This document shows, piece by piece, positions 1-64,000 of a stretch of 64,000 bases of DNA; position 1 is the stretch's first letter; each line of letters opens with the position of its first letter. This stretch comes from Tubulanus polymorphus (lineage: Eukaryota > Animalia > Nemertea), in assembly GCF_964204645.1 (NCBI RefSeq), contig NC_134029.1, positions 14,874,950 through 14,938,949 on the forward strand. The letters run 5' to 3'. The notes beneath the pieces are model-generated. The model saw only the letters and a list, made by a program, of their open reading frames with translations, ran no database searches and had not been told where the DNA came from. Both the position numbers and the translations under genes were made by a program.

Positions 1-575
1 TATTTAAGCATATTTTCTTACCACAATCAATTGGAAAGTTGTAGCTCATGACGTGGTTTATGATTGTGGTGAGTTTGAAGGTCATTGGATTTTGTATATG
101 GCCACCAGGGGGCGTTGAATAATACAATATCTCAGCATTTCTTTATTATATTAGACCTATGCATATTTTGCAACCACAATCAATTGGAAAGTTGTAGCTC
201 ATGACATCATCTATGATTGTTGCGAGGTTTTAAGGACATTAGTTATTCTATATGGTCACCAGGCGTTGGATAGTAGAATAACTTAGTATTTCCTTATTAT
301 ATTGGTACCTGGGCATATTTTGTTACCATGATCAATTGCAAAGTTGTAGTTCATGACATGTTCAATGATTGTGGTGAGTTTCGAGGTCATTAGGGTTTTG
401 AATATTGTCACCAGGGGGGCGTTGAATAGTAGAATAACTTAGTATTTCAATATCAAATTGGTAACGAGGCATATTTTGTTATCACAATCAATTACAAAAT
501 CGTAGCTGCTGACATGTTCTATGATTGTGGTGAGTTTCAAGGTCATTGGTTTTTGTATATGGTCACCACGGGGCG
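1..575 (+). repeat. Partial copy of Helentron/DINE-like element (internal ~154-bp tandem units)
   Basis: Unit ACCACAATCAATTGGAAAGTTGTAGCTCATGAC recurs near 21, 174, 326 and 482; same sequence at ~27000-27580 and ~34630-34970. Confidence 0.75.
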
Positions 576-2269
576 TAAGGTTTAACGAAAGGTTTTTCCC
601 TCGAACAATCGTTTATTCGATTAGAGTTGTTTCAATTTGAACAAAATTTTCTCAGGACAAAAAGTTTTTCATTTCAACAATAATATAGCTTTATTCGAAC
701 ACATTTTCTTGTCAGAGCGAAGAAAAGTTTTCGTTCGCACAAAAAGCGTATTGTTCGATCAAACAGAATTGTTTTCATTTGAACAAAATTTCAGAGCATT
801 AAGTATTTATTTGTTCGAGCAGGTACATTGTTTCATCGAAGCATTTTTCGTTCCGAAAAGCAAAATTTTGGTGAAACTAAATAGCCTTTTCATTATAATA
901 ATGAGTAATCTTTATTCAAACAAAATAAACTTCTCATTCGAACATAAATAATAATATGAATCTGGGTTTACTTTGTATCCAATATCCATATCATGCCTTT
1001 TAGGTTGAAGCCCATCATCCATGTTTCCGGCCATGTACGGCACACAGCTTGTTTAGGTCGTTTTTGAGCCGATTAATAGACAAATGGAGCAAATGACATG
1101 GTTTGCAGATGAATGGCTGCAACTGATTATATTCATGCAAATCATGCATCTATGGGTTCATTCTCCAATTCCGACAAAATTTTGAAAAAGGTCCTCATTA
1201 GAATATATAGAATGTTTTTTGCGATAATCTGAACACATCAGTATTGGTTTTCAAACCCCGATCAAAAAGCAATCTCCTTTTCGATTGGCTTAGGCACACC
1301 AAGCAGCAGGTGTTCATGTGGACGCATGGTATTGTCTACTCAAGTCCCAGTGGGCTATTGTGTTCACTTTTTATCTGTTGCCCGTCTGTTTGTCCATTCC
1401 TCTGTCGATAGATGGAAACCAGTTATTTTTTAAAGTTTTGAAGACGTTTCAATGGATTGTCTTGATTTTTCGTTTAGAGCTATATCTACACTAGATACAT
1501 CTTCTGCCTAAAAACTGGCCTGATCCGAATCAAGATGGCCGACTGGCAGCCATTATTGTTTGCCAAACAGACAGTGGTTTCTATTTGTCTACACTAGAGC
1601 AAACACCGCTATCCTCAGATAGTGTTAAAATCAATACTCCACCAGAGTAAAGGCATTTCCTATCTGTAACAACCTTGTGGTACCAACACGCGCAGTAGTG
1701 ATATATCGTATGTTATATACATTGAATTTCTCTTGGACCGCACATTTAAAAAAAGTTGAAGTTAATACAATTCAAGACTCAGCGAATTTCTTCTGTTCGT
1801 CAACAACTTGTTGGCAATCAAACTGTTGTGTGCTTTCAAAAATTATCGAGAATTTTATTTAATCATATATTTTTTATTCAGCCACCTATCTTCACTTTAT
1901 AAGCCTAGCTGTGAATTGTGCAGTTACAAATTGATATACACTACTGAATCCAAAAAGGGCCTACACGTAATCAATTGAATAACAGGCTATAGGATAAGTC
2001 CATACTGCCATGATTTTATACTCTTGTAGCTATACATAATGAATATAAACCTTAGAAAACCACCAAACTAATATCAAATCCCGACAGGTGGATAGGTTTT
2101 GGAGTATTGCTGTACTAGAAGGGCACTCCCGCAGAAAATTTTGAATTTTAAAGGTCCGAAATGCAATCTTTATTGAAGCACCTTTGGGGCATAAAATCTA
2201 TCCTTCTAGAAATCAAACTATTTTTGATTATTCGAATTGACCACTTTTGGTTTACCTTTGTCAGCGATA

Positions 2270-3370
2270 TGAAGTTGGCATTGAGCCAATTTCATGTAAA
2301 ATCGCGGTACGTTTTTTATGTGAGCATTTGTTTCATTGGTTCTCGGGTTAAACGACGTATAATCGATGCACTTGAAGACATGACGAACCACTGTCGATGT
2401 ACATGGTCAACTTTGTTAAAATTCTACGATAAACTGTTTTTGGGGGGAAAATTCTTAGCTCTCGCGTATAAAATTGCAATGACCTCGATTGGGAGGTGTT
2501 GTCTCTACGAGCGAATGTGATTGGCTGTTTTTGGGATATACGGGGAATTCCGGCGCTACTAAAATAATTATGGGTAAGCCGTCGAATGGCGAACGTTTCA
2601 TTGGACTAGGTGCCGTATACGTGCAAATTTCAAATGCTCATTGCTGTTGAGAATGTAATTATTATCCACCATAGGTATTGTTTCATTTTAATACCCGGTG
2701 ATTGATTTGATTGACACTGAAGTGCAAGTGAACATTCACTTACACAAGGCCTCCACGTGCGCGCGGAGTGCTACAGACTGTTGCATACACAAACACACGC
2801 TCGTACAGTATACACTACTATAGTGATAATGTAAACACTGCTTGCTGGCGCGTCTGACATTTCATCAACAGAAGATGAGCGCTATGTTTTCTGTTTGATA
2901 TAATTTAAAATAAATTGTAATTTCTTGTGACCTGAAAATATTAAGCAGCAAACTACAAGTATAGGTCGAGGTCTGAATATTGTAGTAGTAAATTCAAGGA
3001 TTTAAAACGATCTAATATGCCGATTTCTTACTGTGCCTGGTTAGATTCCGTGGCCATACATTGGAAGAGGTTTCCAAGACTAAATATTCAGCCACCCTCT
3101 GATATGTGACATCATATGAATTATATTTGAATATTTTTTCATATTGTGAAAAATATTTCTTTGAAAATATAAAATAGTTTCCCTGCCGCGCCTACCTGTA
3201 CCCTACGAAATGTATATTTTTGGTCTTATTTGACTACAAAATAATTCTTTGAGAAAGATGAAGATAGAACTTTGAAGTCACGAATTAAAAAGATTTTTCA
3301 AGCAATGCCCTTACCCCAAACAACCTCTAGCTTTCAAGGTAAACCACACTTTGCCCATGGGCAATTTATT
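2270..3370. repeat. Dispersed repeat, uninterrupted copy (interrupted copy at 26325-29905)
   Basis: Colinear similarity from GTTGGCATTGAGCCAAT to ACCACACTTTGCCCATGG in both places. Confidence 0.75.
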
Positions 3371-3575
3371 TATACTTTATTTCATTCATTTGTATTTTAT
3401 TTTGTTTATTTGTTGTAGTGACATGTACATCATATATGAAAGTATACAGAATATATAGATTTAGTACCCAGCCCTAATTAAGACTTATAAGGCACTTCAT
3501 ACTAACTGATGACATAACACGATTATGTGTAAATTATTGAGCAGGGAGTATATTACCATAGTATATACCATAGTA

Positions 3576-5381
3576 CCTTACAAAAAAATCACACATGTGA
3601 TTTTTTAAAAAAACGCGTGTGATTCACATGTGTAAAAATGGGACATTATCACACGTGTGATTTTGTATGCGAATCACACGTGTGATTTTGTCCCATTTTT
3701 ACACTGTGATACAGCCCTAAATGTGAATCACACATGTCATATAACACAGTCATGTGTGATTTATAACACATGTGATCTGCAGTCATCCTCATTGTTCCAG
3801 CTCTACATGACTGTATTCAAGAAGAAATATAAATACACATGCATAATGGTCAAAATTTGACCACTTCTTTCATTGGAAATGATGTTTCTACCATACTTCA
3901 CAATTTCCTAAAAACTCACATTGCAAACAATTCCAAACAATAAATCAATATCCCTAATATCAATCATCCGATAAAAAAGCAAAAGTTACATTATTATGAT
4001 AAGTGAAAGCAGACGAATATAAATGGGGCTATTGTAACACTCGCTTATAACATTTTTCAATCAACACTTACCATAACAGGACTCAAAACCTCTTTTTCAG
4101 TAATTTGTTCCGGCTGAAAGTATACGTTTCATTTTCTATGTAGATAAATTACTACTCGAGGAAATGTACTGACTAGATTAATAATGGAAAATTCCATTTT
4201 AATTTGTAAATGATTCATTCAAATGTAGAAAGAATTGGCAAATACTGTTCAATACCGGCTGATTGATCATTCAGTTTAGGAATTATACAGTATAGTATGC
4301 AAACGAGTGTCTTTTTCCTGGACAGATCGTGATTTAAAAATAGTTCATGGTGTAATCTAGGCCTACTTGTTATTTAACCTTTGAAAAAGCTAGGCATGGA
4401 CATGTTGTACTTTGCCATGCATCAATCATGGAATATTTGTAAAGCATCAGTCATGTCCATGAAATAAAGTTTGGATGAATTTGATTAATTGATTGATTGG
4501 TACACGCCACAGATTTTACCGATTACAGTACATTCAATTAACATCGTCCACTATGAATATTTGATGAAACACAATAATACTTGCTTTTGAGCTTGGATTC
4601 AAACACCAGACTTTTCAAACTAAGAAATTAAACATGAAAATTGATTAAAAACAGCAACGACTATCCTCGAAATAATTGCAAATGGCGCCATGCGTGCACG
4701 CTCATTCCGAGTCCTTTGCTTCCCATTGTCAACGGTTCGAATCCAGTAAATACCTACTAATTTTTCGAAGTCGTTTTTTAAAATTTATATTTTTTTAGAA
4801 CTCAACAGCGAATGTAAAAACATATAATAACCTTATTTTGTTTATTCAGCCGAATGAAAAAACAAACTCAATAGTCCGTGGACATTTGTACTTGGTTTTT
4901 GCACAGTAGGGGCACATGTTAGATAAAATCAAACCATGTGTTGAAAATGTTGAAATAATGAGTACAGTTATGGAAATATTCTTATTCCAACATGGATTCT
5001 ATGACAAAAAATGCAGATGTTCACAATTTGGAACCAACATGGGAATGGTTCATATCCTAAATATTCACACTGTTGCAGATTGGAATAACTGATGTTAATC
5101 ACATGTGTTATTCTTATGACATGTGTGATCCTAGCGGTTACACATGTGATCTGTGTTGTTGAGCCAATCACATGTGTGAATCACACATGTATTTCTCAAT
5201 CACACATGTATTTCAGAATCACACATGTGATCATGTGTTATTCACACATGTGATATGCTCCACAACACAGATCACATGTGTGATAGCTGGAATCACATGT
5301 GTTTTCTGTGTCTTTCACACCTTTCACACATGTAATGTGTGTTATTTCACACACATAACATGTGTGAATTTTTTGTAAGGG
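3576..5381. mobile_element. Non-autonomous DNA transposon with TIRs and CACATGTG-rich subterminal repeats (possibly EnSpm/CMC-like)
   Basis: CCTTACAAAAAAATCACACATGT at left vs ACATGTGTGAATTTTTTGTAAGG at right; dense CACATGTG/CACACGTG arrays near both ends; TSD not resolved. Confidence 0.55.
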
Positions 5382-6253
5382 TGGAACTTGTGTTCAATCC
5401 ACGCACGAAAATATATGTCTTCAAAAATATTGTTATTTACACAACCTCTTGATTCTAGTAGTAACTCAGTTCTTCGGTGTTCATATTCTTCTACATTCAA
5501 TGAAACTCATCTGGTGAATTGGCTTGTGTTGCAAGTTCCCCATTAAAAGTGGATTCACCTATAAAACCGTTGGTAATTGTATACCGGTATACATAAAACA
5601 TGTAGATAATCACATGTAGATAGATTCCAACATGGATTCTATGACAAAAATGCAGATGTTCACAATTTGGAACCAACATGGGAATGGTTCATATCCTAAA
5701 TATTCACGCTGTGTTGCAGATTGGAATAACTGATGTTAATCACATGTGTTATTCTAATGACATGTGTGATCCTAGCGGTTACACATGTGATCTGTGTTGT
5801 TGAGCCAATCACATGTGTGAATCACACATGTATTTCTCAATCACACATGTATTTCAGAATCACACATGTGATCATGTGTTATTCACACATGTGATATGCT
5901 CCACAACACAGATCACATGTGTGATAGCTGGAATCACACGTGTTTTCTGTGTCTTTCACACCTTTCACACATGTAATGTGTGTTATTCACACACATAACA
6001 TGTGTGAATTTTTTGTAAGGGTGGAACTTGTGTTCAATCCACGCACGAAAATATATGTCTTCAAAAATATTGTTATTTACACAACCTCTTGATTCTAGTA
6101 GTAACTCAGTTCTTCGGTGTTCATATTCTTCTACATTCAATGAAACTCATCTGGTGAATTGGCCTGTGTGGCAAGTTCCCCATTAAAAGTTGATTCACCT
6201 ATTAAACCGTTGGTAATTGTATACCGGTATACATAAAACCTGTAGATAATCAC
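4985..6253. repeat. ~640-bp tandem duplication (two near-identical copies)
   Basis: ATTCCAACATGGATTCTATGAC at ~4985 and ~5624; equivalent ORF starts at 5172 and 5813 (period 641). Confidence 0.9.
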
Positions 6254-6979
6254 AGGGTGGATAGACAACATTTCACTCTCTGTCTGCCATCCCCTGAGAC
6301 TTCGTTAGTGCAATACAGGCTGCAATTCATGTGTGATTTTTCTTGAACTTAGTGTGTAGAGATGTCCACCCCTATTGAAAATTCTTGAATTTTTTGTTAG
6401 CGCGATACAGCATAGAATTCTTAACGTATTTTAATGAAAGTTAGTTTTTCATGAAAGATATGTTGGTTTTGACATATGAGATGTGGGCCCTAACACAAAT
6501 GATGGTTGTCGGTCATCAAATATGGCCGCCAGGGATACCATCTTGAATTTTAATTGTTAGCACAGTACAGCCTATTATTCAGCCCATCAATCTTCATTGA
6601 TTTTAATGAAATTTAGTGGAGTGGTTTGTCTAGGATAGATGTGCATCCCTATTAAAAATGGAGGGCATCGAATGTCACATATGTGAATTTTTTTAATTTG
6701 AATTTTTCATTAGTTTGTACAGCCTACATTTCTTGATGGTGCCCATTGTGAGGATTAGGGCAGGTGACATGACCCCCTATTGAAGTTGTAAGTTGGCAGC
6801 CATCATTGCTATCAGGGTAGTCAGCTTGAATCGTTTCGTTGCATCATACGTACATGCTTCAAATTTGTTGAGGATTTACCTGAAACTTAGTGTGACGATT
6901 CCAGCAGGTCAGATGTGTTAACTTGATTGTACAATAACCAGGTATATTGTTGACGATTATTAAATATATATCTTTTCAG

Positions 6980-7110
6980 ACATCACTGGGTCAGGTGATG
7001 GGTGTGTTCGATTGTGGGAATGGGGGCACAGTCAATGCGTTACAGTTCCTCGGCAACCAGGCACACACCCAAAGGTTACAAAGATACTATTTAATGCACA
7101 AGGAAACAAG
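6980..7110 (+). CDS. DMXL: DmX-like (Rabconnectin-3 alpha) WD40 exon 1 in window
   Basis: ag|...|gt boundaries; translates (Y)ITGSGDGCVRLWEWGHSQCVTVPRQPGTHPKVTKILFNAQGNK, resembling the recalled DMXL1/2 C-terminal WD40 region; phase compatible with the next exon. Confidence 0.88.
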
Positions 7111-9071
7111 GTAAATACTTAGTTATGGATCATCATGAGAGATCTGATGTGAGAACTAGCATTTGATTAGGGTGCAAAAACCCTTCCTTTTGATATTTCC
7201 CTTTATTTTGAACCTTCCATCTTCCACTTTGAATTACTGCTATATGCGACTAAATCAATGTATGAAGAATTTACCACATTCTTCATCATTAAGTCAATGT
7301 TAGTTCATTAGGGTTTCAGCTGATTTCGCAGCAACCTCTTGTAATTCTGTTGATTATTATTATTCCTTGTCCCCTTTCCAGCCAAAAATCTTTTATAAAA
7401 TCAAACTCCTCTCAGATTTGACTACTAACAGCTTGTAAATGTAATATTCAATTCGGACAGATATATAACCTCCCGTTCGGTTCCTGAACTTTGCTGAAAA
7501 AAATGAAATGCTGAAAAAAAAAACGCTGAAATTTGAGAGAATTCCCGAAAAACGCATTGATTTAGTCTCAACCTAAGTTTCGGTTATTGAATTGGTTATT
7601 GTTATTACTTTCGGGCCGGTGTCCGCTGCCGAGTCGTGAACCGTGCTTTAGTCTCGACCTAAGTTTCGGTTATTGAATGGGTTATGTAGATATATGGCTA
7701 CAAGGTCGTCGTCTTCGGCTCCGTTCAACATGTTCAACTTTTGATGGCGTCAGACCAGAATTAGGTAAGTAGCTCGAACATGCGTATGGCTGGGACCCCA
7801 AAAATAGTACCTAGAGTGAAGAAGAGGTCCCCCATAAATATCGCCATAATTCTGCAAATGGGATAGGTACCAAATTTCGGTTATATGTATGAAATCCATT
7901 GGGCCTGAGAGACAGATTGATGATGAAATAAGGGATTTCCCCGACTTTTTTGCTTGGACTAAGGGAACCCATCACAGTGGGGGATTCCCCTCGATATTCG
8001 GCTCGGATATACTGGCATCCCTGTACTGGGATACCTTTCCTTTCTAAGGTTTGGTTATTTCAAAAGTTAGGTTGGGTATGTGGGGCAAATACCACTGCAA
8101 AATGCGTAGCTAAGATGCTGCCCTATGAGCCCTAAGCAGGATTTCCCCTAAATTTACGTGCTTATATATATGAACTAAACTCTCGAATTTCTTGTTTTAA
8201 CTATAGGATATAGAAGATTTTGAGAATAGTGGTCTGAGCTCTGACTGATTCATGGATGACCTAATTTCCTTGACAAGAGTCAGAAACTTCAGTTGAAGTC
8301 TTCAGTCTGGAGGAACAATTTTTCAGGACACACTGTATAACATGATTCTTGCTAGCCGAAAACTAGGTCATCAAAACTACATCAGTTTATCAGTTCCCAA
8401 AACTACCATCATGCTTCCCTGAAATGGAAAATTAAATAGATAATATTTTTCTTCATTTATTTACATTTTATTTGTCTGTACATCATGATGTATAATGTTG
8501 TTATTGTTTTATGTGCATGTACCGTTATGAGCTAAAAATGAATTTATCACTTCGTTTGAATAAATTGTTAATCACACTATGGTCGCCCGAATCGATATTA
8601 CTAAACCATTAATTTTCTAAACTGACATCATTCTTTCTTTTATTGCCTTTTCTACAAAACATATATTATAAGGCACATTCACACTACAGATTTAACATTT
8701 AAGTTGAAGTACAAAGGATAGTACAAGCTAATATATATTTATTATGTATTATATAAGTTACTCACAGGGGTCAGTTTCATGAAAATATGCAGCTTATTTC
8801 TTGTATCGGGAACCATGATCCAAAGCCAAGTTATGAATGCCGGAATTCACAGAGGGACGTGTACGTGCCAAAAACATGCAACAAAATAATCTATAACTGA
8901 ACCGACGAAAATCAAATGAACTAGATTTGATTGAAAATAATCCATCTACATGTATAAACTCAACACACACCAATTCTTAATATTTTTTTTTCATGGTAAT
9001 TCCTTGCAACTTACCATTCCAACTTTTAATGCAAGTAGTAGTTGAATGAAAATACAGTAAGGCTGAACCTG

Positions 9072-9412
9072 AGTAATTAGAAGATGGCGTTTTCAGATCA
9101 GAGGTCGAGAGGTCGAGACACCACTCATCACAGCTAGGCTCTAGTGAGAACGGACGATTGCTCTGTGACACACATATACAGTGAGTGCGCGTAACAACAA
9201 CTGCGCGTGGATAGATCGATACAGTGAGTCTCTACTGAGAACGGTTATTAACGCGTGTGCTGTTACTGTAGTACAGTGATTGCGTGTCAACTGTGCCCAG
9301 ATAAATAGATGCTGTGAGGCTTGGGTGAGAACGGTTAATAGCGTGTTTGTTATATACAGGGGGAAGTAATCCCCACTCATCACCACAAGTAATTTTTTTT
9401 CCTTATAAATGG
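9072..9412 (+). repeat. Left terminal inverted repeat of Polinton
   Basis: Reverse complement of 25595-25935; about two mismatches seen by eye; ends just past the PolB ATG. Confidence 0.95.
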
Positions 9413-12400
9413 AAGAGAATAAGACAGAACAAATTGATGTTAATGAAAATCAATATCATTGTCCATATTGTAAAAAATACATTGATAAATCTCAAAAATC
9501 GCGTCATGAAAAGTCTTCAAATCATATAAAAAATGTAATAGATTTTGAAACTCCAGAAAATTCCAATGAAAGAAAAGAACGATTAGAAAATATGAATGTG
9601 GATGAAATAAAATGTGAAGTTTGTAATGAATTTATAGTAAAAAGGAATTATAATAGACATCTCGAATCACAAAAACACCATCAAAATTTAAGTAATAATG
9701 TTTTAGGAAAAGATTATTTCGATGATAAACCTCAAAAAGTAAAAAAACCAACTTCAAAAACTAAATCCATTTCAAATAAACCTTACATGGAAAATGTTAG
9801 AAATTATATTGATTCACTAGAAATAAAAGATACAATTGAAATTTTAGAAACATTACATAGTAAAATTGGTCCTGCGGCTATTATATTTAGATTCTTTAAA
9901 GGTACAACAATAGAAGATTATAGTAAATTTAATGAAATAATAGAAAAAATACTAGATTTGATAACAGATGTTGAATATCCAAAAATTAGTATCTCTGGGA
10001 AAGTAAGTTTTATAAAGTCAGAAGAAAAAATGAATTATAATATTCAAACACACTCTGAAGAAATAATTTCAAAAACACAAATAAAAGAGAAGTTAGAAAA
10101 AATATTTAATGGATTTAAACGTCATATTGAAGAAAGATATTTTGAGGGTTCTGGCTTAACATTGAATGAAATTATATATTTAGATTTAAATGTTTACAAT
10201 ACAAAAAGAAATAAAACATCAAAAAGTAAAACAATGTTTAAAAATGATTCAAACTTTACAACAAAAAAGGATATTAAAGCATCATCTTATATTAAATTAC
10301 CAATTACGACAAAAGCAGTAATAAATATTCAAAATGAAGATAATAAATGTTTTCTATGGTCAATTATTAGTTGCTTACATCCAACACAGGAAAATGTTTG
10401 TAGAATAACAGATTATCAGAAATATGAAACATTATATAAAATTGATCAATATCCAGTAACTATAAAAATGATACCCAAAATAGAAAAAATTAATAAGTTA
10501 AAAATAAATGTATTCGAATTAATGCAATTACCAAAGACTAAAGGTGAAAATATTAAAGATTATACATTGGAAGCTTTATATTTAACAGAATATTATGATG
10601 ATGAAAATGCTATAGATTTGTTATATTACAAAAAAGATGAAAATGAACATTATATGTGGTTAAAACAAATTGATTTATTCTTTAGAACAGAAAGTGATTT
10701 TAACAGCCATAAAATTTATCTATGTAGAAAATGTTTATCTAAATTTAGAACTGAGAATGCGTTACTAAAACAAAGAATTATGTGATAATAAAGATTTTTG
10801 TAAATTAATAATGCCAACAAAAAAAGATTGTAAGTTGAAATTTACTAATCATAAATTTAAGAATATTGTTCCATTTGTAATTTATGGGGATTTTGAATCA
10901 TTGAATAAAGAATTAACCGATCAAGATAGAAAAGAAATATATAATAAAAAGCAATTATTAAAATCAATGGATAAAGGAAGTGAATTAAATGAAGATATAA
11001 TTCAAGACCCACCAATTATAAATACAATTAAAAAAGTTCATCAAAGAGCTGCTGCTTATGGAATTTATATAAAATCAAATTATCCTGAATTATATGAAAG
11101 TCAATATATTTCTTTTAGAGGTGAAAATGTAGTTAATGATTTTTGTGACAAAATGATTGAATTAGAAAGTGATTTTGCAAAATTATTAAACAAAAATAAA
11201 AGAATAGTTATGACAAAAGAAGATGAAATTGATTTTAATTATGCAACTCATTGTTGTTATTGTGAAAAACGTTTTTATTCATTTGATAAAAAAGTTAGAG
11301 ATCATGATCATTTAAATTCAAAATATCGTGGAGCTGCTCATGAAGATTGCAATTTACAAGCTAAGAAAGTTAATTTCGTACCAATATTATTTCATAATTT
11401 ATCTGGATATGATACCCATCTATTTATAAAACAATTATCGGGAAAATTGGGTGCAATTAATCAAGAAATAGAAGAATATAATGCTATGAATGAAGCAAAT
11501 GTAAGAAAATATGATTTTAAACTATTAGCTAAAACATCTGAAAATTATATTTCATTTCTATTTGGTTGCATTAGATTTTTAGATTCTTATAGATTTCTAG
11601 CAAGTTCATTAGATAATTTATCAAAAAGTTTGGTTGAAAATGATTTTGTTATAACTCGATATTATTATCCAAATGAACAAGATTTTAAATTATTGAGATA
11701 TAAAGGCGCAATTCCTTATTCATTTTATAAAACACATGATGATTTTAATGTAACAGAATTATTAAAAGATCAATTTTATGATCAATTAAAAGAGGAGTAT
11801 GTGAAAGACGAAGTGTTTAATAGAACATTAAATATTTGGAACCATTTTAAGATGAAAAAATCATGGCGAATTAGTTGATTTATATTTAAAATCAGATGTT
11901 ATGATATTGGCTGACATATTTGAAAAATTTAGAGAAGTTAATTTGAATCATTTTAATGTTGATCCTTGTAATTGCTACTCTAGTCCTGGTTTAACCTGGC
12001 AATGTGGTTTAAAATATACAAATGTAGAATTAGATTTATTAAAAGAACCAGATATGGTTTTATTATTTGAAAAATCAATTAGAGGTGGAATTAGTGGTGT
12101 TATGGGAGATAGGTATTTTAAAGCAAATGATGAATATAAATTATTATATATTGACGCCAATAAGTTATATGGTTGGGCAATGATGCAACCTCAACCATAT
12201 AAAAATTTTATATTAACAGAAGTTGAAAATGGTGATAAAACTGATTGGGAAAGCGCAATTGCGAGTTTAAAAGATGAAGCACCAATTGGTTATTTCTTTG
12301 TAGTTGATTTAGAATATCCTGAAAATATAAAGTTTAAAACAAGAAACTTTCCTTATTGCCCAGAACATTTAACTGTAGATGATAGTTATTTAAGTGAATA

Positions 12401-14468
12401 CCAGAAGAAAATAAAACCGAAAGATCATGTTTTTACAGAAAAATTAATACTTACTCAAAATAATAAATACAATTATATCGTTCATTATAGAATGTTAAAA
12501 TTTTATCTAAAACAAGGAATGAAATTAAAGAAAGTACATAGATATATTGAATTTAATCAATCGAAGTGGTTAGAAAAATATATAGATTTCAATACTCAAC
12601 AGAGAACCATATCAAAAACAGATTTTGAAAAAGATTTCTTCAAATTAATGAATAATAGTTCTTATGGTAAAACATGTGAAAATATTAGAAATAGAAATGA
12701 TATTGAATTAGTCAATAATTCTGAAAGATTAAGACATTTACAATCAAGTCCTAGACATTTAGGAAATAAAAGATTTGAAGATTATTTAACAGCAGTTAAA
12801 TTAAAAAGAACATCAATGAAATTTAATAAACCTATATTTATTGGTTCGACTGTTTTAGAAGTATCAAAATTATTAATGTATGATTTTTATTATAATGTTT
12901 TACAACCACTTTTTGGGGAAAAGCATATTAAAATATTATATTTTGATTCTGTAACAGCTGACACCCCAATATTATTAAAATGTAATGATAAAATATTGAT
13001 AAGAAGAATTTCAGAAATAATTCCAAAACAAAATGAATGTTATATTTCATATGGAGAAAAAGAATTAATACAAATAAATGGTTTAATGGATGTTTGGACA
13101 AGAAATGGATGGAAAAAATTAAAGAATATTATTAGACATAAAACAAATAAAAAAATCTATAGAGTTAGAACTAAATTAGGATTTGTAGATGTTACAGAAG
13201 ATCATAGTTTAATTAAACGAAATGGCGATGAAATAAAACCAACTGATATAAAAATTGGAGAAGAATTATTGCATAAAAGATTTTTCCAAAGAATGAATCA
13301 TATGTCATTTGATGAAATTATTGATAATATTTATAATATAGAACCCGAAACATTAGAAGAAAAAGAATATTTTATCAAAGGATTTTTCATGGGTGATGGT
13401 TCAGCAGGTGTGTATAATTATGTTTGGGGTAATAAATATTGTTGGTATTTATGCAATCAAGACTTAAAATTATTAGAAAGAATTAAGAAATTCTGTGAAG
13501 AAGTTTATCCAAATAAAACATTTAGAATCATGGATGTTATGAAATCATCAGCAGTTAATAGAATACTTGTAAATAATCCTAAAGATTTTGCTATAAAATA
13601 TAATAATGAATTCTATATTCATGCAATAGTGAAAAGTAATACTTCAACAAAAGAAAAGATAGTTCCAGATTATGTATTAAATGCAAAAAATAATTTAAGA
13701 AAATGGTTCTTCATTGGATTCTATGCAGCAAATGGTGCTAAAAAATTTACAAAAGATAAAAAGATTACCTTTGCACAGAAAGGAAAAGTTGCTATATCAG
13801 GGTTAAATATATTATGTAATTCATTAGGCTTCAATATGAATATTGGATTGATTAAATCTAAACCAAATTGCTTTAATCTAAGCCACACAGAAAAAGATTT
13901 AACTGAAGAGGTTAAAGATTTATTTGAAATATATAACCCATCAGATTATGTTTATGATTTATCAACTGAAGATGGTACATTTAACTGTGGATTTCCATTA
14001 ATTTGCTTCAATACGGATGCGTATATACTAAAAATCAAGACAAATGATATAACAAAAGACTTAAAAACATTAAAACATCATTTTGATTTTAGCAATTATC
14101 CCAAAGATCATGAACTATTTAGCAATGATAATAAAAAGATTCCTGGTAAGTTTAAAGATGAATTAGGGGGTGATGAAATGATTGAATTTGTTGGGATAAG
14201 AAGTAAAATGTATAGTTACAGAACAAAAGATCATGAAGCTAAAAAGTTAAAAGGAATAACAAAACATGTGGTTGATAAACATATAGAATTTCAAGATTAT
14301 ATAAAGTGTTTATATAAATCAATTGTAATGAAACACAAAATGAATTGTTTAAGATCAGAAGATCACGAGATGTACATTAATGAAGTTGAAAAAACTAGTT
14401 TGAATCCATTTGATGATAAAAGGCATATTTTAGATGATGGTATAAAAACATTACCTTATGGCCATTAA
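9409..14468 (+). pseudogene. polB: Protein-primed family B DNA polymerase with N-terminal C2H2 fingers, EndoVII-like insertion and intein; two frameshifts (~10770, ~11858)
   Basis: Three consecutive ORFs join: INIQNEDNKCFLWSI, ExoI YGDFES, RDHDHLNSKYRGAAHEDCN, ExoII FHNLSGYD, ExoIII YLKSDV, motif A DANKLYGWAM, motif B KLMNNSSYGKT, motif C YFD|TDA, GKFKDE, SKMY, KLKG, C-terminal DDKR...TLPYGH. Confidence 0.95.
12948..14012 (+). mobile_element. Intein (355 aa) with LAGLIDADG homing endonuclease inside PolB motif C
   Basis: Block A SVTADTPILL, block B VDVTEDHSLI, LAGLIDADG-like FIKGFFMGDGS and FFIGFYAANGA, block F VYDLSTEDGTFNCG, block G LICFN followed by Thr; excision restores LYFDTDAYI. Confidence 0.93.
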
Positions 14469-15781
14469 AACATAAAATCAATATCATCATACTCGAAATC
14501 ACTATTGGCTTCTTCATTTTCATTTAATTGTTCAGGTTCTTCTTCCATTCCATTTTTCTCATTTAAATAAAGTTCTATCTTGTTCCACATTTCATCTCGC
14601 TCTCTTTGTTTCTTTTTGTTTGTTAATTCGTCAAATGGAATTATAATATCTAGGTTTAAATAATTTACAATCTTATTTAAAAAGAATTCATAATTTATTG
14701 AATCTGTTATTCTATTTTCCAAATGATACATTAATATTTGTTTGAATATTTTTTTTATATTTTCCATATCTTCTTCTGTTAATTTAGGTTTTTCATAATA
14801 ATCGTTAAATAATAAATATAAATACATTTTCTTTTCTTTTGTGTTAAATGTTGGCGGAATAATTGTTTTTATAATATCTTTTTTAGTTATTTCACCATTT
14901 TCATTTTCTATTATTTTCATTTTTTCAAGCCATTGCATATATTCTGGTGTATGATCTTCCATAGAAAATATTTTAAAAATTTCATCTAGATAATTCAATT
15001 TTGGATCTATGAGAAAATCTCTAGTTTTTTCTTCACCCAATAAATTCTTTTGCCATCCACATTCATTCCAAAATATCACAGGACCTTCTTGTCTTAAGTA
15101 CTCATAAATACATTGTGGGCATTTTTTTCTATCATAGCTTGGTGATAGATCTTCATTAAGCTCTTGGTATTTTCTTACGTTTTCTTTATGTTTTATTGTT
15201 CTATTATGTAGATTTGAATTACTTGTTGTAATAATCAATTTACAATATTTACAATAATATGTTTTTCTTGTTAATTCATTATATTGTTTTTCTAACTTTT
15301 CAACTGTTTCTTCATTATCTGGTAACGTTTTCTCATAATTTATTTTTTCTAATAAATTATTTTTTCTTTCATTAAATTCAGTTTCAAATTAATAATAAAT
15401 TTTATCTATATGTACTTCACGAAATTGATGATTCTCCGAATCTTCTATATTTTCAGGGCTATATTTTATTCGACAAGGCTCGCAGAAATGATCTTTTATC
15501 TAATCCTTATCATAGAATAAGAAAGGTCTTTTCCAAATAACTTCAGGTTCAACTTCAGCAGAATTACTATTACTTTCATTACTATCAACATTAGCCGTTG
15601 CGCCGTTAATTCTACACTTCTCTGAATGTTTTTTAACATAATTTCTTGAGAATAATTTATTACATTTTGGGCAGTTTATTTTAGGGGGTTTATAATTTTC
15701 ATCATGTTTTTTCATATGTCGTGCCATATTACTTTTTCTTAGAAGTTCACCACAAATTTCGCATGCTATCTTCTCATCCAT
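14465..15781 (-). pseudogene. Multi zinc-finger protein (~438 codons, two in-frame stops)
   Basis: ORFs 15500-15781 and 14465-15238 are in one frame; the gap reads IKDHFCEPCRIKY...YYCKYCKLIITTSNSNLHNRTIKH; N-terminal CEICGELLRKSNMARHMKKH and CPKC...H...C; acidic C-terminus. Confidence 0.7.
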
Positions 15782-15845
15782 TTATTTAGGAAAATTTTAT
15801 TAAAATTAATTTTTAGTGATGAGCGGTAATTTTTTTATGTTATAA

Positions 15846-16607
15846 ATAGTGGTAGAATTAAAAGAATACAGAATATTTGTTGATTCTAGAAAACTTACAA
15901 ATTATAAATCAGATAATTTACTAGTACAATTAGATAGAGAATTTAAGAATTGTGTAGATTTAAAATTAGTTAATATAAGTTTATGTAACTCATTTTACAA
16001 TATATCGGATAAAAGTCTAGAACATTTAATTTTTTCAATCTTTTACAATAAAAGGAATAAATGTTTTTTTATATATTTAAAACCAGGATTATATAATTTA
16101 GATACATTAACACAAGAAATTAATAGAAAAGCTCGAGCTAAATTAGGAAGTGATTCCGGATTTAGTATTAGAATTTTAAAAAGTGATAGTTCTAATAAAA
16201 TAAAGATTAGGTTAGCTAATGACGAACAATTTAAATTTACAGTAAGAAAACCTTTAGGTAAACTGTTAGGAATTAACCCAGATATTGTTACAGCATACGC
16301 AGAAGGTAGATCAAACTTAATACCTTTTACACATTTTTATATTTATTGCAATTTGATTGACCCAACAAAAACATTTGAAGCAACTAAAGATACAATTTGT
16401 AATTCTGGTTTATTAAATATTTTACCATTAAAAAATGTCAAACAATTTGGAACTCAAATAAATTATAATTTAACTGAATGTGATTTCAAACCTTGTATTC
16501 CACATTTCAATAATTTTAAATTAGAAATAAGAAATCATAATGGATATTTAATTGATTTGTATAACTTTCCTGTAATTTATGAATTAGTTATAAGATGTAA
16601 AGAGTAA
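15846..16607 (+). CDS. Putative minor capsid protein (penton); start codon appears mutated (ATA)
   Basis: IFVDSR N-terminus, PGLYN, YIYCNLID, C-terminal FKLEIRNHNGYLIDLYNFPVIYELVI pattern typical of Polinton single jelly-roll proteins; TAAATA where TAAATG is expected. Confidence 0.75.
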   Translation: MVVELKEYRIFVDSRKLTNYKSDNLLVQLDREFKNCVDLKLVNISLCNSFYNISDKSLEHLIFSIFYNKRNKCFFIYLKPGLYNLDTLTQEINRKARAKLGSDSGFSIRILKSDSSNKIKIRLANDEQFKFTVRKPLGKLLGINPDIVTAYAEGRSNLIPFTHFYIYCNLIDPTKTFEATKDTICNSGLLNILPLKNVKQFGTQINYNLTECDFKPCIPHFNNFKLEIRNHNGYLIDLYNFPVIYELVIRCKE

Positions 16608-16623
16608 TTTTTTCATTATATAA

Positions 16624-16980
16624 ATGAATATAACTGTTGGACCGAGTATATGTTTTGGGTTTGATTTTAAACGTGAGAAAGAAATGAAATTTAATATGAA
16701 TGATGTAATTACACATATCAAAAATATTGCATTTTCTAATGAAACAACATTTGAGTATGAAACAACAATAGATAAAGAAACTTTAAATGTAGAAAAGATT
16801 ACTAATTTAATTAGAGAATCTTTAAGATTTTATGAATTAGATGAAGATTTTATCATCGATGATATTAAAAAAGTAATAATTGAAATATATGATAATCATA
16901 AAACTAGTAATGAAATAAATGTTGAATTAATCATAAATAAGTTAACTAAATATTTTGAAGATAGTAATTTTTTTGATTAA
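16624..16980 (+). CDS. Polinton hypothetical protein, 118 aa
   Basis: Intact ORF preceded by the shared AATTTTTT...TAAATG motif. Confidence 0.7.
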   Translation: MNITVGPSICFGFDFKREKEMKFNMNDVITHIKNIAFSNETTFEYETTIDKETLNVEKITNLIRESLRFYELDEDFIIDDIKKVIIEIYDNHKTSNEINVELIINKLTKYFEDSNFFD

Positions 16981-16983
16981 TAA

Positions 16984-17181
16984 ATTAGTGATAATAAGTG
17001 GATAATAACTGGATTATATAATGGAGCATTACTATCAGTTGGAACTGTTGGTTATTCAATGGTATTAAAAAAAGTATTCAAAATGGGAAGTGTTAATGTT
17101 GATAGATTAACATTAGCAGTTACTTTATCTAATTTAACTATTGATTATTTAGAAACACAGAAATATATTCCTCCCATATAA
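16984..17181 (+). pseudogene. Small hydrophobic Polinton protein (65 codons, start mutated to ATT)
   Basis: Open frame (M)SDNKWIITGLYNGALLSVGTVGYSMVLKKVFKMG...IDYLETQKYIPPI* directly after motif AGTAATTTTTTTGATTAATAAATT; absent from ORF track. Confidence 0.65.
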
Positions 17182-17205
17182 ATACATAATTTTTTTGCTA
17201 AATAA

Positions 17206-17628
17206 ATGGCTTCTGCAATTATAACTATTATAGGATCTGCAATTGTTAACGCTTTGGCATTTACTGGTGGTGGTTATTTATTTAAACATATTGATAAAAA
17301 TAGTTCATTAGGAGAACAAAGAAGACATAACTTAGCGTTAGAGAAATATAATAAAGCTGCAGAAGAATATAGAGAAAAGAGGCAAAACTATATGGATTAC
17401 ATCAATAAAGAATTATATGATCAGAAGATTTCACATAGAGATTTTCAATCAGTTGATGATGCAATGAGTTTATATAACGCGGTAACCAATAAAGAAAAAT
17501 TACATCTATACAAACCTAAATTATCAGATTATTATACCCCGAGTAAAGAACAACAGAAATATGAAATAATATGGATTTTAGGTGGAACTTTTATTGTTAT
17601 ATTTGTAGCATATAAATTTACTAATTAG
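17206..17628 (+). CDS. Polinton membrane-associated protein, 140 aa
   Basis: Hydrophobic Gly/Ala-rich N-terminus (GSAIVNALAFTGGGYLF), helical middle, C-terminal TM segment. Confidence 0.75.
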   Translation: MASAIITIIGSAIVNALAFTGGGYLFKHIDKNSSLGEQRRHNLALEKYNKAAEEYREKRQNYMDYINKELYDQKISHRDFQSVDDAMSLYNAVTNKEKLHLYKPKLSDYYTPSKEQQKYEIIWILGGTFIVIFVAYKFTN

Positions 17629-17648
17629 TAATTTTTTTTGCTAAATAA

Positions 17649-18083
17649 ATGGAAGATAAAGTTGATAGTATTGATATTATTCCTCATGATATAAATAAAA
17701 CTAAATTAAAAACATATTTAGAAAAAGAAATATTAGAATTTGAAAGTGACTTAAAAGTTAAAAAGAAAAAATATCTAAAAAGTAAAATTATATATTATTT
17801 GATTATAAGTGGTTCGGTTACAATTAGTTCTGTAATAACATTTCTAGCAATATTCAGTCCATTAACACCTTTAGCTATATCAATTGGTGTGTTAGGATTA
17901 AGTTCAAGTGTTTTAACCGGTATAAGTTCAAAATTAAATATAAAAAGTAATAAAGAAAAAATTAAAACTAATATAAAAGAAATTAATAAATTAAAGAACA
18001 CACTAGATTATATAATAAGTTTAAATGGCCATATAACAGTTGAAGAACAAGATAAATTATTAAAAGAATTAATAAATTATTAA
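17649..18083 (+). CDS. Polinton two-TM protein, 144 aa
   Basis: Central hydrophobic hairpin flanked by Lys-rich helices; motif-preceded ATG. Confidence 0.72.
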   Translation: MEDKVDSIDIIPHDINKTKLKTYLEKEILEFESDLKVKKKKYLKSKIIYYLIISGSVTISSVITFLAIFSPLTPLAISIGVLGLSSSVLTGISSKLNIKSNKEKIKTNIKEINKLKNTLDYIISLNGHITVEEQDKLLKELINY

Positions 18084-18099
18084 TTTTTTAATTATATAA

Positions 18100-19503
18100 A
18101 TGGTAGATAGTTTTCCAAAAGCTTTCCAATATAATAAATCAATTAAATATAATATTCCAGCAATAGATTTTAATAAAGATATTACATATAGAAATGAAGT
18201 TTTAGATTCATTAACTAATTTAGAAATTTATGTTACTGAAACTAACAATTTTAATGCAAAGATGGAAAATATATTTCATGTTTATTTAATTGATTTTAAA
18301 AAATTGAAAGATGAAAAACAATGGTTATTAAAATCTAATATGAGGTATTGGCAGAACCAATTAAATTTTGCTGTTTATTGTGCAACAACAGGTTGTGGAA
18401 TTAGTTGGAATGATCATTTGAATAATTCTAAATATAAATTAATTCAAAGTTTATTTAGATTTCATACATACTTTCAAATCAGAATAATATTAAATGAATT
18501 AGAGTGCGCTTTACCAGGATCAAGATATTTTAAAGAATTAGATAATAATATTAATTTATCTAAGTTTTATAAAATTTGCAATGAATTTAATATAGATATA
18601 AATAATTCTGATTTTAGAACAAAAATTGGAACAATAAGATCACTTCCTTGCCCTAAAAAGGTTGCAGAATATTGTGCACTTCCCATACCATCTAATAGTT
18701 TTTATAATATCTATAATAATAAATTAGGTTATGGTAAAATAGAAACTAAGGATTTAGAAACATTAAATTTCAATAAATTACCGAAATCTTATGATAATTT
18801 AAAACAATAATGGTTGGGTTTATTTTATTTTAGAAAATAGTGAAGGTTTTACTAAATCAGGTATAGAAAGAATAAATCAATCTATTAGAACTTATTTGAT
18901 TTGTATTCTAGGATCACAAGTTGAAACAAGATCACCGATAATTGGAAATTTGAATACATCATTCGATACACAAAAACAATTTAAAGTATTATTTGAAGAT
19001 TCCATACATAATGATAAAAATAGATCGATTCCAGAAAACATATAGATATCAAAATTATTTAGATAAATCACATATTAGATTAAATTATTGTATAGGCCCT
19101 AATCTATTAATTATTTCTAATGATTTAGTATTAAAGATGGGAAATATAATTGGTTATAATAATCTAATTAAAACTGCGACAATAAATAATTCATTTGGAT
19201 TAAATGATATAAATAAAAAGATTATAACTGCTCCAAAATTAATGGAAGGTGAAAAAAATAAAAAACATTCAATCAACAGAAACTAAAACTAAGAATATTA
19301 AATTGGATAATGATTCCAAAATAAAAAATTACAATACTGCAGAAAATGGTGCCGTCCGGCACCCACACGGTGATATTAAAACTGATAATATTCAACATGA
19401 TATAATTAAAACTGATAATGACAATAAATTACATGAAAATACTAAATTAGCTTTAACTTGTATAGGAATTGTTATAGGAGGAATATTATATTTTAAATTT
19501 TAA
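18100..19503 (+). pseudogene. Polinton protein of unknown function, frameshifted, C-terminal TM
   Basis: WQNQLNFAVYCATTGCG and LFRFHTYFQIRIILNEL continue via an alternate frame (GWVYFILENSEGFTKSGIERINQSIRTY...) into ORFs 18993 and 19249; only one start motif. Confidence 0.7.
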
Positions 19504-19522
19504 TTTTTTTATTATATAAATG
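19501..19522 (+). promoter_or_regulatory. Representative Polinton gene-start motif TAATTTTTTT-Nx-ATAAATG
   Basis: TAAAT(G) at every inferred gene start; a T-tract 8-20 nt upstream in most. Confidence 0.7.
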
Positions 19523-20974
19523 GATGTAGAAGGTGGAGAAGATATTGGAATGGATCCTTTTGATGAACCTGGTATAACTGATGAACAACCACCTGATTTT
19601 GATGAAACAACTTTTAATGATGGTAATGAGCCAGAATATAATAATAATTTAAATATGCCTGATTATATTAGAAATGCAGAATCACAATTAAATCCTGAAA
19701 ATTTAGACCCAGGTTTAGTAAAACAAGATTTAGATAATTTAAACAAAATAGCTAAATTAGAAGATATAATTAAAAAATCTAAACTTAACATAAATGATGA
19801 AGACGTTGGACCTTTAGTAGATAAATTAAGATTTTTAGATAATGGTAAATGTTATTATCATTTGAAAGGTGATTATTATATTGATATCACTTATAAACGT
19901 GAAAAGAAAATATTATCAGAATCAACTTTAGAAAAATTAGAACCAGATAGAATTAAAAGAATAAGTAATAGTAATGAAATAACTGATGTTACACAAAAAG
20001 AAAGAGATGATAATATAGACGTATTTAAACAAAGAATTAATGAATTATTTGAAATAATCAAAAAGAAATCAGAAACAGAAACAACTTCTGAACAGAATAT
20101 AACTTCCAAAAATAGTAAACTTAAATCAAATAAAGTTCCAATTGAAAAACTTTTACCGAATGGATTAATTGATGCAACAGATCAAGAATTAGAAGATTTA
20201 GATATATTTTCTGATAAAGCAATTAGAGAAATTATTAGTATAAGACTTGCATCTAATAAAATTGCGCATGATAAAAGTATAAGAGATTTTAAAATTAGAA
20301 CTTTAGAAAAAGAATTAACTGATAAAAATAAAGAAATAGAACAATTAAAGTCTGATTTAGATCATCAAGTAATTGATGAAATAGAATATAGGCAAAAAGA
20401 ATTACGTTTAGAAAAAGAAAAAGATGATTTAGAATATAACATAGAATTACAAAAAGAAGAAATTAAATTATTATTAAAATCATATGATTATAATATTAAT
20501 AGATTAAAAGTTATTTTTAAAGATTTGTTGATGAAACCAGATTCTGAAATATCATTGAAAGATAGAATAAAATTGTTATTTAAATTAGAAGGAATAACAA
20601 TTCTTTCAATTCTAACAGCTGTAACTATGTTATTTACAACAATTGGTTTAGCAATATCAAATGCTTTGAAATCTACACCTACTCTCAATAAACCGGATAA
20701 ACCCCCGAATGATAATAATTCTATACAAGATAAAGTTAAAGATGGTTTTAAGAAATTAGCAAAATATTTATGGGAACTATCTAAAAAATCTGCTGCAGCT
20801 TTACCTGGAGTTATTGCATCAATTGTTGGTTTTATATTGAAATCTGCTGGGAATATTCTTAACTTTGCTGCTGAACATATTATTTTATTTTTAATCACAG
20901 TTGTAAGTGCTATTATTTTTTGGTTAGTAAATATGATATCAAAAAGATATCAAGAAAAAAATAATAAAGAATAA
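19520..20974 (+). CDS. Polinton coiled-coil membrane protein, 484 aa
   Basis: Acidic N-terminus, long coiled coil, then 2-3 hydrophobic segments near the C-terminus. Confidence 0.8.
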   Translation: MDVEGGEDIGMDPFDEPGITDEQPPDFDETTFNDGNEPEYNNNLNMPDYIRNAESQLNPENLDPGLVKQDLDNLNKIAKLEDIIKKSKLNINDEDVGPLVDKLRFLDNGKCYYHLKGDYYIDITYKREKKILSESTLEKLEPDRIKRISNSNEITDVTQKERDDNIDVFKQRINELFEIIKKKSETETTSEQNITSKNSKLKSNKVPIEKLLPNGLIDATDQELEDLDIFSDKAIREIISIRLASNKIAHDKSIRDFKIRTLEKELTDKNKEIEQLKSDLDHQVIDEIEYRQKELRLEKEKDDLEYNIELQKEEIKLLLKSYDYNINRLKVIFKDLLMKPDSEISLKDRIKLLFKLEGITILSILTAVTMLFTTIGLAISNALKSTPTLNKPDKPPNDNNSIQDKVKDGFKKLAKYLWELSKKSAAALPGVIASIVGFILKSAGNILNFAAEHIILFLITVVSAIIFWLVNMISKRYQEKNNKE

Positions 20975-20998
20975 ATAATTAATTTTTTTGTTTAATAA

Positions 20999-22252
20999 AT
21001 GAGTGGGAGTTATATAAGTCCTTCTAAGATTTCTAGAATATCTAATGCTATTAAAGCAGAAAGATCACATCGTATAATTACTCATAACCCTTCAAATATT
21101 AATCTGAAATATTAATATGAAACTTTATATGTTAGAATTCCTAGATTAACACAAAATACTTTTTATGTTCCAAATAGTATTTATTTATCAGCCGATATAA
21201 AAGTAACTGGCCATGATAACAATTATGTTGTTGATAATGTTGGAAGATATTTGATTAAAAAATTAACTATAAAGATTGGTCCGGAAACAGTTTTCTCATT
21301 AGATGATTATAATTTATTTATGCATTATAAAGATTTATGGTTAACTAAAGAAAATAGAAATAATATGATATTTCAAGGCATCCAATCGGAAAACCATAAT
21401 AAATTAAGATCAGGAGCTAATGACGCAATAGTAACTCGTGCCACAGATAATTTGATTAAAAAGATTTATGGAAGCAAATATAAAATTCCATTAGATTTTG
21501 AATTGATAAATAATAATGCACCTTTATATAAATACGCAATTCAAGAAGATATTATATTTGAGATAACATTTGCTCCTGTAAATGAAATTGTATTATCTAG
21601 CGTTGTTAAAGATATGAGTTATAAATTATCGAATATATGTTTAGAATATGATACAGTAACTGATGAAAATATTTCAAGTATAATTCAAACTCAATACAAT
21701 CAAGGATTTTCATTATTATATGATTATATTGATAAATTTAAAACTGTAACTATTATTGCAATGATGAAATAATTAATGAGAATATTAACTTCCCAAGAAG
21801 ATCTATTAAAGGTATATTAATATTTTTTACTATTGCAACATTCTAATGGTGCAATAAAGGTAGATAATTATTATAATCCTGAAATAACAAAAGTAGAAAT
21901 AACTATCGAAGGAATAGCAAATAAAATATTTTGCCAAGGAATGAGAATGATAGATCAGTGGCCAGAAATTAGAAAACATTTTATGAATGAAAAAGTAAAA
22001 TCATTTGAAAATTGTAATATTAATCAAATTGATTATTATACCGGCAATAAATATGCATTATGGTTAGATTTTAGAACAACAGAGGATAATTCATTACATG
22101 GTTCTGGAAAAAAACTACAGAACACTAAAGATGGAATACAATTATTCATGAAAAAGAAAAAAGGAAGCTTAAATTTTAAAATGCATATTTATATTATATC
22201 TGACGCGCAATTAAATATTGTAAATTCACAATTAGATAGTATTCAATATTAG
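20999..22252 (+). pseudogene. Major capsid protein (double jelly-roll, hexon-like), disrupted
   Basis: MSGSYISP...ITHNPSNI, LYVRIPRL, NVGRYLIKKLTIKI, NICLEYD, NINFPRRSIKGILI, YNPEITKVEITIEG, YALWLDFRT, DAQLNI; stop at 21113 inside a 13-bp duplication, plus frameshifts ~21760 and ~21833. Family assignment from recalled Polinton MCP pattern, size and position. Confidence 0.8.
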
Positions 22253-22282
22253 AAATATAAAGTTAAAATTAAGGATATATAA

Positions 22283-23410
22283 ATGGGTGGTAAAAAAACT
22301 CCTAATACTAAAGAACAATATTTAAGAAATTTATATTACAACCCTGAGAGTTCGGTTGCTTATTCTTCTACTTAAAATATATGGCGTAAAGTAAAACAAG
22401 ATAAATTAGATAAGATAATCCCACAAAATTTAGTTAAATATAAAGATATAAATGAATTTATGTTAGAACAACCAACATATACAACACATAAAAAAATTGT
22501 TAGAAAATATAAAACTCGTAAAACTATGGTAAGTTATGTAGATCAACAGTGGCAAGGAGATTTAATTGATATGAAAAATGTTAAGAAAGATAATGATGAT
22601 TATTGGTGGTTATTGAATATAATTGATATTTTTAGTCGTTTTGTATGGAGCTTCCCACTTTATAGAAAAGATGCTGTACAAACATCAAATGTTTTAAGAA
22701 AATTTCTTTCGGATGATAAACTAAAACCAGAAAAAATACAATTTGATGATGGAAAAGAGTTTGATGATTCACTTGTTCATGAACTCTTAGATAATCATAA
22801 TATTGAATATTTTTCAACAAAATCGGATAAAAAAGCAGCAGTTGTTGAACGATTTAATAGAACATTAAGAACAAGAATGTGGAAATATTTTACAGCAAAT
22901 AATACTTTAAAATGGATTGATGTTTTACCAAAATTGATAGAAGGATATAATAATTCTTATCATTCTTCTATTGGAATGAAACCTATTGATGCTAGAAAAC
23001 CTGAAAATGCTGAAATTGTTTGGAATAATTTATATGGAGCATTTCTTGTAGATGATTTTGGTGAACCTAAATTTAAAGTTGGTCAAAATGTTAGAATTTC
23101 TAAGTATAAAAAGATATTTGATAAAGGATACGATCGAAATTTTACTAGAGAAATATATAAAATAAAAAAGGTAATAACAACAAAACCATATGTCTATAAA
23201 TTAGAAGATTTAGATGGTGAAGAAGTTGATGGCTACTTTTACGAAGAAGAATTGAGTTTAACTACCGAAAATCTAGAACAAGAATATAAAATTGAAAAAG
23301 TATTAAAAACAAAAACTATTAAATAAAAAAAATATTCTTTAGTAAAATGGGTTGGATGGCCAGATAAATTCAATGAATGGATATTGTCAAGTAAAATTAA
23401 AAATATATAA
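22283..23410 (+). pseudogene. Retroviral-like (rve) integrase with C-terminal chromodomain; stops at 22373 and 23324
   Basis: QWQGDLID, IDIFSRF, QFDDGKEF, VVERFNRTL DDE core; read-through gives YKIEKVLK...YSLVKWVGWPDKFNEWI. Confidence 0.92.
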
Positions 23411-24019
23411 ATGAATAAGGAATTATTTATATTTGAACCTCATAATATGTTAATTTCTGGTGTATCAAATTGTGGAAAAACTTATTTTATGTTAAATTTA
23501 TTAGAAACTGTTTATGAAAACTATTTTGATAATATAGTATTATTTTGCCCAACATATGAATTTAATCAAACTTATGATAGAAATATTACTAGGAATAATA
23601 AATTTATTATATTAGATCCTAAAACAGTAAAAGAAAACTTAGATAATTGTATTAAAATAGCAATTGATATTTATAAAGGATCAAATACATTATTCATTAT
23701 AGATGATTGCGCAAATTTACATGATTCAAAAGTTAGAGAAAGTGAGTTATGTTATTTAGCTTTCTCCGGGAGACATTTCGGGATAACAACTTGGGTTTTA
23801 AATCAAAAATATAATTCAATTGTTAAAGACTTTAGAGAAAACATTAGATTTCTAGTTTTATTCTACAATAAAGATAGAAAATCGATGAAAAATGCACTTG
23901 AGGAAAATGATATTATTCCACATGATTTACATAATGAATATATGGATAAGTTGAAAAATATTAAAAGATCAAAATTACTATTTAGATTACAACACCCATT
24001 TAAATATGAATTTATTTAG
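23411..24019 (+). CDS. A32/FtsK-like genome packaging ATPase
   Basis: Walker A GVSNCGKT, Walker B FIIDD, GRH motif, downstream Q and REN. Confidence 0.9.
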   Translation: MNKELFIFEPHNMLISGVSNCGKTYFMLNLLETVYENYFDNIVLFCPTYEFNQTYDRNITRNNKFIILDPKTVKENLDNCIKIAIDIYKGSNTLFIIDDCANLHDSKVRESELCYLAFSGRHFGITTWVLNQKYNSIVKDFRENIRFLVLFYNKDRKSMKNALEENDIIPHDLHNEYMDKLKNIKRSKLLFRLQHPFKYEFI

Positions 24020-24184
24020 ATTCAATTAGTTTGTTAATCTAGTTGAATTCTAGTTATTGGTAGTTGTAACAAAAATCAAATAGATTTAACAATATTTTAA
24101 CTAGCTTGTTAATCTAGTTGAATTCTAGTTACATTCTAGTTGAATTCTAGTTGCAACATCACAACTAATTTTTTTGTTATATAA

Positions 24185-24790
24185 ATGGTAGGTGAAAAGA
24201 AAATAAAATCTAAAAATGGTGATGTTCCAATTGATAAAACTTTAGATGATTTAGGAATAACAGAAAACAAATTAACTCCAGATAATTGTGCTTTAAATAA
24301 TGTTACAACAAATAATAATTATGAATATTATCTTTATTGCAAACATCAATTAGAAATATTAATAGCATCTGGAAAATGTAAAAAATTTGTCGATAAAAAT
24401 TTAACTTATAATGAATTAGATACAATGAAATCAGTTGAAATTATTAGATTATTTAAGATTTATGAAGCCGCGAGAACAGCTAAAATTAAAGACGCGATAT
24501 CAGAAAATGTAGTAAAAGGTTATAGTAAATTATGTAATTATATACTACCAATTGAAGATGAAAATAGATTATATTCCGATTTAAAAAATTATTATTTAGT
24601 TATGACTGAATTAAATAAATGGATTGGATATTTATCGTTTCAATTAGGAGGATTTATGACATTATTATCAACTGGGGTTATAACATTTTCAAATATTGAA
24701 AGTAAAAATATTTCTATAATAAATGAGCGAGGTGAAAGAAGTGAAGGAATTAACTGTGAAGAAAAAACCGAGAACTCAGAAACAAATTGA
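24185..24790 (+). CDS. Polinton hypothetical protein, 201 aa
   Basis: Intact ORF with start motif; hydrophobic stretch near C-terminus. Confidence 0.72.
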   Translation: MVGEKKIKSKNGDVPIDKTLDDLGITENKLTPDNCALNNVTTNNNYEYYLYCKHQLEILIASGKCKKFVDKNLTYNELDTMKSVEIIRLFKIYEAARTAKIKDAISENVVKGYSKLCNYILPIEDENRLYSDLKNYYLVMTELNKWIGYLSFQLGGFMTLLSTGVITFSNIESKNISIINERGERSEGINCEEKTENSETN

Positions 24791-25091
24791 ATGGTCTCGG
24801 CAATTAGGAATTAAATCACAAGAATATAAAAAAGCTGAAAAAGAAAAAATAAATAATAAAAATGTTAATAAAAATGGTGAAAATATTGTTATTTCTACTC
24901 CTTCTGATAATATAATATTTGATAAATATTTATATTTTACAGTTGGATTTGTAATTGTATTCATTTTGATTGGGTGTAATTGGTATAAGAAATCAAATAA
25001 AATTCATGATATTAATAATTCTGAAACAACTGCTATCAAAAGTGAAAATAATTCTGAAATTCCAAAATTGATAATAAAAAAAATGGATTAA
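24723..25091 (+). CDS. Polinton basic single-TM protein, 122 aa
   Basis: TAAATG start, basic KKKPRTQKQ N-terminus, TM YLYFTVGFVIVFILIG. Confidence 0.7.
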   Translation: MSEVKEVKELTVKKKPRTQKQIEWSRQLGIKSQEYKKAEKEKINNKNVNKNGENIVISTPSDNIIFDKYLYFTVGFVIVFILIGCNWYKKSNKIHDINNSETTAIKSENNSEIPKLIIKKMD

Positions 25092-25272
25092 TATTTTAGA
25101 AAAAAAGCAAAAAAAAATAATTTTTTTAAATTAATTGAATATCTCACTACTTTTGTCTATCACTGTGTGGGTGCCGTTTATGGCACCATCTATGCGGAGC
25201 AATTAAATTGTCCAGATAAGTCATTTCGGATTCTAGATATTCATTATTTTTATTAATTTATTTTTTTTAAAT

Positions 25273-25598
25273 TTAATCAACAATTTCTAAATCATGATGG
25301 CCATCTTCATTTTTTCCATGATATATTATTTTAAATCCTTTTAAATCTTTTAATTCCTCTGTACTCAATGAAACCCATTTATCAGGTAAAAATACTTTAA
25401 ATTCTCGCGATGTACTAACATTACATTCGCTTAAATTAGCTGATACTTTCTCTCCATATTTAGTTTTTATCTTTTCTAATTTCAATATTTTATGTTCAAT
25501 TTCTTTTGTAACATCAACTAACTTTTTTATTTCAAATTGTTTTTTGCTGGTTTAATTCTGTTATTTATTGTTGCTAAGAATGCTTTTCTATCTCCCAT
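25273..25598 (-). pseudogene. Small protein started from the right TIR, one frameshift; possible OB-fold ssDNA-binding protein
   Basis: ATG at 25598 (minus) MGDRKAFLATINNRIKPAK; a one-base shift in an A-run joins ...KIKTKYGEKV...KVFLPDKW...KIIYHG. SSB role is inference. Confidence 0.55.
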
Positions 25599-25935
25599 TT
25601 ATAAGGAAAACAAATTACTTGTGGTGATGAGTGGGGATTACTTCCCCCTGTATATAACAAACATGCTATTAACCGTTCTCACCCAAGCCTCACAGCATCT
25701 ATTTATCTGGGCACAGTTGACACGCAATCACTGTACTACAGTAACAGCACACGCGTTAATAACCGTTCTCAGTAGAGACTCACTGTATCGATCTATCCAC
25801 GCGCAGTTGTTGTTACGCGCACTCACTGTATATGTGTGTCACAGAGCAATCGTCCGTTCTCACTAGAGCCTAGCTGTGATGAGTGGTGTCTCGACCTCTC
25901 GACCTCTGATCTGAAAACGCCATCTTCTAATTACT
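25595..25935 (-). repeat. Right terminal inverted repeat of Polinton
   Basis: Ends ...CATCTTCTAATTACT, followed by TSD AACCTG. Confidence 0.95.
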
Positions 25936-26365
25936 AACCTGATAACCCAAATTAAGTGCTAGCATCGAACTTATGATTATTTTGATTTGGTTTTCGGTGT
26001 CATTGAAATTCGTAAATAAAGGTTCAACCGTCGTAGTATACTGTACTTAGCATAGCTCTGATTGGGTGTCATATTTCTACAAGACAAGGAGGAGTGTGAA
26101 AGGGTCTTCCCCGGGTAGGGCTTAAACCTGGTTTACTTTCTATCTTAATTTGCTGGAGACAAGGTGAGTTAATATGCAGAATACCTTGCACCAAGGGTCG
26201 GTTCCTTAGCAGTTTTAAATTCCTTGTTTCGTGATGGGAACGTCGGTGGGAATCTTTACATTTGAAAGGTTGGCAGATAATGTCCTTGAAAGCCTTTAAT
26301 TGGTTTATCTTTGTCAGCAGTATGAGGTTGGCATTGAGCCAATTCATGTAAAATCGCAGTACATT

Positions 26366-27653
26366 TTTAGCCCACTTGTGACTTTAGTCCCAGCGGGCTA
26401 TTGCGTTCACTTTTCGTCCGTCCGTTCGTCCGTCCGTCCGTCCGTCCGTCCGTCCGTCCGTAGACGGAATCCAGTTATTTTGGGAAGTTTTGAAGACGCT
26501 TCAAGGTAATGTCTTGATATTTGGGTTACACATGTATCTACCCTAGACACATCTTCAGCCCAAAAACTGGCCCTGTCAGAATCAAGATGGCCGACTGGCA
26601 GCCATTGTTGATCGTCAAAATCATCACTTTTTACACATTTTTGAACTTTTTGAAGGAAATTTTGAAGACGCTTTGATCAATTACCTTGATCTTTCGGATA
26701 TATGTGAATCCCCCCAGGGCCCATCAACATAACAAAAATTGGGTCGGTCGGACTCAAGATGGCCGTCCTATGACCTTTTTAGTGCCCAAAAATGTTAATT
26801 TTGGCCCAAATTCTGAGTCCTGTAGCTTCCTACTGGTTTGCCATTTCTCATTACAATTTGTGATGGGTATTCTTTGGAAAGGGATGTTTTATACCTGAGA
26901 CAGGTATTTTTCATCAGCCAATTATGACGCAATTGGCGGCCATCTTGGTGTCACCAGTACTCATTCGTAAGTGGGAAAAAGTTTTTCCACATTATATTGA
27001 TACCTAAGCGTATTTTGCTACCACAATCAATTAGAAAGTTGTAGCTCATAACGTGTTCTATGATTGTGGTGAGTTTCAAGGTAATTGGATTTCGTATATG
27101 GCCACCAGGGGGCGTTGAGTAATACAATATCTTAGCATTTCTTTATTATATTCGTACCTATGCATATTTTGTAACCACAATCAATTGGAAAGTTGTAGCT
27201 CATGACATCATCTATGATTGTTGCGAGTTTTAAGGACATCAGTTTTTCTATATGGTCACCAGGGGGCGTTGAATAGTAGAATAACTTAGTATTTCCTTAT
27301 TATATTGGTACCTAGGCACATTTTGTTACCATGATCAATTGCAAAGTTGTAGTTCATGACATGTTCTATGACTGTGGTGAGTTTCGAGGTCATTGGGTTT
27401 TGAATATGGTCACCAGGGGGCATTGAATGTTAGAATGACTTAGTATTTCCAAATTAAATTGGTAACGAGGCATATTTTGTTATCACAATCAATTACAAAA
27501 TCGTAGCTGTTGACATGTTCTATGATTGTGGTGAGTTTCAAGGTCATTGGTTTCTGTAAATGGTCACCAGGGGGCATTGAATGTTGAAATTGTTAGATTG
27601 TTCAGCATTTTAAACCACTTCCCAAGTGGTCATGGTGTCCCTGGACCCCTAGT
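26366..27653 (+). mobile_element. Helentron-associated/DINE-1-like non-autonomous element
   Basis: Inserted in a T-run; subterminal IR CCCACTTG/CAAGTGG, (GTCC)n microsatellite, four ~154-bp tandem units, 3' hairpin GTCCCTGGAC then CTAGTT; second copy at 34018-35044. Confidence 0.72.
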
Positions 27654-27664
27654 TTATGTGAGCA

Positions 27665-29005
27665 TTTTTTGGTTTGAAGAATGAGAACCTAAGCTATCGT
27701 TAAGTTGCAGTCATGAAGACACGTGACAGGATCGGAAGATTTTTTTAGATTGCATGATACGCCTCAATAAAATAGGTCCACAGACGTTATTCGCTTGTCT
27801 AAAGAATAATAAAATCATCATGATAAGATATCTAAATAGATACCGTATTTTCCGGCCAATAAGCCGAGGGCAGTTTTTTAGCCTAAAATACATGGATTTC
27901 ATAAAGCTTCGCCCAATAAGCCGAGGCCCTTCATCAGAGAGTTTAATTCACTGATTTGTCAATTAGTTCGTCTTAATTGACGATTTAAGAGGCTGACAGT
28001 AGCGCCCGCCGATGTGTGAGAGTGCTGTGTATACTATCATCGCCGAGTGACTGTGCTATATATAGACTCATTCAGCTGATTACTATACACACAGCCATAC
28101 ACGCAGTACGCGGCTCACTGCTGATTTGCATATATACTAATGTATGAACTGACACGTGGTAGTACGATGAACTCGCGCGTTATATAAATGTATACCATTG
28201 CCGCTGTGCGGTGATAGAACAATCAAAGTAAAAATAAAATAGTTCAAAATAGATTATAATTGGTAGTAAATAATGACCTCAAATAAATATCGACCACTTT
28301 TCTTGATTTTGACGATCATTGAGAGCATTAGAGTCGCATAGATCAGGAAGTGATATTTTATGTCAGATCGTACCCGCCCAATAAGCTGATCACGATATTT
28401 TGGGTAAAAATCTGAGGCTAGAAAATCGGCTTATTGGCCGGAAAATACGGTATTAAATAATATCATTTCTTGTAAGCATGCCTAATGAACGCCGATTTAG
28501 CGGTTAAACAAATCATAACTTCTACTTGCGCATGAATACAATATCAATGCTGTGCCTATTGTAAGCGCCAGTACCCCGTACGCACAGCCTTACACACGAC
28601 ACCGGCCTCCACTTCAAAAGTTATGACAAAATGTTAGAAACATTTTTGATCCGATTTACACCAAATAAACCTTTAAAGCAAGGTATTTAGCATCGGATAT
28701 TGTGCCGAAAATTCCAGATTGATACACAGCATAGTTTTTCAAGTAAGCCCATTTTTAGTGTAAACCAATTATGTTGTTTGACAGGCAGGATCAGCTGTGT
28801 GCCTCATTTTATCGATGACGTTAGATGTAAACAATAACATTACCACGTGCGCAATGCAAACAGCAAACAAATTGAATTTTTTAAGCAAACTTCTCTAATG
28901 GAATATTAATTTCTTTTTCATAATTTGCCTTTCTTTTATGTAATTTATAATTTATACATCAGACTTTGCTTCTTCGAAACATCAGGACTTTGAAGTCCTC
29001 TTGTT
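27665..29005 (+). mobile_element. Second HINE-like insertion
   Basis: Absent from the 2270-3370 copy; subterminal IR GTTTGAAGAA/TTCTTCGAAAC and 3' hairpin AGGACTT-TG-AAGTCCT. Confidence 0.5.
27843..28450. mobile_element. Tc1/mariner-pogo-type MITE
   Basis: 25-bp perfect TIR CCGTATTTTCCGGCCAATAAGCCGA flanked by TA; related left end at ~37010. Confidence 0.85.
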
Positions 29006-32000
29006 TCATTGGTTCTCGGGTTAATGTATAATCGATGCGATTGAAGACATGACGAACCTCCGTCGATGACATGGTCAACTTAATTTAAATTCGACGAAAA
29101 ACTGTTTTTGGTCGGAAAATTCTTAGCTCTTGCGTATAAAATTGCAATGACCTCGGTTGGGGCATAGATATTGTTTCATTTTAATACCCGGTGCTTGTGT
29201 TGAAAGTTCATTACACAATGCCTCCACGTGCGCGGAAGCGCTAACATTAATTAGACTGTTGCACACACAAACACGCTCATACAGACTACAATATGGTGAT
29301 GCTGTAACGCTGCTTGGCGCGTGCACGTTTGGTATGATAACAGGCTGAATAATCGGCGTAGCAGAAGATGAGCGCTGTGTTGTTTTCTGTTTGATAGAAT
29401 TTGTAATAAATTGTAATTTCATGTGACCTGAAAATACTAAGCAACAAACTATAGGTAAAGGTCGAGGTCTGAATATTGTAGTGGTAAATTCCAGGATTTA
29501 AAACGATGTAATACTAACTACGCCCCAGTTTTAGCTTCCACGGCCAAACATTGGAAGAGGTTTCGTTTCCTAGACTCATCAGCCACCCTCTGATATGTGA
29601 CATCATATGAATTTTATTTGAATATTTTAACATATTGTGAAAAAATTTTTTTGAAAATATAAAATAGTTTCCAATGCCGCGCCTACCTGTACCCCACGAA
29701 ATTTTGGATGTAGACCATGAACACATGTTTATCTTTGGTCTTATTTGACTACAAAATAATTCTTTAAGAAAGATAAGATAAAGTACAATATAAACTTCTA
29801 GAACTTTGGAGTCACAAATTAACAAGATTTTCAAGCAATGCCCCTTACTCCAAACAACCTCTAGCTTTCAAGGTAAACCACACTTTGCCCATGGTCAATT
29901 TATTTTTACAGTTAAACTGAAATTATCGCCGAGTTATATGGCAATGTGGGGTGCATTTATTCATTTACTGCAGACATAACAGTCGGCGTCTAGCCATATT
30001 ACTGAGGGAAGCACGCGCTGGCAGATCACAAGTGATTCACACTGCATATGCTACAGTGAAAGCACATGCTCATATTGCCGCACGCATTATGAATATGCAC
30101 GTTTTTCATACAGTGAAATAAGATTTTTGAATGAAATAAACTTTATCTTTTAGATTTTCATTTAAGTTGTCGGTCCAATTATTTGTCTTCGTCAAAAAGT
30201 CTTTGAAAGTGATGCACATTGGTCTGTCGATCTTTTTGAACTATAACCGGCCGTATCTCACTCTAAAGTTTAAGGTAATATAAATCGATCTGGTGTACCA
30301 CTGTCTGAGGCTCCAGTCTCAACATAATCTCCAGGGCACTAGGTGAACATATCTGCATAATTAAAAGAGTAGTAGAATAACAATGTAATATGTTTTCTTT
30401 AATATTATAAAAAACTGGACCTCGACAGCTCAGGACCTTTGGTCCTCTAGTTTTTTGTTAGAACTACATTTCTTTTTGGAAGAATACATAGTTGTTACCT
30501 ATGTTCGTGTTCACACACATGTGTCACACAGACTGTTGTGTCATGTATTGACCTACTGACGACCACTAGCTAGGTACATGTATATGGAAAGCTTGCACCT
30601 CACAGCATGTGGCCTAGTTAAAAGTTTCCAAGGAACTTGTTATTTTACTATCGCAGCCAAACTCCTCTCTCACCTTCGTGGCCTGTGGCTGCTGTTGAGG
30701 GGTCGTTCTGCTTTTGTCTGCCAGATTTTGACTCGCTAATAAACTCTGTGATAACATTAAATAATTTCATTTCATACATATCTCATTATTCCCCATTAGT
30801 ACAAATAATATAATTAACACAGATAGTACTTATCAATATAAATCATGCTTTCCTTATCGAACATTTGCATACATACCTGCTCCTATTAGTGCAAACCAGT
30901 ACTATAAATGCAAAGGGCGAACGGAAGTAGCCTTTAAAATTTCCCAGGAAAAAATAATCTTATCTGCACCGCTAAATAAACCTTTCCCGGCCCCTTACAA
31001 CTCACCCCGGGTGAACGCAACTCTCCGTAGCAAACAGCGGAATATCTTAGGAAACAGGGACTCACGTAGAGATCAAATAAAAAGCATAAACTGATAGAAT
31101 ATGCCAGATAGATTTATTACACCCATCTCCCCGAACAAGCAGATTTCGACTGGCTAACAAAGTCCGGAAGACGACTCCCCAGTGCTTACGGACAACCATC
31201 CGGACCTGAGATGGCAGCACCATCAAATACCTGACTAGACAAAATACGCAACCTCATAACATTTATATTTTAAGTCAACAGTGAAGCTAAGACATAATTC
31301 ACATTTTTATGAATTTCCGTTCCAAAAATATGTCCCCAAATAATCAGTATAAGCGAATAAGTATATGAGTTTTGGAAATTTTCTTTTTCCAAAAATAACA
31401 TTTGTTATGACAAAAGATATATTTGGTGTTGCTTTTCAAAATATTTGTGAAAATTTTAGATTTTATAGGTAATGTCATGTCAAAAAAAATAATTTACAGT
31501 GAATCAAACAGTAGATTTGATCGGGCAAGACAGTGATTCCGGCAAGGACTCAGACTCTGATTATGAAATTGATGAGAACGAATATTTAGAAGTGACTGAT
31601 TTTGATGATGATTTCGGAAATTCTGATGACTCAAATGGTCCTGTTTCCATGGAAATGGATGATGTAGATGATGAAAATGATTTTTCTGTGCGCCCAAATA
31701 CAAGTAGGGCTCATAGTCCTGATTATCATCCCTGTGTGAGTGACAATGATAGAAATAATAATAGGCCTGCTGCAGGAAGAGCTCGAGATCAGATTCTGAG
31801 GGGTCGTGGTCATCCGAGGTCAGTCTCCAGAGGCTGAGGTACACTTGCTGCTACTGTACCTTCACGTGGCAGAAGAAGCCATTCTCAAAGCCGTGGTCGT
31901 GGAGGAGGTGGGTGAGGAGCTACGCCTGTAGCAGAGATGGGGCTGTTGGGCAAACACAGAAAGGTGCCCAATAAATGGTGCCCAAATTATGACCGTCAAC

Positions 32001-33127
32001 CACCGAATGGAATGAAAATCGCTGCTGCAATCGATTGGACGCCCATTGATTATTTCAACAATTTGTTTCCAAATGGAGCCTTTGATCCCTTAGTTACTGA
32101 AACTAATCGGTATGCAGAACAGTTTCTGGACTCTCCTATTGAACTACCAGCATCTTCCAGGTACCATCATTGGGAGAACATTGATGTGAATGACATATCT
32201 ATATGGCGATGACATTAGCTATGGAGATATGCCATAAACCCAGAATTGAAGACTATTTTTGTGGTTTTTGGCTAACTGCTAAACCCAATATGTCATATTT
32301 CATGAGTAGGAATAAATTCCAGTTGATTTCATCCTTTCTTCACTTCAGACATGACGCAGAAAGGATACCAAACGGTCAGCCGGGATATGATCCATTGTAC
32401 TAAGTGAAATATATTAGATAGATATATAAAGATATTAGATATTTGTGTTCCTTGGTATAAAGCACTTAATACTACAACCCTGACCTGGCCGTTGATTAAA
32501 GTATGGGCAAATTCAAGGGGAGATTATATTTTAGGCAGTATATGCCATAAAAACAAATTTGGTGTAAAGCGTTGGTGCTTATGCGATGCTAATGGGTATT
32601 GCCTGGACTGGTATACATATACTGGCAAATCTGGTGACGAGGCAGGTCCAGGGTTGTGGAATAAAGTTGTAGAAAGGCTTACAGCCCCTTATTATAACAT
32701 GGATCATCATGTATATATGCAGATGATTTCTTTAAATGTCACCATCAATAATGATTAAATTGAAGCAAAATGACACAGGCCTGTGTGGAACTGTGAAGCC
32801 CAATAGGATTGGTCTTCCATCTGCTATGCCAACGGCAAACCTTGCTCGACCCGATCCTCTTTTGAATGCTGATGGTGGCATGTCAGCTGTGACATGGATG
32901 GATGTAAAAAAAGTAAATGCAATTACCTCTATCCATGGAAACAATGTGAAAAATATTCAATTAGAGATAAAGACCAGCCCACAGGGAGGTACGGAAACCT
33001 GGACTGATCTGCGATTACGGTGCGTACATGGGTGGGGTTGATCGAGACGATCAACTCCTATCGTTCTATGATCACAACCGCCTCTCTAAAAATGGTACAT
33101 GAGAATCTGCTTGACTGCTGTGGTTAA

Positions 33128-36100
33128 CACGTTCGCTGCCGCTGACGAGATAAATCGTCATGGTGGGTGCACCGCAGTTTGCCAGGATATATCGTCATCG
33201 ATTCAATGTCATTTTATAGCGTTATGAATGACCTGGCAAAGGCGACAAACCAACTTACAATTGTCTGGCAGTATGGAGAGACTAAGATATTATTTATGGG
33301 GGTAACTCAAGTCCATATCATTTTTGATGGGTTTCGTGTTTAGGCGACATCGTCGTCATGTCCGTCCGTACGTCCGTCTGTCTGTGGATGTTTCTTTATG
33401 ACACGATTTAAGCTGTTTGTGTGGACTGATTTTTCTGTAAATTTGCACATATATTCTGTACTTGGTGATGGTGCAGCTTGGTTATTATTTGATTCTGATG
33501 TTTATAAGTGCTCTTAATTTGGTTATAAAATAATCAACATTACTCAGTAGTTCAAGCCGCGCTCAATTCACTCGCTGTGTGTGTGTAACACAGAACATGC
33601 TTGTACGTGGAGATATGATACGCTCGTACAACACGCCCGCGCTGATCTAGTCTAACGCCTTGCGCGCGGTATTCGATATTAATTGGCCAGCTGAGATTTC
33701 CGCCCCAAATATAACACTCGAATTTACTGAGTACAGGAGCTTCAATCACAGTCGCAAGAAATATTGATGACAAAGTCAAAGTTTAACTACATATTCCACA
33801 AAACAAACGAGGCATTTTGATGAAAAGAGTTTATTTTGTTTGAAAAAAACATCATTTAAACACCGAAATATTATCAGCGCACCACGGCAGGTAGCGTGCA
33901 TCCACTATTTTCCGCAGTTATAACATCACACGCCCAAGATCTGTGCTTTGATCAACGCTGAGAACTAATCTTAAGTAATTAAAGATGGCATTAAGTGTCA
34001 TCAATTGAACCCGTCATTTTTAGCCCACTTGGGACTTTAGTCCCAGCGGGCTATTGCGTTCACTTTTCGTCCGTCGTCCGTCCGTCCCTAGACGGAATCC
34101 AGTTATTTTGGGAAGTTTTGAAGACGCTTCAAGGTAACGTCTTGATATTTAGGTTACACATGTATCTACCCTAGACACATCTTCAGCCCAAAAACTGGCC
34201 CTGTCAGAATCAAGATGGCCGACTAGCAGCCATTGTTGTTCGCCAAAATCAGCACTTTTTACACATTTTTGAACTTTTTGAGGGAAATTTTGAAGACGCT
34301 TTGATCAATTACCTTGATCTTTCGGATATATGTGAATCCCCCCAGGGCCCATCAACATAACAAAAATTGGGTCGGTCGGACTCAAGATGGCCGTCCTATG
34401 ACCTTTTTAGCGCCCAAAAATGTTAATTTTGGCCCGAATTCTGAGTCCTGTAGCTTCCTACTGGTTTGCCATTTCTCATTGCAATTTGTGATGGGTATTC
34501 TTTGGAAAGGGATGTTTTATACCTGAGACAGGTATTTTTCATCAGCCAATTATGACGCAATTGGTGGCCATCTTTGTGTCACCAGTACTCATTCATTAGT
34601 GGGAAAAAGTTTTTCCACATTTTACTGATACCTAAGCGTATTTTGCTACCACAATCAATTAGAAAGTTGTGGCTCATAACGTGTTCTATGATTGTGGTGA
34701 GTTTCAAGGTAATTGGATTTCGTATATGGCCACCAGGGGGCGTTGAATAATACGATATCTTCGCATTTCTTTATTATATTCGTACCAATGCATATCTGGT
34801 AACCACAATCAATTGGAAAGTTGTAGCTCATGACATCATCTATGATTGTTGCGAGTTTCAAGGACATCAATTATCACAATCAATTACAAAATTGTAGCTG
34901 CTGACATGTTCTATGATTTTGGTGAGTTTCAAGGTCGTTGGTTTTTGTAAATGGTCACCAGGGGGCGTTGAATATTGAAATTGTTAGATTGTTGAGCATT
35001 TGAAACCACTTCCCAAGTGGGCATGGTGTCCCTGGACCCCTAGTTATGTCCTTACGTTAACAATCGTTGGAGCCCGGCTATCTTGTATTTAGTTTGCAAC
35101 ACTGATGATTTTGATATTTTTGATACTTAGTGCACAACGCGAGTCGATTGCATTGTCAGCAATAAAGTGTTAACCGTTTACCATTTATGTATCAATTACG
35201 TGTAGTAATAGATAACGCAAGACCCACAACAGACCCACATTTTAATTGTCGAATGGTCATGCGAAGACATGGTGTCACATTCAAAAACGTTTTAAGCTTG
35301 GGCCTAAATTGCTTTACTATTAAAAGCTATCATGAATGAAACTATTGAAAGCCACAATCACTCAGTTGCTGAACTTGATTTCAACCGTAACTGGCCGTCC
35401 TGGTTTAATATCTACTTCCCTGAAATTTGAAAAACTTATATAGCATCTTCTGATTTTGTTTGTCCCGAGTAGTTAATGTTCAAGTTTTAGTTGTTTTATG
35501 TCATTGCCTCATGGGATCAAAATTTTCAAGTCCAAAATGTCCATAATTAAACTTGCGTAACTGTCGTTTTTCCGCTGGTGAATATTGTTTTCCTGTTCCA
35601 CTTGGTCAATCGTGAGACTAGCTATAGGCCCGCAGGGTACAGCTAGCAGTTGACCTTAAGGTTCAGTCTGTAAACAGCTTCAAGACACTCATGTTGAATC
35701 ATGGATGTGAAGCATGCACCCAATGGACTGCATGCCATGGGTTCTTGGCGATTGTGCCGAGAGCAGACTGTATCCAGTGGCCATGTATATTAGCTGATGT
35801 TTTACCTTGATAGTATGGATTAAACATGCACCGCATCAACGCAGTTATTTCCATTCACTTTTCAAGTTCTAAGTCAATACCGAAACTCATCATGGAATGT
35901 TTCTTTCTGGTTAAAACTTTTATTCTTTTAGATTTTTATTTGATTTTTCACACTTTTCACTGGCGATGGGGACAAGAAAAAATTGTGAATCTCTTCACCA
36001 GTGCCAGTGACAAGTTATCTCGTCATTGGTTTTTTTATACTAAAATAGATCAGTGTATTGATTTATCAATGAACAAATAGTGCTGGCAGCATATAAATTG

Positions 36101-36167
36101 CATAATGTCAAAAATTAGTGTTGGCAATGGCGACCGGACCTTAAACCGGTAGGTGGCAGCGAACGTG
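33128..36167. mobile_element. Non-autonomous TTAA-targeting (piggyBac-type) element nested in the transposase
   Basis: TTAA|CACGTTCGCTGCC ... GGCAGCGAACGTG|TTAA; removal restores LTAVVNTSIAYN. Confidence 0.85.
34018..35044 (+). mobile_element. Helentron/DINE-like element, shorter copy
   Basis: Near-identical to 26366-27653 with fewer tandem units and a shorter GTCC tract. Confidence 0.72.
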
Positions 36168-38038
36168 TTAATACCTCTATTGCTTACAATTCAATACATC
36201 CACTTGCATCGCAAATGGAGCACCAAGATTTTATTGAATCGGTAATTGATGGGCTACTCAATGGTGTGATACCACTACTTGCAAGAGGCCAGGGAAATCT
36301 AGTGCTCACACTATACCTGATAGGCTAACTGGTAGGCATTTTGTGGGTATACATGAAAGCAAAGGGCCTGATTGTGCTGTGTGTAGTGACAGGACTGTAA
36401 AACGAATCCAAACATAGTACTACTGCAAGCAGTGTGAGGTGGCAATGTGTAGTGTCGACTGCTTCGATAGATTCCATACACAGGTTGTGGAAAAATAAGT
36501 GTGTAAAATCCCCATGAAAAACAAAAATAACAAAATTTTTGCTGAGATGTATAATAACTGTATTGTATTTTATAGTTGTACAAGTTAATATTTAAAAAAA
36601 AGTTGTGAATTCTGAAAATCTTGTAGTATCTATGATTTTTTCAATTTTTCGGGTTGCGAAGTCAAATTTGGGGTCAAATGTCACAGAAAGGTCATGTCAA
36701 CGGTTAAAAAGAATTGGCAAGTTTTGGGAACCAATATAAGCTACTTAAAACTTCTGTACTGTGCCTGTCTAAAGTGCAGTAAAGTGTCTATTGTTATGCA
36801 AACTAATCTGGAACTGGGAGCGACTTAGTAATTCGGCAGAAAAAGGTTCAGTCTGTGAACAGCTTCAAAACACCCGCCTTGGATCATGGAAATGAAGCTT
36901 GTATCACATCATAGCCAATTTCCTAAATTGGCATGTCATGGGTCAATTCTTAGCAGTTGTGCTGTGAGCAGACTGTGGTTATGGTAAGTGTACTTACTGA
37001 CATTTTACCTACCGTATTTTCCGGTGTATAAGTCGAGTTTTTGAGACAAAAAATCTTGTCCAAAAAACGCAGGTCGACTTATACACCGGCCACACTTTCG
37101 AAACCGTTTTAAACTTTAGCGTGCCAATAATCGATACACAGCAGTCTAATACTAGACTACAGGCGCACGGTATTCAATCTATACACTATACATTCAACAC
37201 GTGGATATAATACAAACAATGAGCACTAATCCGGTAATTTAGAAACAACAGATCCCAATGATTTAATAATGCAAACAGTGGTAAAGACTCTCAACTTCTA
37301 TGAGAATGACATCGGCATAGCCCTATTCAAATCCAATTAGATTTAACCATTTAATTCCAATCTGGCTTTATTGCGCATTCAAATCAATAAGACAAAGGGA
37401 AAAGATTGATCTTAGATATGACCCACGTGCCATCAGTGCTACTTATAAAAACCTGATTGTAGAATATAAATTATATTGAGCGAGGAGTGTATTTTGAATA
37501 ATATAACCGACAATTGCTTCATGTAAAAGTGAATGTGACGGCTTGCCCTAGTGCCTCTTGGGGGTCTTGATCTTAAACTTAATGGTACACAATTGGGACA
37601 ACATTTGGGGCTGAAACTTATCAAAAAAGTCCATGCAATTAAACGGCCACCAGCGGGAAATAGTCAAAGAGGCTGTATGTTGTCCAATTTGTTAAACTTT
37701 GTACATACGTTGTCTAATATCATTCTTATAGATATAATTGTGGCCACCGTATTGCCGACGCTTTAACCAGAAAACCTGTAAAGCGACTTAGTGACATTCA
37801 ATTGGTGTTCACATTAAAAAAGTGATGTTGTTTCTAAAGGTGATGTTCATGAATAGACGTCGCATTTGAAAAGCGATGTACGCGAAGAGACATCGCTTTT
37901 CTTCAGAGACATAGCTTTTTCCTCGAAGTTGTCCTTTTCTGCAAAAGTAACTTTGCTTTACTCAAAGCATCATCTCCATTTTCGTACACAAAAGGCTAAT
38001 TGATCAAAGGCCAATAATTGGCAGTCATTTTCTTTTAG

Positions 38039-38116
38039 TTTGGTGTTGCTGATAGCGAAGGATTTGTGTGTTTATGGCAAGTTGGGCTTGGCGTGAATAT
38101 GAACAAACCATTCATG
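38039..38116 (+). CDS. DMXL: DmX-like WD40 exon 2 in window
   Basis: ttttag|...|gtatgt; 78 bp, FGVADSEGFVCLWQVGLGVNMNKPFM; phase 0/0. Confidence 0.88.
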
Positions 38117-38274
38117 GTATGTATTACTGCCACATATACAAGTTGAGTTAATTTTGGCATTAAGGGTTCACATGACAAGAATATATCAGCTAAAACATCG
38201 AGCTACTATTTTTCTGATCAAGTCAGTGCCATGGGCATGAATGACTGTGATATGGTAATAATCCATGCATTTGT

Positions 38275-39060
38275 AGAGAGAATCCCACAATTATAACGAA
38301 AAAATCCGAAAATGAAACTTCGAGATAGTAGTATATTTCAACGTTTCAACTATATCCTAATAGTCATCTTCAGGAATAATGAGATACTACAAAAATTATG
38401 AGATATATATACAATCCAGAGACAAAGAGACTAATTCAAGTAATCAGAGATGATACAAACTAAAGGAAAATTTATGTAGAAAAAGTTACACGCTAAAATA
38501 GATTAAAGGGAAGCAAACTAAGGGGTAATTATAAACAACAATAGTGAGTATAAATATAAATTAGAACTTGAAATCAGTAGTAAAAAGACAAACTAGTGGG
38601 CACTTAAATTTAAACAATGGTGAATACAAGTTGAGAGACTAAAATAGATGAGAGAACAAATAACAAATAATCAAAGGGGAATCAAGTGTTGAGTTTAACC
38701 AGTTTACAGAGGAATTTAGATATAAGTTTATTATGGGGTGAATAACCATTGTTAAGGTTTACAACGTTGTTCGAATTTTCAATTATTAATGCAGATTCCA
38801 AAATATGTCTTTTAGTTTTATCGCTGCAAGGGTAAATTAATTCAGCATTAGCGAAATCAAAATTGTGTGAAGTCTGAAATACATGACTAGCAACTCTGCT
38901 TTCAGGTTTAAAGTTTTTTACATCTAACTTATGCTCTTTTATGCGTTGATTAAGGTTCCGACCTGTTTCTCCTATATATACTTTGTCGCAAACGAAGTTC
39001 GGTTTGTTATTAATCAATATGTTACTTAGTATATTATTGTATTTAAAGATAAGTTGTTTA
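38275..39060 (-). mobile_element. Penelope-like retroelement 3' remnant (GIY-YIG endonuclease plus pLTR)
   Basis: VYIGETGRNLNQRIKEH...HNFDF...ILESALI...N; terminal region repeated in inverted orientation at ~39860-39962. Confidence 0.8.
38333..38380 (-). ncRNA. Minimal type I hammerhead ribozyme motif
   Basis: Minus strand ATTATTC-CTGAAGA-T-GACTAT-loop-ATAGTT-GAAACGTT-GAAATAT. Confidence 0.55.
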
Positions 39061-39860
39061 TTTAGTGACGAAGAGAAACTTTAGAATCCTCGAGGAAAGG
39101 TACATACGGTACAATGATAGGTTGTTTATCGGTAGCCAAGGTAGGAGTTCTAAGGTTGTTATTTCTAAAATGCGTACTACAAGCTTTAAGGAGAGCTTTT
39201 TTCAAAGTCTAACCGTAGTGCAAAGGGCAGTTGGTAAAGCAAACAGATCTGCATAATTTAAAGATTAGTAGAATGAACAATGTAATATGTTTTCATCGAT
39301 ATTATAAAAAACTGTACCTCGTGAGCACAGGACCTTAGGTCCTCTAGTCTATATTGCTGTCATGAATTTACTTCAATTTTGTCCAAAGCATACTATAGGA
39401 AAAAAATGTTAGTCAGTTAATTATAGCCACTGCAGTCACTACAGGTCCATTAGCATAATTACCATAATAGGTATTTAATCTCTCAATGAAAATACATATG
39501 TAATGAGAGAGATACTTTATTTCAAATTATGTGCGATTTTCTTTAAAGTTGGTAGTTTCAATATAGGGTTGGTCCAGCAATGAAGCCTATCGACACGGCT
39601 TGACTGTAGCGACCCCATCTTCGTATGGGCAACGTGTGTGCTCTGATCATGGCTGCGGCTGTCTTGATATGCGCGATGGAACCGGTCTGGCTTTACTGCG
39701 GATTATCAGCAAAAAGACCGGCTCAGTATCGCAGCTGTGCCCTTGGATTCGCATCACGCTGTAGCTGCTACGGTTCACTCTTTTAACCCTCAACGAATCT
39801 ACTCGTAAAATACAAAGTACATCTATCACGATTGATAGAACACTATATCCGTATTGAATA

Positions 39861-39910
39861 ATTATTCCTGAAGATGAGTATTAGGATATAAGCGAAACGT
39901 CGAATAAATT
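39861..39910 (+). ncRNA. Minimal type I hammerhead ribozyme motif
   Basis: TTATTC-CTGAAGA-(stem II, degenerate)-GAAACGTC-GAATAA. Confidence 0.55.
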
Positions 39911-40788
39911 ACTCAAAGTTACATTTTTGGACTTTTTCCTTATCATTGTGGGATTCTCTCTACATCCCTCTATCGTTTACTGGTATCTTGAACTTCAACT
40001 CATCTCACCTCTGCACTTCAAGGCTGTGGTAAAACCTCTTAGCCCATAGGCAATTATTATTTGAATAAAATAAAGTTATTAATCGATTTTCATTTAAGTT
40101 GTTATCAGTCCAATTACAAAGTCTTTGAAAGTGATAGACCTGTTCAATTCCCACCACAGAAACAAATGCTTCAGGAATGAAAATTATAAGTCCAATGCTC
40201 TGATCATTATTGCCATCAGACAGATATTGATTGACTTAAAATGATAATGGAAAATTTGACTCTTACCGGTATTTTGTAAGTGATAATATCAATGTAGAAA
40301 GATTTAGCAAATAATGTGCAATACCTGACCATTCCATACATCATCTTTTTCAGTATCCTTGTGAGTTTTATCTGCAAAATGTCAATAAATCATTAATATT
40401 CATGCATAATACATATTAATAACTAGTAAAAAGCTACAAATACTTTTATAACAGTTACATTCAACTGTGATATGAAGTGTATCGTGTATAATGTTTGCAG
40501 ATATCCCTTGATTTTCATATGGTAATCTTAGAAAACAAAGAAGTGATACAAGACATGTACATTGAAAGTGTCTGAGTGTCTGAAACGTCTGAGTGTACTT
40601 TACACTGGAAGTGCACTATTCATAATCAATAACTTTAAGTGGCCAACACTTCTGTCTGTGAAAGCAGAAATCTAGTAACCAGAAAAATATTCTGTGTTCT
40701 AGAAGTGCACAATCAAGAAGGGCCATTTGGGTCTGGTGAAAATGCTCATAGTTTGATATCACTTGTATTTTTATAAAAACTTTTTCAG

Positions 40789-40933
40789 AGTTTAAAATGC
40801 CATAGCAAAACTATGAATGATTTTGCATTCGTTGGATCATCTAGTCTCCTTGCAACAGCTGGTCAATCCAATGATAATAGGAATGTTGCATTGTGGGATA
40901 CATTGGTACCAAAAAGAAGTTCGCTTATTCAAG
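40789..40933 (+). CDS. DMXL: DmX-like WD40 exon 3 in window
   Basis: tttcag|...|gtaggc; SLKCHSKTMNDFAFVGSSSLLATAGQSNDNRNVALWDTLVPKRSSLIQ; the SNDNRNVxLWDTL stretch is characteristic of DMXL. Confidence 0.92.
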
Positions 40934-41052
40934 GTAGGCTCACAGATGAATTGTTTTTTTGGAAGCTGTGGTAGGTTCTAATGGCACATGCTAATTGTTT
41001 ATCGATGGCAGAAAATTGACAAAGAATTGGTTCACTAGAATTAATTCAATAC

Positions 41053-41781
41053 GGGATATCAACAAATTCAAGTTCTGGAATTACAATCGTTTGACGGCGC
41101 TAGTCAGAACCGGAAATTGGAACCTAAATCCACCATGTTCTAGTTCATTGCAATAAAAATCTTGTGCTTCCAAATTTTTAGTTAGCGATATTTTACTTAT
41201 TATACATCGTCACGCGTAATCATTTAAGTCTGATATCCTGACAATGTGTTGGATTCGATAAAACCTCACTTCAAAAGCTAAAAGATCGCTAGAAATGTAA
41301 AAACAATTACCAAGAATCACAAATTTAGCGATGACGCTCAAGCAGCTAACGGAAGTAAAGACAGGTGCCGGATGTCATCACTTTGTTTTTGAGTTCAAGG
41401 CTCTAAGGAGAATTTATTGCTGGCTGATGAATATGAATAATATTAAGAAATAAAATTTTAAAAGGACTACAATCGTAGATCCATAATGAAAATGTGAAAA
41501 GTACCAGAGCTCGAACCGACTTTTTTGATTATTTTAGGACATTTATAGTGATTTCTAGCATTTGCAGTAAGGTTTTATCGTATCCAACCTAACGGTAGGA
41601 TATCATAATTGAAGGATTAATCATGACAATAAATAGTAAGTAAAAAACGCTCATTAAAAACTTGAAGCGAGAGATCTTTAGTGCAAATGAACTAAAACAT
41701 GACGGATTTAGGTTTCAAATTTCCGGTTCAGACTAGTGCCATCAAACGAGTAATTCCAGAACTTGAATTTGTCGATATCCC
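41053..41781. mobile_element. Foldback-type MITE with long imperfect inverted arms
   Basis: GGGATATCAACAAATTCAAGTTCTGGAATTAC... vs ...GTAATTCCAGAACTTGAATTTGTCGATATCCC; complementarity continues well inward. Confidence 0.75.
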
Positions 41782-43000
41782 ATTGGGAAGGGGGCAGTGG
41801 AAATTTGGGTAATTTTCAGAAATTAATTGCCTGTTCATCTTCAGTAACTTCTGCTCTCTTAATTCAGCTAGCACAGTTCTGGCATTCTACTTTGTGCAGG
41901 ACTCATAGCCTAGGCCTAGTGATCTGCACTTGCTTCTCTAGCACGAAACGGCCTGCAATTCTTGATGCACTTTCATGATACTAGACGTATCGGCCCCACT
42001 CCGCGCAGTGGCGCCACCGCGCGGGATTTACGCGAAGCAGCAAACACAAACATGGCCACTCTCAATTTTCAATGAGAGAAATCATGTGTGCATTTCAATT
42101 ATTTCGGCTGTTAGGGTTTTAAGGCACAATATAAGTTGATGATGTATGTGTGATATGGCGATGTTAATTAATGATAATTCTGCAGTGAAGCTAGTGACGA
42201 ACGTTGCCAATTGAGTGTACAGCTGCCAAAAACACTGAAATGTGCGTGGTTGCGTAACTATTTGCAGTGAATTGCAGACGAAACATGAAGCATTAACGGC
42301 CGTTTAAAAAAAAATTATACCAATCGCAATTGTAAAATAAAAATGAGATAGAACCTAAGTTAAAATTCTGGCCATTTCTAAAATGTTATTACTAATTTTT
42401 AGTCAGTGCCGAACGTTTAGTTTTCAAACAATAATGAGGGGTGGTAGGTAGTCATGCAATTCAAGTCATCATTTATATCACGTTACTTCCGTGTTGTTGA
42501 AAATCTCGCGAGTCCTGGACCAAACCCCATTGAACAATGTGATCTGTGTGCTGCCACAAATGCACACAGATCACACTACACTACCCATTACACACTCCAG
42601 TACCCACAGCTTTCATATATCCATCCAAATATTTAGAGTGTCTTTCTTCCTGGGTGTAAGAATTTTGGTAGTTGAAATGTCTACCCCTTTGAAAATTGAA
42701 ATGTCTACCCCTTTGAAAATTGAGGTCAAGAATGGCCGCCAGGGTTGCCATCCATCTTAGATTTCTTTTCATCACAATGCCTACAATCCTTTCCATGTAG
42801 TGTGATCTTTGGGGCAGCTAAAATGGGCTTGTCTTTTCATGTAAGGATATATTAACAGAAAATGAATATTATCGTCACATAGCCTATACCATCTTAACAA
42901 TTTAAAACTTGTTACATCATTACAATGTAAATCTTTCTGTAAAACTTTGAATACTGGATCATTCTTCTTGTTATTTCATTATTATTTAATTTTTGTTTAA

Positions 43001-43288
43001 CCCTTTCAGTGCGTCTACACCGCAGTGCGGTGTATGAATCAGTGATGTATTTTGCTAGTACTGCGCACTGCGGTGTATTGATGTAATTAGTAATTAGTTT
43101 TTATCTCTATTGAAAGATGGCAGCACCTGTCAAACATAGTGAAATACTAGTAACTAACAATACACCGCGCCGCGGTATAGACGCACTATGGTGGTATTCC
43201 CATTATTCAACACACAAGGGTGAAATTTTTTTAAATTTTCAAATTATCTCCAGCACTATAGGGTATTGATTAGTCAGCACTGAAAGGG
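43001..43288. mobile_element. piggyBac-type MITE
   Basis: TTAA|CCCTTTCAGTGC ... GCACTGAAAGGG|TTAA. Confidence 0.85.
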
Positions 43289-46200
43289 TTAAGTGGGTTA
43301 TTCAGTTCCATTCAGCCTATTGTATACACAATTGCTAGTTTTCTGCCGAAACAACGGTTTGATGAAATTAACTCGGACCCTGATTATCACCTTAACAGCA
43401 TTATTGATACTGATTTTGAATTACATGATTCAGAGTCTTCATATCTAGAAATACCTGAAGTACATAGTCTTACTGATAATGGTTGCAAAATGAATGTTGT
43501 TCACTTAAAGGCCGACTTCAAGTATCAAAGGCCCATCATCTGTCAGACATGGCAGTATCTCTGAACCCATAGAGCAGTCAAGATCTCCAGCGTTGAAACT
43601 GGAATTTCCCTAATATCTCTGCCCGTTAACTTATTTGGACCCTCCTTTTGGTCAGGGATATGTGTAAACATGTAATATAGTCATATCTATGGCTTAAAAT
43701 TTAGTTTAAGCCCTCCTTCATGCATAAATTAGCAATTTACTTAGTGCATTCTTCAAATTTTCAAATCTTTGTATGACAAGCTGGGAGGAGTTATTCACCT
43801 CACCACAGAGAGCACAGTGACATGTATTCATAAACCTATATAAACAAAACAGTTGCAGCTCTCTAGTGCGGGGGGGTTAGAAAACTTTTGACCTGAAAGT
43901 TGTATCAAACTGAAAACTTATATATCGTCTTAACCCTATATCAGTAACAATGTGTGAAAATTTCATCAAAATCAGACAAAAATTGAATAAATTGAAAATA
44001 CAGATTTTATGTTCAACTCAATTATTACTGGAGGAATTCTTATCAAAAAACATCTACAAAATCAGCGAATTCTAATTAAGAAGATTACTTTGACCAAAAT
44101 GTTATCAAACATATACGAAAAAAGTTTTTTAGGACGTCGTGGTAACACGACGTCCTGTTGGAATCGTGTAAGGCAGTTTGTTAAAACGTAGATAATTTCT
44201 CGGGAGTGACTGAAAGCTTGGTGCTGTAACTTGCACATTATTTTAGTCATGAATTTTAAAGGATTGAGATTTGTTTCTCCTGGAATTCTATGCAGTAATT
44301 GCTGAGAAATTTCTAAAAAACATGCGATTTTGGCCCATTTTGGTTGTACGTCGTGGTCGAAGAGTTAATGCTATGCTGTTGTTATGGGATACCGCAATAA
44401 AAACAAATTATACAGATGATGTTTGATGGAGATATGAATATTTATTAAAAAAGAATATATATGTTTTCAGTCGGCATAAATTGGTGGTGTTTGTTTTTCA
44501 TTTTATTGAAAAAAATAAATATTTGCGGGACTGTTCTAGCTGGACAGGAAGTGGAGTAGTCGGAGCAGTACACGTACACGTGCGCCGTTTTCCAAGAATC
44601 AAGTTTCCGTAGTAAGTATTGTTCAATTTATTTTGTGAATTGTGTATCTCGCATGTCTCAAAACATCACACGCTTGCACTGCTTTATCGGGAAAACTTAT
44701 GAGATCGTAAATTAAGATGAGAAGCAGCACTTAATTCGCCGGGAATTAAACCCGGAGGATCCATATTTCTTAGTTATAGGTCAATTTAAGCGGTTGCGAA
44801 GCCAGTCGTTGTATAATACGTTCCTTAATTTCTTGATATGCAAGTCGGTTTCGTCTCTTGTGAATAACAATTCGATCGACTGGGTTGAAATGAGGCCTAC
44901 GTAGTATGTGCTCGATCCTCCTCGGCTTTACAATACAGTCATAGCCTAAGAGTGACAGCACAGTGCACACAACACAGCATAGCAGTGAAGTAGGCCTACA
45001 CTATACAGCAGTATACACTGCCTATCTCGCTTGTTGTTAAGACATCCGCCCTCAGCAGGGATTTGAACCTAATGGCCTCGCTACACTCAGCCACGGCAAT
45101 TCAATTTAATTTATTCATAAAATCTGTACATACAAAGATTGTCAATGAACATAAGCAAGGAGAAAGAAAAGCAGTCACAAACAAATGAAATGCTTACAAA
45201 AAATACAATTGAAACATAACAATGAAAATGGAGCACCAAGTTGAGACAGATGATGCAACTGAGTTCTTAAAGGAGCCACACTTAACAACTCTATTTACAA
45301 TATTATTTACAAGCAATTTGTTTAAAGCCGAATTTTGTAAAAATGCCTAGGTTTATCAGGCACGAACCCCCACAAATTTAGTATCAGTTTGAAAAAAAAT
45401 TTAGAAAAAAGTTTTCATATTTCAAAGAAGAACAGGTTATAGAGCCAGGTTTAAAAAAAAATACATTCATGTCCACACATACGTGACGCCATCTATCATG
45501 AAAACTATGTACTAAGTGTCAACTCCAGTCAACGGGCTTTTCAAGCAATTATTTTGGACACTTTCATAGCTTAGATTGCAGCTAATATTGAAAATGTGTG
45601 GACCAGAGGTACTAACGGTTAAGGTATTCATTTCATTAGTTAACCACTTCCGCAATTTCTTTGAAGAAAGTTCCTCAAATCATCCCCACTTAATCTTAAA
45701 AAATTAAGACAAAACTCTAGTTTTGCATTTTCATATCTACCAAATACAATATGAAATATTTGTTGATTGATTTTGTTTTGTTTTTCAGACTCTGAGAGCA
45801 CCAAAGAAACAAAAAACTACGAGATTCTTGCCATTGAAAAGATAGATTCAACCGATGTAAACTTTTTATGCGACCTCGGTGAAAACACAGATTGTTTCAG
45901 TATTAAGATACCTAAACCTATGCATTGTAATTATTACCAATTGCAAACAGTATCATTCGAACTAAAACAGTTTTTGAAACATGGTTTAACACACATTCGG
46001 TACAATTTGATTAGGTGTCTAATTAATATTATGTCTTATACATAACGTGTACATTCATTTCCTGTGTTGAAAAAAATCGGCAAACAAGATCAGTTGTTAA
46101 GTTAGCAAATAAAACTATTTTTACATGTTTCTATATATTCAATCTTGGTGTTCTTCATGCAGTTCAGCAGGATATCTGGCCCACACCTCCATCCATCAGC

Positions 46201-46929
46201 TTTCAAAATTGAGATTGTGACACTATATGGGATAACATTCTAGTCAAGATTTCAGTTTCATGGAATAACATTACCAAGGACTTGTATGAACATTTCTGTA
46301 CAGTTCACATCTATTTCGAAACAAATGCAGTAAAAATTACCGCTAGATTCCCTATCATACCTAGGGGTCTGCAGGCAAATGATCCTTGGTTTTGTTAATT
46401 TGATGGAGATTTGTCCCTCCAATGAATTGATAATTTGCTACGGCACATTTGAAATTGAAAAATGCTGCAGGTTTAAAAGAATTGACATGGGTTGCTGTCG
46501 CCACCTACTGCATTCTATGATAGAATTGCTGTAGGTCAGATTTGTCCAGATTTTAGGCCTGGTACTGTTACAAATGACGCCAACTTGATCCATCTAATAG
46601 TTACCGTAAGTGTTTATGAAACTGCTTCTAGTCAGCATTGTTTTCTCCACCCATATAATATTTATGTTGCCCATGAAAGTAAGTGCATACATATACAAAC
46701 GACGTCCTGTTAGAAAGTGTGTTTCTAGTTTTTATGTGTCACTGCGATACTGTGTGATACTGGTGTGAGCCAGATGTGTTCCAGTAAACATTTTAAACAA
46801 ACTACCGCTTGCTAGTTGCTAGTGGGATGTGGCCTGCACTGCAAATCTCAAATACCAACCGGTGGGTTTTTGGACCTCCATTTGAGTCAGCCTTTAAATA
46901 GCCATAGCATACTGAGTAAAGTATCAATG

Positions 46930-47670
46930 ATTGCAAACATCTCGCAGGATGTGGGTATTACCATTAGAAAAAATTATATCATATCAACTTCGTATATGAT
47001 CTATGTTTCTTTAAAGAAAATTACTTTGAGAGCTGCTTTATCGAAGTTAACTGTACCAAAGGTAAAAACATTATAATTGGAGAGGTGTATAGCGTTCCTG
47101 GGTCCAGTGAAAAAAATTTTACTGATGATTATACTAGTTTATTAAATAGAATAAAACCTAAAAAAACAGTTTTCATAGGTATGGACTAAAATCTTGTTTA
47201 TCTAAAAGTAAATACTCATAACAACACTAAGAAATTTTAGGAATTAAATATAAGTAATGGATCATTCCCAACAATTGTCAGGCCCACTAGAATTACACAC
47301 TGTACAGCCACATTGATCGATAATATTTATGTTAGCTTGAAATTTATGATTTTAAATCAGCTGTTGTAACGTCACTCCTCATTTTCCATGCCTTCTAACT
47401 TTTAAAGATTTTAATTATGAATATATGTACAAACAAGAAACAAAATTCTGATTTTACAGACAAATTTATTTATAGAAATACAAAAGAGACTATCATTTAT
47501 TGATTTTAGTGATATAGATCAATGAAATACTGAAGAAGGATATGAGTATTTATTGAAAGGTATTTCAGAAACTATTGACATATTAGGTAACACCATTACA
47601 AATAAAAAGACACAGAACAATAACGATTACTGAACCATGGATGACACCAAATTACCGTAAATGCTGTTTC
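46930..47670 (+). pseudogene. LINE (CR1/L2-like) APE endonuclease remnant; probable N-terminal part at ~43340-43508
   Basis: FESCFIEV, IIGEVY, PTIVRPTRITHCTATLIDNIYV, EPWMT; upstream piece DPDYHL...MNVVHL. Confidence 0.7.
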
Positions 47671-47869
47671 AAACAAAGACAGTATAATTGTTGTGATTAT
47701 TTACTGACTCGTGGATTCAACTACAAACAAAATTTGCAATTAAAAATCTGGCAACATTGATGCGACCGGTAGTACAAAAAATTTGTTTCTTCATAATCCG
47801 AAAATAAAATCAATTTTACGAATTGAATACCCCAGAGACCTACCCCTCTTAAAAGGGAGTAGGAATACG

Positions 47870-48040
47870 ATGTTTAGGAGGGTTGACTCCCTGGCAAAGT
47901 TTCATGGACAGTTTCAAGTCAGCTGTCCATAACGACCAACATCTCGATAATGTCATCATGTTTCAGTGCCTTAGAGGATTAGTAACCGGAGAGGCTTCAT
48001 ATACGATTGTAGGGTTAGCTCTAACCGATGCAAATTAAGT
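47870..48040 (+). pseudogene. BEL/Pao gag (DUF1759-like) fragment
   Basis: WQSFMDSFKSAVHNDQHLDNVIMFQCLRGLVTGEA...GLALTDAN. Confidence 0.7.
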
Positions 48041-49942
48041 GCAATAGGCCTACACCCCTTCTGACCGGATGCTAGGCATGCGTATACGTAGGCCTACATA
48101 GGCTAGTAGCCGCTACTAGGTTAAGCTGTGGTCCCTCTAAAGGAGGAATTAGATTTATCAGATCGATAAATAAGGAATCAGATGATTGAACAGAAAGTAT
48201 ATTGTCAAAATTTTCTTGTAACAAGAGGTTTTTTCGTTCGAACAAATATATTCGATCAAATGTTTTTCATTCCTAAGATTGAACTAAATAGTCTAAAGTC
48301 TATCCGAGTAGTTATGACCGGGTACATCATAGAGTTGTTACACTCACATATCTGGATCCCTGTGGTTTCTATCACTCAGCCCTACGAGTAATTGAGGTCA
48401 AGCGACTACTGCATTCAAGAGTGAATAATATACCATCAACTGGCCATTCATTAAAGGATATAAAATACACATTTTTATTATTTTACTTAACCCTTTATTG
48501 AATTTTTAGTTTCATTTTGGGAATAATCATGTCATGTCGCAAATTCAACCTGATTGAATTTGTACATCTATAAACTCTTCAGAGTCTGTGGATATAATAT
48601 TATTAGTTATCTGAAATTATCTCATGAGTTGACTGCTGTTGTTTTGCTTGAAACACCGTCTAAATATAATCTTTCAACTTGGAAATTGGTTTTGACACTT
48701 CATAATGTAAATAAACACTGACTTCAGCATCCAACGAAAATATTGACTCTTGAATGCAAACAAGACTTCAAAACTGAATTTTCATTGCTTATTATTTCAT
48801 TTTCTTGGGTTAAGTCTGGAAAGGTTTTTCATATTATTCACTCTTGCCTGTTACTATAGTAACAAGCAGCTGGGGTCCAGCGAGTCAGCGATGCTCAGTG
48901 TGAGTTTGATCACTTACAGCTGTCAGTATCAATTAAATCGTTGTTGATACTGGCTGGCTCTTTGAGAGTGAAATGCTGCGGTCATTACCACTGAGATAAA
49001 CTTGTAATGTATTTTGACTACTTATTAAGACTATTTAGTTCCACGAATATTTTACTAGTCTTAACTCATTCACTCCGGAATTTTCAAATCTAAAATACGG
49101 CGTAGCATACGGATTTTCCCCCATTATGGTTAACAAGGGATTCCCCTCTGGTTCTTCCCATGATCAATAGTGTCTATGACGCGTTGAAATTTTATGAAAA
49201 TTTCTGGCTGGGGAAAAGTGATGATAATGATAATAATCAACAAACTAACAAGAGGGTTTCTGATGAGTATTCATTGTTTAATTTTTCATCTGCTCTCTTT
49301 CTAGAGGCCATTTGAAACTGGAATGATTGGATAAAGCACTAAATCTAAAAAAGGCACACTAAAATTGAATGTGAAGGCAAATTTAGCGGCATGATACCAA
49401 TAAATGGCACTCAAACTCCCTCGCTGGGCATTAATACTGGCCCTTTTCATACTGTGCTGTAGTCAGTGAATGGCCCTGGATCCGCGCCTGAATCCTATAG
49501 GAAAAGATTGCCAAAAACGCTAGCTAGTGGCAATCATTAAGGAAATAAGCTGGTAAAATTACAATTTTTGGACTGTTTATTGGCTTGCAGAATTGCAAAA
49601 ATGCAGCCAATCAATTTTATATATTTTGTGCACTCTTCCCAGAGCCCTAAATGTGTTCTGGTCATTTTTAAATCCAACCTCTAATTGCATGCAAGTGAAA
49701 GTTATCAAATTAATATAATTGTTCATGCCTCTAGATACTAGAAAGGTAAACAACTTTGATGGTGGCAAATTGTTTATGATCATAATACATCATATCATTG
49801 AAATCTACCAAAATAATTGAAAAAAGGGTGAACCACTGTGAACATGCCAAATGAACAATTAGGCTGAAGGGTTTTAAGTCCATGGACCTATCTTGTTTTC
49901 CGAATAAGTACCTTCATTAAAACATGTATTTCTTATTTCCAG

Positions 49943-50032
49943 CATTCACTTGTCATGACCAAGGATGTCCAACTGTTTTGTTTGCACCTCAGCATCATGC
50001 GTTAATAAGTGGAGGAAAGAAAGGAGAGATTT
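49943..50032 (+). CDS. DMXL: DmX-like WD40 exon 4 in window
   Basis: tttccag|...|gt; (A)FTCHDQGCPTVLFAPQHHALISGGKKGEI; phase 1/1. Confidence 0.88.
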
Positions 50033-50768
50033 GTATCCTTAGAAATATTAATAATTGACTTTGAATATCAAATTTTGTTAATCTAGGGCAGTGTCATTTC
50101 AGGGGAAGATAAACAATTGTCTCCCCCATTGAAGTAGAGACATCAATGTCTCCTGTGTTCGCCGCCCCCTTCAAATTCATAGGACATTTTTTTCCAGATG
50201 AAAGGCTTTTCACTGTGCAAATAAGCATATTCATTCTAATCAATCAATAGAGCATTATCATAACCCATTCTCTAATTCCTAAGAACATAATTTTGAAATT
50301 ATATTAGCTGCAACAATCAGCCGCTGTTCATGTTAACCTTCTGTATCGTCTGCTGTTTTGCTTCCGGTATTTGTTACAAGATTAAACATTGTATACTGCA
50401 AGTTCAATTTCTGTGAAATCTTCAGTTGGTGGGATGTTAGGAAAGAATTCTTATTTGCACTATAAAAAATTGATCCCTGACTATTGTGCAAGTATCTGGA
50501 AAATATAGCTCTATTCTCAATGGTGCACTAGGCACGGATGACCTTGTTATGCCATGTGCTTGAATTACAAATTCAATCAAATTTTATTTTGCCAAAAAGC
50601 ACTAAGCCCAATTCAGTTTTATTGTATTGAACAAAACAAAATTACATGAAATGAAAATCCCTTTTCGTTCTGCCTCAATTTCCCTCGGTCTCTCGTTGAA
50701 AAATTTGTTCGTTTAACCATCGGTGATTATTTTCTTCAACACGTTATACATCCTTCATCGTTTTTAAG

Positions 50769-50896
50769 GTATTTTCGATATACGCCAGAGACAACTATTA
50801 CAAACTTTTCAGGCCCATGAGTCAGCTGTGCGCTGCATGACACTCGGTCCAAATGAAGAATATTTTGTCACGGGCTCGGCTGATGGAAATGTTAAG
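50769..50896 (+). CDS. DMXL: DmX-like WD40 exon 5 in window
   Basis: tttttaag|...|gtaagt; (C)IFDIRQRQLLQTFQAHESAVRCMTLGPNEEYFVTGSADGNVK. The following exon was not found in the window. Confidence 0.92.
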
Positions 50897-53263
50897 GTAA
50901 GTGTCACAAATTTCTGTAGAGCCATCAATCCATCGAAATGAAGTAATATGTTATTTCAACTTCACGAACAATTTTTTCACACTATGTACAAATAAATATC
51001 TCTTCAAATTCTTCAAACCCACACCTCTACTATCCAGTTCCTGCTCTAAAGCTGCAAAACATATAGTAAATCATAGGTAAAATACACTAATATCTAATAT
51101 TCGATTTTCGTATACTTATGGACTTAATGTGTCCCGTAAACCCGTTCATTACTCAATTAGAATTCACAATTGTTTAATTCTCCGAATTACCGAACAACGG
51201 TTATTTTACTACTACATAAATATACTTCAACCGACCAATGGCTAAACAGCAGGATTTCTCCTGAAACATCTGTGTACTTGTCCTGGTACACACACCACAA
51301 ACCACTCCCAACTATAATCCTACTCCCTCATATACATGTATCCATAACCATGCACTGTAGCACTTGACGAGTTACACACTGTACAGCCAGCTCAGTCCTG
51401 TGACAGGTATATAGTAGCCCTAAATCTGTAAGTTGCTAATAAAGCTGTGCATGCACTCTTTTACATTTTTGCAAGTTGCTTAGCACACATTATTTCGGCT
51501 CATGGGTAGAAGTATGAGTAGATATTTTTGTTCATGCATGTCAAAACACATGTGAGCAGAAATCCAACGTATAAATTCTTGCTCATGTCCTCAATATATA
51601 AAGAGTCTTTTAACTTCATATTGGATAAAATATAATTAATTGCATTACTGGACTTACGAATTACTATTGCTACCTAGCTTTCAAATACCCTATACGATAT
51701 TTGTGCATAATAACAGAAAGTGGATGTATTTTAAAGCTCATAATTACTATGGTCTTAGGCCGTTTTTATAATAGCATGGTTTATGGGGTAGACAGTAAAA
51801 TATCATTTCGGAGGAAGAAATAAAAATAAGGAAGAATTTACCTCAGTGAGATAAAATCACTTTTTGATGGAAGAGTGAACTGTCGATAGGGCAATATACA
51901 TATGTCCAACCAAATTATTCTTGGGAAGTTCGAATTCTGCGCGCTGTGATCAAAAAAGAACCTAGCGTTTTTCAATTTTTTCATCATTTCAGGCAGGATC
52001 CACATTCGTCAGAGGTTAAAAATCTTTTTTTGCTCATTTTTTCACTGAATTTGTTCCACAGACAGGAATAAAAATAAAACTTCCTCAAATTTCGGGAGGT
52101 GGTTCCCATAAACCAAGCTATTAAAAAAAGGCTTAGCAAATGGCACTGGACATTCAGTTCAATGTTAACCATAGACTTAATGAATTAATGCCACTAATTT
52201 TAACTGATATTTTTGAAACACAATAACTGGAGAAATACCCCTAATTGTGGCGGTTTAGTGGTTGCATTAGAATATGAAAATCTGCACATATATACATGCA
52301 TCTTCTGATAAATTGCAGTCCATATTTAGCAAATGATCTCGAGATAATTGGCCAGCTCTACATCTGTGCACCCAAATAGAGCAGTTTCTACTAATACTGC
52401 TAAAAATGAACAAATTTTTCAAACAATGATGTGGCCAGTTCCAAGTTCACTTCTAAAATTGTTCTTTGACTAAGCTTTTTTTTTCCCAGGGAAAAAATAT
52501 CCCAATCTATCATAACCAACTTTGAAATGTAGTTAATTTCACATCATAATAAAACCAGAGAACAAACTTGGTAATACATTTCAATAACAATTTTAACATT
52601 TTTACAACAAATAATGGCTCTACATGTATTTTGATTTAATTATTTGTATTATAGATTTGAAATCTTCTTAAATTTGACGTAATTATTGAAGAAACTGTGC
52701 ATTTACTTTATAACTTTATACGATTTTCTCCATTAATGATATGTAATTCTTGTCGATCTATATGCGAAAATAAAATCTATAGACTCGAGCCAATTTGTGG
52801 GTAGTTTACAATTAAATCCAGTTTATTCTGGTTTTGAAAACAATAACCCGAGCCAATTTGTGAGCAGTTTGCAATTAGATCCAGTTTATGCTGGTTTTAA
52901 AACAATAGCTCGAGCAACATTACGAGCAAGTTACATGAAATTCCAGCTCAAACCAGTTGGGCTCAAACCAGCCCAAACATTTCCGATTATTTTCTTCTTC
53001 TGTTAAAAAATCAGTGGTTAAACAAGCTTTTTTCCGCCTTTCGACAGTACCATTGGTCGTATGTGCATTGTTTCTATCGAACCTTCTCGACATGTACTTT
53101 GACATGCTTGAGCAAGAATTTCCGCTCATGCCTTCATTGGAATATGATTTAAAGATATCCGCATGAGCAGTAACATCTGCTCGCGAGCAGTTTGCAAAAA
53201 TGCAAAAGAGTGCATGCACAACTTTATGAGCAACTTAAAGAAAGTGGGTGTATTTTATAGCTC

Positions 53264-55560
53264 TGTGAATAACAAATATAGTATAAGAGATTATCACAGA
53301 AATACGTAACAGAAATACTTCACATCTATCCCCCCCCCCGAAATAACACAAATTTCAAGTTTTGTTAACCTTTAGGGGGTTAACTACATACGGCATATCG
53401 AATATCGTCATTTTGATTTTCACTTCCGCATCTACTCATGTGATCAGCAGTCACGTGATCCCGCCCATTGACCGCTTTAATTCTGAATCTATACTTCTGT
53501 AACTCCAGTGCCCAATACATTACACGTTCGTTGTTAATCTTCACCCTATTCAAAAATTTTAATGTTTGATGATCAACTTCTAAAGTGAACTCTCTACCAA
53601 ATAAGTATTGGCATAATCGTTTTATAACCCAAACAAGTGCAAGACACTCGCGCTCAATTATGAATGATTCAGCAGGCTTCAGTTTACGACTGACGTACAT
53701 GACAGGAAGTTTCTTCCCACTAAATTCCTGCATCAGAGCTCCACCTATCCCAAGAGAAGATGCATCAGCACACACAATGAATTCTCTCTCAAAATCAGGC
53801 AATCTCTTGGTTTCTGTGCAACTATCTGCTTTATTAAATAAAAAGCTTCAATTGTTTTGTCCGACCACTGTAAATTTACAGGGTGCCCTTTTTTATCATA
53901 TCCGTTAAAGGCTTCACCAAGTCGGTGTAATTCGATATGAATTTGGAATGGTAGCCAGTCATACCTAGGAATGCTCTTAACTGTTTCTTTGTTTCAGGAA
54001 GAGCTACTTCTAACACGCATTCAACTTTATCATCTTGGCAATGAATGTTGGGGCCCCCGAAACTGTGACCCACAAAATCAATCTCGAAATAACCAAACTT
54101 ACACTTTGACGGACGGGCTGTTAACCCATTATCTCTCAATCTCTGAAAATCATTTCTTAATGTGGCCATATGATGATACCACTTTACTGTACCAACGATT
54201 AAATCATCAATATAATTACCAGAATGCTCAATATTCTGTAAAAATCTTCTCATCATTCGGCAAAATACTTGACCAGAATTCACTAACCCAAATGGCATAA
54301 CTTTAAACTGTTCCAACCCGCTTTCCGTTTGAATACTAGTCAAATGCTTACAGCACTCACACATTGGTATTTGCCAATACCCTTTCGCTGAATCGATTTT
54401 CGCTGAATCGATTTTGGTCAGGAAATTCTTGCCTTTCATTTTCATCAAAACAGACTTGATCTGACGAAGGCTCAGCCAAAACTTTGTCTGCGCATTTAAC
54501 CTCCTGAAATCGATACGATAGCGTATCGTGCCGTCAGATTTGCCTACAACTATGGGTGGACTAGAGAAATTACTGTCAGACTCTTCTATTACATCCATCT
54601 TCTCAACTTCTTCATTCAATTGCTTTTGAAGTGAAAAAGGAGTGGGGTATGGTTTTAAATGCAAAGGGGTATCATCTTCTAACTCGATATACATTTTGAT
54701 TAAACTAGTCCTACCTGGCAAATCACTAATAACATCAGCATATACCTGTAACAAATCTCTTAACTCATCCTGTTAATCCCATGACAACTCAGGATTTATA
54801 TCAGCATCCATCCATGGACACTAACGGACAAAATTCTATACCACACGCTTCATCAGGAACACCCTCGGCTGAGTTGTTTTCAAACATCTGTAATCTCCCA
54901 GGATCAGTACAACTTAATGTATTCTCTCTATCAAAATACTTTTTAAGCATATTTACATGAAATGTTTTCACTTTTCCATACACGTCTATCCTTTAATCAT
55001 TTTCATAACCTTTCCACTGCATAGTGAGCTTATTAATATCAGTTGGCAACAATTATAATTCCTTATCGCCTAACTTTAATTTCCGACCTTTCACCTTATT
55101 GTTATAGTACTTACTCTGCTTGACCTTGGCTTTACTTAATTCTTCATTAGGCATCCTACATGTTTCATCCATGCGTTGTCTTAGTTCAAATACATACTGA
55201 TATGTAGATCTTACTTCCGGTTCTTCTTTCTAGCCAACCCACAATTCTTTAAGGATAGATAATGGCCCTCATACGGTTCAACCGTATAGTAGTTCGAAAG
55301 GAGAGAATATCAAAGACTCTCGGGGTACCTCCCTGTACGTGAATAGTAAACTGGGCAAATAACAATCCCAGTCTTATAGTCTTTCGCCGCTCATTCTTTG
55401 TAACATTCGTTTCAAAACTCCATTTAAATTCTCACAAAGACCATTTGCCATTGGATGGTATGGAGAGTTCAGTATGCCCTTAATAGACACAACCTATAAA
55501 CCTCTTTACATACCTCTGAAATGAGGACCTCTGTCGGACACCACCTCTCTCAGAACCCCT
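53264..55560 (-). mobile_element. Gmr1-like Ty3/Gypsy remnant (INT-RT-RH order), 5'-truncated
   Basis: Minus strand: SPYHPMANGLCE...SPFELLYG, FHVNMLK, then RT (KGYWQI, MPFGL, YIDD), RNase H (CADASSLGIG, ERECLA); G-rich PPT at ~53328-53340 and a 61-bp TGTGAA...TTCACA LTR remnant. Confidence 0.85.
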
Positions 55561-56015
55561 TGATTTTGGGTTCCAAGGATTAAAGCTCAAGGTCACTACA
55601 GGTCATTCATGTGAAACCTTGTGAACATGATTCAGGAAGACTTGTTGATCAGGGATGAGGTTTCCCGTTTTAAAAAAAAAACAAGCTTTACAAATTGTCC
55701 AGATCCGTTGAGAAATTGATGGAGGTGGAAGGTTTGCTGTGTGTGGCATTATGTTTCAGTTCACAAAACTGAGTATTTTAGCATGCTTGACAGTGCCCAA
55801 AGATTTTTGTTATGTGCTGCCATCTGGTATCGCCAATATAACTACTGCAAAAAAATAACCAGTTCATGCTGCTATCTAAAGAATTGAAACAAGGCTGTTA
55901 AGGAAATCATGCTGGGAACCCCCACTTGTAGCTTAGTGCCTATGTTGCAGTTTAGCTCCAATTTCAGTAATTAACAGAAATTTTCATCTGGTTGATAGCA
56001 GGACTATGATATTAC

Positions 56016-56235
56016 TGTAAAGATTTGGGGTATCCTCAGTTTGGTACGACAAAAGAGGCCCGAAGATTCCTGTGAACCCACAAAATAATTACACAAAAGA
56101 TCTGAGTTACTAGACAATACCTCTATTCCACGATGGGCACAACAAGAAGGAAGAACAATAGAACAAAAGATCTTAGGTGGCGCACCAGTACGGTGCGCCT
56201 ACAATAATAACAATAGGACGGCTCCAGCCGTCACA
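56016..56235 (-). repeat. 3' LTR
   Basis: Direct repeat of 63155-63377; adjacent PPT. Confidence 0.9.
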
Positions 56236-56607
56236 TCACTCTCCCCTTAAAAACAATGGTTTGATTGGGTCAAACCATTATAGACAAAATCCCCTGAAAG
56301 TTCATTGTTCATTTGCGCAATTCTATTTCACAGTCCTATATACACACAAGTACAAGTAGCAGATTTGGGGACGATTTGTGCCAGCACTAAAATCCAAACC
56401 ACTTTAGGTAGAAAATTATTCTGGCCCCCGCGTAGTCCAGCAGATGGATTTGATGGTCCACTGGTCGAGGCAGTCATCCTGGTTGGTAATTGACGCACAA
56501 GTGTCGAGCGATTGACCTGAAAAATTAAAGGACAGACAGCAGAAAACGAAACGAAAACAACAGAGCTGAGCTCTAGTTGATTCCCTGCAGGGTCGTATGG
56601 GATGTGG

Positions 56608-57420
56608 TTAGATTATGCAAGATACCGCCCAATGAGGAAAATGACGGATAATGTCAGCCTTCACTCTTCTAAGCCCTGCCAATGTATAGTGGACCCCATG
56701 GTACATACGGTCGGGTAGGTCGGGATGCTCCAGGTGGATGAACCCCACCCGCTCTGCTGCTACGTTTACCTGGTGTGAACGTCGAACTGCATCAGGGTTT
56801 TTGTGAAAACACGGGCGTATTGGAACCTCCAGGTGGAAAAGTTTGCGCCCGGGATAACGTTTGGATAATAGTCCATACGCCTCAACCATGGCCTTTTCCG
56901 TTTCCGCGAAACCTCGTTAGTGGTTAGTACCATGGTTAACCACTACTGCTTGGCAGGGGACCACACACCCTTTTAACGTTTCCAGGAGCTGTTCTAAAGT
57001 CTCACCAGAGTGAGCGATCAGGAAAAATGTTGGGCGAAACTTTGGTTCGCGAGAACATAGAGTCTGAAACGAGTAGGATTCGGGGGCTACTTTTGGATCT
57101 CAACTTGCCAACGTTCCTCCGGCAGCCTCGACCATGGCTCGGATTTCTCCAACCGCTGCAGTCATGCGGTCTTCAGCAGCAGACTTCCTCCTGGCTCTCA
57201 GAGAAAACAGCTTGATCGCAGATATTGCAGTGCCGGTAACCTTTGCGCCAGGTGGCACAAAGAAGGCATTGTATTGATCCACGAGTTCCACTGTTTTCGG
57301 ACGTGACACATTCTTTCCATAGAGGATGAAGTCAACCAGATATTTTGCCATCTGGGTGACCAAATCTTTCTTTCTTCCAAGTTGTCGAGCTGTAAGACTT
57401 CCATTGGAACCTGCACCAAT
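56608..57420 (-). pseudogene. Extra ORF with SGNH/GDSL hydrolase-like domain
   Basis: Across frameshifts: RILLVSDSM (block I), AHSGET (II), VVVNHGTN (III), HGVHYT (V). Confidence 0.65.
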
Positions 57421-57799
57421 AAAAAAATAAATTCATCGATAAGTAGTGTACTACTTTAAGTTCTACATTATCAAGAGCAGAGCAGGTAGCGGACGTCTCG
57501 CTGTTAACCCAGAAAAGACAAAGAAATACCCCGGCCAAATCTTCTTAGATTTGACCCTAACTGCCAGGCCAGGCCACATAAGCTTACAATTAGCAATAGC
57601 CTGGACATAGTCTTTCTGCCAGATCGGTTGTCGAATGTTCTGTCTCGACCTAAGTTGTCTGGTTGGCTCAGGGCTGTCTACCTCAAAACCTTGGATGGCG
57701 TCATCAGTGAAGGAAATGTCATCTGCGCACGAGTCATCCAATTTCTCTGTGTCTGTCTCACGGTCAGTTTCCACCACAGGTTGTATGGTTTCAAGACAG

Positions 57800-60700
57800 C
57801 TCACCCTCCACCAGCCTATCCTCCCCCGAACCACTATCCTCAGAAGAGGCAACATCCTCTGCACTATCGCTTTCGTATAGTGCAGTGTTTTCCAACTCTT
57901 CCTGAGGCATTCTCGCGGTGCAGCTGGACATCTATGCTGGTCTCGGACTCCGCATCACTTTCACTCACTAGTATCGGAGGGCTTGATTTTGGGTCCGAGG
58001 TTGGCTCATTCGGTATCGGCTCAGAGGATTCCACCGGACGGTCATAGTATGGCTTCATATCATTGAAGTGAATCACTTTAAGTCTCTTCTTGCCATATAG
58101 TGAGCACACACGGTAGTTCACCTCCGTTAGGCGCTCAATGACAATGTATGGTCCCAACCACTTCTTTTGCAACTTAGAGGCTTCCTCTGGTTTGACGTAG
58201 TGATTACGAAGCCACACCTTGTCACCTGTCATGTACCCCCCACGACGGGCAAAACGGTCATATGTCCCGCTGTCGTCTCTGGGCCAACTTCAACTTCTCC
58301 CTTACTGTCTCATGGGCTGACTCCAATTGAGATACGAGTTTATTGGCAAGCCCAGCAGAAGACATTCTCGGTGCTAGTCCATCAATTATCACATCCAACG
58401 GGATGCTCATCTCTTCATTAAAAGTCAGGAAGAATGGAGTCTCAGTGGTTGACTCCTCCTGTGCAGCAGAGCGGTAAGCCATTAAACAAGCTGGCAAGTG
58501 TTCATCCCAGTCAGAGCCTTTCTCATCAACAGCAGCAGACAGCATGGACTTCAGGGACTTATTCATATTCTCAACCTGGCCATTTCCTTGTGGATGGAAT
58601 GCTGTCGTCTGGGTCTTCTCAATGCCTAGCAATTTTGACATTTCTTTGAAGACAGTTGATGTAAAGTTGGATCCCTTGTCCGTGTGTATGGACTCCGGAC
58701 AACCAAAACGGCATACCGATTCGTTTACCAAGATACGTGCCACATTTTTAACCTGCTGGTTCCTCATAGGCCAAGCCTCCGGCTATTTTGTGAAAGCATC
58801 CTGGGCAACTAGGATATACTTGTTTTGTCACTTGGTAGCTGGATAAATAGGTCCAACCTCATCAATGTGAATCCTCTGGCCACGACGTCCAATGGGTGTT
58901 GATATTAATGGCGCTGTTGGCTTCTTTGGTGGGCTCTTAATTTCTTGCAACTCTGAATGTACCGCTGGATGTAATTTTTCAAACCTGGTCGCCAGAACCT
59001 TTCTTAAACTTTCAGTTCCGTCTTTCTGGTACCACTGTGTTTTCCATTCAGCCCATCATGTAGTTGGTACAAAACCTTGTTGATAAGGGAATGAGGGAGT
59101 ACTACACGGTTTCGCTGGTGTTTGGTTCCTGGGACTGGTTTGAGAAAGAGTATACCATCTATAAGTCCTAATCTCACAAACACTGCCACTAGGCTCCTTG
59201 CAAGTCGACCGTACTGTTTTGACTCCTGAGCTGTAGGCTATGCCTGTTCTTTTCCTAGCCTTTGATGTAAAATAGCTATTTCCGGGTCAGACCGTTGAGC
59301 CTTAGCAATCGCATCCCGTGAAATGGAGATTTGTTGCATCACACTCCCGATGATTGGATCTCGACTCTTCTTCACGTCAGTGGGGCCACATGTTGGGCAG
59401 ATACCATGCTTGCGTTTAGGTCGCCGAGACCATCCGCATTTCCATGAAGTTTTCCTGGTCTGTGTTGGATTTCGTAGTCATATTTTGCCAGTCGTTCATT
59501 CCATCGATCGATTTAGCCTTCCTGTTCCTTGAAGTTACGTAACCATTTTAATGCCGCATGGTCCGTTCTCAAGAGAAATTTCTTGCCAAGCAGGTAGTGC
59601 CGAAAGTGTCGTATCATGTCAACTAGCGACAGCATTTCCCTGCGAGTAGCGCAGTAATTCTCCTCCCCACCTTTCAAAGAGCGACCCGCATAAGCGATTA
59701 CCGGCTCAATACAATCCTTATCCGCTTGAGAGAGAACGACACTTATTGCGAAATCACTCGCGTCCGTGTCAAGGATGAAAGAACTTGCCATCTTGCTGAA
59801 ATCGAAAAAACTGAGGACGGGCAGATTTGACTTTGTTTCAAACTGTCAGAAGGCCATCTGATGTTCAGTGGTCCAGGTATAAGTGACACCTTTCTTCATA
59901 AGTTGGTACAGTGGCGCCACGATATTAAAATACCCTTTGTTGAACTTTGAGTAGTATGAAACTAATCCGATGAAGCTGCGGAGCTCAGTTTCGGCCAATC
60001 CCTGACACGATCACATCTCTGCGGATCTGTCTGGATTCCATTTTCGCTGACGACATGGCCCAGGAATGCAACTTGCCGTTGAAATAAATGGCACTTGGCT
60101 TCAACTTCAAGTTTGCAGCACGAAAACAGGCAAACACTTCTTTCAGACGTCCCAGGTGACTTTCCAGGTCGGGACTGAAAACAATAACGTCATCGAGATA
60201 CAGTAAACATGTTTTCCAAGCAACCTTGTATAGAACCAGCGACATGAGCCTCAAAAATGTGGCAGGAGCATTCGTAAGCCCAAATGGTATTGCGTTCCAC
60301 TCGAATATTCCTCGCTACATCACGAAGGCAGTTTTTGGCTTGTCCTTTTCACGTACAGGCACCTGCCAGTACCCACTCGCCATATCAAGTGATGAGAACA
60401 ACGCAGCACAAGAAAGGGACTCAAGCATGGCATCAACCCTTGGAAGTGGGTGGGCATCCTTGGTCGTGACATCATTTAGCCGCCTATAGTCAACACATAG
60501 CCGAAGGCTACCATCTGCTTTCTTAGCCATCACGATGGGGCTGGACCAGGCTCCACTTGATTTTCGAATGAGGTCATGTTCTAAGAGCTGGTTTGTAGAG
60601 GTTTCCACAAACGACTGTCAGTGTGGCGGTACCCTACGCGGTGGTTGTTTAATCGGTCGGCTTGAACCGGTGTCAATAGTGTGCTCCATCATAGAAGTCT

Positions 60701-62778
60701 GACCGATATCAAAGTCATCTGTTGAGAATATGTCGAGGTTTTGCGAGACTGTCTCGATAAGTTCTGCCCTGGTATTGTCGGGAATATCTAGTTCATTTAC
60801 GTTTAAGGCCTCACATACATACATTAGTTTTTCAGAGTCAAAACTGTTGGAACTCATGGAGTGTGTTGAACTCTCAGTGTCATTAACCTGATTTCCCTCA
60901 TGAAGCGTCATTGACTGTATAGAGTCGAACTGACGGGACAGTCCAATCTGTTCGCTTCGATGGATGAGGACTGGTTCATCACTGAAATTGGCAACTCTAA
61001 CTTCGATGTGGTGTGATTTTGGTACCAAAATCTGTCTCGCCGTTAAGGCTGCTGCACCTTTCGCGTGGCTAACCATTCCTGGGGAGCCAGAGAAATATTG
61101 GTTTTTTCGCTTAACATAACCAGGGAGAAAGAGCTCTGTGCTAGCGGGGATACAGACATTTTTCCGAGCAAAAATTCTGTAACAACTACTTCTCGAAGAT
61201 TGTCTAAGAGGAACACTCGTAGATCCAAGATGTAGCTCTCTCGTCGCATAGTCAATCTTGCAGCCGTATTTGCTGAAGAAGTCACTGCCGAGCGAACAAA
61301 CCTGGGTTAATTCGTCTGCTATTATCATCGGCAGTTCAAAGAGCATGTCTCCTAGTTTTACTTGGATGCTTCTCCCTGGACATTCATATCTTGGCCAGTG
61401 GCGGTGGCAAGAGAATATGCGACAGGTCTTAGGCTAGAGAGGTCATCACTGGGTCTGCTGGCCTTCCACACAGATGTTTTCAGCACGGTTACTGCCGCGC
61501 CAGTGTCAAGCAGGACCGAGATTTGATCTGTACAGTTTACTTGTGCTGTGCAGAATAACCCTCCATCCTGTGTGGTAAGTTGCCGAACCATTTTCGGGGT
61601 CCTCGGATTTACCTCGTCACAGACTTTTTGAATGGTATCCTCCATCGAAGTTGTTGACTGATGACATCCTGTTGTGGGACACATTACATGATCACCATCA
61701 CCAGGGGGCATGCCTGGCGACAGAGTTTCCGCAGAATCCGCATGGTCGTCAAGGGTTTCACTCACACTAGCTGTCACCACTTGAGGTAAGTCACCTGACA
61801 TATCCACTTTAGGCAAGTCGAGGGACGGTAAGTGTGGGTTGATGAGCCCTTGGCGTCTTTGTGGAATCATATACTTATCGGGGGCTCTAATTACATTCCT
61901 GGGGTCCCCCGTCCCCTCTGGGAACCCTGGTTGGCGTTTCCCTGTTGTCTCGGTTGTTGGCGACATGCTCAAGAATAGTGACCGGCTTGCCCAGAGTTGA
62001 AACACTGGACCTGCGGATACCTATTTGCAGGGTGGTTAGGTACCCTACAGCGCCAACGTGTGTCGATTACCGGGGCAGAGGAGGATTGATGCTGAGCCTC
62101 CAATTTTTCGAGTCTCCCAGAAATGTTCTGGACCATAGACATAAGTTTGTCCATCTGGCTGGGTTGAGCTAACGCATTTACGCTGACCTCTGAAACTCTC
62201 TTTTTCTCGTGACGACGCTCCGTGAGTTTTCGTGTGGTGTCCAGCGATCGCGCTTGACTGACAGCGTCGGCCAGAGTCTTAGGTCGGTGCACGAACAGTT
62301 GCTCTCGACCGCCCACGCTTAGTGATACCGCATTCATATAACGTTCTCGACTGTATGAAACGATCAGTCAGTCTCTCGCAAAACTTGCTGTATGTCAACG
62401 ACTCAGATAATTGCAGGTTGGAGACAGCCTGATAGGCTTCATGGTCGAGACGAGACCGCAGATTTTTCTTTCTTGAGGCACCATTGTTCTTAAGTCGACT
62501 GTGCCACACCTCATCCGCATAATCGTTAAACCGCTCCAACCAAATTCGAAAGTTATGGCCGATAGTATAGGGTTTGGGTGGGGGAAAGTCGGTCTGGACC
62601 TCAAGGACGATGCCAATAAAACACTCTTAAACATCTCCGCCAGCTGTTGTATACTATTGGCCTCCTGGTCATTGTCTAATGGCTCATGAACAGAAGTGTC
62701 AACTGACTGTTGTTCATCATTTTGTCTCAGGTCGGACGTGTCAACATCATCAATACTCATGGCCATTTTTTTTAACAA
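57800..62778 (-). pseudogene. Gypsy gag-pol, many frameshifts and stops
   Basis: Series of minus-strand ORFs in order gag, PR, RT, RH, INT. Confidence 0.9.
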
Positions 62779-63154
62779 GAGAAATAACAGGTTAAATATA
62801 CCGACACAGGCAAATTAACGGACTCTTTAAAATGTAATAAAACCAGAAAAGTCAATTCACAACGGTGTGTCAGATACCAACACACAATAAATATTCGATA
62901 ATTATAATAATAGGCCTACTAAGGGTAAATCGCAAATAAGTTCACTTCAATTTCACGTATTTGTTTTTGTATAATTAGTGCCTTACCGATCCTTACTACT
63001 TCAAGTGGAATACAGTATGGACATGTACAAAATACTCGAAAAATGTGAAAAACTGAGCGTACGGTGCACAGACTAAGTTACACAAAACGTGGGTTCACCT
63101 CAACTCAGTCTAACGCAATCAAAATCGCTAAAAATCCCAGTACCCTGCCACCAA

Positions 63155-63377
63155 TGTAATGATTTGGGATATCCTCAGTTTGGTAGGACAAAAGAGGGCC
63201 CGAAGATTCCTGTGAACCCACAAAATAACTACACAAAAGATCTGAGTTACTAGACAATACCTCTTTATTCCACGGCGGACGCAACAAGAAAGAAGAACAA
63301 TAGAACAAAAGATCCAAGGCGGTGCACCCACACGGTGCCCCTACAATAATAACAATAGGACGGCTCCGGCCGTCACA
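63155..63377 (-). repeat. 5' LTR
   Basis: Followed on the minus strand by PBS TGGTGGCAGGGTACTGGGATT (resembles tRNA-Leu-type PBS). Confidence 0.88.
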
Positions 63378-64000
63378 ACATTCTGACTGCTGCTGCAGCT
63401 GGTAACTGAACGGTATCATAGAACAATGTCAAATAAAATTGCGTGCTAATAGTGGGTTTCGAAGCTAACTGAGTGCATAGATTGGTCTGGTGCCTTGTCC
63501 CACACCGGGTATCCCCGCAGGAAAACCCGGTTACTATTTACGGTGAAAGTGAAGAATGATTCCATCCTTCCGCGATATGACAACACCGTTGATTACCTCT
63601 AGGGAGAGGCCCTATTGATTTTGGGCTCCAAAGGTCAAGGTCAGGAGAGGTAATTGCGTGTAAATGCGATTCAAGAAAAACCATTGATAGCAGGACATTG
63701 TTATTTCATAGTATACCCAGGTGAGGATGTGGCATACTGATTTTGGAGTTCTAGGGCAAAGATCATTTGAAAAATTTTAATCACTAATGATTTTTGAATA
63801 GCAAAGATCAGGGTCTTCAGGGGTCACGGAGGACGTAGATAAATAGTATCAAATTGCCTTGACATTCGGGAGTGACACAGGCGGCTTGGCGATTTGATGA
63901 GAAACAAGGTATCAACTTTGAAGGGCCTTATCTTGTACATCTTAAAAAATATGGTATGAGGGGTTATTGCAAGTAAGTTATTGCAACAACAGTGATTTAC

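What the first reader, a model, noticed from the sequence alone, without database searches (positions are those of the whole stretch)
9387..25620. Every Polinton gene starts in TAAATG, usually after a T-tract: poxvirus-like signal in an element with no RNA polymerase
Seen: TAAATG at ATGs 9409, 15781(-), 16624, 17206, 17649, 18100, 19520, 20999, 22283, 23411, 24185, 24723 and 25598(-), plus TAAATA at 15846 and TAAATT at 16984; most have AATTTTTT about 8-20 nt upstream, filling ~17-25-nt intergenic gaps. Established: TAAAT(G) is the poxvirus late initiator, TTTTTNT the poxvirus early terminator, and virophages share promoter motifs with their helper viruses. Inference: transcription may rely on a co-infecting cytoplasmic large DNA virus (an integrated virophage-like system in an animal), which would also explain the intein.
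Basis: partly seen in the sequence, partly recalled or inferred. Interest (0 to 1): 0.82.

Follow-up and report, generated by a model that had tools for sequence, protein, structure and literature searches.

The report
Polinton wired for helper-virus transcription
A virus-like transposon (Polinton), likely in an animal genome, starts all 13 genes that keep a start codon at TAAATG, most behind a fixed-distance T-run as in poxvirus late promoters, while some relatives use a swine-fever-virus-like TATA instead, so it likely borrows the RNA polymerase of a co-infecting large DNA virus.

Summary
Observation confirmed and extended. The element is a decayed, multi-copy Polinton (9072-25935, 345-nt inverted repeats, 6-bp target duplication). 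All 13 ATG starts read ATAAATG (9 of 615 other ATGs do). At 10 of 15 sites a T-run ends 5-7 nt before TAAAT, the published vaccinia late-promoter layout, so the T-run is better read as promoter core than as an early terminator. [quoted passage not shown] GC content does not separate the types, and the tree needs at least two switches. AT bias, Kozak context (T at -3) and stop-start coupling (1 of 53) fail. Poly(A) signals are not avoided in coding DNA. The element also encodes a divergent VLTF3-like late transcription factor (borderline Pfam hit), and its intein belongs to a family found mostly in large-virus-type polymerases. The helper need not be a poxvirus: an iridovirus-like giant-virus bin shows a looser form of the signal. 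No RNA data were available, so the start site and helper dependence are inferred.

The parts
9066..9071 (.). 6-bp target site duplication, left copy
   Evidence: identical to 25936-25941
9072..9416 (+). left terminal inverted repeat; ends in the promoter and first codons of the polymerase gene
   Evidence: 345 nt, 99% complementary to the right arm, 3 mismatches
9390..9411 (+). promoter-like element (T-run, spacer 5, TAAATG); no gene upstream
9409..14468 (+). [quoted passage not shown]
   Evidence: aligns over its length to P0121 (PF03175), 61% in the C-terminal half
12948..14012 (+). 355-aa intein with LAGLIDADG-like domain in polymerase motif C
   Evidence: Pfam PF14890 E=1.2e-6, below its cut-off; boundaries; 339 homologues
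14465..15781 (-). zinc-finger plus VLTF3-like late transcription factor gene, one frame with two internal stops
   Evidence: PF04947 27.0-28.6 bits, cut-off 25, on 4 of 5 stretches scanned; Atlas lead 0.88
15779..15800 (-). promoter-like element (short T-run, spacer 6, TAAATG)
15827..15848 (+). promoter-like element, start codon decayed in this copy
   Evidence: orthologue in L001 starts at the canonical motif
15846..16607 (+). 253-codon frame, likely minor capsid protein (inferred from size and gene set, not tested)
   Evidence: weak DUF5901 hit E=8e-4; homologues in L001, L022, L023
16605..16626 (+). promoter-like element (spacer 7)
16624..16980 (+). 118-aa ORF, no family
16965..16986 (+). 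promoter-like element, start codon decayed in this copy
   Evidence: other host copies differ from this copy here; L001 orthologue canonical
16984..17181 (+). 65-codon conserved small gene
   Evidence: homologues in L001, L022-L024
17187..17208 (+). promoter-like element (spacer 6)
17206..17628 (+). 140-aa conserved protein, no family
   Evidence: homologues in 6 loci
17630..17651 (+). promoter-like element (spacer 6)
17649..18083 (+). 144-aa two-helix membrane protein, SLATT-like (weak)
   Evidence: PF18142 E=0.004, below cut-off
18081..18102 (+). promoter-like element (spacer 7)
18100..19503 (+). conserved gene of no known family (442 aa in L001), interrupted here
   Evidence: no Pfam, PHROG or Atlas hit; fold pLDDT 35
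19501..19522 (+). promoter-like element (spacer 6)
19520..20974 (+). 484-aa coiled-coil and membrane protein
   Evidence: homologues in 10 loci
20980..21001 (+). promoter-like element (spacer 6)
20999..22252 (+). major capsid protein, interrupted
   Evidence: weak Capsid_N PF16903 E=0.003; 69% to the 415-aa L001 protein
22264..22285 (+). promoter-like element without T-run (A-rich upstream)
22283..23326 (+). retroviral-type integrase, interrupted
   Evidence: PF00665 E=3e-10
23392..23413 (+). promoter-like element without T-run (A-rich upstream)
23411..24019 (+). A32-type packaging ATPase, intact
   Evidence: PF04665 E=1.4e-13; 186 homologues
24166..24187 (+). promoter-like element (spacer 6)
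24185..24790 (+). 201-aa conserved protein, no family
24704..24725 (+). promoter-like element inside the upstream coding sequence, no long T-run
24723..25091 (+). 122-aa conserved protein with a membrane helix, no family
25273..25598 (-). small gene driven from the right repeat, interrupted
   Evidence: 72% to L001:125-466
25596..25617 (-). promoter-like element, right-repeat copy
25591..25935 (-). right terminal inverted repeat
25936..25941 (.). 6-bp target site duplication, right copy

Best explanation
Every gene start of this Polinton carries TAAATG, most behind a T-run at a fixed distance, and this signal is likely a late-type promoter read by the RNA polymerase of a co-infecting large DNA virus (Nucleocytoviricota), which would make the element an integrated virophage-like parasite in a likely animal host. 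Shown: the motif, its fixed geometry, its conservation across relatives, the lack of a detectable RNA polymerase, and an alternative TATA form in other relatives. Inferred by analogy with vaccinia: transcription starts within the AAA, the polymerase slips and adds a 5' poly(A) leader, which turns the poor T at -3 into a purine; each gene is its own transcription unit; the copy is silent in the chromosome until the helper supplies polymerase and late factors; the element's VLTF3-like protein tunes or hijacks that machinery. The TATA-type relatives would be tuned to an asfuvirus-like helper, so lineages have switched helper at least twice. The helper family is open: poxvirus-like fits best by layout, iridovirus-like is not excluded.
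For: 13/13 against 9/615. Fixed positions over 15 sites: A at -18 and -17 in 14/15, T at -14 to -11 in 13-14/15; T at -14 in 11 of 30 other TAAATG. T-run to TAAAT spacer 5-7 nt at 10 of 10 sites with a run of 5 or more T; vaccinia late promoters: T-rich core, 5-7 bp, TAAAT(G/A) (PMC5294985 passage), conserved T ten nt upstream (PMC11980589 passage). Relatives: 52 of 55 starts in 18 loci of GC 0.20-0.45 against 77 of 2120 other ATGs; 0 of 39 in 10 TATA-type loci of GC 0.20-0.49, where 31 of 39 have TATA within 22 nt against 175 of 1359. In the two GC-rich TATA loci an A/T patch lies 11-16 nt upstream of TATA (10/17 against 13/81), as in ASFV p72 (TATTT at -15 to -11, TATATA at -1 to +5) with late initiator TA(+1)TA and median 9-nt leaders (PMC7163114 passages). 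-3 is T in 52/55 TAAATG-type starts and a purine in 27/39 TATA-type starts. Ten starts are head to head, four of them with only 4 nt between the two ATGs. AATAAA is not avoided in sense coding DNA: 65 against 60.2 expected in 14 kb. VLTF3-like gene here and in TATA-type L022 (24 bits, just under cut-off). Intein family: 90 of 113 near-full-length hits lie in delta-like RNA-primed polymerases at the same site. Tree needs 2 changes; a single TATA clade is rejected, p-AU 0.002.
Against: No transcript evidence and no helper sequence tied to this host. The VLTF3 call is borderline: lost on the 307-aa stretch, no database homologue, no significant pairwise match to a giant-virus VLTF3, and small profiles from L022/L023/G001/G002 did not retrieve it. 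VLTF3 also occurs in small viruses such as mriyaviruses (passage), and chloroviruses have it while using host polymerase (recalled), so it does not prove a helper. The intein's nearest relatives are in other Polinton-type polymerases (46-63%), and the family includes 4 T4-like polymerases and 9 topoisomerases; two delta-like hosts checked score best against cellular Pol delta, none against a poxvirus enzyme; their being viral is inferred from low scores. 5 of 15 sites lack the long T-run. The family is abundant in host DNA, which chromosomal copying without a helper could also give. The TAAATG/TATA grouping was made after seeing the loci; the tree has long branches (L025, L030) and used no mixture model. 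No host-gene control for AATAAA at matched GC was available. Animal host is inferred from flanking Gypsy, piggyBac and GIY-YIG pieces and the known range of Maverick-Polintons.
Confidence: 0.7

Rival explanations
1. The motif is a promoter inherited from a large-virus ancestor but read in the nucleus by host RNA polymerase II, redirected by the element's own VLTF3-like factor, so the element is autonomous.
For: The element encodes a VLTF3-like protein; 35-45 kb mriyaviruses carry VLTF2/VLTF3; chloroviruses use host polymerase (recalled); TATAAA overlaps the motif at 8 of 13 ATG starts and host TBP targets vaccinia late promoters (title in a reference list); the family is high-copy in host DNA.
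Against: A TATA box abutting the ATG would start Pol II about 25-30 nt inside the coding sequence; head-to-head pairs leave 4 nt for leaders; -3 is T; about one AATAAA per 215 nt of sense coding DNA is tolerated.
Confidence: 0.2
2. TAAATG is a translation signal: stop-start coupling on polycistronic RNA, or a Kozak-like context, with the T-tract as terminator of the upstream gene.
For: Upstream stops often fall in or near the motif (19 of 53 within 40 nt); +4 is a purine in 52/55; a T-run without downstream start follows the last plus-strand gene (25119); ASFV terminates at poly(T).
Against: The motif's TAA is the upstream stop in 1 of 53; 10 are head to head and 23 have no upstream ORF end within 40 nt; the motif stands before the first gene in each terminal repeat; T at -3 opposes Kozak; T5NT depletion is not strand-specific (sense z -3.2, antisense z -4.1). 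A double use of the T-run as terminator is not excluded.
Confidence: 0.07
3. The motif is a by-product of AT richness.
For: Element GC about 0.23; total TAAATG count is near shuffle expectation.
Against: Positional enrichment p=1e-21; kept at GC 0.37-0.45 (L012-L014, L025) and absent at GC 0.20-0.31 (L017-L021); median GC 0.31 in both types, p=0.52; 12 of 141 ORFs in 17 other viral loci.
Confidence: 0.01

Closest known systems
Maverick-Polintons (Polintoviricetes; adintoviruses, PMC8502044; coral polintoviruses, PMC11131425)
   Same: Inverted repeats, 6-bp duplication, pPolB, rve integrase, A32 ATPase, capsid gene; VLTF3 already reported in a subgroup.
   Different: No promoter is described: the word occurs 0 times in both papers. 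No adenain protease was found here.
Vaccinia late promoter (PMC5294985, PMC11980589)
   Same: T-rich core, 5-7 nt spacer, TAAATG over the start codon.
   Different: On a 16.9-kb element with no polymerase; used by all genes including the DNA polymerase; stricter (TAA-T7 upstream, invariant A at -4); start site untested.
ASFV late promoter (PMC7163114, PMC5294985)
   Same: Sister loci L017-L027 and L033: TATA 0-16 nt before ATG, A/T patch 11-16 nt upstream in the two GC-rich loci.
   Different: Not the window's own type; no start site data.
Virophages and PLVs that share helper promoters (Gezel-14T with PgV, Mavirus with CroV, Sputnik; 10.1101/2022.07.28.501842)
   Same: No own polymerase; promoter motif of a large virus at gene starts.
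   Different: Protist hosts and mimivirus-type motifs; there the helper is known.
Entomopoxvirus-associated PLVs (PMC11296320)
   Same: Polinton-like elements proposed as hyperparasites of poxviruses in animals.
   Different: Found in occlusion bodies, carry a protease, three of four discussed lack or vary in integrase/PolB; the paper has 0 occurrences of promoter, motif, TAAAT, VLTF, intein or transcription.
Yeast cytoplasmic linear elements pGKL (PMC6211774)
   Same: Protein-primed linear DNA (recalled) with a TAAAN initiator that gives 5' poly(A) by slippage.
   Different: They encode their own RNA polymerase and capping enzyme and have no capsid genes.

Membership tests
Maverick-Polinton | terminal inverted repeats and 6-bp target duplication | tested here: met
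Maverick-Polinton | protein-primed PolB | tested here: met
   no direct PF03175 hit, but full-length alignment to P0121, which carries PF03175
Maverick-Polinton | rve integrase and A32 ATPase | tested here: met
Maverick-Polinton | double jelly-roll major and single jelly-roll minor capsid proteins | tested here: inconclusive
   weak Capsid_N and DUF5901 hits below cut-off; not folded
Maverick-Polinton group 1 | adenain-type cysteine protease | tested here: not met
   no hit; group 2 has more variable content; placement in group 2 not tested on a reference tree
Poxvirus late promoter | TAAAT(G/A) over the start codon | tested here: met
   13/13
Poxvirus late promoter | T-rich core 5-7 nt upstream, conserved T about 10 nt upstream | tested here: met
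   10 of 15 sites with a long run, all spacers 5-7; T at -13 in 13/15; peak T 0.81 at -12 in 52 starts of relatives
Poxvirus late promoter | start within AAA with non-templated 5' poly(A); loss of activity on mutation | not testable with these tools
   no RNA holder listed; only contigs
Poxvirus early terminator TTTTTNT | sense-strand-specific avoidance in genes, position tied to the upstream gene end | tested here: not met
   depleted on both strands; position tied to the downstream ATG
Virophage-like hyperparasite | no own RNA polymerase or capping enzyme | tested here: met
   six ORFs have no family, so a very divergent subunit is not excluded
Virophage-like hyperparasite | promoter shared with an identified helper of the same host | tested here: inconclusive
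   layout matches vaccinia (papers) and loosely bin G001; no helper tied to this host
Virophage-like hyperparasite | replication or expression depends on co-infection | not testable with these tools
   needs infection experiments
VLTF3 (PF04947) | zinc ribbon plus C-terminal helical domain above the family cut-off | tested here: inconclusive
   C-terminal half of the profile above cut-off in 4 of 5 scans; ribbon aligns with one cysteine missing; small profiles and fold search failed

The most novel reading that the evidence does not exclude
A widespread clade of animal Polintons are integrated virophages: their promoters record the helper, they have switched at least twice between poxvirus-type (T-run + TAAATG) and asfuvirus-type (T patch + TATA) transcription machines, they carry their own late transcription factor to hijack it, and so point to unseen pox- and asfuvirus-like viruses of invertebrates and possibly to an inducible antiviral defence in animals.
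Probability: 0.4. Interest if true: 0.92.

Novelty: new variant of a known kind. Interest (0 to 1): 0.74.

Why it matters
Whether animal Polintons are autonomous or need a helper virus is an open question (stated as open in PMC5499653; no virions observed). A 22-nt element conserved at every gene start makes it testable with a reporter and an ordinary laboratory vaccinia infection, tells which kind of virus to look for in the host, and would explain why these proviruses are silent in ordinary transcriptomes. The two promoter types give a way to assign helper type to Polintons from sequence alone.

Tried and rejected
No whole genome is held for the window. Scans of viral contigs with the ATPase, its alignment and the L001 capsid found no relative; genome contigs gave one partial hit, L034, dropped from all counts. 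No RNA holder listed; the one guessed-RNA run X5 laid 3 short partial records: no evidence either way. The profile search of representatives never ran (queue full, 10 tries), which leaves the VLTF3 call without a deep alignment. Both folds were unusable (pLDDT 42.7; 35.0) and the fold search gave nothing under E=0.1. PDB sequence search of the VLTF3-like stretch: best E=0.03. Atlas: no usable hit for the conserved 442-aa protein. Rfam: 0 matches in 8500-26500. Bacterial promoter and terminator scans at chance level (149 against 152.9; 4 against 2.5). The lead from e1-8580207 that some copies carry a poxvirus polymerase subunit: no such Pfam family among the 40 rows of unassigned ORFs scanned. 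Bin G002 shows no excess of the full two-part pattern (9 against 8) although 4 of 11 and 6 of 14 starts read TAAATG. TATA depletion inside coding DNA is seen in TATA-type loci (z -3.8, -4.7) but also in GC-richer TAAATG-type loci (z -4.5), so it is not specific. The ATPase-only tree left the backbone unresolved.
Full report
What the element is. The AT-rich block (GC about 0.23 against 0.32-0.49 in the flanks) is a Polinton of 16,864 bp, 9072-25935, bounded by 345-nt inverted repeats with 3 mismatches and a 6-bp target duplication. It holds a protein-primed polymerase with an intein, an rve integrase, an A32 ATPase, a likely major and minor capsid gene and several conserved genes of no family. 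At least seven genes are interrupted or have lost their start in this copy. Contigs of three DNA runs (two samples, one study) cover all 30 bins with thousands of records at 85-99% identity, so the family is multi-copy in the host. The flanks hold Gypsy, piggyBac and GIY-YIG pieces and a 155-bp satellite; an animal host is inferred, not shown.

The observation. All listed sites are real. 13 of 13 ATG starts read ATAAATG against 9 of 615 other ATGs (p=1.5e-21); two of the 13 are the two repeat copies. The hexamer as such is not enriched (43 against 35.4 +/- 6.3), its position is. Over the 15 sites the upstream part is fixed in place: T at -19 (12/15), A at -18 and -17 (14/15), T at -16 to -10 (11-14/15), A at -4 (15/15). 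Where a run of five or more T exists (10 of 15 sites) it ends 5-7 nt before TAAAT in all 10. The vaccinia late promoter is described as a core with T residues, 5-7 bp, then TAAAT(G/A) overlapping the start site (PMC5294985, passages), with a conserved T ten nt upstream, while intermediate promoters are A-richer upstream (PMC11980589, passages). The five sites without the long run have A-rich or short-T upstream parts and may be the intermediate-like class (inference).

Relatives. An ATPase alignment of 53 sequences found 33 metagenome loci. Genes were counted if at least 100 aa, homologous to an ORF in another locus at under 95% identity and not flagged as a fragment. Without grouping, 20 of 33 loci have TAAATG at two thirds or more of starts, 12 at none, one between; median GC is 0.31 in both (p=0.52). 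With near-duplicates L006 and L024 dropped and L016, L029, L030 set aside (2 of 6 starts), 18 loci give 52 of 55 starts against 77 of 2120 other ATGs, and 10 loci give 0 of 39; this grouping was made after seeing the loci. In those 10, 31 of 39 starts have TATA within 22 nt against 175 of 1359, 0-16 nt before the ATG; several misses have TATA before the next in-frame ATG. In the GC-rich pair L022 and L023 an A/T patch lies 11-16 nt upstream of the TATA (10/17 against 13/81, p=6e-4). ASFV late promoters have TATTT at -15 to -11 and TATATA at -1 to +5, an initiator TA(+1)TA and a median 9-nt leader (PMC7163114, passages). On an ATPase plus capsid tree of the 18 loci that have both, the label needs 2 changes and one TATA clade is rejected (p-AU 0.002), with a long-branch warning for L025 and L030 and no mixture model.

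Rivals tested. Kozak: -3 is T in 52 of 55 TAAATG-type starts but a purine in 27 of 39 TATA-type starts, as expected if the T is outside the message in the first type and a templated leader exists in the second. Stop-start coupling: the TAA is the upstream stop in 1 of 53; 10 starts are head to head, four of them with 4 nt between the ATGs. Nuclear processing: AATAAA is at expectation in sense coding DNA here (65 against 60.2 in 14 kb) and in all four groups of relatives; no matched host control was available.

Added evidence. The minus-strand gene 15781-14465, one frame with two internal stops, ends in a domain that scores 27.0-28.6 bits on Pox_VLTF3 (cut-off 25) in 4 of 5 scans; Atlas features point the same way at 0.88, a lead only. 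Against: no database homologue, no significant pairwise or small-profile match, failed fold. TATA-type L022 has a VLTF3-like ORF too (24 bits). VLTF3 in polintoviruses is already in print (PMC11131425). The 355-aa intein sits in motif C; its best relatives are in Polinton-type polymerases (46-63%), and of 113 near-full-length hits among the best 120 of 339, 90 are in delta-like RNA-primed polymerases, 9 in topoisomerases, 8 in pPolB, 4 in T4-like enzymes, 2 unclassified. This fits contact with large DNA viruses but does not point to poxviruses. Homing-endonuclease insertions in Polinton polymerases are noted in PMC11071308 (passage).

Which helper. An exact scan of viral contigs for the long form of the signal gave 19 loci; 17 look unrelated (12 of 141 starts), two are giant-virus bins. 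G001 has 35 matches to the two-part pattern against 9 for the reversed control, and 15 of 40 starts in 39 kb read TAAATG against 40 of 1216 other ATGs; part of that DNA was selected by the pattern. Its capsid matches PDB 6ojn best (E=5e-123; that this is an iridovirus capsid is recalled). G002 shows 9 against 8. So the signal is not exclusive to poxviruses.

What is in print. Ten searches: Polinton+TAAAT+promoter gave one paper, on yeast elements; Maverick+Polinton+poxvirus+promoter+dependent on+cytoplasm gave none; two searches listed protist systems and PMC11296320; one search covered inteins. I saw term passages of PMC11131425, PMC8502044, PMC5294985, PMC7163114, PMC6211774, PMC5499653, PMC11071308, PMC11980589, 10.64898/2026.10.13.758929, 10.64898/2026.06.19.733378, 10.1101/2024.03.23.586382 and 10.1101/2022.07.28.501842, and a term search plus parts 2 and 4 of 8 of PMC11296320; other papers only as listings; no supplements were opened, and subscription papers are not in the library. 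Within that, no promoter of animal Polintons is described. An unchecked AI note from another genome in this scan (e1-8580207) reached a similar reading; it is not independent support.

Verdict. A real and strong feature. Best reading (0.7): a late-type promoter for a helper large-virus polymerase; main rival (0.2): the same signal read by host Pol II with the element's own factor. New variant of a known kind; interest 0.74.

Noticed in passing
window 9121-9131, 9373-9383, 15816-15826 (-), and the right-repeat copies: An 11-nt motif CCRCTCATCAC stands upstream of the promoters of the polymerase, the right-end gene and the VLTF3-like gene; about 0.001 expected in the interior; absent from L001-L033 apart from one partial match. 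Candidate regulatory site for the replication and transcription genes.
   Followed up: partly
window 9146, 9237, 9327: The GC-richer terminal repeat holds three GAGAACGG units 90-91 nt apart and a TATA-like stretch near 9350, about 55 nt before the polymerase ATG; a host Pol II promoter for the terminal genes is possible.
   Followed up: no
L013:1429-1434, L014:1019-1024, L011:1587-1594: Integrase and ATPase genes lie head to head and share one palindromic CATTTAAATG or CATTTATAAATG.
   Followed up: partly
L023:2448-2858: A TATA-type relative carries a Bcl-2 family gene (E=2e-18).
   Followed up: no
L001:10343-10981 (-): The nearest relative carries a deoxynucleoside kinase (E=2e-31), also starting at the motif.
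   Followed up: no
P0122, P0126: Intein-bearing Polinton-type polymerases in clusters of 136 and 121 members; the first on contigs up to 1 Mb, many full length: the intein is fixed in other multi-copy families.
   Followed up: no
window 24020-24165; L022:3824 onward; L023 after 5367: An 11-nt tandem repeat after the ATPase gene; similar short arrays follow the neighbouring gene in TATA-type loci.
   Followed up: no
window 25104-25127: T-runs on both strands at the convergent junction of the last two genes, without a downstream start; possible terminators.
   Followed up: no
window 53383-62020 (-), 32408-32755, 38685-39080, 8-576 and 26980-27582: Two decayed Gypsy elements, a piggyBac piece, a GIY-YIG piece and a 154-156 bp satellite in the flanks.
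   Followed up: no

Follow-up and report, generated by a model that had tools for sequence, protein, structure and literature searches.

The window (the whole stretch of DNA that was analysed, 64,000 nucleotides) contains an integrated Polinton/Maverick element, in which the gene for a protein-primed PolB (pPolB) is interrupted in frame by a predicted intein. The features of this element are as follows, with + and - for the strand.

9066..9071, +, left target-site duplication AACCTG, 6 bp, a perfect match to the right copy
9072..25935, no strand assigned, whole Polinton/Maverick, 16,864 bp, with inverted repeats and target duplication
9072..9416, +, left terminal inverted repeat, 345 nt, starting with AGT
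9409..10785, +, pPolB piece 1, N-terminal zinc fingers and the following domain, ending at a frameshift
10769..11878, +, pPolB piece 2, exonuclease with an endonuclease-VII-like insert, ending at a frameshift
11856..12947, +, pPolB N-extein, with motif A, motif B and the opening half of motif C (YFD)
12948..14012, +, predicted intein, 355 aa, Hint splicing domain with an inserted two-helix LAGLIDADG endonuclease, from motifs, profile matches and a model
14013..14468, +, pPolB C-extein, starting with Thr+1 (TDAY) and holding the RSKMY motif
15846..16607, +, probable minor capsid protein, from a weak DUF5901 match only
20999..22252, +, probable major capsid protein, in pieces, with a weak Capsid_N match (E 0.003)
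22283..23326, +, rve integrase (retroviral-type), above the Pfam cut-off, frame broken near its start
23411..24019, +, A32-type packaging ATPase, above the Pfam cut-off
25591..25935, -, right terminal inverted repeat, 3 mismatches in 345 nt
25936..25941, +, right target-site duplication AACCTG, 6 bp, a perfect match to the left copy

Inverted repeats, a 6-bp duplication, a protein-primed PolB, an rve integrase and an A32 ATPase together identify the element as a Polinton/Maverick. Its GC content is about 23%, against about 37% in the flanks. An adenain-type protease had no Pfam match among the 19 proteins scanned, with several ORFs still unassigned. Nothing was found by Rfam over 9000-26000, ARAGORN found no tRNA, and two small ORFs yielded nothing when compared. 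Just after the polymerase, on the opposite strand, lie two zinc-finger ORFs (14465-15781, -), the larger of which has a U1-type finger above the Pfam cut-off, like the N-terminal fingers of the polymerase.

The element also shows a recurrent form of gene start. Thirteen ATGs that open genes or first pieces (element, 9390-25617) read TAAATG, and an ATG directly follows the stop in 10/27 stop-to-stop ORFs of at least 80 aa, compared with 62/2491 short ones and 1/52 in the host flank. The longer form TAATTTTTT-N3-9-TAAATG occurs eight times in the element and not once in 38 kb of flank. We take this motif to resemble poxvirus late promoters. It fits a dependence of the element on a nucleocytovirus without naming the donor; a rival reading is tight gene packing in AT-rich DNA. 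The motif is present in both inverted repeats, so that each end of the element starts an inward-facing gene. In the viral contig L130, which carries a related empty pPolB (one lacking the intein), an ATG stands right after a stop in 6/14 long ORFs, and in L129 in 0/21. Polinton-like hyperparasites of entomopoxviruses are known (PMC11296320, accessible part).

Upstream of the intein the pPolB is broken by two frameshifts, near 10770 and near 11850. The three pieces of the polymerase follow its intact relative P0157 end to end in an alignment; introns were ruled out as the cause of the breaks, as the pieces track this relative residue to residue. The reading frames of capsid and integrase are disrupted as well, and the element is therefore either a recent insertion that is already decaying or in part an assembly with indel errors. 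The Pfam profile PF03175 had no match in the window's pPolB pieces and weak matches in their relatives, and an OTU-like domain at the PolB N-terminus, a trait of beta adintoviruses, had no Pfam match. In the Atlas the extein falls with PF03175 clusters at 0.93-0.95, and the extein search and tree likewise group it with protein-primed PolBs, as an earlier note on this DNA had anticipated.

Within the ORF at 11856-14468, positions 12948-14012 (+) are translated as 355 aa without a stop, from SVTADTP to LICFN, in frame between KILYFD and TDAYILK. The nearest empty polymerases (P0156-P0159, 71-85% identity) read YFDTDSY at this site, so the boundaries of the intein are exact. The earlier note had described motif C as split by an uninterrupted 355-aa insert, and this description holds. 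YxD/TD, where the slash marks the point of insertion, is the pol-c intein site of archaeal and giant-virus RNA-primed PolBs. Like class 1 inteins, the insert stands in frame at a conserved site for which precise empty alleles exist, and its position at YxD/TD of PolB motif C together with its kinship to pol-c inteins marks it as a pol-c allele.

All the splicing blocks that had been named from the sequence (A, B with TEDH, F and G) were recovered. The block A nucleophile Ser1, T83 and H86 of block B, the block F Asp (D337) and the C-terminal Asn355, which is followed by Thr+1 of the extein, are each kept in 98/98 other aligned inteins. The penultimate residue is Phe, not His; Phe occurs there in 0/11 pPolB relatives, and His in 7/11 pPolB inteins and 26/77 RNA-primed PolB inteins. 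A penultimate His is usual in class 1 inteins and not obligatory, and some inteins splice with Phe in this place. Profile searches for the Hint and LAGLIDADG domains were divided: TIGR01445 (intein N-terminal region) scored 30.9 bits on the intein, above its cut-off of 24.5, and Pfam Intein_splicing (28.9 versus 35.8) and LAGLIDADG_3 (20.2 versus 22.5) fell below theirs.

An AlphaFold model of the intein from a 38-row alignment had a pLDDT of 86.5 and a pTM of 0.89; single-sequence folding gave a pLDDT of 34, and that model was set aside. The top PDB matches of the model are all inteins, the endonuclease-bearing TliVMA, PI-PkoII, PhoVMA, PI-PfuI and PI-SceI (E 3e-18 to 2e-10), followed by I-DmoI and mini-inteins. 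Among viral models (BFVD) the best matches are polymerases of a phycodnavirus, Pandoravirus, Marseillevirus, Megavirus and Heterosigma akashiwo virus. To judge from its site, motifs, modelled fold and kinship, the insert is a canonical pol-c intein, and splicing is predicted. An identity as a Hedgehog or bacterial intein-like Hint domain was ruled out by the presence of both exteins and the nuclease.

The two LAGLIDADG-like helices proposed earlier are both present in the model, at intein residues 136-150 and 248-262, in an I-DmoI-like fold that also matches I-DmoI. The first helix carries its acidic catalytic residue; the second has lost it in the window copy. Both acidic residues are kept in 11/11 other pPolB inteins, and the loss looks private to the window copy because 158/164 reads over this place differ from the window. 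The residues suggest that cutting by this copy's endonuclease has likely been lost or halved.

The intein is far from alone. Among the 120 long homologues listed, ten are pPolBs (P0002-P0007, P0010-P0012, P0071), with 41-63% identity over the intein, and these include the best by single-alignment identity. Ten others are type II topoisomerases, in which the intein occupies DQD/TDG-type sites, and most of the rest are RNA-primed PolBs with 28-41% identity. The extein search added four intein-bearing pPolBs among the 120 listed (P0174, P0247, P0257, P0272), and a search of the whole library added P0409 (72%, with extein) and the bare fragment P0430 among the 150 listed. The same intein is thereby found in at least 15 pPolB clusters besides the window.

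Eight of the 107 extracted inteins were dropped before tree building (wrong starts, short or duplicate). In the resulting 99-row tree the pPolB inteins form one clade of 12 rows (SH-aLRT 100). A second tree of 59 rows, made of 54 hand-picked rows of the 99 and five archaeal pol-c inteins on which it was rooted, again gives a single clade (10 rows, 100/100), and a single origin of the inteins in pPolBs is well supported by these trees. This clade is sister (100/90) to eight RNA-primed PolB inteins, most of which share the block G signature, and the two together are nested within two further starred groups (100/98, 99/95). The sister group includes a giant-virus MAG polymerase (P0022, corresponding to L002 at 99.8%), other pol-delta-like polymerases and T4-like phage polymerases. 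Both the trees and the model matches thus place the intein with pol-c inteins of RNA-primed PolBs, mostly from giant viruses, as the earlier note had foreseen. The GC3 of the intein (0.14) equals that of the element, which fits long residence. Recent capture in the window copy was ruled out by GC3 and the depth of the clade.

Several members of the wider family stand in other settings. The topoisomerase inteins (P0087, P0091, P0105, P0106, P0108, P0109, P0112, P0116, P0118, P0120) lie in a non-homologous host protein with which the D/TD junction is shared, and 9/10 of them fall in one clade. The inteins of three T4/RB69-like phage polymerases (P0015, P0016, P0017) are nested among giant-virus pol-c inteins, beside the Polinton clade. 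A pol-c intein of the same family is also found in P0095, named as the DNA polymerase delta catalytic subunit of Chloropicon primus, a cellular nuclear polymerase.

Intein-bearing (plus) and empty alleles occur side by side, as the earlier note had suggested they might. The raw reads come from organism A, which may be the window's species or a close relative (only 324/5775 aligned reads are at least 99% identical). In run X6, about 12% of which was read, the summed depth is 142-261 on the intein and about 270-550 on the exteins. The intein is skipped by 40 reads, whose match to the window breaks off at 12947-12951 and resumes in the C-extein at 14025-14061. No such joint was found among the matches listed for three contig runs. 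Plus and empty sister copies coexist in organism A in roughly similar numbers. The 22 read differences listed inside the intein, from the best 40 of 344 places, fall on third (13), first (8) and second (1) codon positions, which may be taken as a modest sign of purifying selection on the intein.

The same polymorphism is seen among relatives. The plus allele P0139 and the empty P0142 are the same in their flanks and differ by the intein. The P0003 cluster has 15 members listed, of which seven bear the intein, five are empty and three are partial, and its plus alleles mostly share 94-100% identity with the empty ones. Between P0003 and its five empty mates there are 22-64 differences, 13-19 of which lie between residues -10 and +50 around the site, an interval that makes up 5% of the length; this interval was picked after viewing the alignment and the sequences are non-independent, so the statistics are descriptive. 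In the P0003 lineage YMD precedes the site in 8/8 plus alleles, and a Cys at -5 is present in 6/8 plus alleles compared with 4/96 empty ones. A motif C survey of this lineage (P0173-P0274; 107 proteins, seven without a readable site) found the 96 empties to read YMD/CDSF (38), YMD/TDSF (29), YID/TDAF (13) and rarer forms including TDG. The YMD/CDSF empties have Cys in place of the usual Thr of motif C. TDA follows the intein in the window and in P0409, and TDS stands in their empty kin. Such patterns would be expected from co-conversion of flanks and equally from empty alleles that escape, two processes that are inseparable at the protein level.

An extein tree of 52 rows (15 plus, and 37 empty ones picked by hand) has plus and empty rows intermixed, with 11 changes of intein state, at least eight of them forced by starred branches; this is not far from shuffled labels, for which the mean is 13 changes, and 57/500 shuffles give as few as 11. 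The exteins of P0006 are 23-33% like those of the window and its intein is 49% alike, and its PF03175 match is stronger, which points to a jump of the intein between deep polymerase lineages. In pPolBs of the window's type, inteins and exteins diverge in step (identities 61/63, 50/52, 82/86). This last pattern, the long stem of the pPolB intein clade (0.45) and the damaged endonuclease of the window copy would all suit one ancient gain followed by inheritance and repeated precise loss, without homing today. We consider such a history unlikely, as it needs at least eight precise losses on the 52-row tree and as inheritance alone does not explain P0006, the site-clustered differences between near-identical alleles or the distribution of the -5 Cys; in addition, the endonuclease residues are kept in all 11 relatives. 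Homing among sister copies is, on the allele patterns, the likely process.

The host of the element was approached through the DNA around it. The flanks contain satellites and decayed elements. Two decayed Gypsy-type LTR retrotransposons lie at 53380-54772 (-) and 57463-62814 (-), the second with direct repeats at about 56000-56240 and 63140-63380. By eye, fragments at 31493-33041 (+) resemble a piggyBac-type transposase, and a GIY-YIG-like ORF at 38682-39080 (-) is probably the end of a Penelope-type element. Arrays of a 154-bp repeat at 1-650, 26957-27654 and 34585-35045 lie inside a larger dispersed repeat that is present three times.

For the Gypsy reverse transcriptase at 53879-54772, 19 of the 120 relatives listed carry organism names. 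All 19 are animals (14 echinoderms and five molluscs, 40-46% identity), and the host is therefore taken, very likely, to be a marine invertebrate. For the earlier proposal that the intein may have entered an animal germline via the Polinton, the pointer to an animal is this neighbouring retrotransposon, not a host gene. A real intein in a non-animal host, or in co-assembled symbiont or protist sequence, seems very unlikely to us. It would agree with a window in which no host gene was identified, with the distance of the Gypsy relatives, 101/120 of which are listed without an organism name, and with the possible occurrence of this polymerase type in protists too (10.1101/2023.08.22.554363, accessible part). 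It sits poorly with the perfect 6-bp duplication and both inverted repeats, which tie the element to repeat-rich DNA of 37% GC, with the uniformly echinoderm or mollusc names, and with the nearest Atlas clusters of the extein, which are 73-94% eukaryotic with Arthropoda as the commonest phylum. The intein-bearing relative P0010 is filed in the genome bin of a clam symbiont and is likely clam DNA.

The trees favour a transfer from RNA-primed PolB to pPolB. In the AU test, made on the 59-row set, a tree with the pPolB inteins as sister to all RNA-primed PolB and topoisomerase inteins was not rejected (p 0.158), so the direction is not proven, and the sister group also includes T4-like phage polymerases (P0015, P0017), which bears on the type of donor. 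Scans of viral and metagenome contigs by an insensitive pattern method (37 loci, 80 out of 130 and 80 out of 513) found no intein above 41% over the full length. Of three viral contigs with related exteins, two have an empty site and one is unreadable there, and annotated phages gave one weak record. The site DNA of the window and of nine giant-virus loci matches at 9-13/18 bases, a figure compatible with rare cross-homing and largely forced by the shared amino acids. It is hardly credible that the intein was born in pPolBs or passed through them to giant viruses, or that it came from a T4-like phage and not a nucleocytovirus, for all that the AU result and the phage polymerases in the sister group would allow it, since in the best tree the pPolB clade is enclosed by three starred groups with RNA-primed PolB inteins, which are far more diverse (77 of 99 rows), and since eukaryotic cells are shared by Polintons and nucleocytoviruses, not by phages (established knowledge; PMC11296320, accessible part). 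A giant virus is thus the likely donor on the tree. The suggestion in the earlier note of a jump into a pPolB during co-infection with a large DNA virus agrees with the pol-c clade, and its timing has to be changed: the jump would be an old one that founded the clade, not an event of this copy, and the mixed sister group and the AU result bear on the donor it named.

Taken together, we interpret the insert as a canonical pol-c intein that likely made one old jump from the RNA-primed PolB of a large DNA virus into a Polinton pPolB and has likely spread by homing since, including among copies integrated in animal genomes; we put the probability of this reading at about 0.78. The jump into the YxD/TD site would have taken place once, long ago, likely in a cell co-infected with a nucleocytovirus. 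The polymerase would first be a precursor, and with Ser1, the Thr and His of block B, the Asp of block F, the C-terminal Asn and Thr+1 the 355 residues would be removed by splicing and the catalytic YFD-TD motif restored; the residues are observed, and the chemistry is predicted from them. The LAGLIDADG domain would have as its target the DNA of motif C in sister elements that lack the intein; with an intein-bearing copy as the template for mending the cut, the intein would be carried over together with part of its flanks, as the allele patterns suggest. The arena for homing may be replicating Polinton genomes or the many integrated copies. The window copy would be a recent insertion that has since decayed.

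A bolder version of this reading is possible, and we hold it tentatively, with the odds somewhat against it. It takes the inteins to be active homing elements of animal Polintons, derived from the giant viruses which those Polintons parasitise, that drive through dozens to hundreds of germline copies, have jumped between two deep polymerase lineages and have pushed the catalytic motif to the escape variants CDS, TDA and TDG. If true, animal genomes would house protein splicing and a homing drive that both occur naturally.

To our knowledge, canonical inteins are essentially absent from animal cellular genes. A 2018 survey reported inteins to be absent from animal genomes, and this rule would be broken for endogenous viral DNA, not for animal cellular genes. 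A full-text search of the literature found no Hint-domain intein in a Polinton; Repbase, InBase, subscription papers and supplements were outside its scope, and large supplementary pPolB tables may hold some. The closest statement is one sentence, in the accessible part of PMC11161782, that homing endonuclease inserts of polinton pPolBs may 'result from intein invasions'. A study of nematode pPolBs describes HNH and VSR domains only in its accessible text, where 'intein' and 'hint' have 0 occurrences (10.1101/2023.08.22.554363). The word 'intein' does not appear in the main texts of PMC8502044, PMC11296320 and 10.64898/2026.10.13.758929, and scores 0 in the accessible parts of PMC8097293, PMC11131425 and PMC13215967. 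Viral-type DNA polymerase inteins have been reported, in the accessible part of PMC10710043, on nuclear scaffolds of Klebsormidium, Tetrabaena and Hondaea; its main text is without the words 'polinton', 'maverick', 'protein-primed', 'animal' and 'metazoa'. Nothing closer was found in what is accessible of PMC12220804, PMC3671162, PMC13768754, PMC4104785, PMC5718144 and PMC7765530. The clade of inteins in Polinton protein-primed polymerases is apparently undescribed.

The family extends the known hosts of inteins by protein-primed polymerases, and the intein would have crossed between polymerase classes at a short shared motif. Homing requires that two genomes meet in the same cell, so the intein would document at the molecular level that animal Polintons and large DNA viruses have been in contact, a point of relevance to the question of whether animal Polintons are virophage-like. 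Since plus and empty alleles are found within one species, homing and escape can also be tested directly.

Compared with known systems, the element resembles Polintons/Mavericks and Beta-type adintoviruses (PMC8502044, accessible part) in its inverted repeats, its target duplication of 6 bp, and its genes for a pPolB, an rve integrase and an A32 ATPase, probably also in its weakly matched capsid genes and in a polymerase that looks divergent from PF03175, and differs from them in its intein and in having no protease match (Pfam, 19 proteins). The HNH and VSR inserts of Polinton pPolBs, as far as the accessible text describes them, are likewise nuclease domains in a polymerase, and the window's pPolB has an endonuclease-VII-like insert as well; its intein, by contrast, is a complete Hint plus LAGLIDADG unit within the catalytic motif, with empty alleles. 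The animal Hedgehog Hint shares the Hint fold and the animal genome, but it neither joins two exteins by splicing nor contains a homing endonuclease (PMC5784728 and PMC7765530, accessible parts), whereas the insert described here has both exteins and a nuclease. The Klebsormidium, Tetrabaena and Hondaea inteins have also reached a eukaryotic nuclear genome within an endogenous viral polymerase gene, although these cases, as given in the accessible part of PMC10710043, concern viral-like polymerases in algae and a labyrinthulomycete. The pol-c inteins of nucleocytoviruses and archaea are alike in site (YxD/TD of motif C), in blocks and in Hint and LAGLIDADG domains, at 28-41% identity; what sets the window's intein apart is its host protein, a protein-primed polymerase encoded by an element that integrates, and the place of its gene in the chromosome of a cell, very likely of an animal.
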